A stretch of 34,611 bases of DNA from an uncultured Chelativorans sp. GTDB lineage: Bacteria; Pseudomonadota; Alphaproteobacteria; Rhizobiales; Rhizobiaceae. The notes beneath the pieces are model-generated. The model saw only the letters and a program-made list of their open reading frames with translations, was not told the DNA's origin and did not search any database. This document shows, one piece after another, positions 1 to 34,611 of this stretch (the stretch's first letter is position 1; every line of letters begins with the position of its first letter). The DNA is taken from the NCBI GenBank assembly GCA_964475605.1, contig CAYYZC010000006.1:1-34611 (forward strand), in the 5' to 3' direction. The position numbers and the translations under genes were made by a program.

Positions 1-1975
1 CGTCGAGCTTCCGGAGTTGCGCCGAGATGAACCGCTCCCGGCTCGTCATCGTCAGCTCGACCCGCTCGGCCTTCAGGTCGGCGGTGACCTTGTCGAATTT
101 CTTGGTGCCCTTGGGGTCGTCCTCGGTGGCTGGGGGCAGGTCCGGAGGATCCCTGAAGAGTCCGGACTTTCCGTCATCGAATTCGCCAAGTTCCGCCCGG
201 ACGACATCGCGCGCTGCGCGAGCCTGCGCCGCCAGCCGGCGGAGATTCTTGATCACCCCGTCACTGTCGATGATGTCGTCCAGCGTAGCCGGATCCATCG
301 GCCCCGCCGTGGCTGCCAGCTTCGCTTCCTCCAGCATGATGGCGGCCGCCACGGCAGCTTCAGCCCTGTCGACCTCGGCCTTTGCCGCCTCGAGAGACAT
401 ACGCTTTTCTGCTTCGAGCGACTTCCGCCGCTCGCCGCTTGCGCCCTCCAGCTCGGACATGATGCGCTTGGCCTTGTCGGCCATCTCGTTGTAGCGCTCC
501 TGGGCCGCCTCCGCTTCGTCGGTGCGCGTGCTGAGCAGGAAATAGCCCGCAGCGAGCCCGGTCAGGGCTAGACCGATCGGCCCGCCGACGAAAGCCATGG
601 CGGCCTTCAGTCCGGCCTGAGCCCGCGCGGCGAGGGTCGCCGCCAGGGTGGTGCGCTGGATCGCGCCGGCCTGCGCGCCCTGCGCCATCGTCACGGCAGC
701 CGACGTTTCCGCCTCCCGGAGTTGGGCCGCCGCGAGCTGGTTCTGCGCCGCCGTCAGCGCCCGCTCGGCCGCCTCCAGCCGCTCCGTCGCCGCGAGCTGC
801 CCGGCCTTGCCTGCGGTATTCCGCAGCATCGCAATGGCTTCGGCATGGCGCGCTTCCGCCGCCGCCGCAGTCACCTGCGCCGAGCGGAGCGCATGCTGCG
901 CCTCCACCTGTTCCGCCGCCGCCGCTTCCAGGTTGGCAGCCGCGACCTTCCGCAGTGCCGCCTCCTTCGCGAGGATGTGCCCCGTGGCCTGGGCCAGTTG
1001 CGTGCGCATCGCCACCTGGGCCGCCACGAACTCCTTCGTGCGGGCGATCGCCGGGGTGAGGCCCCGGGCGACCAGCGCGGCGCCGATGGTGCCGCCGACC
1101 AGGGTGACGACGTCGGCGACATCGTCGAGGTTCTCCACGAGCCCGTTCGTCGCCACCGTCGCGGCGTTGAGCACGGGCGTCAGCGTGTCGCTGATCGGCT
1201 CCGCCAGCGCCCGCTTCAGTTGGGTCCAGGCGTTGTTCAGGCGCGTCCACGAGCCGCCCACCAGGTCCGCCATCTCGCCCGCGGCGCCCTGGTACTCGTC
1301 CAGGGCCTTGATCAGCAGGCCGGAGAAGGTCTGCGAGGTGACCTTGCCGTCGCTGATCATCTGCTTGAAGGTGCCGGAGGTCTTGCCGCCGGCCACCGCG
1401 ATCTTGTCGAACAGGCCCGGCAGCGGGTCGGTGACCTGGCGCACGTCCTCCAGCGTCACCGAGGCCGAGCCCAGGGCCTGCTGCAGGCCGAAGAAGACCT
1501 GTCCGACCTGGGCGGTCTGGACGCCGAGCGCCGCCGACGCGTTGGCCAGGCCCTCCAGGAGCTGCCGGCCCTGCTCCTGGGTGATCTTGCCGCCCTCCTG
1601 CAGGGAGAGCAGGCCAGCATAGCTGTCGGTCAGGGTGGCGAGATCGGTGCCCAGCGCATCGGCCGTCCGGGACAGGTATTCCTGCGTCTCGGCGAAGGCC
1701 TGCTGCGAGCCGGTGAGCCGGGCTATGCGCGCGTCCAGCTTCTCGAACTGGACCACCGTGCCCAGGACGTCCTGAGCGACGGCGCCCAGCGACAGGCCGA
1801 CCAGCGCGCCCTTGATGCCCCGGCCGATTCCCTCGATCGCCAGTTCCGCGCGCGAGGCCTGCTGCTCTATTTTCGCCGCCGCCTGCCCCGTGGCGCGCTC
1901 CGCGCGGGCCAGCTCCGAGCGTAGCTGCGACGTCGTCGCCCCGATCTCCACATACAGGCCGTCGAGCTGGGCCAT
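1..1975 (-). CDS. Tail tape measure protein, N-terminal ~658 codons (3' end lies beyond the window start)
   Basis: The frame is missing from the ORF track because it stays open to the window edge. ATG 1975-1973 has GGGGGA about 7 nt upstream. Hand translation: MAQLDGLYVEIGATTSQLRSELARAERATGQAAAKIEQQ...GKITQEQGRQLLEGLANASAALGVQTAQVGQVFFGLQQALGSASVTLEDVRQV...AAQVAMRTQLAQATGHILAKEAALRKVAAANLEAAAAEQVEAQHAL...GGPIGLALTGLAAGYFLL...SRERFISAQLRKLD (ends at nt 2). It is a long Ala/Gln/Leu coiled coil with a hydrophobic segment and lies directly after the tail chaperone genes. Listed ORF 360..2021 is its Arg/Gly/Pro-rich shadow frame. Confidence 0.8.
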   Translation of the reverse strand, partial: MAQLDGLYVEIGATTSQLRSELARAERATGQAAAKIEQQASRAELAIEGIGRGIKGALVGLSLGAVAQDVLGTVVQFEKLDARIARLTGSQQAFAETQEYLSRTADALGTDLATLTDSYAGLLSLQEGGKITQEQGRQLLEGLANASAALGVQTAQVGQVFFGLQQALGSASVTLEDVRQVTDPLPGLFDKIAVAGGKTSGTFKQMISDGKVTSQTFSGLLIKALDEYQGAAGEMADLVGGSWTRLNNAWTQLKRALAEPISDTLTPVLNAATVATNGLVENLDDVADVVTLVGGTIGAALVARGLTPAIARTKEFVAAQVAMRTQLAQATGHILAKEAALRKVAAANLEAAAAEQVEAQHALRSAQVTAAAAEARHAEAIAMLRNTAGKAGQLAATERLEAAERALTAAQNQLAAAQLREAETSAAVTMAQGAQAGAIQRTTLAATLAARAQAGLKAAMAFVGGPIGLALTGLAAGYFLLSTRTDEAEAAQERYNEMADKAKRIMSELEGASGERRKSLEAEKRMSLEAAKAEVDRAEAAVAAAIMLEEAKLAATAGPMDPATLDDIIDSDGVIKNLRRLAAQARAARDVVRAELGEFDDGKSGLFRDPPDLPPATEDDPKGTKKFDKVTADLKAERVELTMTSRERFISAQLRKLD

Positions 1976-1985
1976 TGCTGATCCC

Positions 1986-2017
1986 CCGAAAAGCAGAAGG
2001 GCGGCCGAAGCCGCCCC
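1986..2017 (-). terminator. Intrinsic terminator after the lipoprotein moron
   Basis: Minus strand reads GGGCGGC-TTCG-GCCGCCC (stems 2016-2010 / 2005-1999, UUCG-type tetraloop) followed by TTCTGCTTTTCGG. It lies between the lipoprotein stop (2048) and the tape-measure ATG (1975). Confidence 0.6.
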
Positions 2018-2047
2018 TCATCGCAAAGAGATGAAAAGAGAATGAGA

Positions 2048-2689
2048 TCAGGATGTCGGTGCACGAGCCAAGGATGGTCGTGATCCCGCCTTCACAAGAG
2101 CTTTGTGTAGGCCGGCATCCCTGACCACCAACTGCACGGCATCACGAAGAGCCGCTTCGAGCGCGGGCCGTGCATTGGCTCCGGTCATGAGCATGATGTC
2201 GCGGTTCGTCCCGGCGGCCTTGTATATGCGGCTGTAGATGATAGCGCCATCAGGCTCGCGAGCCGTGAGATTGAAAGCAACCTCGGCTACAGCGTCTGCA
2301 CTCCAAAGCCCCGGCTTGAAATCGGCGTAGACGGTTTGCGTCTCGACTGAGACGTCAATTCCTCCGTGCCCGACTTTATAACCAAGAGCGGCTAGTTCTG
2401 CTTGAACAGCGTTTCCGATCTCTGCGACCACATCGTTTTCCGACGTGATCCTTGCCATCTCCACACCAAAGCCGTTTTTCTTGGATGAGACACGATCGCG
2501 GTTGGTCAACCTCACATCTGCAGAGGAGACATTGACGGTCACCGCCTCCGCGCCGGGGACGGCTGGGTAACTGGCAGGCGCCGTATACACAACCGGGATA
2601 GCCTCTTCCGTCAGAGCGCATCCCCCCAGAAACAAAGAGCCTGCCATAGCGAGCACTGCCACTCGCCCCCACCGCAATCCTCGAAGCAT
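2048..2689 (-). CDS. Lipoprotein, YajG-like (moron)
   Basis: Internal ATG (M82 of listed ORF 2048..2932) at 2689-2687 with GGGAGGG 4 nt upstream. N-terminus MLRGLRWGRVAVLAMAGSLFLGGC|ALTEE is a signal peptide plus L-G-G-C lipobox. The mature part (VTVNVSSADVRLTNRD...AELAALGYKVGHGGIDVSVETQTVYADF...) is collinear, from memory, with E. coli YajG. G+C is visibly lower than in the flanks. Confidence 0.7.
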   Translation of the reverse strand: MLRGLRWGRVAVLAMAGSLFLGGCALTEEAIPVVYTAPASYPAVPGAEAVTVNVSSADVRLTNRDRVSSKKNGFGVEMARITSENDVVAEIGNAVQAELAALGYKVGHGGIDVSVETQTVYADFKPGLWSADAVAEVAFNLTAREPDGAIIYSRIYKAAGTNRDIMLMTGANARPALEAALRDAVQLVVRDAGLHKALVKAGSRPSLARAPTS

Positions 2690-2766
2690 ATAGCCCTCCC
2701 CACGCCAAGCCCAACAGGAGCCTGTGACCGCTCGATGATATCTACCACTTTCGAGCATGTCGAATA

Positions 2767-2955
2767 TTAGGGAGCGAACGATGTGCCTCGTCCCAGCCCG
2801 GCCTTGAACGCCGCGAACTCTTCCTCGCGCTCCTCGCGCAGGGCTTCCTTGCTGCCCTGCGCGAGGTTCCAGCCGTCGATGGCGGCCAGCAGCTCGTGCG
2901 GGGTGGCGGCCCAGAACTCCGTCGGCCGCCACCCGATCGCGGCGGCCGTCTTCAT
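2767..2955 (-). CDS. Tail assembly protein, gpT-like / GTA g11-like small protein (made separately or as a -1 frameshift extension of the upstream chaperone)
   Basis: Last 62 codons of listed ORF 2767..3612: MKTAAAIGWRPTEFWAATPHELLAAIDGWNLAQGSKE... The (W/F)WxxTPxEL motif is typical of the small protein downstream of GTA-type tail chaperones. ATG 2955-2953 overlaps TGA 2957-2955 of the upstream gene (ATGA). Confidence 0.6.
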   Translation of the reverse strand: MKTAAAIGWRPTEFWAATPHELLAAIDGWNLAQGSKEALREEREEEFAAFKAGLGRGTSFAP

Positions 2956-3329
2956 CAGGCGGCGGAAGGGGATGCGCCCGTCTCCGCCGCCGCCGGCTCC
3001 CCCGGCTTGGGCTCCTTGCCGCCGGTGAGCGCGTTGCGCAGCAGCACGGCCGCCGGCTTCAGCAGGTCGAGCGCGCCTTCCTCGACGACCATCTGCCCGA
3101 CTTCCTCGACGGACAGCTTCGCCCCGCCGGAAGCGAGCGCAGCATGGATCACGGCCACCAGCTCCTTCATGGCGAAGACGCCGGACCCGAAGCGCAGGGC
3201 GAGTTCGGCCGTGATGCGGCCGGACCTCTCCTCCCAGGCGACGATCGCCGTGTAGTCGGGCCGGGCGGCGTAGTCCACGCCGGCCAGCGTCACGGCGACC
3301 TCGCCGCGATGGGGGTTCGCGATGCTCAT
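2955..3329 (-). CDS. Tail assembly chaperone (gpG-like, gene-transfer-agent family protein)
   Basis: 124 aa, MSIANPHRGEVAVTLAGVDYAARPDYTAIVAWEERSGRITAELALRF... resembles the RcGTA g10-type protein. It lies between the major tail and tape-measure genes. Confidence 0.7.
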   Translation of the reverse strand: MSIANPHRGEVAVTLAGVDYAARPDYTAIVAWEERSGRITAELALRFGSGVFAMKELVAVIHAALASGGAKLSVEEVGQMVVEEGALDLLKPAAVLLRNALTGGKEPKPGEPAAAETGASPSAA

Positions 3330-3341
3330 CAGGAGCCTCCC

Positions 3342-3812
3342 TTACGACGGAATGGTCGCCGTGCCGGCGGCCGTGTCGATCGTCATCGTCTCCACGGCCG
3401 TCATCGCGCCGTTCGGGTTCAGGGTGATGCTGTAGGTGGTATGGTCCTCCGCCGCGCCTGAGATGTCGCAGGACGCGACGGCGGCCGTGCCGTGATAGCC
3501 CTTGCCGGCCGCATTGAGCTGGCAGTAGACCTCGACCAGACCGCCCGTCGCGGCCTCGTCGTCCCAGGCTTCGTCCACGACGCCCAGGCCGTCGGCATCG
3601 GGCCATACGCACTGGCCCGAGCAGGTGATGCTCGCCTCCTTCAGGCCGGGCGACGACGTCGCCCAGCCTTTCGTGGTTTTGTCCGTGCTGTCCACCGACC
3701 GGCGGGTGCGGGTCATCTGCGAATCCCGCTGCCCGGCGATGACGGTGAAGGCGTCCTCGTCGCCGACCGGCCGGACGTAGACGAGGACGTTGGTACCGAG
3801 TTCCTTAGCCAT
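3342..3812 (-). CDS. Major tail protein (TP901-1 / GTA g9 type)
   Basis: 156 aa. The pattern ...VDSTDKTTKGWATSSPGLKEASITCSGQCVW...YHGTAAVASCDISGAAEDHTTYSITLNPNG matches the TP901-1-family major tail pattern. Synteny supports the call. Confidence 0.75.
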   Translation of the reverse strand: MAKELGTNVLVYVRPVGDEDAFTVIAGQRDSQMTRTRRSVDSTDKTTKGWATSSPGLKEASITCSGQCVWPDADGLGVVDEAWDDEAATGGLVEVYCQLNAAGKGYHGTAAVASCDISGAAEDHTTYSITLNPNGAMTAVETMTIDTAAGTATIPS

Positions 3813-4212
3813 TCGATGGTTCCTTGCTGGGGGTGGTGAAGGCGCCGAAGCGGATCACGCCGTGCCGCGTGATGCCGTCCGGATCGAGAAAATCGGTCGC
3901 GAATTCGAAGCGGAGGCTGACGAGATCGTGCCCGACGATGGCCAGGGGCTGGTCGTGGAGCGCAGCCTTGATCCGCGCCATCAGCTCCTTGACCTCCTTC
4001 TTGCCGGGATAGGTCGACCAGACATGCAGGGTGAGCGTGTGGTCTTCGCCGTCCTGCGTCTTGTCCGAGGCATCGGCCGCGGTCATTTCGCCCACGGTGA
4101 CGTAGGCGCCGGTGGCGCCGGCCGGCACATCGTCGTAGACCGGCACCGGGTCGAGCGCCGCCGTCAGCGCCGCGTAGACCGCGCGCTGCAGTTCCCAGGC
4201 TGCGAGGCTCAT
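3805..4212 (-). CDS. Tail completion/terminator-like protein (DUF3168, GTA g8 type)
   Basis: 135 aa, MSLAAWELQRAVYAALTAALDPVPVYDDVPAGA...HTLTLHVWS is the typical DUF3168 signature. ATGA overlap with the upstream gene. Confidence 0.7.
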   Translation of the reverse strand: MSLAAWELQRAVYAALTAALDPVPVYDDVPAGATGAYVTVGEMTAADASDKTQDGEDHTLTLHVWSTYPGKKEVKELMARIKAALHDQPLAIVGHDLVSLRFEFATDFLDPDGITRHGVIRFGAFTTPSKEPSNG

Positions 4213-4667
4213 GGGGTCCCTCTACCTCTCGCCGCGGCGCTGAGCGCCCGGTTGATGGCTGCCCGGATGCGGTCGCGGTTGACCCGGGCGTGCTTCTTGT
4301 AGGCGGGGAGCAGGAAGGGCTGGGCCGGGGTGCCGGGATGCTGGTACATGCTGCCGTCCACGGCCTTGCGCGGGCCGGCCTTGGTCCCGAACTCGACCAG
4401 ATGGGCGTGACGGGACCGGTTCCGGCCGAAGCTCCCGATGCGCGCCCGCAGCCCCTTCTTGTCGATATTGACGCGGAAGCTGCTGCGCAGTTCGCCCGTC
4501 GCGTAGGGATTCACTCCCTCGCGCGGGATGGCCTTCAGCGCCTCGAAGTGGACGACCTCGGCCGCCTCCCGGATCTCCTGCTTGACCCCCGCCGTGATGC
4601 TGTCGGGCAGCCGGCGCAGCAGCCGCTGCAGCTTGGTGGCGCCGGTGACGCGGCTTTTCCGGGCCAT
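4209..4667 (-). CDS. HK97 gp10-family head-tail joining protein
   Basis: Start at M32 of listed ORF (MARKSRVTGATKLQRLLRRLPDS...HAHLVEFGTKAG...PAQPFLLPAY). ATG 4667-4665 overlaps the upstream TGA (ATGA). Confidence 0.7.
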   Translation of the reverse strand: MARKSRVTGATKLQRLLRRLPDSITAGVKQEIREAAEVVHFEALKAIPREGVNPYATGELRSSFRVNIDKKGLRARIGSFGRNRSRHAHLVEFGTKAGPRKAVDGSMYQHPGTPAQPFLLPAYKKHARVNRDRIRAAINRALSAAARGRGTP

Positions 4668-4993
4668 CAGATCGCCACTCCCGCTTCGCAGTCGAGCGTC
4701 ATGAACGCCGCCCGCGGCCCCGGGTCGGGGCAGGCCCGGATGTTCGTCACCTGGCCACACCAGACCACCCGCATGCCGGCGGTGATGTCGGCCCGGCGCC
4801 GGATCCTGATCCGGTAGGTGACCGCCGACTGCACCTGCTGCGCCTGGAGGCGTTCCCGGCCGGACAGCGGCTCCACCGCGGCCCAGACCGTGGCGACCGG
4901 CTCCCAGGTCACGGTATGCCCGCCGCCGCCGTCCGGCGCCCGCTCCGGACGCTCGATCGTGACGCGCTGGTCAAGATCCCCTGCCCCGGCCAT
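4667..4993 (-). CDS. Head closure / head-tail adaptor (SPP1 gp16-like)
   Basis: Start at M36 of listed ORF: MAGAGDLDQRVTIERPERAPDGGGGHTVTWEPVATVWAAVEPLSGRERLQAQQ...YRIRIRRR. ATG 4993-4991 overlaps the upstream TGA. Confidence 0.7.
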   Translation of the reverse strand: MAGAGDLDQRVTIERPERAPDGGGGHTVTWEPVATVWAAVEPLSGRERLQAQQVQSAVTYRIRIRRRADITAGMRVVWCGQVTNIRACPDPGPRAAFMTLDCEAGVAI

Positions 4994-5574
4994 CACGCCA
5001 CCTCGATCACGACGTAGCGGGACAGCAGCGCCTTCACCGCGAAGGGCATCTCGTTGACGATGTTGCCCACGTTCACGGCCTCGCGGTTCGCATACCACTG
5101 GCCAATCAGCAGCTTCATCGCCGCCTTGATCCCGGCCGGCACGTCGGCGGAGGCGCCGTAGCCGGCGGTGTAGGCGACGGTGACCGCGCCCAGCCGGTCA
5201 GCCGTGGCGGGCCAGGACGCGCCCGGCATGGGCAGGATGCGCGCCGGGACGCTCCGGGTGTCGACCTGGTACTGGTCGGCCGGCCAGACCTGCGTCGCGC
5301 CGTCAGGGTCGATGTAGGAGATGGACGCCACCTCCAGTGCCGGGGGCCACTCCAGCCGCAGCGCCTTGCAGGGGCCGGGGAAGCGGTCGGCGGTCATCTC
5401 CAGCGTCCGCGCCACCAAGGCCCGGCCGGTGTGCCCCTCGACCAGGTCGCGGGCCGCCGCGATCAGCGCGCCGATCGTGTCGTCTTCGTAGTCATGGTCG
5501 ACGCGCAGATGTGCCCGCGCTTCCTCCAGGTCGATCGGCTCCTCGGTGGTTGGCGTGATGATGCGGACGGGCAT
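4993..5574 (-). CDS. Head-tail connector, phage gp6-like (GTA g6 type)
   Basis: 193 aa, ...PIDLEEARAHLRVDHDYEDDTIGALIAAARDLVEGHTGRAL... is the classic gp6-like signature. Confidence 0.75.
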   Translation of the reverse strand: MPVRIITPTTEEPIDLEEARAHLRVDHDYEDDTIGALIAAARDLVEGHTGRALVARTLEMTADRFPGPCKALRLEWPPALEVASISYIDPDGATQVWPADQYQVDTRSVPARILPMPGASWPATADRLGAVTVAYTAGYGASADVPAGIKAAMKLLIGQWYANREAVNVGNIVNEMPFAVKALLSRYVVIEVA

Positions 5575-5887
5575 GTCCGGTCTCCTCCACCAGTTCGGCC
5601 ATCAGGAACTTGCCGAAGTCCTTCTTCGCCTCGGCGACCATCTTGGACACGGCGGTGTTGCTCGCCTTTCCGATGATGCGGCCCTCAATCGTCCGCTTGG
5701 CTTCGGCTTCGGTCAGGGCGTAGGGGTCCCGGATCGAGGCGACGCGCCAGCGCCGGCTGTCGATCTCGATCACGGTACCCTCGGCCAGGGCCTCGCCCGC
5801 CTGGCAGGCAAGGCAGGTCAGGCGGGTGCCGGACAGCGCGCCGGGAAACTCCCGGTCGCCGGCAGTGACGGTGATGCGTTCGCTCAT
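5492..5887 (-). CDS. Hypothetical phage protein
   Basis: 131-aa ORF with ATGA coupling to the upstream gene and a protein-like N-terminal 100 aa (MSERITVTAGDREFPGALSG...). The 3' 83 nt overlap the connector gene, so the C-terminal boundary is uncertain. Confidence 0.45.
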   Translation of the reverse strand: MSERITVTAGDREFPGALSGTRLTCLACQAGEALAEGTVIEIDSRRWRVASIRDPYALTEAEAKRTIEGRIIGKASNTAVSKMVAEAKKDFGKFLMAELVEETGHARPHHHANHRGADRPGGSAGTSARRP

Positions 5888-6228
5888 CGCTGCCCCACGG
5901 TGAAGCGGATCGTCCGCTCGTAGATGCGTCCGGCCGTGTCCTGCACGGTGACCTGGAGGACGAAGTCGGTGCCCGGATAGTCGAAGATCGCCGCCGTCTG
6001 CGCCTCGGGCAGCACGTAGAGCCAGACCGTGGCGTTGTTGGCGTCGTGCGCTTCCCGATCCTTGGTGATGCCGGCGGCCACCGCGGCATCGGAGAGTTCC
6101 CAGACGACGGATGCGATCTCTTGGCCCGTCGCCGCCATCTCCGGGCCGCAGGTGATCGAGAAGTCGAGAAACTCGTTGGGGTCCAGCTTTCCAGGGAATG
6201 CCTTCTCCGCCTGTGCAGGGCTCAGCAT
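5884..6228 (-). CDS. Hypothetical phage protein (head-module accessory)
   Basis: 114 aa with AGGGGG RBS before ATG 6228. Balanced composition. No family recognised. Confidence 0.55.
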   Translation of the reverse strand: MLSPAQAEKAFPGKLDPNEFLDFSITCGPEMAATGQEIASVVWELSDAAVAAGITKDREAHDANNATVWLYVLPEAQTAAIFDYPGTDFVLQVTVQDTAGRIYERTIRFTVGQR

Positions 6229-6237
6229 GGCGGCCCC

Positions 6238-6549
6238 CTAAAGCTGGACCACGCGGCTCGCCACCGGCCCAAGGGGCACGCGGCGGGACGGCGGAGCGAG
6301 ACGAAACGGCGGCGCCTCGCCCTGGTCGGCGGGCGGGGTGATGGTCGGCATGGAATACCCCACGGCGATGATGTCGTCAGGCTGGACCGCCGACAGGAGC
6401 GTGACGGTGCCGGCGTCGACCTCGATCTCTGCCCGGTCGAGCAGCCGGCCGGAGACGCAGACCGCCGGCACCACGCCCAGCGGCAGGCGCGTGGCCAAGG
6501 TGAGCTGGGCGACGGGCTCGGACGGTGGCTCGGCGAAGAAGCTGGGCAC
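6238..6549 (-). CDS. Hypothetical protein, tandem paralog 2 (103 aa, GTG start)
   Basis: Shares ...F(F/L)A(E/D)PP...RLLDR.E(I/L)......VT(L/I)L..VQPDDIIAVGY with the adjacent 67-aa ORF. It carries a Pro-rich C-terminal extension. Confidence 0.55.
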   Translation of the reverse strand: MPSFFAEPPSEPVAQLTLATRLPLGVVPAVCVSGRLLDRAEIEVDAGTVTLLSAVQPDDIIAVGYSMPTITPPADQGEAPPFRLAPPSRRVPLGPVASRVVQL

Positions 6550-6550
6550 C

Positions 6551-6754
6551 TCAGTCCGGGTACCCGACGGCGATTATGTCGTCAGGCTGGACGAGCGGCA
6601 GGATCGTGACGCGGCCGCGATGGATGTGCAGCTCGTTACGATCGAGCAGCCGAGTTGCGACGCGCACGAGGGGGTTCACGCCCTCAGGGATCCGCTGGCG
6701 CAGGCTGTAGCCCTTGGTCGGCAGCGGTGGCGGGTCGGCGAGGAAAGCAGCCAT
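6551..6754 (-). CDS. Hypothetical protein, tandem paralog 1 (67 aa)
   Basis: GGAGG RBS before ATG 6754. It is a paralog of 6238..6549; nt 6567-6592 versus 6362-6387 differ at 1 of 26 positions. Confidence 0.55.
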   Translation of the reverse strand: MAAFLADPPPLPTKGYSLRQRIPEGVNPLVRVATRLLDRNELHIHRGRVTILPLVQPDDIIAVGYPD

Positions 6755-6803
6755 GGGAGCCTCCGGAGGATCAGGGGCGAGCCGGAGCCCGCCCCGGGGT
6801 CGA

Positions 6804-7265
6804 TCAGATCGCGGTCGGGCTGGTCAGCAGGTAGACCGAGCCGACCTTCGCCGTGTCCGTGCCAGCGGCCGACAGGTCGGGCGTGTACTTCACCCGGACG
6901 AAGCGCTCGGCTTCGGCGAGGTTGCAGCCGATGACGCCCGAACCCGTCACCGTGCCGCCCGCGGCGCTGGTGAGCGTCAGCACGGTCTCGTCCGTGCCGA
7001 TCTCGGTGTAGGTCACACCGTCCTCGGAGTGCTCGAAGATGGCCGTGACGGTCAGGCTTTGGCCGGCCGCCAGGGTTGCGGTGGCGGAGATCGCGGCCGT
7101 CAGCGAGCCGAAGCGGACGGTATCGAAGTCGTCCCGAAGGTCGAGCGCGGCGGCGGTCTGCTCGGAATTGTCCGTGCCGGCGCCGGCCGTCAGATCGTAC
7201 TCGGCCTTGGCGAAGACCGACCGGATCAGGGCCGCGTCGTCGCGGCCGAAGGCGGGGGTGAACAT
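6804..7265 (-). CDS. Hypothetical protein, possible head decoration/accessory protein
   Basis: 153 aa, Thr/Ala/Gly-rich and beta-strand-like (...SLTVTAIFEHSEDGVTYTEIGTDETVLTLTSAAGGTVTGSG...). It is the first gene after the capsid gene. Function is inferred from position only. Confidence 0.5.
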   Translation of the reverse strand: MFTPAFGRDDAALIRSVFAKAEYDLTAGAGTDNSEQTAAALDLRDDFDTVRFGSLTAAISATATLAAGQSLTVTAIFEHSEDGVTYTEIGTDETVLTLTSAAGGTVTGSGVIGCNLAEAERFVRVKYTPDLSAAGTDTAKVGSVYLLTSPTAI

Positions 7266-7290
7266 GCTCTCTGTCTCCCGAAGGATATCC

Positions 7291-7321
7291 CGGAAAGCGA
7301 AGGGGCGCCCGAAGGCGCCCC
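7291..7321 (-). terminator. Hairpin terminator/attenuator after the capsid gene
   Basis: Minus strand reads GGGGCGCC-TTCG-GGCGCCCC (7321-7314 / 7309-7302) followed by TTCGCTTTCCG. It lies 28 nt after the capsid stop. Confidence 0.55.
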
Positions 7322-7348
7322 ATCCGCTGGTTCAGGTCAGGCCGGCGC

Positions 7349-8839
7349 TCAGGCCGAGCCCCACTTCACCCCGGTGAGCATGCCGAACGCCTGCTCGTAC
7401 CGGAGGGCGAAGTCGTGGGACATGTCGAGCTTGATGCCGAGCATGCCCTGCGCCCACAGGTTCACCTGCGTGCCGCTGGCGTCCTTGAAGGACGCCTGAT
7501 CGGACGTCGACAGGGACATGGTGACCGTGTCGCCGATCATCGCGTGACCATGAGAGCCGAAGTAGATCTCCGACTCGTTGTTGCCCGCGCCCAGGTTGGT
7601 CGGGATCTGGGTCGTGGTGTCCACCGGATAGCCCATCAGGGTCGGGTTCTCGCCCTGGAGCGTCGGGAACGCCAGGAAGTCGCCCTGGTACAGGTTCTGC
7701 AGGAACAGCAGCGTGCGGGGCGCCATGAACCACGCCGGATTGATCATGGTCACGTTGGCTTCCGCCAGCTTCAGCAGGATCTTCACCAGATCCTTGCGGA
7801 TCTCCGCCGCCGTCGGATCCGTCTTGTTGATGGCCGCGATCCTGTTGGCGGCCGGGATCGCGTGCAGGTAGCCCTTCACGCGCTTGCCGGTGCCGTCGAA
7901 GCGCAGGAAGGCCAGATCCTCGAACTCGGCCGCGGCGCGGGACAGTTCGTCCCGGCAGTAGGTCTCCACGCCGAAGGCCGTGTTGCGGAGCAGCTTCTTG
8001 CTGATCGGCAGGATGGCGGAGATGTCCTTCTCCTTCATGTCGATGAGGCCCCAGGTGACGCCGGTCACGGCGCCCTGCTCGTTCTCGCCGACATAGCCGA
8101 CCGAGGCGCCGGTCTTGCCCTTCAGGTACGAGGCATTGCCCGGCACGACCTGCGCACGCTTGCGGACGACGGTCCGCGGGCCGAACAGGCCGATGATGCC
8201 GGCGGCGTAGTTCTGGGGGACGAGGAAGCCGCCGGCCGCGTTGTCGCTCAGCGTCTGGGCGCGGGTGACCGCCTCGGTGACGTGGTGCCGCTCGCCGTAG
8301 AGTTCCCTGGCGATGGCGGCCGGGGCGACGACGCGGCCGTCGTTGCGGAACTGGAACTGCGCCATGGCGTAGGAGCGGACGAAGGCGCCGAACTCCTCGC
8401 CGATGTCGCGCTGCGCCGCCGGCGTGGCCGGCACGGCGGCCCTCCGCTCGATCGGGTCTGCCGGGCCGTCGCCAGGATCATTCGGCGCCTGCGAGGCCGC
8501 GGCGGAGCGGCGGACCTCCTCCATGCGCTCTGCGCGCTTGATGTCCTCGTCCAGCGCCTTCAGGTCCGCCTCGTGCTTGTCGAAGGCCGCGCGGGTCTCG
8601 TCCGTCAGGTCGGCCTTGGTGATGGCCTCCATGTCGGCCACCAGCTTGGAGCGCTTCTGCCGCAGCTCGGCGAGCGTAAAGCCGCCCAGCGCCAGGGAGA
8701 GGAATTCCGGGGGGAGGGAGTGCAGGTCCGACACCGGAGCGGCCGCGAGGGCGGCGGCCGGGTGGACGATGCCGAGGAAGAGAGCGCCGGCCAGCACGAG
8801 GCAAACGGCGAGCGCCGCCGTCAGAAGACGTCGGTTCAT
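7349..8839 (-). CDS. Major capsid protein, HK97 family, with delta/scaffold domain and an unusual signal-peptide-like N-terminus
   Basis: 496 aa. Delta-like coiled coil LAELRQKRSKLVADMEAITKADLTDETRAAFDKHEADLKALDEDIKRAERMEE. The HK97-fold core has ...TLSDNAAGGFLVPQ...GENEQGAVTGVTWGLIDMKEKDISAILPISKKLL... AAGGAAG RBS precedes ATG 8839. Confidence 0.85.
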   Translation of the reverse strand: MNRRLLTAALAVCLVLAGALFLGIVHPAAALAAAPVSDLHSLPPEFLSLALGGFTLAELRQKRSKLVADMEAITKADLTDETRAAFDKHEADLKALDEDIKRAERMEEVRRSAAASQAPNDPGDGPADPIERRAAVPATPAAQRDIGEEFGAFVRSYAMAQFQFRNDGRVVAPAAIARELYGERHHVTEAVTRAQTLSDNAAGGFLVPQNYAAGIIGLFGPRTVVRKRAQVVPGNASYLKGKTGASVGYVGENEQGAVTGVTWGLIDMKEKDISAILPISKKLLRNTAFGVETYCRDELSRAAAEFEDLAFLRFDGTGKRVKGYLHAIPAANRIAAINKTDPTAAEIRKDLVKILLKLAEANVTMINPAWFMAPRTLLFLQNLYQGDFLAFPTLQGENPTLMGYPVDTTTQIPTNLGAGNNESEIYFGSHGHAMIGDTVTMSLSTSDQASFKDASGTQVNLWAQGMLGIKLDMSHDFALRYEQAFGMLTGVKWGSA

Positions 8840-8867
8840 GGTGGGCTTCCTTTTCAGGGTCGAGGGG

Positions 8868-9482
8868 TCAGGCCCGCAGCTTCGCGAGACGGAGCCGCAA
8901 GGCCAGGTCTTCGGCCGGCGGCGCGCCGGGCCGGGTGAACAGCGAGCGGATCGCCACGCTGGTTTTCGGGTAGGCAGGCATCGACGTGATGGTGATCTCG
9001 CGCAGGTCCACCGCCTGATGCGACACCCGCACCAGGCGGCCGCGCTCGTCGAAGTCCTGCTTCATCTTGTTCGGCCGGAAGCCGAAGGACATGCCGGTGA
9101 AGTTCCGCACCCGCACGTTCTCGTAGGTGTCGCGCCCGAGCTGGGTGTCCGGCAGAGTCAGCGAGAAGCGAAGTCCCTTCTGATCTTCTTCCAGGATCAG
9201 GTTGCCGGCGCCGGTCCGCGCCAGCAGCGAGCGGGGATCGTGCTCGACCAGCGCACGGACATCGGCCCCCTTCGACAGGGTGTCGGCGAAGCAGCCCCGA
9301 TCAAGCCACTCCTCGAATTCGCCCGCATAGGAGCGGATCTTGGTCTTCACGCCGAAGGCCGCCGCGTAGCCCTTCAGGGTCCGGGTGGCGTCGTCTTCGG
9401 CCCGCATCTCCGCATCGACAGCGAAGCGCACCTCCAGATCGGCCGGCTTCTCGCCGTCCAGTTCAGGCATCAGCGTCAGCAT
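8868..9482 (-). CDS. Prohead maturation protease (HK97 family, S78)
   Basis: 204 aa, ...TLKGYAAAFGVKTKI...FEEWLDRGCFADTL...VRALVEHDP...GMSFGF...REITITSMPAYP. AAGGAAG RBS. Lies between portal and capsid. Confidence 0.8.
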   Translation of the reverse strand: MLTLMPELDGEKPADLEVRFAVDAEMRAEDDATRTLKGYAAAFGVKTKIRSYAGEFEEWLDRGCFADTLSKGADVRALVEHDPRSLLARTGAGNLILEEDQKGLRFSLTLPDTQLGRDTYENVRVRNFTGMSFGFRPNKMKQDFDERGRLVRVSHQAVDLREITITSMPAYPKTSVAIRSLFTRPGAPPAEDLALRLRLAKLRA

Positions 9483-10764
9483 CGGCGTCTTCCTTCGGCT
9501 TCTTGGCGTTCTCTGCGGCCTCGGCCGCCTCGGCCGCCTTGCCCTCCGCAGCGAGGCGGAGCGGCACGGAAGCGGAGTTGATGTACAGCTCGTCCCCGCC
9601 TTCCTTCGGCGGCAGATTGGTGAACGCTCGCGCCTCGTTCGGCGTCATGCGCGCGTTCTGAACGGCCTTCTCCAGCACCTCGCCCAGCGTCTTCTGATCG
9701 CCCATCAGCATGATGGTCGGGTCGTGCTCGACGTAGAACGTCGCCCGCTCCCCCGGCGTCAGCAGATCCTTGTGGATCGTCTGGCACAGGTCGATCAGGT
9801 GGGGCGTCAGGCAGTGCTTGAAGTGGGCGAGGTCCAGGTGCTCGACGTTGGAGAAGGTGCCCTTCTCCAGGTCGTTGATCAGGTGGGCCGTCACCCGCAA
9901 GATGCCGGCGATGACCGACCGGTCGAACTTCCGGGATTCCAGGAGTTGCGCCTTCTGCGCGTCCTGGCTCATCGGCGTGAACTTGGCCTCACCGCCAAAC
10001 ACGCCGATCTTGCCGGCGTTGTTGGCCCCGGCATACGCCTCCGTCACCAGCTCGCGGAGTTCCTTGGACTGGTCCGGCTCGAGCTTCCCGGCAACGCTGA
10101 TCATGCCCGACAGGCTGGCCCCGTTGGCGAAGGACTTCGCCGCGAAGTCGTTCGTGGCCAGCGCGCCGCCCATCGTCTCCGCCTGGTAGTGCTGCCAGAC
10201 CGAGACGCCCATCAACCCGTAGTTCGGCCCGCGCAGGATCGGCAGGTTCTGGACATGGAAGACTTCGTCCTCCAGGAACGTCGCCTGCGCTCCGTTCGGG
10301 GCGCTGATCCGGTAGGCCCGCCGGGGAAGGCCGTCGATCGGATCCCGGTACCAGAAGGGCTGCACCCGTCCGTTCTCGACCGGGTACAGCTCCCGCAGCC
10401 GGCCGTCGCGATCGAAGACTTTCAGCGAGTAGTGGTTGCCGTAGTGCAGCTTCTCGAAGAAGACCAGCTTCCAGAAGGCGAAGGCCGTCATGTGCGGGCA
10501 AGGGCTGGTGATCAGCAGCTCATACAGCGGGTGGTCCGTCGCCATCTTCCGGTTCGGGCCGCGCTCCCGGTACGGGTAGAGCGGCAGCATCGCGCAGCCC
10601 TCGGCGATGACGTTGATGCAGGAGAACACCGTGTGGTGGGTGATCGGGTTCTCTGCCGTCACCGACACGCCCGCCGAGGTCGCCCCGTAGCCGAAGAACG
10701 GGATGTTCTGCCACTGGTCCCAGGTTTGGGACCGCCGGGCCTCCTTGCGCCTGAAAGGCCACAT
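9463..10764 (-). CDS. Portal protein (HK97 family)
   Basis: ATG 10764 (GGAGGG 8 nt upstream; alternative GTG at 10767 as in the track). Sequence MWPFRRKEARRSQTWDQWQ...TAENPITHHTVFSCINVIAEGCAMLPLYPY... is typical of HK97-type portals. Follows TerL. Confidence 0.85.
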   Translation of the reverse strand: MWPFRRKEARRSQTWDQWQNIPFFGYGATSAGVSVTAENPITHHTVFSCINVIAEGCAMLPLYPYRERGPNRKMATDHPLYELLITSPCPHMTAFAFWKLVFFEKLHYGNHYSLKVFDRDGRLRELYPVENGRVQPFWYRDPIDGLPRRAYRISAPNGAQATFLEDEVFHVQNLPILRGPNYGLMGVSVWQHYQAETMGGALATNDFAAKSFANGASLSGMISVAGKLEPDQSKELRELVTEAYAGANNAGKIGVFGGEAKFTPMSQDAQKAQLLESRKFDRSVIAGILRVTAHLINDLEKGTFSNVEHLDLAHFKHCLTPHLIDLCQTIHKDLLTPGERATFYVEHDPTIMLMGDQKTLGEVLEKAVQNARMTPNEARAFTNLPPKEGGDELYINSASVPLRLAAEGKAAEAAEAAENAKKPKEDADADADA

Positions 10765-12551
10765 CACGCGATCCCTCCAAAGATGCTCTCCGTGGTCAGC
10801 GGCTTCTCTTCCGCCTGGACGGCCACAGCCGGCGCGATAGCGTTCACCGCCGCGTCGATGCCGTCGATCTTGTTCGGCGACATCGGCGACTCCTTTTTCG
10901 GGATGATGGTCCCGTCGACGCGGCGCGTGACCACAGCATTGGACGCCATCCAGTTCATGACCGGGTTGCCGTCGTGCCGGAGCCGGTGCGGCCCCGCCTT
11001 CACCCGGGCCTCCAGGTCCATCGCCGGATCCGTCACGTTCCGGGCGTTCTTCGGCAGCACGCCCGCGAACGGCCGGTCAGGGTCGCCGTCTTCGTTCAGC
11101 CGGGTCGCCATGGCCTGGGCCGCGGCGAACTGGTCGAAGGTGGCCCTGCGGGCCGCGTAGCGCTCCCGCCACTCCCGGATCTGCCGCTCAACCTCGTTGT
11201 GGTCGACCCAGTCTCCCGGGGTCAGCCGGATATGCCCCTGCTTCGCCCAGGTCCGGTAGGGAGCCTCGTCCTCGCCCTCGCCGTGCGTGGCGTTCGTCAG
11301 CACCGCTTCCGGCAGGTAGAAGACCGGCTTGATCAGCAGCCGGCCGTCGCGATCGAAGGCCGCCAGCACCAGGGCGCAGATGTCGTCCTTGTCGGCGAGG
11401 TCGGCCCCGACGAAACATTCCAGCCCGTCGAAGTCGTCCCAGCTCAGCGTCGGGTCGGCGCAGGCCTGCCACTTCGCCATGTTCAGCCAGGCCGACGACG
11501 CATTCAGCCATTGGTTCAGCCTCTTCGTCCGGAACTCGCCTTCCGATTCCGGCGAGTTCCGCGCCTCGGTCGCGAAGCCCCGCAGCTCGTCGAGCTGCAC
11601 CGAGACGCCCAGCAGCGGGTTCGCCTTGATCCACTTCGTCTCGTCGAACGGGTCGTCGTCCGGCCGGCCATCGTCATAGTCGGCCGCGGTGTCGAGCGTG
11701 TAGATGACCCCGAAGTAGTGGTCGGCGACCAGCGCTCCTTCCAGGATCTTCACCACCATCCGGCGCTGCTCGAAGCAGACGCCGTGCGTGCTGAAGCCTG
11801 CCGTCGTGATCTTCCAGAACAGCGGCGACTTCCGGGCGCCCATCGCCGATCGCATGACGTCGTGCAGCGCCCGGTCCTTGTGCGCGTGCAGCTCGTCCAG
11901 CACCGCGACGTGCGGGTTGTGGCCGTCCTGCGTGCTGGCCTTGCTGTTGATCGTCTGGACGTAGCCGCCGCCCGGCTCCGTGATGCTCTTGGCCCAGACC
12001 TTCAGGCCGAACGCCTCGCACAGGGCCGGCGTCTTCAGGGCCATCATGCGGGCCGGGTGGAAGACCTTCTGGGCCTGCGCGCCGGTCGTGGCGCCGATGA
12101 AGACGTAGGGTGCCGGTTCGCCCTCGCAGGTGAAGCAGTAGAGCACCACCCCGGCCGTCAGCGTCGACTTCGCGTTCTTGCGCGCCACCTCGATGTAGAC
12201 GTTCGTGAACCGGCGCCGGCCGTCGGCGATGCGGCGCCAGCCAAAGACCACCACCAGCCAGAAGACCTGCGCCGGCTCCAGCGTGATCGTCGCCGTGTCC
12301 CACTGCCCCTCGATGTGCGGCAGCTTCTCGATGAAGTCGCACACGTCGTTGCCGTGCCAGGGGTCGAACCGGTACCCCCATGCCTTGTTGCGCCTGGCCC
12401 GCTTCAGGTCGTCCAGGTGGCGCTGCGCTGCCAGCCGGACCCACTTGCAGAACTTCCGCCCCTTCTTGTCGGCGGCGGCCGCCTTCGCGTAGGCGAGCGC
12501 GACGCCGACATAGTCCCGGGCGTGATCCTGCGACGCCTCAGCCGCGGCCAT
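10764..12551 (-). CDS. terL: Terminase large subunit (Terminase_1 type)
   Basis: 595 aa with Walker-A-like context ...YIEVARKNAKSTLTAGV... and ...HVAVLDELHAH... Nuclease half ...LECFVGADLADKDDICALVL... Synteny supports the call. Confidence 0.9.
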   Translation of the reverse strand: MAAAEASQDHARDYVGVALAYAKAAAADKKGRKFCKWVRLAAQRHLDDLKRARRNKAWGYRFDPWHGNDVCDFIEKLPHIEGQWDTATITLEPAQVFWLVVVFGWRRIADGRRRFTNVYIEVARKNAKSTLTAGVVLYCFTCEGEPAPYVFIGATTGAQAQKVFHPARMMALKTPALCEAFGLKVWAKSITEPGGGYVQTINSKASTQDGHNPHVAVLDELHAHKDRALHDVMRSAMGARKSPLFWKITTAGFSTHGVCFEQRRMVVKILEGALVADHYFGVIYTLDTAADYDDGRPDDDPFDETKWIKANPLLGVSVQLDELRGFATEARNSPESEGEFRTKRLNQWLNASSAWLNMAKWQACADPTLSWDDFDGLECFVGADLADKDDICALVLAAFDRDGRLLIKPVFYLPEAVLTNATHGEGEDEAPYRTWAKQGHIRLTPGDWVDHNEVERQIREWRERYAARRATFDQFAAAQAMATRLNEDGDPDRPFAGVLPKNARNVTDPAMDLEARVKAGPHRLRHDGNPVMNWMASNAVVTRRVDGTIIPKKESPMSPNKIDGIDAAVNAIAPAVAVQAEEKPLTTESIFGGIA

Positions 12552-12960
12552 TGCGCACGAAGGGGTTGGCGACCGGGCCGGAAGGCAGCCCGCCGGGTCC
12601 GCCGCTCGACTTCACCCGGCTCCGTGCGCCGAAGAGGCCGAACTGCTCCGCCATCTTGCGGGCCTCCATCAGCATCGCCGCCGGTGGCACGTCGCCAGCT
12701 CGCCACGCCAGGGAGATCGCGCCCTGGAGGTTGCAGTAGTTGGCGAACATGGTGCTGTCCTTCTCGCTGGCCAGCCGGCTCGCCATGACGCGGCCGACCT
12801 CCTCGATCCAGATCTCTTCGCCGGCAGCGGTCAGCCAGTCCGGCCGCTGCGGCAGGGAATCGGGCTCGACGAACTCGATCTTGCCTGCATCGCGGCAGGG
12901 TTGAAGGGTCCCGCGGGCGGCCTTCTCCGATGGCGCTACGGGCTTGCGTCCGCGCTTCAT
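12538..12960 (-). CDS. terS: Terminase small subunit (P27 family)
   Basis: 140 aa, MKRGRKPVAPSEKAARGT...PDWLTAAGEEIW...MFANYCNLQ...KMAEQFGLFGARSRVK is the P27-family pattern. It overlaps TerL by 14 nt. Confidence 0.8.
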   Translation of the reverse strand: MKRGRKPVAPSEKAARGTLQPCRDAGKIEFVEPDSLPQRPDWLTAAGEEIWIEEVGRVMASRLASEKDSTMFANYCNLQGAISLAWRAGDVPPAAMLMEARKMAEQFGLFGARSRVKSSGGPGGLPSGPVANPFVRNGRG

Positions 12961-13111
12961 GGTCGCCTCGCGAAATCAATTCACCGTGAAACTTTAATTC
13001 GCACGCGGGAAAATTTGACTTACCGCCGCGGTCCCCAAGCGCCCGGGTCCCAGGGATCTTCACCCCCCTAGGGGGTCGCGCAACATTCTTTCGTTCGGTC
13101 CGCCAGGGTGC

Positions 13112-13330
13112 TCAGTCGCCCGCGTGCAGCGCGACCTTCCGACCATCGACGATGAACGTCACCGTGACTGTGGGGATGTCGTCCACGCTCTCGTTCAGCA
13201 CGAGGGCCTTCTGCTTCGGCAGTGGCGTCCCGCTCGCGTCGCATAGGGCCAGCCACTTGCGGCCCTGCCCCTCCACGATGCGGATCGTCAGCTTCGGCTC
13301 GCTTCCACGAGCATCGATAACCATGGCCAT
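13112..13330 (-). CDS. Hypothetical small protein
   Basis: 72 aa with AAGGAGG RBS 7 nt before ATG 13330. Balanced composition. Confidence 0.55.
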   Translation of the reverse strand: MAMVIDARGSEPKLTIRIVEGQGRKWLALCDASGTPLPKQKALVLNESVDDIPTVTVTFIVDGRKVALHAGD

Positions 13331-13354
13331 CTCAGTTCCTCCTTGATCGTGGCG

Positions 13355-13693
13355 TCACCTTCTCGGCCTCGCGAAGCCCTGATCGCGCGCCGTGCGGGCG
13401 TTATGGCAGGGGGCACATAGGCCGCGCAGATTCGAGCGCTCCAGCCTCAGGTCGGGGCGCTCCGCAATGGTCTGGATGTGGTCCACCACCGTCGCCGCCG
13501 TCACCCTGCCCGCCTCGACACAGAACCGACACAGCGGCTCGTCCGCCAGCACCTGCAGCCGGACCTGTTCCCAATCGCGGTCATAGCCGCGCTGCCGGGC
13601 GGAGCCGCGGCGCTGGTCGATCCGGGCCTTGCGCTCACGCTCGGCTTGGCGCCGGCAGCCGGCAGGTCGGAAGACAGGCGGACGTGCCGGCAT
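13355..13693 (-). CDS. HNH endonuclease (packaging-associated)
   Basis: ...CRFCVEAGRVTAATVVDHIQTIAERPDLRLERSNLRGLCAPCHNARTA is a CxxC...H...CxxCH HNH/zinc motif. ATG 13693 has a GAGGTGG RBS (the track begins at GTG 13699). Its position upstream of TerS is typical of HK97-like cos phages. Confidence 0.8.
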   Translation of the reverse strand: MPARPPVFRPAGCRRQAERERKARIDQRRGSARQRGYDRDWEQVRLQVLADEPLCRFCVEAGRVTAATVVDHIQTIAERPDLRLERSNLRGLCAPCHNARTARDQGFARPRR

Positions 13694-13701
13694 AGCCACC
13701 T

Positions 13702-13742
13702 CGTTACGTCACGATCAATGCCACCTAGTTCGTTACGTGACG
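13702..13742. promoter_or_regulatory. Paired CGTTACGT(C/G)ACG sites in the late-operon leader
   Basis: GCCACCT-CGTTACGTCACG (13695-13713) and GCCACCT-AGTT-CGTTACGTGACG (13720-13742) lie 29 bp apart. The same core recurs at 21377, 21406 and 32692. Confidence 0.4.
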
Positions 13743-13745
13743 GAG

Positions 13746-13778
13746 CCCCGAAACGCGAAACGGAGGCCGAAGCCTCCG
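13746..13778 (-). terminator. Intrinsic terminator separating the early operon from the late operon
   Basis: Minus strand reads CGGAGGC-TTCG-GCCTCCG (13778-13772 / 13767-13761) followed by TTTCGCGTTTCGGGG. Confidence 0.55.
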
Positions 13779-13843
13779 TTCCCACCACCGTGGCGCACTT
13801 CTTAACATCGAAATCTGTGCCCTATTCTAGTCCCAACGTCAAC

Positions 13844-13875
13844 CCTATTTGTCATGTCGCAGTCCTGTTTGTCAT
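13844..13875 (+). promoter_or_regulatory. Two direct CCTRTTTGTCAT sites, 20 bp apart
   Basis: CCTATTTGTCAT 13844-13855 and CCTGTTTGTCAT 13864-13875. These are members of the CCNNTTTGK family also found at 20644, 20664, 27330, 27353, 28091, 28130 and 34483. Confidence 0.35.
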
Positions 13876-14403
13876 TTCGGGCTGGCGGGCGCTGGCCTGC
13901 AGGATTGCGACGTAAACGTCCAGCGCGGCGAACAGGTGCTCCCGGCCGGTGCCGTTACGCACCTGGGCCTGGGTCTCCAGCGCGCGCAGGGTCTCTCCTT
14001 GCCCGAGATAAGCCAACACGTGCGCAGCGGTGAACGGCAAAGCACGACAGGCTTTGAGCCATGCGCGAAACCGTCGGACCAGCCGTTCAGCACGCCGGAT
14101 GTTCTCCGTCGCTTCGCAGGTCATGCGAATTGGGACGCCGCGATAGTTCGCTACAGGCACCCCGATAGTCCCACCCGCCAGCAGCCACCCTTCCACGATT
14201 AGCTCGGCCGCCAGCACCTGCGCAGGGGTCATCGCGCCCCACACCCGCGCGTCGGGCTTCCGCCGCCTCGTGACCGAGGTCGACTTGTCCGGCATCTCGA
14301 CCCGGACAACCTCGGTCGGCGCGATGCGTTCCTGCCACGCCGCAACCGTGTCGGCCTCGGCGGCCCGGTTCGGCTTCGCGATCCTGGATTTCCTCTTCGC
14401 CAT
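13852..14403 (-). CDS. Hypothetical protein, possible HTH regulator (last gene before the late operon)
   Basis: Start at M25 (MAKRKSRIAKPN...). The C-terminal ...GQGETLRALETQAQVRNGTGREHLFAALDVYVAI looks HTH-like. Function is inferred from position. Confidence 0.5.
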   Translation of the reverse strand: MAKRKSRIAKPNRAAEADTVAAWQERIAPTEVVRVEMPDKSTSVTRRRKPDARVWGAMTPAQVLAAELIVEGWLLAGGTIGVPVANYRGVPIRMTCEATENIRRAERLVRRFRAWLKACRALPFTAAHVLAYLGQGETLRALETQAQVRNGTGREHLFAALDVYVAILQASARQPEMTNRTAT

Positions 14404-14503
14404 GACGATGGCTCTCCGTTGACCTCGCCCGCCGCGCCGGCCTTGTCGTCGCGGCGTCGATGCGAGTGGTTTCACGATGGGGGCCTAAGACCACCGGAGG
14501 GGC

Positions 14504-14757
14504 GGGAGCTTTCAGGCGACCTGCCCCCGTAGGGGGAAAGCTTTCCGAAGCTGCGAAGCTGGCGGATTTCCTTGGGTTCGGAAATGGCAGCAGTGTTGAC
14601 CTTTCCGAAGCTACCCCTAAGGCTCTGATATCGCTTAGCTTCGCAGCTTTAGAGGCAGCTTCGCGAAGCTGTACGACGTCGCCCGAAGCCGCAAGGCAGT
14701 GCTCGCATGCTGAGAAATTAAAAATTACGGAAGAAATTCCGCCTGATTTATTGTTGC
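14504..14757. other. Candidate replication origin: GAAGCT/AGCTTC iterons plus AT-rich segment
   Basis: CTTTCCGAAGCT occurs twice (14541-14552, 14601-14612), with GCGAAGCT at 14553-14560 and AGCTTCGC at 14637-14644. Palindromes are GGAAAGCTTTCC (14535-14546) and AGCTTCGCGAAGCT (14657-14670). An AT-rich stretch follows at 14711-14757 (GAGAAATTAAAAATTACGGAAGAAATTCCGCCTGATTTATTGTTG). The region lies directly 3' of the primase-helicase gene. Confidence 0.45.
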
Positions 14758-17100
14758 TCATTGCGCGGCCTCGTCGGAGGGGTCGAGCGGCCCGAAATCG
14801 GCCTCAGCGCCGACCGGGTCGCACACGATCCAGGCCCCGCTGTAGGGGTTGCTCTTGCTCTCGCGGATCCGATAGAGCGCGTAGCTTTGCCCCTGCACCT
14901 CGACTATACGGCGCTGCCCTTCGTCACCATCGAGCGCGGCAGCCAGGATCCGATCGCGGGCCACGGTCGCCTTGCAGCCGAGTTGCCGGGCCAGCAGGTC
15001 CACTAGGTCTTTCTGCTTCACCCGGCGTCTCAAGGGCATCAAGGCGACGATGGCCTGCGCGTCCGCATAGACCTGCTGGGCGTCCTGGTCGGCCTCGTCG
15101 TCCCCCGAAGCAGCCACCGCGGCGGCGTGGGCGTCCATGTCGAAGAGGACGGGCACGCCCACGCTGTCGCTGGGGTCGAGCAGACCGCCGGATCCATTGC
15201 CCAGGTCGACGCTTTCCATGCGGAACCACGTGGGCTTGAACGACCGGGCCGCGTAGTTCCCCTTCGCGCCATCGAGGCGCACCAGCCGGGCGGCATCTTC
15301 CTCCGGCACCTTCAGCTTCTCGGCCGACTGCTCCGACATGGCAGCCAGGGTGTAGGCGACACGCACGGCGCCGATCAGCGCGCCGGCACCGCGGGCGGCG
15401 TTCATGTCGCCGGCGCGGCTCTCCGTGTTGCCGCTGTGGTTCTTGACGCTGTGGTGCACCAGGTCGATCGCGCAGCCGGTCTCGCGGGCGATGTCGCGGA
15501 AGGCGCTGATGACCCGCTCCACCTCCTCGTTGCTGTTTTCGGCCACGCCTTCATGGGTGCTGACGAACGGGTCGACCGCCAGGAAGACGATTCCGTGCGC
15601 CCGGATCGTCTCCACGATCTCGGCCACGGCCTTGGTCTGCAGGACGGCGTCGTCCTTCTTCACCGCGACCACGAGGCGCTTCACCGCGCCCGTGCTGAAG
15701 AAGAACCGGGGCCTGATTTCGGCGAAGGGGATCTCGTAGCGGCGGCACATGCCGGCCACGCGGCGCAGGATCTCGTCCCGGTCGTCCTCGTGGTTGTGGA
15801 CCCAGACCGGCCCCGTGACGAAGACGTGCTCGCCCGTCAAATCCCGGCCGGTCGCGATCGCCAAGGCCGACAGCAGCGACATGGTCGACTTCGAGACGCC
15901 CGGGGCGCCGATGCCGCCGGTCACCACGCCGCGCAGGAACCGGCTGCCGAGCACCCAGGGGCGCGGCGGGATGGTCGTCGGGTCGAAGTCTTCCGGGATC
16001 TGCTCCGGCATGGGGGCGTAGCGCTTCGGCGGGGCCTCGTCCGGCACCTGCCCGAAGTCCTCGGCGGCGTCGGGTGCGATCGGCTCGAAGTCCAGCCCGG
16101 CCGCCTGATAGCCCCCGTGCTGGGCCGCCATGTCGACCAGGTACCGGAAGCCCACCTCGAACGGCGGCTTCATTCGGTCCCAATCGCTCCGGACCTCGTC
16201 GGGGTCGTTGCCGGCTGCGCGGTCGTTGCCTTCCCAGCGCGAGGCCCATTCCGCGAAGATCTCGAGCCCGCGGTCTTCATCGTCGGCGCAGGCCGCCTTG
16301 ATGGCGCAGCCCATGCGGATATAGTCCGTCCGGCCCGGGAAGCTGTCGTTGTCGTTCGGGGTAGCGCGGACGATCTCGGCGACGGTGTCCAGGTCCGGAG
16401 CCGCCAGGGCCGATTGGTCGATCAGGTCGCGCTCGGTTGCGGCCGCGCCCCGCCCCTCGTCCTCGATGCGCTCATAGCCCATCAGGTCGAGCGTCTCCAG
16501 CAGCTCGCCGAAGAAGTCGTCCACCATGGCGGCCGTGATCGGCGACAGCCCGTCCGGCCCCATATCGGCCGGGTGCCGGTCCCAGGTGTAGGGCCGCCCG
16601 GTCGCCGGGTGGATGCCGTCGACGACGTATTGCTGGCCGTGGCCGAGGAATTCGACCAAGTTCTGCGGCCCGCCGTTGGGGCTCTTGAACCAGACCCGCC
16701 GGCGCGTCAAAGGGGGCTGACCCTCGGCGAGGCGGTAGGGCAGCAGCTTCTTCGGGGCGCGGCCGGTGCGGATCGGCGCAGGCCCCAGGCGGCGCACGGC
16801 GATGGTGTGAGCCAGCTCGGCGGCGAGGCCGTCCAGGCAATCCAGGTCCACCCCGGGGAAGCGCGTAGCCCGCAGGCCGGTGTTCGCCCGGATGTAGTCC
16901 CACACCTCGACGTCGGCCGGCTTGGTGGCGTGCTTCATCCAATCGAAGGAGCGCCAGCCTTGCTGCCCGAGCAGCCCCGGCACCTTGCCGCGATCGGCGG
17001 CCCGGATCTTCGAGTGCGGGGACAGCGGCGCGTCGGGCGGGACGACGGGGATGATGTCGGCGAAGCCGGCGGCGTACCAGCGGGCGAAGGTGGCCGTCAT
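14758..17100 (-). CDS. Replicative primase-polymerase / helicase fusion (Prim-Pol N-terminus, PriCT-like middle, AAA_25/RepA-like ATPase)
   Basis: 780 aa. N-terminus ...[13 protein letters not shown]...DRGKVPG...[10 protein letters not shown]... is Prim-Pol-like. The middle ...[24 protein letters not shown]...FAEWASRW is PriCT-like. Walker A is [16 protein letters not shown] and Walker B region is IVFLAVDPF...DLVHHSVK. Confidence 0.85.
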
Positions 17101-18155
17101 GCCAGAAGCTCCTCAGTCAGGCAGGCGCCGTCGGCCGCGATGCGGGCTTCGGCCAGCGCGACATACTCGGGGTTCAGTTCGATGCCGACGTAGCGGCGCC
17201 ACAGCCGTTGAGCGACAAGGCCCGTAGTGCCTGCCCCGAAGAAGGGATCAAGGATCAGGTCGCCGGGGCGACTGCCAGCCTTTATGCACCGCTCGGCCAG
17301 GTCGGGCGGGAAGGTGGCGGAGTGGGCTTCCTTGAAGGGCTTCGGCGCGATCGTCCAGACATTGCGGGCGTTGCGGCCGGCGCCCCTTGGCGCGGCATCA
17401 AGGCCGCTTTGGTCGCTGCTGGCATACTGGGCGTGTCGGGGCGGCAGTCCCCGCTTCCGCGACTTGCGCGAGCCTGTGTGCGGGGCCTGTCCAGGGGGTG
17501 CGTAGCGGCCGCCCGTGAGGTCGTGGGGTGTCTTGCCGGTCGCCTCTTCCCGGATCGCGTCCGCGTCGTAGAAGTACGATTCCGACTTCGCCAACAGGAA
17601 CACCATCTCGTAGGCCGAGGTCGGGCGGTCCTTGACGCTCTCGGGCATCGGGTTGGGCTTGTGCCAGACGACGGCGCTGCGGAGATACCAACCATCGGCG
17701 CGCAGGGCGAATGCGACCGCCCAGGGAATTCCGATCAGGTCCTTCGACTTGAGGCCGGGCGTCCGCTTCAGGCTGCCGGTGCGCTCGCGCTTCGGATGCG
17801 CCTGGATCTGGCGGGCGGAAAGCATGCTGCCACCCTCCAGCGTGCCGGGATATTCGGCGCCGCGAGACTGAGCCCCCCAACTGCCGGCGTAGCTATCCCC
17901 CAGGTTCAGCCAGAGCGTCGCGTCGTCCCGGAGCACGTGGCGCACGCCGCGGAACACGTCGACTAGTTCGGCTATGTATGCTTCGGGCGTCGCCTCCAGC
18001 CCGATCTGTCCATCAACGCCATAGTCGCGCAGCCCGAAATATGGGGGGCTGGTGACACAGCACTGGACGGCGGCGGCCGGAATGTCTGCAAGGCGCTCGC
18101 GGGCGTCGCCGAGCAGGATAGCGGGCAGCGCCGGCGTTGCGTCGGCGGCGCTCAT
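17097..18155 (-). CDS. DNA methyltransferase, N4/N6 class (SPPY motif IV before motif I, beta-type order)
   Basis: 352 aa with ...[17 protein letters not shown]... and C-terminal ...[36 protein letters not shown] overlaps at both ends. Confidence 0.85.
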
Positions 18156-19117
18156 GCCAGAAGCTCCTCAAGCAAGGCCGTGTCCTCGGCGTTCGGGTCA
18201 TCCAAGAAGCAGCCGCATCCGCCGATCTCGAAACGGTCGATGCGTTCTCCGGCTTCGAGGCGCCTGCGCAGATCCCGCAGGGTCAAGGGCTTCTTCCGGC
18301 CGTCGCCGCGGCGGTCGGTCAGCATGGAGACGTCTTTACCAAGCTGGTCCCGAAGCGATTCCTCCCGCGCCTCATGGAACGCATACCGCTCGGGCCACGT
18401 CTGCAGCAGGTGGGCGTAGTGCCCCTGCCCGGCTTTCACACAGAACCCGCCGCAGTTGTTATGCGCGAAGCCCAGCCGATTCAGGCGGGGCACAAGGATG
18501 CGTTCCCTGTCCAGCCACGCGCCAATGTCGGCCTTGCTGATAAGGGGCACTTCGCAAAGAGGCGCCTCGGCGCGCCAGCCGCGTTTCGCCCAATGATTCT
18601 TGGCTTCTCGCCCCGCGCCGTCGTCGAACCGGTGCTCTTCGGTCCAATCGATTCCGATGTAGAGCGTGGTACTGGCCGGGTCGCAGTGCTGAGCAATCCA
18701 GCGGTCGGCCGGTCTGCGCTTAAGGTCTTGGCTACACGGGTCGACCCGACTGTTGCCGAGGAAGCGCCGGGCCTCGAAGACCTCCCACGGATCGAGCCCT
18801 GGGGTGCACCAAACGAGTTCAGGCAGCAGGGCCGCCATGTGCCTTCGCAGGTTGGCAAGCATCCGACGACGCCCATAGCGGTCTTCGTGCCATTCCGGGA
18901 TGCTTCGGGCATAGGTGGTGATAGGTACGGGCGCCCGGCGACCGAAGACATTGAAGGCACCTTCCACGAGGAACCTGTACAGGTCCGTGTCTTCCGCCAA
19001 GGTGTTGGTAAATAACAGGATTAGATCATCGGTGCCGTGGCACTCGGCCACTCGTTTAGCCGCCGCCCAAGAGCCGGTACCGCCCGAATATTTGACGACG
19101 TGCCGTGCCCGGGTCAC
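18152..19117 (-). CDS. PAPS-reductase-like PP-loop ATP pyrophosphatase family protein
   Basis: GTG 19117-19115 overlaps the upstream TGA (GTGA). Sequence [25 protein letters not shown]...[18 protein letters not shown] carries an SGGxxS PP-loop. C-terminal Cys motifs are NNCGGFC and GGCGCF. The upstream part of the listed 408-aa ORF is Arg/Pro/Gly junk overlapping two other genes. Confidence 0.7.
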
Positions 19118-19320
19118 TTCCGGCCCCCATAGATCTTGTCGCCGATGGCCTCGACATACAGGCGCTCGAACTCGGGCAAGGTCTCTAGCGTGCCGGCGGG
19201 CAGCCACAGGCCCCGCCCGGTCCGCCAAGCCGCCGCGGCCATCTGGTCCAGTTCGGCCGACGTCGTGGGCGTGCGCCCGACCTTGCCTGCAAGGCTGGTG
19301 CGGATGCGGGGGCCGGTCAT
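19114..19320 (-). CDS. Hypothetical small protein
   Basis: 68 aa, coupled at both ends (ATGA upstream, GTGA downstream). Confidence 0.5.
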   Translation of the reverse strand: MTGPRIRTSLAGKVGRTPTTSAELDQMAAAAWRTGRGLWLPAGTLETLPEFERLYVEAIGDKIYGGRK

Positions 19321-19820
19321 GCCAGCAACTCCGCGAGCTGGAGGGCGGACGGGTCGGGCACGTAGCCCACCCGGTCATTCAGCACGCCCGGCTTCCGGCA
19401 GCCGTAGTCTGTCCGCGAGGTGCCCACGGCGTCGAAGTGCGCCCAAGGGTCGGCCTGCATAGCGGCATCGCGCGCTCGACCGACGAAGGACAGCGCGCCC
19501 GCGTGATCGTCGACGAAAGGGCCGACCAGGAAAGCCGTTCGCCGGCCACGAACGAGGGTCACGTAGTAGCAGCCGGGCTTGGTATCGGGAGCCTGTCCAA
19601 GCGGCACGTATTCGGTACCGGTCCATACCTGGAGGTCGTCTCGTGTGGCATCCTTTCGGCTGCGGCGCGCTTCGCGCAGGGCGTGGTCGTCGTCTTCGGC
19701 GCCGACCATGATCCACCCGCCGTAGGTGCTACGGCAGCGATAGCTGCGCCAGGGCGGCGCAGCGCACGGACGGTCCCAGAAAGGCCGCACGCGCTCGGTG
19801 TCGGGAGTTTGCCGCCTCAT
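19317..19820 (-). CDS. Hypothetical protein (167 aa)
   Basis: ...GCYYVTLVRGRRTAFLVGPFVDDHAGALSFVGRARDAAMQADPWAHFDAVGTSR... No family recognised. ATGA coupling at both ends. Ends in ...LAELLA. Confidence 0.55.
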   Translation of the reverse strand: MRRQTPDTERVRPFWDRPCAAPPWRSYRCRSTYGGWIMVGAEDDDHALREARRSRKDATRDDLQVWTGTEYVPLGQAPDTKPGCYYVTLVRGRRTAFLVGPFVDDHAGALSFVGRARDAAMQADPWAHFDAVGTSRTDYGCRKPGVLNDRVGYVPDPSALQLAELLA

Positions 19821-20026
19821 CCCAGCAACTCCTCAAGGGCGCGCTCTTCCTCCAGCACTTCGAGGACGGCGCGGACGATGGGCAGGTAGGACTGCGCGCG
19901 GGAGGACAGCACGCCCTTGGCGAGCACCAGTTCCCGGTCGTAGTCGCTGTCGAGCCGGCGCAGATAGGTCTTCTCCGCGACGGCCTGGACGCGCTCGGCG
20001 GGGATGGAAGGGCGACGTTTGCTCAT
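19817..20026 (-). CDS. Hypothetical small protein (69 aa)
   Basis: Start at M29 of the listed ORF (MSKRRPSIPAERVQ...), where ATG overlaps the upstream TGA. Ends in ...ALEELLG. Confidence 0.5.
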   Translation of the reverse strand: MSKRRPSIPAERVQAVAEKTYLRRLDSDYDRELVLAKGVLSSRAQSYLPIVRAVLEVLEEERALEELLG

Positions 20027-20349
20027 GCGGCGGCTCTCCGATCCAGCCAAGCCCGGACGGCTTCGCGTGCCGCCTCGACAGAGTCGAAGGGCTCTCGCAG
20101 GTCGGCGCACAACGCCGCGCCGTCGGGCACCTTGTCCTGCGGTACCGTGAAGAACCGTCGGGGGTGTTCGCGCTCCTTGCCGGCGTAGCCGGCCAGTCTG
20201 TAAGCGCGGATTTGGGCGCCGTCTCGCGATACGCTTTCGACTACTGCCAATCGGTGCTCGGTGCGCACCGACAGCCCGCCCTTTAGAGAAAAGCTGCTGG
20301 CGGTTCGTTCGACCAGGATCGCTTGGCCGCGTTTGAACTTCGTCGTCAT
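20023..20349 (-). CDS. Hypothetical protein (108 aa)
   Basis: Start at M20 (MTTKFKRGQAILVERT...), where ATG 20349 overlaps the AlpA-like stop (ATGA). Confidence 0.5.
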   Translation of the reverse strand: MTTKFKRGQAILVERTASSFSLKGGLSVRTEHRLAVVESVSRDGAQIRAYRLAGYAGKEREHPRRFFTVPQDKVPDGAALCADLREPFDSVEAAREAVRAWLDRRAAA

Positions 20350-20579
20350 GCCGTAGCCTCCCCGGCCGCCTTGTTGATCCAGGCGCGCACGTCCACCGCG
20401 CGCCACGCCACCCGGCCGCCCGGAAGCTTCATCGGCTTCGGGAAGATCCCGGCGTCGACATGCCGGTAGATCGTCGACCGGGAGCGGAATATGCCACGCC
20501 GGATCAGGTCGCCGCAGTCCAACAGGTGCACATCGGCGAAGGCGTCTCCGGGGGCGGGTTCGGGCTGACAGTCCAGCAT
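20346..20579 (-). CDS. AlpA-family phage transcriptional regulator / excisionase-like HTH protein
   Basis: 77 aa, ...LIRRGIFRSRSTIYRHVDAGIFPKPMKLPGGRVAWRAVDVRAWI is the AlpA/MerR-type HTH signature. Confidence 0.7.
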   Translation of the reverse strand: MLDCQPEPAPGDAFADVHLLDCGDLIRRGIFRSRSTIYRHVDAGIFPKPMKLPGGRVAWRAVDVRAWINKAAGEATA

Positions 20580-20643
20580 TTCCGGTGCCTCAAAGTGGGG
20601 TAAGCTGAGACACTATGCAGTACCGCCCTCCCGGTCGTCCAGC

Positions 20644-20675
20644 CCTATTTGGACTAAAGTATTCCAATTTGGCAT
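20644..20675 (+). promoter_or_regulatory. Two CCNNTTTGK sites, 20 bp apart, upstream of the AlpA-led gene block
   Basis: CCTATTTGGACT 20644-20655 and CCAATTTGGCAT 20664-20675, in the AT-richer 160-nt gap 20580-20739. Confidence 0.35.
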
Positions 20676-20739
20676 TTTGCCGGGCAGCAGAAAGGGCGGC
20701 ATGATGGCCGCCCTGTCCGATAAGCCCCGTCGCGCCCCC

Positions 20740-21057
20740 TCAGGCTCGCGGCCGATCGCCCAGCAGCATCTCCAGCAGCGCCGCGTCCCGAGCGGCCGGC
20801 GTCATCTCGGTGCCCGGCCCGCTGCGCGCCAGCGCCCGCCCCCTCTGCATCGCCTCCAGGGTCGCCAGCGTCCGGCGGAAGCGGTCCAGCTCGGCTTCTG
20901 TCGCGTCCTTCAGCACCTGTGTTGCGCGGGCCAGCAGGTCGCCCCGGGCGCCATCGAGGGACGCGGGTGCCGGGTCCCACTTCGTGGGCGCGGCGGCCAG
21001 CTTCTCCTTCAGGCGCTGGCGGTGGCGGGCCTGGCGTTCGGCGGGGGTCAGGGGCAT
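20740..21057 (-). CDS. Hypothetical protein (105 aa)
   Basis: ATG at M25 of the listed ORF (MPLTPAERQARHRQRLKEKL...). The track start at 21129 is a TTG overlapping the upstream gene. Confidence 0.5.
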   Translation of the reverse strand: MPLTPAERQARHRQRLKEKLAAAPTKWDPAPASLDGARGDLLARATQVLKDATEAELDRFRRTLATLEAMQRGRALARSGPGTEMTPAARDAALLEMLLGDRPRA

Positions 21058-21094
21058 TGACTGGAAGCTCCAGATGGTCGGCGCCGAGTGCGCC

Positions 21095-21340
21095 TCACGC
21101 CGCGCGAGGACGGAAGACTTTCGCCCCAAGCACTTCGGCGACGTGAGGCGGCATCTCGTCGGCGTAGTAGGTGCTCGGGTCGTAGCGGAACCAGTCGCGA
21201 CCGTCCTCAGTACGGAAGATGGCGAATGAGCCGGGGCGCTGTGCAGCGATGCGACTGGCGGCCTGATAGGTGCGGTGGAAGGAGAAGTCGAAGCCGTTGT
21301 TGTCCACCAGCTTCCAGGGATTGGAAATCCGCTTCGCCAT
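21095..21340 (-). CDS. Hypothetical protein (81 aa)
   Basis: MAKRISNPWKLVDNNGFDFSFHRTYQAASRIAAQRPGSFAIFRTEDGRDWFRYDPSTYYADE... has normal composition. Confidence 0.55.
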   Translation of the reverse strand: MAKRISNPWKLVDNNGFDFSFHRTYQAASRIAAQRPGSFAIFRTEDGRDWFRYDPSTYYADEMPPHVAEVLGAKVFRPRAA

Positions 21341-21376
21341 AGTCGCCCGCCTCGTTTGTCGATGAACTCACAATAC

Positions 21377-21416
21377 CGTTACGTAACGATTTAAGCAAGA
21401 AAAAAGTTACGTAACG
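21377..21416. promoter_or_regulatory. Two copies of palindrome (C)GTTACGTAAC(G), 28 bp apart, flanking an A-rich spacer
   Basis: CGTTACGTAACG 21377-21388 and GTTACGTAACG 21406-21416, with spacer ATTTAAGCAAGAAAAAA. They lie directly upstream of gene 21095..21340. Confidence 0.45.
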
Positions 21417-21417
21417 T

Positions 21418-21751
21418 TCACGACAGCATGGCCTCGACGGCCCGTTCCGCATCGCGGTCGATGCGCTCCAAGAGCCAGTTCACGACGGTCGTTGCCTTCG
21501 AGTTGCCGAGCCCCTTGTAGCGCGGGCCATCGGCTGCGGGTTTGCCGCGGTACTGGATCGCGGTATGCCCATGCGGCCCAATCGGCGGTTGTCATGTCGC
21601 CGAGGTTCGGCACATGCGGGTAGTGGTGGGCGAGTACCGCCGACGGGAACGGCTCGATTTCCGAGCAGGCGACGAAGTTCCACCCGAGCGGCCGGGCGGC
21701 TTCCTCGGGTGCACCGATCCCGCTGCAGGCGGTCAGGGCTTGAAGTCTCAT
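21418..21751 (-). pseudogene. Remnant of a C5-cytosine DNA methyltransferase (N-terminal motif I joined out of frame to C-terminal motif X; catalytic core deleted)
   Basis: From ATG 21751: MRLQALTACSGIGAPEEAARPLGWNFVACSEIEPFPSAVLAHHYPHVPNLGDMT..., which is the motif I region. A different frame ending at TGA 21420-21418 reads ...IQYRGKPAADGPRYKGLGNSKATTVVNWLLERIDRD..., the motif X GN(S/A) region. The roughly 200 aa that should carry the PCQ and ENV motifs are absent. Confidence 0.6.
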
Positions 21752-22008
21752 CCGAGTAGTCTTTCGGTCAATCGGCGGTCCCGCTCCGCCCGAAGCCACA
21801 CCTTGCCCTCGGGCGTGATGGCGAAGACGTCGGAGCCGGGCCGAGTCCGGATCCGGCGCAAGAGCCCCCGTCGCGCGAGGCCTCGGCACAGGCCTCTGCG
21901 CTGGTCGAACCGCCACTGCCACGAGATATCCAGCGTGCCGCCGCAGGAACTGGCGACGCAGAGCGCCTTATAGGCGCCCCACGTCGCCGGCTTCCGGAAC
22001 GCCCTCAT
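21748..22008 (-). CDS. Small winged-helix-like DNA-binding protein (86 aa)
   Basis: Start at M24 (MRAFRKPATWGAYKAL...RGLARRGLLRRIRTRPGSDVFAITPEGKVWL...). ATGA coupling at both ends. Confidence 0.5.
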   Translation of the reverse strand: MRAFRKPATWGAYKALCVASSCGGTLDISWQWRFDQRRGLCRGLARRGLLRRIRTRPGSDVFAITPEGKVWLRAERDRRLTERLLG

Positions 22009-22430
22009 GCCCGCGGCACCCGCTGGGAGACCTGGCGCCCGGTCTCGATCGATACGAGGCTGCGGCCCCGCGGCCATATGCGGCCGCTCATGCTCACAGC
22101 CGCATAGGCCGGCTCACCGCGCGTCGGCACCCAGCCGGCGGCGAGCGCGCGGGCGACCATCTCCGCCGGATCGGTGCCGGTGATGACCATCTGGGGCGCA
22201 GGCCGCAACCCGGCCTTGGCCTTCCTGGCTCGTTGCGCTTTCGCGCTGGCGACTCCGGCGGCCTTGCGCCGCCGGGTAATCTCTTCGACGGGCGTGGGGA
22301 CCCGGTATTCGCGGAGCCAACCCGCCATGGTCCCGTGGCCGACGCCGAACATCTCGCACATCTCGGCCATGCTGCGGCCGTCGACATAGCGGAGGCAGTA
22401 CAGCGTGTCGCGGTCGGGGCGCTCAGCCAT
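22005..22430 (-). CDS. HTH-domain protein (141 aa)
   Basis: Start at M33 (MAERPDRDTLYCLRYVDGRSMAEMCEMFGVGHGTMAGWLREYRV...), with an HTH like sigma-70 region 4 or a resolvase at the N-terminus. Confidence 0.5.
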   Translation of the reverse strand: MAERPDRDTLYCLRYVDGRSMAEMCEMFGVGHGTMAGWLREYRVPTPVEEITRRRKAAGVASAKAQRARKAKAGLRPAPQMVITGTDPAEMVARALAAGWVPTRGEPAYAAVSMSGRIWPRGRSLVSIETGRQVSQRVPRA

Positions 22431-22833
22431 GGGAGGGGTCCTCCCGGAAGGCCATCGCGCGGATGTCCGCGGCCACATCTTGCGCGAGGATTTCGGCACC
22501 AAGAAGCCCGCACCGCAACCCGGCATTGTCGGCGCTGGGCGCTGTGCCGAGACGCTCCGCCCGGCTTTCGACGGCGTGTCTATCCGCGATTCGAGCCGCC
22601 CGCTCTATAGCCGCGGACCACCCCGCCTCCCAGCTCTCCGTCCGCAGATCTTCTTCCGTAGGCGCAGATGCGGCACCGACCATGGCGCGGTAGATCCGGG
22701 CCGCGTTGCGCCGACCGGCCCAGGACGGCCCGCCCATGCGCACGGAGGGGTAGTCATAGGCCAAGGCCCCGGCGTCGAGCATGGCGCTGTCCGGTTCCGC
22801 CGGCATGAGCTTCAATTTCGGCATACGGGTCAT
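22423..22833 (-). CDS. Hypothetical protein (136 aa)
   Basis: ATG 22833 overlaps the polymerase TGA (ATGA); an alternative ATG is at 22824 (MPKLKLMPAEPDSAMLDAG...). Confidence 0.5.
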   Translation of the reverse strand: MTRMPKLKLMPAEPDSAMLDAGALAYDYPSVRMGGPSWAGRRNAARIYRAMVGAASAPTEEDLRTESWEAGWSAAIERAARIADRHAVESRAERLGTAPSADNAGLRCGLLGAEILAQDVAADIRAMAFREDPSHG

Positions 22834-25409
22834 CCTTTCCGGTAGCGCCGACCACGCCACCCGGCCGCCGCGACAGGGCAGCCGGCAGCCCAGGCCGGCA
22901 GTTGCGTCATGATCTGTTCGAGTTCTTCGACCGAGCCTTCGCCGTGGCGGCGCTCGGCAACGATCTCGTCGTGCACGGTGAGGAGCAGCGGATACCCGGC
23001 GGTCTCGAGGCGCAGCATCGCTTCGGCCATCAGATCGCGGGCGATGGCCTGCACGCAGTTGTGGACGATGAACGGCCCATCCTCGCCCAACACCACGAAG
23101 CGGTGCCGCGGCCCGGCGTTCAGGATGTCGAAAACCGGTTCGTCACGTCCGGGGCCGAGAGCAAACGGTCCGGCGGACAGCCATGTGCCAGGCGTCCGAA
23201 CCGGTGCCCGGTCAAGTCCTTCGCACGATGATGCATTGCGCCAGCCTTTCTTGGTAAGCACGCGGTGGTCTTCGGTCATCCGGACACCCGAGAGGGCGAT
23301 CGTCGGCCGGGTGCCGTTGCAGACCACGCCGTCGTGGGCGACCCATTCGACGCCGTCCCAGAGCCAATCCGTGTCGCGAATATCCTGGAGCGGGACCCAG
23401 CCCCGGGTCGTCAGAACCGGCGCATCGCCGGCCAGACAGTTTTCCGTCAGCAGGCCCCCGTATGCCCATTGCCGGGACCACTGGCGGGTTTTCGGGTCGA
23501 CGCCCCAATAGCAGATGCTGTCCTTGATGACGGGCTGGCGGACGATCGCGATTCCGAGCCCGTCGTATTCGACAAGGGCATCGCCGAAGCGCCGGATGGC
23601 TTCGTCTTCGTCGGCGACCCGGATACGGGCCTCCTCGGTCCACGGCATCACCTTGGGCCGGATGTCCGGCGAGGCGTAGGCCAGCGGTCGGCCGCTCGGG
23701 AGGACCATCCAGAGGAAGCCGCCCTTGACCCGGAACCGGATCCGTCCGCGCGCCGCGCTGACGATCTGGCCCGGGTTGCGAATGGTTGCTTTGGCCGCGT
23801 CTTCGAGTTCAGCCCACAGCGCCACCGTCGCCGGGTGCGCCTTGCGCCAAGCTGTCTTGAGCCGGTCGGCTTCCGCGTCCGAGACCACAAGGCCGTAATT
23901 AGCGGCCATGGCCTGGAAGGCACCGACGCCGCCCTGGTAGCCGCAGCTCAGCTCCATGACCTTGCCGCGCTGGCGGAGCGGGTCGTCCACCTCGGCGACC
24001 GGCACCCCGAAGGCGTTGCTGTAGGCCAGGATGTAGAGGTCGGCACCGGTCCCGGCATCGAAGTCCCGGAACGCCTTAATCTTCCACGTCTCGCCAGCAA
24101 GCCAAGCCAGCACCCGGCCCTCGATGTTCGAGAAGTCGGCCGCGATCAGGTCATGCCCGTCGGAGGCCGTCATGCAGGCCCGCAGCAGGGCGGAGACCAC
24201 GGCCATGGGCGGGCCATACAGCAGCCCGACCGAGTCGATGTCGCCGGACAGGACGGCTTCGACGGCGTGTTCCGTCAGCAGGTTCAGCGCGTCGCCCTTG
24301 GCCTTCGTGCTCGAGGTCTGGGCGACTGTCAGCCGGGGGAAATTATGCGGCTGTACGAGGCGCCCGGCCCACCGGCCGGTGCCGGCACCGTGATAGAGCA
24401 GTAGGCCGCGGAGGCGTTCGTCTGCGCACACGGCCGCCAGCATGCTCTTGAGCTTGGCCGTGGACGACTTCGCCGCCTCGGCCCGGATTTCGACGGCGCG
24501 CCGGGCGGCCCCGGTCACATCGCCGTCGGCGAGCATGGCGCGCACCGCCGGCTTCGCGACGCTTTCGGTGTCGACGCCCTCTTCTTGGAGCCAACGGGTC
24601 AGTTCGGCCGTCTTCGTCGCCGCGGCCACCCGGCCGCCCGTCACCTCGCGCAGCTCGGCATTCAGCCGCGCAGCCGCGCGCCCGGCGAGATCCTGCGCGG
24701 CCCGCACAAGCTCCAGATCGCAGGCGATTCCACGGTCGTTGATGCGTTGGTCCAACAGGTAGATCTGCAGCTCGGTCGAGGTGAGCGCGCGCACCCGGCC
24801 GGCAACGGCCATCTCGGCCCGGACATCCTGGCGGCAATAGGCGTAGGTCGTCGCCAGCTTCTGCGGGTCGATCTGCCACTCGATGACCTCGTCGCCGTCG
24901 AGGGTGTAGCGGGCCGGGTCGAACTCGGCCATCACGCGGGCCGCTTCGTACTTGGCGCCGTCGGTCGGCCTCCAGATCCGGCGCGGCTTGGCCACCTGAA
25001 GCATGACCCGCGAGCCGGCGGCGTCCTTCTGCTGGGCGACACCGAGCACCCGGGCCGTACGCTCCAGGTCGCGCGGGAGGGCCATGGCGGCGGCTTCGGC
25101 GGCCGTGCAGACGAATTGTTCCAGGTTGGCCTCGGGCCAGCCGTAGCGCGGCCCGGCGATGCGCCACCAGATCAGCCGTTCGAACGCCGCGTTCCAGGCG
25201 CGGATCAGGCCGCCGTCGCGGACGTGGCGGACGATCGGTTCTGGGCAGGGCTGCCCCGGCAGCCACAGGCCGACCTCGTCGCCGCCGACGGACCAGGCGC
25301 CGCAGAGGATGTCGGTTGTCGGGTGCTCGGCGTAGGGGTAGGCGCCCGCCCGCTTGATATCGACGCGGGACCGGGTTTCCCAGTCCAGGGAGAGGACGGG
25401 GCCGGTCAC
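22830..25409 (-). CDS. Family-A DNA polymerase with 3'-5' exonuclease domain, interrupted by a mini-intein
   Basis: 859 aa with a GTG start overlapping the upstream TGA. ExoI is LSLDWETRS. Pol motif A is DLIAADFSNIEGRVLAWL, motif B is RQRGKVMELSCGYQGG and motif C is LLLTVHDEIV. The intein lies between motifs B and C (see next feature). Confidence 0.85.
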   Translation of the reverse strand: MTGPVLSLDWETRSRVDIKRAGAYPYAEHPTTDILCGAWSVGGDEVGLWLPGQPCPEPIVRHVRDGGLIRAWNAAFERLIWWRIAGPRYGWPEANLEQFVCTAAEAAAMALPRDLERTARVLGVAQQKDAAGSRVMLQVAKPRRIWRPTDGAKYEAARVMAEFDPARYTLDGDEVIEWQIDPQKLATTYAYCRQDVRAEMAVAGRVRALTSTELQIYLLDQRINDRGIACDLELVRAAQDLAGRAAARLNAELREVTGGRVAAATKTAELTRWLQEEGVDTESVAKPAVRAMLADGDVTGAARRAVEIRAEAAKSSTAKLKSMLAAVCADERLRGLLLYHGAGTGRWAGRLVQPHNFPRLTVAQTSSTKAKGDALNLLTEHAVEAVLSGDIDSVGLLYGPPMAVVSALLRACMTASDGHDLIAADFSNIEGRVLAWLAGETWKIKAFRDFDAGTGADLYILAYSNAFGVPVAEVDDPLRQRGKVMELSCGYQGGVGAFQAMAANYGLVVSDAEADRLKTAWRKAHPATVALWAELEDAAKATIRNPGQIVSAARGRIRFRVKGGFLWMVLPSGRPLAYASPDIRPKVMPWTEEARIRVADEDEAIRRFGDALVEYDGLGIAIVRQPVIKDSICYWGVDPKTRQWSRQWAYGGLLTENCLAGDAPVLTTRGWVPLQDIRDTDWLWDGVEWVAHDGVVCNGTRPTIALSGVRMTEDHRVLTKKGWRNASSCEGLDRAPVRTPGTWLSAGPFALGPGRDEPVFDILNAGPRHRFVVLGEDGPFIVHNCVQAIARDLMAEAMLRLETAGYPLLLTVHDEIVAERRHGEGSVEELEQIMTQLPAWAAGCPVAAAGWRGRRYRKG
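23058..23438 (-). mobile_element. Mini-intein (127 aa, no homing endonuclease domain) in the DNA polymerase
   Basis: ...GGLLTEN|CLAGDAPVLTTRGW...GVRMTEDHRVLTKKGW...PVFDILNAGPRHRFVVLGEDGPFIVHN|CVQAIARDL... The first Cys codon is 23438-23436, the terminal His-Asn is 23063-23058 and the +1 Cys is 23057-23055. Confidence 0.75.
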
Positions 25410-26905
25410 GCCAGCATCTCTTCGAGCAAGGCCGCCTCGGCCAGGTCGAGACGGCGGCGGATGTCCGCGACGTACTCGGCGCTCTGCTCAATGCCGATTG
25501 CGCCGAAGCCCTCTTCAAGCGCGGCCTGCAGGGTTGTGCCCGAGCCGGCGAAGGGGTCCAGGACGACACCGCCGGGCGGCGTGATTAGCCGACATAGCCA
25601 GCGCATCAGCGAGACGGGCTTTACCGTCGGGTGCTTGGACCCGGTACGATCCTTGGCGGTCGCCTTCGCGCTGTAGAAGAAGCGGGCGGCGGATCCGGTG
25701 TCGCCGCGGAAGGTCGATCCGCCTTCATCAACGTTCCCTTTGAACACACTGAACGTGTTCCTGAACTTATCCGCTCCGCGCTGATGAACCGGCGCCGCGG
25801 CGCCTTTGTTGTCGCCATAAGCCGCGAACGCTTCCAGAACCTCAGCGCTGCCGTCGTGAATGACGTTGGCAGGCCAGCGGCCTGCATCGTGCGTGCGACC
25901 GCAGCCCATCCCGAAATCCATGTTGCGACTGCGGCTATCAGCGTGGCCGCGGTCGCCGGAGCAGCTCCGGGCATATGCGGCATCGTCAACGGGTACGCGG
26001 CACCCGTCGATGTTCAGAGCGCCGGTGCCGAACTCGAGGACGTTGGCCGCCACCGTGCCGGCCAAGGGCTTGCGGGCGAGAACGATCGGCTCCCAAGCCG
26101 GTTTCAACGCCGTGCCCCATCCGGCCCACTGCTTGGCCGCCTGGGTGGCGGGGGCGGTAATGTCGCGCGAGGCGAACGAGAAGCGATGCTCGCCGAAACC
26201 GCCGGGCGCGGAGCCCTCGACGTACCGCCCGATGGTTTCCCTCTCGGCGGCTTCGTAAAGCTTTTCGAATTCGGCGGGCAGGTCGAGCAGCGCCACGATC
26301 TTGCCCCAGTGGTGCCGCGGAGGCATTCCGCCGCGGTGGTCGCAACGAGTCCAGTAGCACGACGACGCCTTGATGCCGAGGTGTCGGTCAATGTCCGCGT
26401 GCGTGAATGCCGAAGCTGACACGGCTGCGGCGTACTCTTCGGCGAAGGCACGCCACGCCAGGGGGTCTCCTCCAGCCTTGTCGATCGCCTTCGACACGTC
26501 CAGCGACTTAGGGAAGCCCGTCCCGTACAGCCACCCGAGTTGGTCCCGGATCTCGAACCCGGCATCCTCGACCGCGCAGGCCATCCGGTGATAGGTGCGA
26601 GTGCCCGAGAACGCGACCAGATGACCGCCGGGCTTGAGCAGCTCGTAGGCCAGAGCCCACGTCTCTGGCCGGAATGCGACGTCGCCGCCGTCCCAGGTCT
26701 GGCCCATGAAGCCGGCGCTCGCGCGGCGGTACACGCCCGTCGCGCCGTTCGACTTCGCAGGCGCTGCACTGGCCGAGCCGAACCGTTTCACGATGCTGGT
26801 CAGGTGGTACGGCGGGTCGGTGACGATCGCATCGACTTGGACGCCGTCGAGCGCCAGATCGAGCATCGCGACCGTGCAATCGGCGCGAATGACGCGGGCG
26901 GTCAT
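25406..26905 (-). CDS. DNA methyltransferase, N6-adenine/N4 class (DPPY), with a large insertion between motif IV and motif I
   Basis: ATG 26905 overlaps the upstream TGA (the track begins at GTG 26914). Sequence MTARVIRADCTVAMLDL...VDAIVTDPPYHL... continues to ...GGVVLDPFAGSGTTLQAALEEGFGAIGIEQSAEY. Confidence 0.85.
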   Translation of the reverse strand: MTARVIRADCTVAMLDLALDGVQVDAIVTDPPYHLTSIVKRFGSASAAPAKSNGATGVYRRASAGFMGQTWDGGDVAFRPETWALAYELLKPGGHLVAFSGTRTYHRMACAVEDAGFEIRDQLGWLYGTGFPKSLDVSKAIDKAGGDPLAWRAFAEEYAAAVSASAFTHADIDRHLGIKASSCYWTRCDHRGGMPPRHHWGKIVALLDLPAEFEKLYEAAERETIGRYVEGSAPGGFGEHRFSFASRDITAPATQAAKQWAGWGTALKPAWEPIVLARKPLAGTVAANVLEFGTGALNIDGCRVPVDDAAYARSCSGDRGHADSRSRNMDFGMGCGRTHDAGRWPANVIHDGSAEVLEAFAAYGDNKGAAAPVHQRGADKFRNTFSVFKGNVDEGGSTFRGDTGSAARFFYSAKATAKDRTGSKHPTVKPVSLMRWLCRLITPPGGVVLDPFAGSGTTLQAALEEGFGAIGIEQSAEYVADIRRRLDLAEAALLEEMLA

Positions 26906-27237
26906 CCCGGCCACCCCGGCACGGTGCGGTATTCGACCGGGCGGCCCGCGGCGGTGGCGTGCTGGACGCCGAAGCGCATTCCGGGGCTGATGCCGAGGTC
27001 CGTATAGACGACGGTCGCGTCGGCGACACGGCCCCAGGCCAACCCGGCGGCTATGCCCTGCTGGCGCTCGGCCGGGTCACTGTCGTCCAGCACGTCCGGC
27101 TGCGTGTAGAGCAGGTGAGACGCAATCGGCGCCTCGCCGCGGGACAGCGCATCGCGCAGGGAGGCGCGGGCGTACCGAACATTGCGATCGACGCCGCCCG
27201 CATAGGGGGATTCGAGGATGACGAGGCGGATGGGCAA
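26902..27237 (-). CDS. Hypothetical protein, first gene of the leftward operon (tentatively nucleoside 2-deoxyribosyltransferase-like/DUF4406-like)
   Basis: 111 aa with a TTG start (no in-frame ATG): (M)PIRLVILESPYAGGVDRNVRYARASLRDALSRGEAPIASHLLYTQ...VVYTDLGISPGM. The family assignment is from memory only. Confidence 0.5.
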   Translation of the reverse strand: MPIRLVILESPYAGGVDRNVRYARASLRDALSRGEAPIASHLLYTQPDVLDDSDPAERQQGIAAGLAWGRVADATVVYTDLGISPGMRFGVQHATAAGRPVEYRTVPGWPG

Positions 27238-27322
27238 GGTCGGCTTCCCGGAAGAAGACCCCGACGCTGAAGCGCCGGGGTTCAGGCTTGGGCGGAAACG
27301 CGCCCCGTAGGGTGCAAGCCGA

Positions 27323-27375
27323 CGTTATGCCTGTTTGGGACTGAGTGTCAATCCATTTTGGAATGTACTTGGACT
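27323..27375 (-). promoter_or_regulatory. Candidate leftward early promoter with overlapping operator-like sites
   Basis: On the minus strand, -35 is TTGACA (27351-27346), the spacer is 17 nt and -10 is ATAACG (27328-27323). CCTGTTTGGGAC 27330-27341, CCATTTTGGAAT 27353-27364 and ACTTGGACT 27367-27375 overlap it. Confidence 0.35.
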
Positions 27376-27386
27376 ATCACCGACCG

Positions 27387-28016
27387 CTAAACCGGCTCAC
27401 GGAGTCCTGTCACGGTGTGGACTACCTCGACGTCAGCCTGTGGCACGACGAAATCCCGAACGGCCGGACCGTATTCGCGTAGCGTGATTCCCTCGGCCGT
27501 CCAGCCCACCAGCTCCTTGATCAACACGGCTTGGTTCTGCCTGACCACGATCACGCCGTCGCCGGGTGACGGTGGGCGACGGGGCGACACGAACAAGAGC
27601 TGGCGAGGCCGGAATCGTGGCACCATGGAATCGCCCGTCACGTACATCGCGTAGGCGTCGCTGCAGGTGGCCGCCAGCCAGCTTGGGCAGTCTACCCAAT
27701 CAATAGGGCCGTCACCCAGGAACATTTCCTGGTCGGCCCCAGCTCGCGCGGCGGCCCGGACCGGGATCTGCTTGGCGCCCGAAGCCGGTTGCGGCGGGGC
27801 CGCGGACGTTGGTCGGCTCCCGTTCAGTTCCGGCAGGTATTCAGTGGGGTCGCCGCCGAGGGCCTCGGCGAATTTGACGGCCAAGTCGAGGGTGATGCGG
27901 CGTTCGCCGCGCTCCAGCTTCGCGACATAGCCCTGTGACGATCCGATTTTCTCGGCGAGCTGCTCCTGCGTCAGCCGGGCCGCAATGCGGCGGTCGCGTA
28001 ATACGTTGGCACTCAT
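27387..28016 (-). CDS. CI/LexA-like repressor (XRE HTH + S24 peptidase domain)
   Basis: 209 aa. HTH is LTQEQLAEKIGSSQGYVAKLERGER. The S24 domain has Ser nucleophile VTGDSMVP and Lys LIKEL. Divergent from a cro-like gene. Confidence 0.85.
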   Translation of the reverse strand: MSANVLRDRRIAARLTQEQLAEKIGSSQGYVAKLERGERRITLDLAVKFAEALGGDPTEYLPELNGSRPTSAAPPQPASGAKQIPVRAAARAGADQEMFLGDGPIDWVDCPSWLAATCSDAYAMYVTGDSMVPRFRPRQLLFVSPRRPPSPGDGVIVVRQNQAVLIKELVGWTAEGITLREYGPAVRDFVVPQADVEVVHTVTGLREPV

Positions 28017-28052
28017 CGACTTTTTCTCTCCTGCGACACCGGGCCTCCCCGC

Positions 28053-28141
28053 CGTTATGCCGCTCTGTCATGACAAAATCAATGCCCCTTCCGATTTTGG
28101 CTTGACCTGTTGGATTATGACAAGATATTCCTACTTGGCAT
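28053..28141. promoter_or_regulatory. Divergent repressor/cro promoter-operator region
   Basis: On the minus strand, TTGATT (28082-28077), an 18-nt spacer and ATAACG (28058-28053) face the repressor gene. On the plus strand, TTGACC (28102-28107), a 16-17 nt spacer and GATATTC (28124-28130) face cro. Sites present are CCGATTTTGGCT 28091-28102, CCTGTTGGATTA 28106-28117 and CCTACTTGGCAT 28130-28141, plus palindrome TGTCATGACA 28067-28076. Confidence 0.35.
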
Positions 28142-28209
28142 GAAGCGGGCCGCGCGGTAATCCAAACCAGCCTGTCCCGCGACCCGAGATCACAATATCG
28201 CAGGCCCCC

Positions 28210-28413
28210 ATGATCTTAGACGCATGGCTGCAACAGGCCGGCATGACCGAGCAGGCCCTTGCCACAAAGGTGGGCGTGACGCAGTCGGCCATCCATAAAT
28301 ACCGACGCGGGCAGCGGCGCCCGAATTACGAGCGCGCACAGCAGATATCGGCGGTTACGGGCGGCGCGGTCACGATCGCCGACCTGATGTCCCGGCCGAA
28401 GGCCTCATCATGA
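28210..28413 (+). CDS. Cro/YdaS-like HTH regulator
   Basis: 67 aa, ...MTEQALATKVGVTQSAIHKYRRGQRRPNYERAQQISAVTGGAVTIADL. Divergent from the repressor. Confidence 0.75.
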   Translation: MILDAWLQQAGMTEQALATKVGVTQSAIHKYRRGQRRPNYERAQQISAVTGGAVTIADLMSRPKASS

Positions 28414-28925
28414 CGGCGGTTATGATCGGCATCGACCCCGGGCTCAAAGGCGCGATCGCCTTTCACCGGAGCGGAGCCTTGACTGTCCACGACCTGCCCT
28501 TGGCCCAGCGCCGCGGAAAAGCCGAAGTCGACATCGCGGCGCTGTCCCACCTGATTGCGGACGAAGTCGGCCGGTCCTCGGTCGAAGCCGTGATCGAGGA
28601 AGTCAACGCCATGCCCGAACAGGGCGCCGTCTCGATGTTCCGCTTCGGCATGACGTATGGGGCACTGCGCGGCCTGCTGGCGGGACGGCACATCGCGGCC
28701 ACGTTGGTCCGGCCGACCGAGTGGAAGAAGGCCCTTCGGGTATCCGCCGACAAGGCCGAAGCGATATCCCGCGCGTCCGAGCTGCTGCCGGAATCGGCCC
28801 CGCTGTGGACGGTGCGGCGGGGCCACTGCACCAAGGAGCAGGCATCCGGCCGGGCCGAGGCCGCCCTGCTGGCTCTTTGGGGCCGGCGGCACCTGCAAGC
28901 CGACGTCGAGGCCATGCTGCGATGA
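28410..28925 (+). CDS. RuvC-like Holliday junction resolvase (phage type)
   Basis: 171 aa, MTAVMIGIDPGLKGAIA...VIEEVNAMPEQG...WKKAL... (D/E catalytic pattern). ATGA overlap with cro. Confidence 0.65.
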   Translation: MTAVMIGIDPGLKGAIAFHRSGALTVHDLPLAQRRGKAEVDIAALSHLIADEVGRSSVEAVIEEVNAMPEQGAVSMFRFGMTYGALRGLLAGRHIAATLVRPTEWKKALRVSADKAEAISRASELLPESAPLWTVRRGHCTKEQASGRAEAALLALWGRRHLQADVEAMLR

Positions 28926-29746
28926 CCAGCGCCCTCGTCAAAAAGCGGGTGGAGCAGGACAAGCTCACCCGGGCTTACCGGGTCGCCAACGCCCGCGCGC
29001 TGACGGAGATCCGCGAGCAGTTTCCCGCGGTCGCCGCCTTCGCCGACTGGCTCGCCACGGATCCGTCCCCGGACGATCGGGGCCGCGCGATCCGGCTGAT
29101 ATCCGAAACCCTCAACCCCATAGACGGCATCTCCGATCCGCTGTGGGACGAGCCCGAAACCACCTTCAGGGCGCTGCTGCGACTGACGGTGCACACGCGG
29201 CCGACCGTTACCCCAGCGGCCCACAACAGGAGCGTATCCATGCTGGACATCAACATCAAGATCAGCGAGCCCGGCGACGTGGTGAAGGTCCGCGAGCTGT
29301 TCGCGGCGTTCGGCGCGCAGTTCGCAGCCGCTTCCGCTTCCGCTTCCGTGATGACGCCGGAGATTGCCGGCACGATAGCCAAGCTGGCGACGGAACCTCA
29401 GCCCGAGGCGAAAGCCCAGCCCGAAGCCCTGGCGCCGACCGAAGCGCCGACGCAGCCGGCCACGCGCGGCCGGGGCCGCCCGCGGAAGGATGCCCAGGTC
29501 GAGACGAAGGAGCCCGCGCCCGAGGTGAAGGCCGAGCCCGAAGCGGCGCCGGCGGAGCAGGCGGCCCCCGAAGCCCCGGCCGACATCACGCCCGAGGCCG
29601 CGAGGGAGGCCTGCCGCGCCTTTGCGCAGAAGCACGGCCCGATGGCGCTGAAGGCGGTCTGGGCGGAACTCGGCGTCAGCACCTTCAGCGACGTGCCGGC
29701 GGACAGGTATCCGGCGCTGGTCGAGCGCCTGGCGAAGGGGGTGTGA
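28922..29746 (+). CDS. Hypothetical protein with Pro/Glu/Ala-rich linker containing an AT-hook (RGRGRPRK)
   Basis: Internal ATG 28922 overlaps the RuvC TGA. 274 aa. The AT-hook codons are 29465-29488. Confidence 0.6.
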   Translation: MTSALVKKRVEQDKLTRAYRVANARALTEIREQFPAVAAFADWLATDPSPDDRGRAIRLISETLNPIDGISDPLWDEPETTFRALLRLTVHTRPTVTPAAHNRSVSMLDINIKISEPGDVVKVRELFAAFGAQFAAASASASVMTPEIAGTIAKLATEPQPEAKAQPEALAPTEAPTQPATRGRGRPRKDAQVETKEPAPEVKAEPEAAPAEQAAPEAPADITPEAAREACRAFAQKHGPMALKAVWAELGVSTFSDVPADRYPALVERLAKGV

Positions 29747-29748
29747 GG

Positions 29749-30972
29749 GTGACCGAGCCCCACGCAACCCGCGCCCATGCCGACCTTGGCGCGTCGGCCG
29801 CCTATCGGTGGATGGCCTGCCCCGGCTCCATCCGCCTCATCGCGACCGTGCCCGAGGACGTCCGCAACGTCACCTCGCCCCACGCCCTCGAAGGAACGAT
29901 CGCGCACGGGCTGGCCGCGCTGTGCCTCCAGAACGGCCAGGAGGCGGCCGAGTGGTCCGACCGGACGCTGCCCGAGAAATTCGGCGGCTACCGGATCGAC
30001 GCGGGAGACATGCCCGAGGCAGTCCAGACCTACGTCGACTATGTCCGGACCTCGTACCGCGAAGGCGACACCGTCCTGATCGAGCATAAGTTCGACCTCG
30101 GCAACATGGGCGCCCCCGCGCCCATGTTCGGGACGTCGGACTGCGTCATCTACCGCCCGGCCGAACGCAAGCTTCATGTCATCGACTACAAGCACGGTCG
30201 CGGCGTAGCCGTCGAGGCGAAGGACAATCCGCAGCTCCGGTACTACGCTCTCGGGGCCGTGCTCTCGCTCCCGGCCGACTGGGTCGTCAGCGGGGTGCAG
30301 GCGACCATCGTGCAGCCCCGGTCGCCGCACCCGGAAGGCCCGATCCGGCACGACACCCTCGACGCCTTCGACCTGACGGAGTGGTCGGCCGAGCTGTTCG
30401 CCGCAGCCCGGCGGACCCTGGAACCCGACGCGCCCCTGGCGGCTGGCGACCACTGCAAGTTCTGCCCCGCCGCCGGCACCTGCGCCACCCGGGCGAAGCA
30501 CAACATGGCCGTGGTTGCGATGCAGGCCGAAGCCGACTTCTCCGGTACCGAGATCATCGTGCCGCCCTCGGCCGACAGCCTCACCCCAGAGCAGGTCGGG
30601 AAGATCCTCCAGCAGGCCGACGCGGTCGAAAAGTGGCTGGCGTCGGTGCGTGACCGGGCGAAGGCCGACCTTGCCGCCGGCCGGCCGGTGCCGGGCTGGA
30701 AGCTGGTTGAAGGCCGGCAGGGCAACCGCGCATGGATCGATGAACTCGACGCGGCCATGGCCCTCGCCGAAGCCGGCCTCGGGGACGAGGAGATCTACGA
30801 GCGGAAGCTGATCAGCCCGACCACGGCGGAAAAGCTGGTCGGCAAGAAGGGCTACAAGGCCCTGGCCGACTTCGTCATTCGCAAGCCCGGCGCCCCTGCC
30901 CTGGCGCCGGAGTCCGACAAACGGCCTCCGCTCGCGCTGAGCGCGGCCGACGACTTCAACGCGATCGCATAG
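29749..30972 (+). CDS. DUF2800-type PD-(D/E)XK nuclease with Cas4-like Cys cluster
   Basis: GTG 29749 (or 29743), just after the upstream stop. Motifs seen are ...AYRWMACPGS..., ...TSDCVIY..., ...HVIDYKHGRG..., ...QLRYYALG... and ...DHCKFCPAAGTC... The upstream 364 codons of the listed 771-aa ORF are an out-of-frame shadow. Confidence 0.75.
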   Translation: MTEPHATRAHADLGASAAYRWMACPGSIRLIATVPEDVRNVTSPHALEGTIAHGLAALCLQNGQEAAEWSDRTLPEKFGGYRIDAGDMPEAVQTYVDYVRTSYREGDTVLIEHKFDLGNMGAPAPMFGTSDCVIYRPAERKLHVIDYKHGRGVAVEAKDNPQLRYYALGAVLSLPADWVVSGVQATIVQPRSPHPEGPIRHDTLDAFDLTEWSAELFAAARRTLEPDAPLAAGDHCKFCPAAGTCATRAKHNMAVVAMQAEADFSGTEIIVPPSADSLTPEQVGKILQQADAVEKWLASVRDRAKADLAAGRPVPGWKLVEGRQGNRAWIDELDAAMALAEAGLGDEEIYERKLISPTTAEKLVGKKGYKALADFVIRKPGAPALAPESDKRPPLALSAADDFNAIA

Positions 30973-31028
30973 GCGGGCCGTCGCGCCCGCCGTCCTCTTC
31001 AACACGCCAAGACGACAAGGATTCCGAG

Positions 31029-31685
31029 ATGGCCGACCGTTACGAATATTCCGACAAGGCGCGCACGCCCCTGTTCCGCGGGGCCTTCGTCCGGGTCATC
31101 GAGCCCGAGGACGTGAAGAACCAGGACGGCACTACCTCGAAGGTGTGGGGCCTCACCGCCATCTGGCCGAAGGGTACCGACATGGCCCCGGTCAAGAACG
31201 CCATCACCCAGGCCGCCAAGAAGCTGTGGGGCGACAAGGCCGGCACGATGCTGCAGCACGCCAAGTTCAAGAACCCGCTGAAGGACGGCGCCGCCCAGGT
31301 CGACCGTGAAGGGAACCTCTACGCCGGCTTCGAGGCGGGCCAGACCACGGCGAAGCTGTCGACGAAGCTGCGCCGGCCCGGCCTCGTGGATCGGCAGGTG
31401 CGCCAGATCGCGGACGCCGACGGAAAGACCCTCGTCGACAAGGACCTGGATCTCTACGAGACCGTCGAGGCCAACGCCATCTTCAGCGGCTGCTGGTTCT
31501 TCGCGACCTTCTCGGCGCAGGCCTACGACCGCTCCGACGGCTTTGGCGTCTCGTTGAAGCTGGAAAACCTCCAGCTCGTGAAGCAGGACGAGCGCCTCGG
31601 CGGGAGCGGCGCCTCGCGGCCCGAGGACGATTTCGGGGTGATCGACAGCGGCGCCTCCGACGACCTGGCCGACCTTCTGGGCTGA
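31029..31685 (+). CDS. DUF2815-type single-stranded DNA-binding protein
   Basis: 218 aa, MADRYEYSDKARTPLFRGAFVRVIEPED..., with an acidic C-terminal tip ...SGASDDLADLLG. It follows DUF2800, as in known DUF2800-DUF2815-PolA modules. Confidence 0.7.
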   Translation: MADRYEYSDKARTPLFRGAFVRVIEPEDVKNQDGTTSKVWGLTAIWPKGTDMAPVKNAITQAAKKLWGDKAGTMLQHAKFKNPLKDGAAQVDREGNLYAGFEAGQTTAKLSTKLRRPGLVDRQVRQIADADGKTLVDKDLDLYETVEANAIFSGCWFFATFSAQAYDRSDGFGVSLKLENLQLVKQDERLGGSGASRPEDDFGVIDSGASDDLADLLG

Positions 31686-31695
31686 TCAAACGCGG

Positions 31696-31721
31696 CGCGC
31701 CGGGACTGAGCGCCCGGCGCG
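31696..31721 (+). terminator. Hairpin terminator after the SSB-like gene
   Basis: CGCGCCGGG (31696-31704), an 8-nt loop and CCCGGCGCG (31713-31721), followed by TCCTTTCC. Confidence 0.45.
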
Positions 31722-31743
31722 TCCTTTCCGGACGAGGTATGCG

Positions 31744-32394
31744 ATGGTTCAGGTTTTCCAGTTCGACGAGTTTTTCGCCCGGTCGGCCGATGTGATGGAG
31801 GAAGGAAGCGAGCTTGAACGAGCGCTGGCCCGGCTTCCGGCGCTGACGGAGAACGGCCCGTGGCTAGCCGGAGGCGCGCTGCGCCGGACGCTCCTGCGCA
31901 AGCCCCTGGAGAGCGACTTCGACTTCTTCTTCGCCAGCGCGGAGCAGTTCGAGGCGTTCTGCGCGAAGGTCAAGGCCGACGGCGGCTATACGGTGTCGAG
32001 CAGCCAGCACAACACGACGTTCCGCCTCCCCTCTACGGCCCCGAAGCCAATCGGGGAGGACGAGTTCGCGCCCGCCGAGCCCGAAATCATCGTGCAGGCA
32101 ATCACGACGCAGTGGTACGGCTCGCTCGCGGATGTGGTCGACAGTTTCGACTTCACGCTGTGCCAGTTCGGGTACGACGGCACGCATTTGGTCTGCGGCG
32201 ATTATGCCCTGTGGGACCTGGGCCGCGGGAGCCTCGTCCCGCACAAGCTCACCTTCGCGACGGCCAGCCTGCGCCGGCTGCTGAAGTACACCAAGCAGGG
32301 CTACCGGATCTGTTCCGGCGGCCTCTCCGACATGCTCGAACAGGTGCTTCGGGCGCCGGAGATCGTCCGGGCCGAAACGACCTATATCGATTAA
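31744..32394 (+). CDS. Minimal nucleotidyltransferase resembling the head domain of class II CCA-adding enzyme/poly(A) polymerase
   Basis: 216 aa. LAGGALRRTLLRKPLESDFDFFF fits GGxxRxxLLx5DxD. DVVDSFDFTLCQFGYDG...ALWDLGRGSL fits the RRDFTINAxAY...GxxDL motif. GAGG RBS. Confidence 0.65.
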   Translation: MVQVFQFDEFFARSADVMEEGSELERALARLPALTENGPWLAGGALRRTLLRKPLESDFDFFFASAEQFEAFCAKVKADGGYTVSSSQHNTTFRLPSTAPKPIGEDEFAPAEPEIIVQAITTQWYGSLADVVDSFDFTLCQFGYDGTHLVCGDYALWDLGRGSLVPHKLTFATASLRRLLKYTKQGYRICSGGLSDMLEQVLRAPEIVRAETTYID

Positions 32395-32404
32395 CGGGGC
32401 CGAC

Positions 32405-32659
32405 ATGGCATCCGTACGGGACAACGACCTGCTCGACCGCTGGCTGCTGAGCGGCTTCGGCGTCGATGCGGGCACACACAGGGCCGCGCTGGAGGAGATC
32501 CAGGAGCTGCGCGACCAGCTCGACACCATCCAGTCCGAGACCGCAGACGAGGCGGAGGCCCTGCGCGAGCGGGTGCGGGTCGTCCTCGAAAAGGCGGCGG
32601 ACGATGCCGACGCGGCCTTCGACGGGACGGCGGATGCGGCCGATGCGGTTGACGAGTGA
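32405..32659 (+). CDS. Highly acidic small protein (84 aa)
   Basis: By my count it has 23 Asp/Glu and 8 Arg/Lys. Coiled-coil-like ...AALEEIQELRDQLDTIQSETADEAEALRERVRVVLEKAADDADAAFDG... It starts 10 nt after the NTase stop. Confidence 0.55.
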   Translation: MASVRDNDLLDRWLLSGFGVDAGTHRAALEEIQELRDQLDTIQSETADEAEALRERVRVVLEKAADDADAAFDGTADAADAVDE

Positions 32660-32736
32660 CCCGCTTTTCCGCTTCCCCATCAGTATATGTTCACGTAACG
32701 TTCTAGCACTATGGTATGGAGTAGGAGGCGAGCCCC

Positions 32737-33072
32737 ATGCAAACATCGGCCACGGTCACGGCTCTCGGCTGCGCGGCGGAAATCCGATCAATCCGGGCTC
32801 TACTCGCGCACGCCTGCGCCGCTACCGAGTTGGCAGCGGAGGGCGGGGCGCCGGCCCAGGTCCCTTGTCAGGTGCCTGACCTGGTAGCCCGCTATTCCCA
32901 GCTCGCCGCCGGCGCCGGCGTCCCGCTGCCAGCCGGTGACGAGGACCGGGACGCCTATCTGGAGATTGTGCGTGAGGTCTGCGGTCGGGCGGTGGCCGGC
33001 CTGGACCCTGTCCACCGGCTCGACTGGTCGGTCGCCTGCACGCTGCTGCGCCGGGTCGCCTCGGCCGAATAA
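32737..33072 (+). CDS. Hypothetical protein (111 aa)
   Basis: GGAGTAGGAGG RBS. It is preceded by an AT-richer 77-nt spacer carrying CACGTAACG (32692-32700). Confidence 0.5.
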   Translation: MQTSATVTALGCAAEIRSIRALLAHACAATELAAEGGAPAQVPCQVPDLVARYSQLAAGAGVPLPAGDEDRDAYLEIVREVCGRAVAGLDPVHRLDWSVACTLLRRVASAE

Positions 33073-33084
33073 TTCCCGCCTACG

Positions 33085-33131
33085 AATCGCCGCCGGGCTG
33101 CTTGGTCTATCCGAGCCGCCCGGCGGCGATT
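33085..33131. terminator. Bidirectional hairpin between convergent genes
   Basis: AATCGCCGCCGGGC (33085-33098), a 19-nt loop and GCCCGGCGGCGATT (33118-33131). It lies between stop 33072 (+) and the integrase stop 33138 (-). Confidence 0.5.
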
Positions 33132-33137
33132 TCGATT

Positions 33138-34409
33138 CTAGGCCGTCTCTTCCGGCGCCGGTTCGGCCCCTGAGGACGCTTCGCCCAGGAGCCCGGCCAG
33201 GTAATCGCCCCAGGCCTGCAACGCCGCGCGCATGGCCTTCTCACGCCGGCTCCGCTCATAGACGCTGGTCACCCCGAGCCGGCCTTTGGGGCTGTGGTTC
33301 AGGATGCGCTGGATGGTCGTTTCTTCGACGTCCAGGTCTTCCCCCATCCGCGTCGCGACCGTGCGGCGCAGGTCATGGATGGTCCACGGCTCCGCCAGGT
33401 CGGCCGCTTTGTGCAGCCGCTCCGCGGCGCGGCGCCAGCCGGCGAAGGGGGCTTGGCCCGCGGACGCGTGTACCGCCATGCGACGGCCGGGAAAGACATA
33501 CGCGCCCTCGCCCGGCAGGGCCTCCAGCACGGCGACCGCCTGCGCAGACAGCGGCAGCCGGTGCTCACGCTTCCCCTTTGTCCGTGCGGCCGGGACGGTC
33601 CAGGTCTTGGCCTCGATGTCGATCTCCGACCAGCGGGCCTGCGTCGCTTCTTCGCGACGGGCGCCCGTCAGCAGCAGGAACCGGACGAGCGGGCCGATAA
33701 CCGGTTGCTCGTCTGCATCGGCCGTACGGACCACCTGAACGATCTCGTCCGGCTCCAGCACCCGCTCCTTTTCGCGCTCGGCCACCATGCGCCGGATGTC
33801 GGCCGCTGGGTTCGCCGCGATCTCGCCGGCCTCGACCGCCCAGCCGAACAGCGATTTGCCTTTGGTCATCACCCGATTGACCTGCGCCCGGTACAGTGGC
33901 TCGCCGTCTTCGTCTCGGGCATTGCGCATGTCTTCGAGCAGCGCGTAGACGTGCTTCCGCTCGACGGTCCGGATATCCATACTGCCGAGTTTCGGCAGTA
34001 CATGTAGCCGTAGCAGGCGCTCGTCTTCGCCCGCAGACCGGTTGCCCTTGGCGCGCTGGCTGGCAATGAACCGGGCGGCGGCATCGCTCACGGTTGTGAT
34101 TTTCGGCGGCTCGGAAGCCGGATTCGGGGCACCTGCCGGCGTCGCGCCGGGATCCGCGCCGGCCGCTACCCGGCGCAGGGCTTCCAGCGCCGCCGCGCGC
34201 GCTTCGGCCAGCCCTACCGTCGGGTACCGTCCGAGCGCTAGGCGCCGCGGCGCGCCGCCCCATCGGTACCTCAAGGCCCACGACTTTACGCCGCTGGCCG
34301 TTACGCGGAGCTGCAGGCCGGTGACGGCTGCGTCGGTGATTTCTGCCACGCCCTTAGCGGGCGCCTTGGCCGCCTGCACGGCCCGGTCAGTCAGCGGTTT
34401 CTTGGCCAT
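33138..34409 (-). CDS. int: Tyrosine integrase, P4-like (DUF4102 arm-binding N-terminus)
   Basis: Start at M20 (MAKKPLTDRAVQAAKAP...LQLRVTASGVKSWALRYRWGG...); an alternative ATG is at 34466. Catalytic region ...LLTGARREE..., ...HDLRRTVATRM..., ...ILNHS..., ...VYERS. Confidence 0.85.
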   Translation of the reverse strand: MAKKPLTDRAVQAAKAPAKGVAEITDAAVTGLQLRVTASGVKSWALRYRWGGAPRRLALGRYPTVGLAEARAAALEALRRVAAGADPGATPAGAPNPASEPPKITTVSDAAARFIASQRAKGNRSAGEDERLLRLHVLPKLGSMDIRTVERKHVYALLEDMRNARDEDGEPLYRAQVNRVMTKGKSLFGWAVEAGEIAANPAADIRRMVAEREKERVLEPDEIVQVVRTADADEQPVIGPLVRFLLLTGARREEATQARWSEIDIEAKTWTVPAARTKGKREHRLPLSAQAVAVLEALPGEGAYVFPGRRMAVHASAGQAPFAGWRRAAERLHKAADLAEPWTIHDLRRTVATRMGEDLDVEETTIQRILNHSPKGRLGVTSVYERSRREKAMRAALQAWGDYLAGLLGEASSGAEPAPEETA

Positions 34410-34416
34410 ATCCGTT

Positions 34417-34436
34417 CTGTGGGCAACTGTGGGCAA
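34417..34436. repeat. Perfect tandem decamer CTGTGGGCAA x2
   Basis: 34417-34426 and 34427-34436. On the minus strand this reads TTGCCCACAG-TTGCCCACAG, 8 nt upstream of the preferred integrase ATG. Confidence 0.6.
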
Positions 34437-34611
34437 AATTGCGTGGGGATACGATATGCCAACCATGCCGCCAATGGCTACACCAATTTGTCATTAACTC
34501 AAGGGCATCTAGGGACTATTGAGGGCCAAACCCGCACAAGCCCTGACCTTTGGTCACGTCTCCCAGACGTGAAGCCTCCCTGTTCAACTCGCCCGGAACC
34601 GTATGGCTTCC

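Follow-up and report, generated by a model that had tools for sequence, protein, structure and literature searches.

A predicted short-form Gad2-family nucleotidyltransferase between the recombination genes and the integrase gene of a Chelativorans-associated phage

What might a phage be doing with three small genes lodged between its recombination genes and its integrase gene? The question is raised by a stretch of DNA of 34,611 nucleotides from an uncultured Chelativorans sp. (contig CAYYZC010000006.1 of assembly GCA_964475605.1), here called the window. Within it, three open reading frames (ORFs), g1, g2, and g3 (216, 84, and 111 amino acids, aa), are flanked on one side by the gene for an Enc34-type single-stranded DNA-binding protein (SSB) and on the other by that for an integrase, in convergent orientation. 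An initial annotation described these ORFs as an island of prophage cargo, likely serving defence, and built around a nucleotidyltransferase (NTase) with an acidic partner that together corresponded to no system with a name. As description, i.e., of ORF layout, g1 motifs, g2 charge, g3 leader, and hairpins, that annotation was reconfirmed, coordinates included. The features considered here are as follows, in window coordinates:

27387-28016, minus strand: CI-like repressor gene (Pfam HTH_3, 1.7e-15; Peptidase_S24, 2.4e-11)
28210-28413, plus strand: Cro-like HTH gene (Pfam HTH_3, 3.3e-11; P22_Cro, 3.9e-4)
29746-30972, plus strand: DUF2800/PD-(D/E)XK nuclease gene, the recombination exonuclease (Pfam DUF2800, 2e-99; PDDEXK_1, 7e-14)
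31029-31685, plus strand: gene for an Enc34/gp2.5-type ssDNA-binding and annealing protein, the SSB (Pfam PF10991, 3.2e-31; phrog_112, 1.6e-25)
31694-31723, plus strand: GC-rich stem-loop 3' of the SSB gene, with an 11-bp stem and a UCCUUUCC tail, lacking a U-tract
31744-32394, plus strand: g1, predicted short-form Gad2-family (PF26128) nucleotidyltransferase of 216 aa, with a class II CCA/PAP-like head and partial neck
32405-32659, plus strand: g2, acidic coiled-coil protein of 84 aa, starting after a 10-nt gap from g1
32660-32736, plus strand: g3 leader, 53% GC, with ACGTAACG at 32693-32700 and an AGGAGG ribosome-binding site (RBS) 8 nt before the ATG
32737-33072, plus strand: g3, orphan ORF of 111 aa, a probable gene
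33083-33134, both strands: convergent bidirectional stem-loop in the gap between g3 and the integrase gene (fold energy plus terminator scan)
33138-34466, minus strand: tyrosine integrase gene (Pfam Arm-DNA-bind_3 and Phage_integrase, 9.7e-21 and 6.1e-20; phrog_1, 3.2e-65)

When would these genes be expressed? The Cro-like gene is the first of a plus-strand operon which contains g1 through g3, and the CI-like repressor gene, encoding both HTH_3 and Peptidase_S24 domains, is divergent from this early operon. A Cro-led operon facing away from a CI-like repressor points to lytic-phase expression of g1 and g2, which probably are early lytic genes rather than lysogen cargo, and on this point the idea of prophage cargo is not supported. 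That the slot itself is a variable one, as also was proposed, is instead upheld, with the interval from SSB to integrase gene indeed varying among related phages. No sigma-70-like promoter was found within 29500-34611, nor within the window any tRNA or tmRNA gene able to mark an att site. Blastn of the 6.6-kb region gave only a 77-nt match, inside the exonuclease gene, and thus pointed to no cultured close relative.

Transcription of g1 would occur within this Cro-led operon of a temperate phage, following that of the recombination genes (PD-(D/E)XK nuclease and SSB), and probably by way of read-through of the weak stem-loop at 31694-31723. A terminator had been placed there, at 31696-31721, and a stem-loop is in fact present, but with a fold energy of -26.9 kcal/mol (z -1.0) it is no better than shuffled GC-rich sequence and, having only its UCCUUUCC tail, it thus is not a canonical terminator. 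Hairpins of 10-11 bp, of unrelated sequence, are seen at the matching position in three relatives, L001, L004, and L010, and no promoter-like site was found downstream of the window's own hairpin. Instead of terminating transcription fully, the structure probably attenuates it or stabilises the mRNA 3' end. The bidirectional hairpin abutting the integrase gene, on the other side of the island, is very strong on both strands, just as initially described (-44 kcal/mol, z -7.3, on the plus strand; -39.2 kcal/mol, z -5.1, on the minus).

What sort of protein, then, is g1? Its AlphaFold2 model has a pLDDT of 92.3 and a pTM of 0.87, and the top 32 Foldseek matches of that model to the PDB all are class II CCA-adding/poly(A) polymerase (PAP) enzymes, with probability 1.00 and E from 4e-6 to 1e-3, confirming the suspected Pol-beta fold. 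These alignments are to the N-terminal half of their targets only, with a Foldseek TM of 0.5-0.57 on the query versus 0.20-0.34 on targets of 344-517 aa. In the BFVD viral fold library, the best matches are uncharacterised phage proteins of about 200 aa (E 5e-13). Since hhalign also aligns the two g1 motifs with motifs A and B in the E. coli PAP I and CCA enzymes, the original placing of g1 among class II CCA/PAP-type NTases is in agreement with both comparisons. The accompanying claim, that neck, body, and tail all are missing, stands for body and tail but not for the neck, which in part is kept. As modelled, that is, g1 is a nucleotidyltransferase fold of Pol-beta type, consisting of a class II head and a partial neck.

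Across 38 family sequences (41-72% identity), G43 G44 ... D58xD60 ... D136 is invariant, and all of the motif residues to which attention had been drawn, i.e., G43, G44, D58, D60, F135, and D136, occupy invariant or near-invariant columns of the same alignment. The g1 protein is a stand-alone and probably catalytically active enzyme. In the class II enzymes, ribose and base selection are associated with RRD (motif B) and EDxxR (motif D), for which the g1 family has (S)FD and T/A-S-x-RR, respectively. The family also possesses an invariant C-terminal tip, ...YID, which is disordered. The only Pfam family matched by more than one member is PF01743, so that the anticipated relationship to PF01743 is seen, weakly, for 12 of 38 homologs (best E 2.7e-4) but not above threshold for g1 itself. 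Searched by sequence, neither g1 itself nor the family profile had a significant match to any PDB chain.

The family to which g1 belongs nonetheless does have a name, contrary to what first was thought. In precomputed annotation, PF26128 ‘Gad2’ (Gabija anti-defence 2) is carried by the window's own protein and, among the matches listed, by 120 of 120 homologs. It is on this annotation that the family assignment of g1 rests, as the PF26128 model is absent from the Pfam set that was searched, and neither g1 nor g3 had a match in that set, in NCBIfam, or in PADLOC. Direct comparison points in the same direction: g1 matches the verified Brevibacillus Gad2 by BLASTP (E 9e-8 over 172 aa, at about 22% identity), the family profile matches residues 21-166 of that protein by hhalign (97.8%, E 8e-13), and g1 and Gad2 have PHROGs 1614, 4400, 18122, and 27100 in common. 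Also in common are the blocks xAGGxxxxxx...(N/S)DxDxxF, FDFT(x)C, and (L)R(x)xKYxxxGY.

Taking BLASTP and hhalign together, however, g1 is alignable only to Gad2 residues 15-166. The N-terminal halves of three Gad2 proteins match 62-69 of the NTase loci retrieved, versus 0 of 82 loci for their C-terminal halves. A split Gad2, with its C-terminal half encoded by a neighbouring gene, also was considered and was rejected given those 0 of 82 loci. By sequence comparison, g1 thus is a Gad2-family (PF26128) member of short form, i.e., one without the C-terminal half of about 230 aa. This short subfamily comprises 269 proteins at E<=1e-3. The NTase family is overwhelmingly viral (53 viral loci versus 11 in 185,579 reference genomes), and the 53 viral loci of the short subfamily span Proteobacteria- to Firmicutes-type phages, with tblastn of g1 against GenBank phages nevertheless giving just one weak, partial match, to Stenotrophomonas phage DLP_6. 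A literature search on PF26128 found no paper.

As to what Gad2 does, phage SPbetaL7 needs it to resist Gabija, a homolog suffices for that resistance, and Gad2 is a predicted NTase (bioRxiv 10.1101/2023.05.01.538930). The same study tested two full-length Gad2 proteins, of 394-400 aa, for anti-Gabija activity, included short forms of 214-278 aa in its table of Gad2 homologs, and saw toxicity upon overexpression of the SPbetaL7 protein. Toxic upon overexpression, too, is gp22 of phage Emajogi, another Gad2-family protein. The Gad2 mechanism was still unsolved in 2026 (PMC12904381). Gad2 as known from Bacillus phage SPbetaL7 and from a Brevibacillus laterosporus prophage resembles g1 in its homologous NTase domain, in being phage encoded, and in having no fixed partner gene. 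It differs in its length, g1 having neither the C-terminal half nor a gene for one nearby, and in its location, which is the SPbeta gad1/gad2 locus rather than the recombination operon of proteobacterial-type, high-GC temperate phages. As the Gad2 proteins with anti-Gabija activity are full length, and as g1 has only 22% identity and lacks the C-terminal half, that activity is not confidently transferable to g1.

Do g1 and g2 then belong together? The pairing of an NTase with an acidic partner had been proposed on the basis of this one locus, along with a look at co-occurrence elsewhere. Outside of this phage, 0 of 72 NTase loci have a relative of g2 or of g3, and the two loci of g2 relatives that were examined, both in related phages, have no NTase gene nearby. 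The gene which follows that for the NTase varies by lineage, being GapR, an unrelated 71-aa protein, or others. Gene distribution thus argues against the pair: g2 and g3, by this comparison, are independent small accessory genes in the variable SSB-to-integrase slot, and not NTase partners.

As for g3, it remains an orphan. Coding statistics are clear for g1 and g2 (GC3 0.87; 0.58 and 0.73 bits/codon, respectively) and the coding signal of g3 is weak (0.20 bits/codon), though the best of the six frames over its span. It has a good RBS, AGGAGG, it is gene-called on 7 contigs from one sample series, and a word-index search among 5.8 billion proteins returned only its self-match. We consider g3 a probable real gene. 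Its leader, at 53% GC versus 68% for the window, does contain the motif previously singled out, CACGTAACG (at 32692), but what is enriched is only the ACGTAACG core: this 8-mer has 6 exact matches versus 0.35 expected, a number reached by 0 of 100 shuffles, and all 6 are in intergenic leaders, suggesting a putative regulatory motif. The 9-mer CACGTAACG, at 7 matches versus 5 expected with one mismatch allowed, was rejected as an enriched motif.

The reading of g1 which we prefer, and which we regard as evenly poised between being right and being wrong, is that of an early counter-defence NTase, for which the leading candidate target would be Gabija or a different nuclease/helicase system that senses DNA ends. 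Expressed early, g1 would disable a host immune system by nucleotidyl transfer, with activity, timing, read-through, anti-defence role, and target all inferred. What is in hand consists of fold, family, conserved catalytic residues, a missing C-terminal domain, no conserved partner, and operon position.

Placement among recombination and replication genes equally fits phage DNA metabolism. That is, rather than inhibiting immunity, the NTase might tail or cap the 3' ends of recombination or replication intermediates, or might, like PAP, tail host RNA towards shut-off. The identifiable flanking genes at 59 subfamily loci are consistent with this, being mostly ERF, YqaJ, SSB, NinB, PDDEXK, PolA, and HNH, with PolB-exo genes also among them, as is the NTase gene directly following that for SSB both in the window and in L001, L004, and L010. 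So too are the hhalign results for the family profile, better against E. coli PAP I (65%, E 6e-5) than against CCA (12%), and the overexpression toxicity of SPbetaL7 Gad2 and Emajogi gp22. Early recombination modules, however, also are common sites of anti-defence genes, so that context does not discriminate, and the NTase appears to be dispensable: close relatives L016 and L017 have a matching operon without an NTase gene, a pattern which is accessory and anti-defence-like. The family's only functional data, furthermore, are anti-Gabija (bioRxiv 10.1101/2023.05.01.538930). A role in metabolism instead of counter-defence is, in our estimation, rather unlikely.

Elements of both ideas can be joined. 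Short Gad2-like NTases might represent an ancestral, self-sufficient catalytic module which masks recombination-made 3' ends from Gabija-like defences. Tailing or capping of the 3' ends made by phage SSB, ERF, and exonuclease would render those ends invisible to end-sensing defences, while the disordered, invariant ...YID tip would dock the enzyme on a recombination or replication partner. We think this improbable, though if true it would supply the Gad2 mechanism and establish ‘substrate-masking’ enzymes as a new anti-defence class.

Equally doubtful is that g2 on its own is an anti-restriction or anti-defence protein, whether as an acidic mimic of nucleic acid or as a coiled-coil decoy. The acidity is real, the earlier count of 23 D/E versus 8 K/R being exact on recount (net charge -15 in 84 aa), the coding signal is strong, and g2 occupies a variable early-gene slot here as do its relatives in L016/L017. 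A conserved N-terminal motif of the g2 family, DNDLLDxWLxxxFGVDxxTxRxALEEIQxLRD, followed by a variable acidic helix, also is reminiscent of a binding module carrying a tail that varies. Yet g2 is predicted to form a single long helix (pTM 0.49), unlike the compact DNA mimics that are known. All matches in the fold search had E>2, giving no structural analogue, profile searches gave no match, and exhaustive HMMER found only 6 relatives among 1.84 billion representatives, with a word-index search finding g2 itself alone. The possibility that g2 is a diverged GapR/DUF2312 (PF10073) was rejected separately, there being no Pfam match and just 3% by hhalign for the g2 family against GapR neighbours; in L016 and L017, GapR has its own gene, distinct from that of the g2 relative.

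Repair of tRNA, as had been suggested, would have g1 be a phage CCA-adding enzyme which restores 3' ends after damage by host nucleases of the anticodon or acceptor end. Among solved folds, the nearest are indeed CCA-, CC-, and A-adding enzymes, with class II CCA/PAP I structures (PF01743 head; PDB 3wfp, 3aql, 3h37, and 1miv) having the same head fold at probability 1.00 and with GG...DxD (motif A) and DFT (motif B) aligning, and phage and giant-virus tRNA nucleotidyltransferase annotations are among the weaker BFVD matches. But g1, at 216 aa versus 370-450 aa, is half their size and lacks the body and tail that hold tRNA, as well as the ‘RR’ of motif B and the EDxxR templating motif. It falls short of the PF01743 threshold, and no tRNA genes are found in the window, making such repair very unlikely. 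Scarcely credible, lastly, is a g1-g2 toxin-antitoxin or abortive-infection pair, in which a MenT/AbiEii-like toxin of tRNA 3' ends is neutralised by g2 and the lysogen is protected: the 10-nt spacing suggests translational coupling, g2 is strongly acidic, MenT/AbiEii proteins (DUF1814, type IV/VII) likewise are small Pol-beta NTases without a tRNA-binding body, and some Gad2-family members are toxic on overexpression, but gene distribution largely refutes the pair, unrelated proteins filling the slot after the NTase and no conserved antitoxin adjoining it, there is no PADLOC, AbiEii/DUF1814, or MenT profile match, none of the top 50 fold matches is a MenT-type structure, and g1 belongs to an overwhelmingly viral family and to a phage early operon indicative of lytic rather than lysogen expression, versus the chromosomal or prophage defence loci of MenT/AbiEii.

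The main outcome is corrective, with the locus containing an NTase of a known family rather than an unnamed NTase-antitoxin system. Among known inhibitors of bacterial defence systems, Gad2 is one of the few that act enzymatically as opposed to stoichiometrically. The short subfamily would be its catalytic domain alone, widespread, highly conserved, and usually encoded within recombination/replication modules. A ‘Gad2 family’ label on such short proteins does not imply anti-Gabija activity with an experimental basis, and this is a caution for annotation. At about 200 aa, the short form nevertheless offers a convenient minimal system in which to look for the Gad2-family substrate.

The window, a temperate-phage contig of 34.6 kb and 68% GC, consists mostly of minus-strand genes, encoding TerL, a PrimPol-helicase, two N6/N4 methyltransferases, a PolA-type polymerase and a CI-like repressor. 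Diverging from the repressor gene is a plus-strand early operon, beyond whose SSB gene lie g1, g2 and g3, followed by a convergent integrase gene.

Genes of the early region, along with the methyltransferase genes
17100-18155 and 25409-26914, minus strand: N6/N4 DNA methyltransferase genes
27387-28016, minus strand: CI-like HTH+S24 repressor
28210-28413, plus strand: Cro-like HTH gene, first of the operon
28721-29746, plus strand: 341-aa ORF, no Pfam match
29746-30972, plus strand: DUF2800/PD-(D/E)XK nuclease
31029-31685, plus strand: Enc34/gp2.5-type SSB
31744-32394, plus strand: g1, 216 aa
32383-32391, plus strand: g1 residues 214-216, C-terminal Y-(I/V/L)-D tip
32405-32659, plus strand: g2, 84 aa
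32737-33072, plus strand: g3, 111 aa
33138-34466, minus strand: tyrosine integrase

The phage also encodes a DUF7768 gene, no tRNA genes were found in the window, and positions 28000-34611 display no DNA-level likeness to cultured GenBank phages beyond 77 nt of the exonuclease gene. The 341-aa ORF, found between the Cro-like and nuclease genes, has as its counterpart an unannotated gene of ~316-326 aa in the corresponding region of three related loci (L001, L003, L010), and its product may be a recombinase or annealase partner of the nuclease. As the Cro-like gene heads the operon, g1 and g2 most likely are lytic-phase genes. The initial annotation had placed them in a prophage slot for cargo and defence genes. 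What stands of this is that the stretch from the SSB gene to the integrase gene (or to the next conserved gene) is variable within the group, while lysogen-expressed defence cargo is, with Cro leading, unlikely.

Coding signal is strong both for g1 (GC3 0.87; 0.58 bits/codon) and for g2 (GC3 0.87; 0.73 bits/codon), with the window's small genes ranging over 0.34-0.74. Searches of g1 against NCBIfam, PADLOC and a local copy of Pfam, i.e., one without PF26128, gave no match. A large protein database holds 269 relatives at E<=1e-3, and the best 120 of these are nearly all 197-217 aa in length and in 120/120 cases carry precomputed Pfam PF26128, an entry bearing the name 'Gad2' in the gene tables of related contigs. 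Gad2 of the Bacillus phage SPbetaL7 (400 aa) is required for Gabija resistance and is toxic on expression, a Brevibacillus prophage homolog (394 aa) is sufficient for Gabija inhibition, AlphaFold predicts an NTase (nucleotidyltransferase) domain, and the published homolog table includes short forms of 214, 228 and 278 aa (bioRxiv 10.1101/2023.05.01.538930). An NTase of Pseudomonas phage Emajogi, annotated as Gad2-family, is cytotoxic at high induction (2026 preprint), and the Gad2 mechanism is still given as not elucidated in a 2026 review (PMC12904381).

Against the verified Brevibacillus sequence (Supplementary Table 10 of bioRxiv 10.1101/2023.05.01.538930), g1 matches by BLASTP at E 9e-8, with 22% identity over 172 aa, and the g1 family profile falls on Gad2 residues 21-166 with three motif blocks in register (97.8% probability, E 8e-13). 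PHROG matches are an identical set for Gad2 and g1, that is, phrog_1614 'nucleotidyltransferase' (1.7e-11 with g1) plus three families of unknown function. In tblastn searches the N-terminal halves of three Gad2-family proteins match the NTase gene in 62-69 of the fetched loci and their C-terminal halves match nothing. From these matches g1 is assigned to the Gad2 family as Pfam defines it, as a short form consisting of the catalytic domain only, though distant from the two Gad2 proteins whose function was tested. The family thus already had a name, and includes short forms as well, so g1 is not the unnameable system that it was first taken to be. As to the fetched loci themselves, L062 has no single intact ORF across its NTase match (4001-4643; best tblastn segment 4386-4643 only), and this gene may be frameshifted or interrupted. 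Matches in L076 and L077 (Roseomonas chloroacetimidivorans) run up to, or close to, the end of a contig, which probably just truncates them.

The motifs initially quoted for g1 are present, and its reading as a class II CCA/PAP-type NTase is borne out by structure and profile comparisons. An alignment of 38 family sequences (41-72% identity) has as invariant residues G43 G44, D58, D60, F135 D136 and the C-terminal D216, with RRLLKYxxQG among further conserved blocks. The AlphaFold2 model built on this alignment (pLDDT 92.3, pTM 0.87) finds as its top 32 Foldseek matches in the PDB only class II CCA-, CC- and A-adding enzymes along with E. coli poly(A) polymerase, all at probability 1.00 (E 4e-6 to 1e-3, TM 0.40-0.57 on the query) and aligning to the N-terminal half of the targets; best matches in a viral structure library are uncharacterised ~200-aa phage proteins (E 5e-13). 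PF01743 is the sole Pfam family matched by more than one member, weakly, by 12 of the 38. With hhalign, GGALRR...SDFDF falls on motif A of the E. coli PAP I and CCA proteins, SFDFT on RRDFT/RRDLT and SLRRLLKY on the PLRVLRxARF region, at modest probability (PAP I 65%, CCA 12%). Class II enzymes select ribose and base via motif B arginines and an EDxxR templating motif. Both are missing from the g1 family, and nucleotide specificity therefore is not inferable from CCA enzymes. The subfamily's C-terminus is a conserved Y-(I/V/L)-D, with D216 invariant and Y214 shared by at least 90% of sequences, a tip which is absent from full-length Brevibacillus Gad2 and which AlphaFold leaves disordered, hinting at a docking peptide for a partner. 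Mildly new, then, are the large size and high conservation of this catalytic-core-only subfamily across very different hosts, its usual placement in recombination/replication modules, and its invariant, disordered ...YID tip.

As initially described, g2 begins 10 nt after g1 and is strongly acidic (23 D/E versus 8 K/R). Its relatives, and those of g3, in a 5.8-billion-protein index are self-matches only, and other contigs carrying g2 and g3 all are from one sample series and the same phage. Exhaustive HMMER searching of 1.84 billion representatives did recover six g2 relatives (P0123-P0128), and g2 is a genuine gene whose family is very small. These proteins share an N-terminus, DNDLLDxWLxxxFGVDxxTxRxALEEIQxLRD (invariant: D6 D8 L9 D11 W13 G19 D21 R26 E31 Q33 L35 R36), and continue as a variable acidic coiled-coil. 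The predicted structure of g2 comprises one long and one short helix (pLDDT 86, pTM 0.49); fold searching found no analogue for it, and there was no PHROG match either. Kinship with GapR was considered and rejected (hhalign 3%).

The g2 family N-terminal pattern and relatives
window 32405-32540
L016 2756-3016
L017 1174-1488

The two g2-relative loci examined, L016 and L017, are SSB-proximal early regions of related temperate phages, ordered PDDEXK - SSB - GapR - 48 aa - g2-like - DNMK ... HNH ... integrase (L016) and SSB - GapR - g2-like (L017), and both lack the NTase gene. Conversely, PDDEXK - SSB - NTase order is kept in relatives at 59-67% identity. There the next gene encodes a GapR/DUF2312 DNA-binding protein of balanced charge (L001, L002, L004, L005, L010). 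In L006-L008 (70% identity) an unrelated 71-aa protein is encoded at that position. By tblastn, another 64 NTase loci, taken from viral and genome collections, have no g2 or g3 relative within 4 kb. Pfam families encoded by 116 ORFs that flank the subfamily's NTase genes on the same strand include ERF, YqaJ, Enc34 SSB, SSB, NinB, DUF3799/PDDEXK, PolA, PolB-exo, HNH and methylases, and among these ORFs there is no recurrent partner gene. The proposed pairing of NTase with g2 thus fails, and with the two genes occurring independently a two-gene system, whether toxin-antitoxin or enzyme-inhibitor, is strongly disfavored.

The hairpin initially read as a terminator closing the operon ahead of g1 does exist (31694-31723), but its 11-bp GC stem lacks a U-tract and is no better than shuffled sequence (z -1.0), and no promoter-like site was found downstream. 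Perfect 10-11 bp GC hairpins, unrelated in sequence and likewise without a U-tract, occupy the same place after the SSB gene in three relatives.

Post-SSB hairpins in relatives
L001 5868-5892
L004 5952-5977
L010 4954-4979

My reading is of a conserved stem-loop that attenuates transcription or stabilises mRNA, rather than of an operon-closing terminator. In L016 and L017 GapR follows SSB directly, with a 1-nt overlap (L016 2252) or 5-nt gap (L017 827-833) and no hairpin; hairpin and NTase gene look like one insertable cassette, present or absent together. The strong bidirectional hairpin described beside the integrase gene, by contrast, holds up (33083-33134; -44 and -39 kcal/mol in the two orientations, z -7.3 and -5.1).

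Coding signal for g3 is weak (0.20 bits/codon). Across its full span it nevertheless outscores the other five frames, and its start is served by an AGGAGG RBS, so that it is a probable gene, an orphan. An antisense 71-aa ORF within it (32800-33015, minus strand; GC3 0.87) scores slightly higher, 0.25 over a shorter span, and g3's coding status thus is not fully secure. Its leader is, as first noted, AT-richer (53% GC) and contains ACGTAACG, the core of a palindrome, CGTTACGTAACG. The window contains six copies of this 8-mer versus 0.35 expected (0/100 shuffles reach six), every copy in an AT-richer leader of one of three transcription units, and some within the full palindrome.

Copies of ACGTAACG
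13702-13709 and 13731-13738, minus strand: upstream of the packaging block
21377 and 21381 (21377-21388) and 21409-21416: upstream of a gene that starts at 21340
32693-32700: upstream of g3

It probably is a binding site for a phage regulator, which would probably place g3 in a separate regulon.

For g1, the reading I favor, with about an even chance of being correct, is of an active, minimal class-II-like Gad2-family NTase which would be produced early in infection and would counter a host defence by nucleotidyl transfer, with Gabija or a similar DNA-end-sensing system as leading candidate target. Less likely, yet the best of the rivals, is that g1 acts in 3'-end metabolism of phage DNA or RNA, or in host shut-off, a view which gene context and PAP I similarity favor but which must contend with dispensability of the NTase gene in close relatives. 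For g2, an anti-defence or decoy function is conceivable, though it is improbable that g2 acts by itself as an acidic decoy or mimic. Repair of tRNA CCA ends by g1 is more doubtful still, as tRNA-binding domains and templating motif both are missing. A g1-g2 toxin-antitoxin or Abi pair is highly improbable, largely refuted by gene distribution across loci, absent defence-profile matches and operon position. Returning to the Gad2-family reading, there is a slim chance that short Gad2-like enzymes hide DNA ends arising in recombination from defences that sense such ends; this, if true, would show how Gad2 works.
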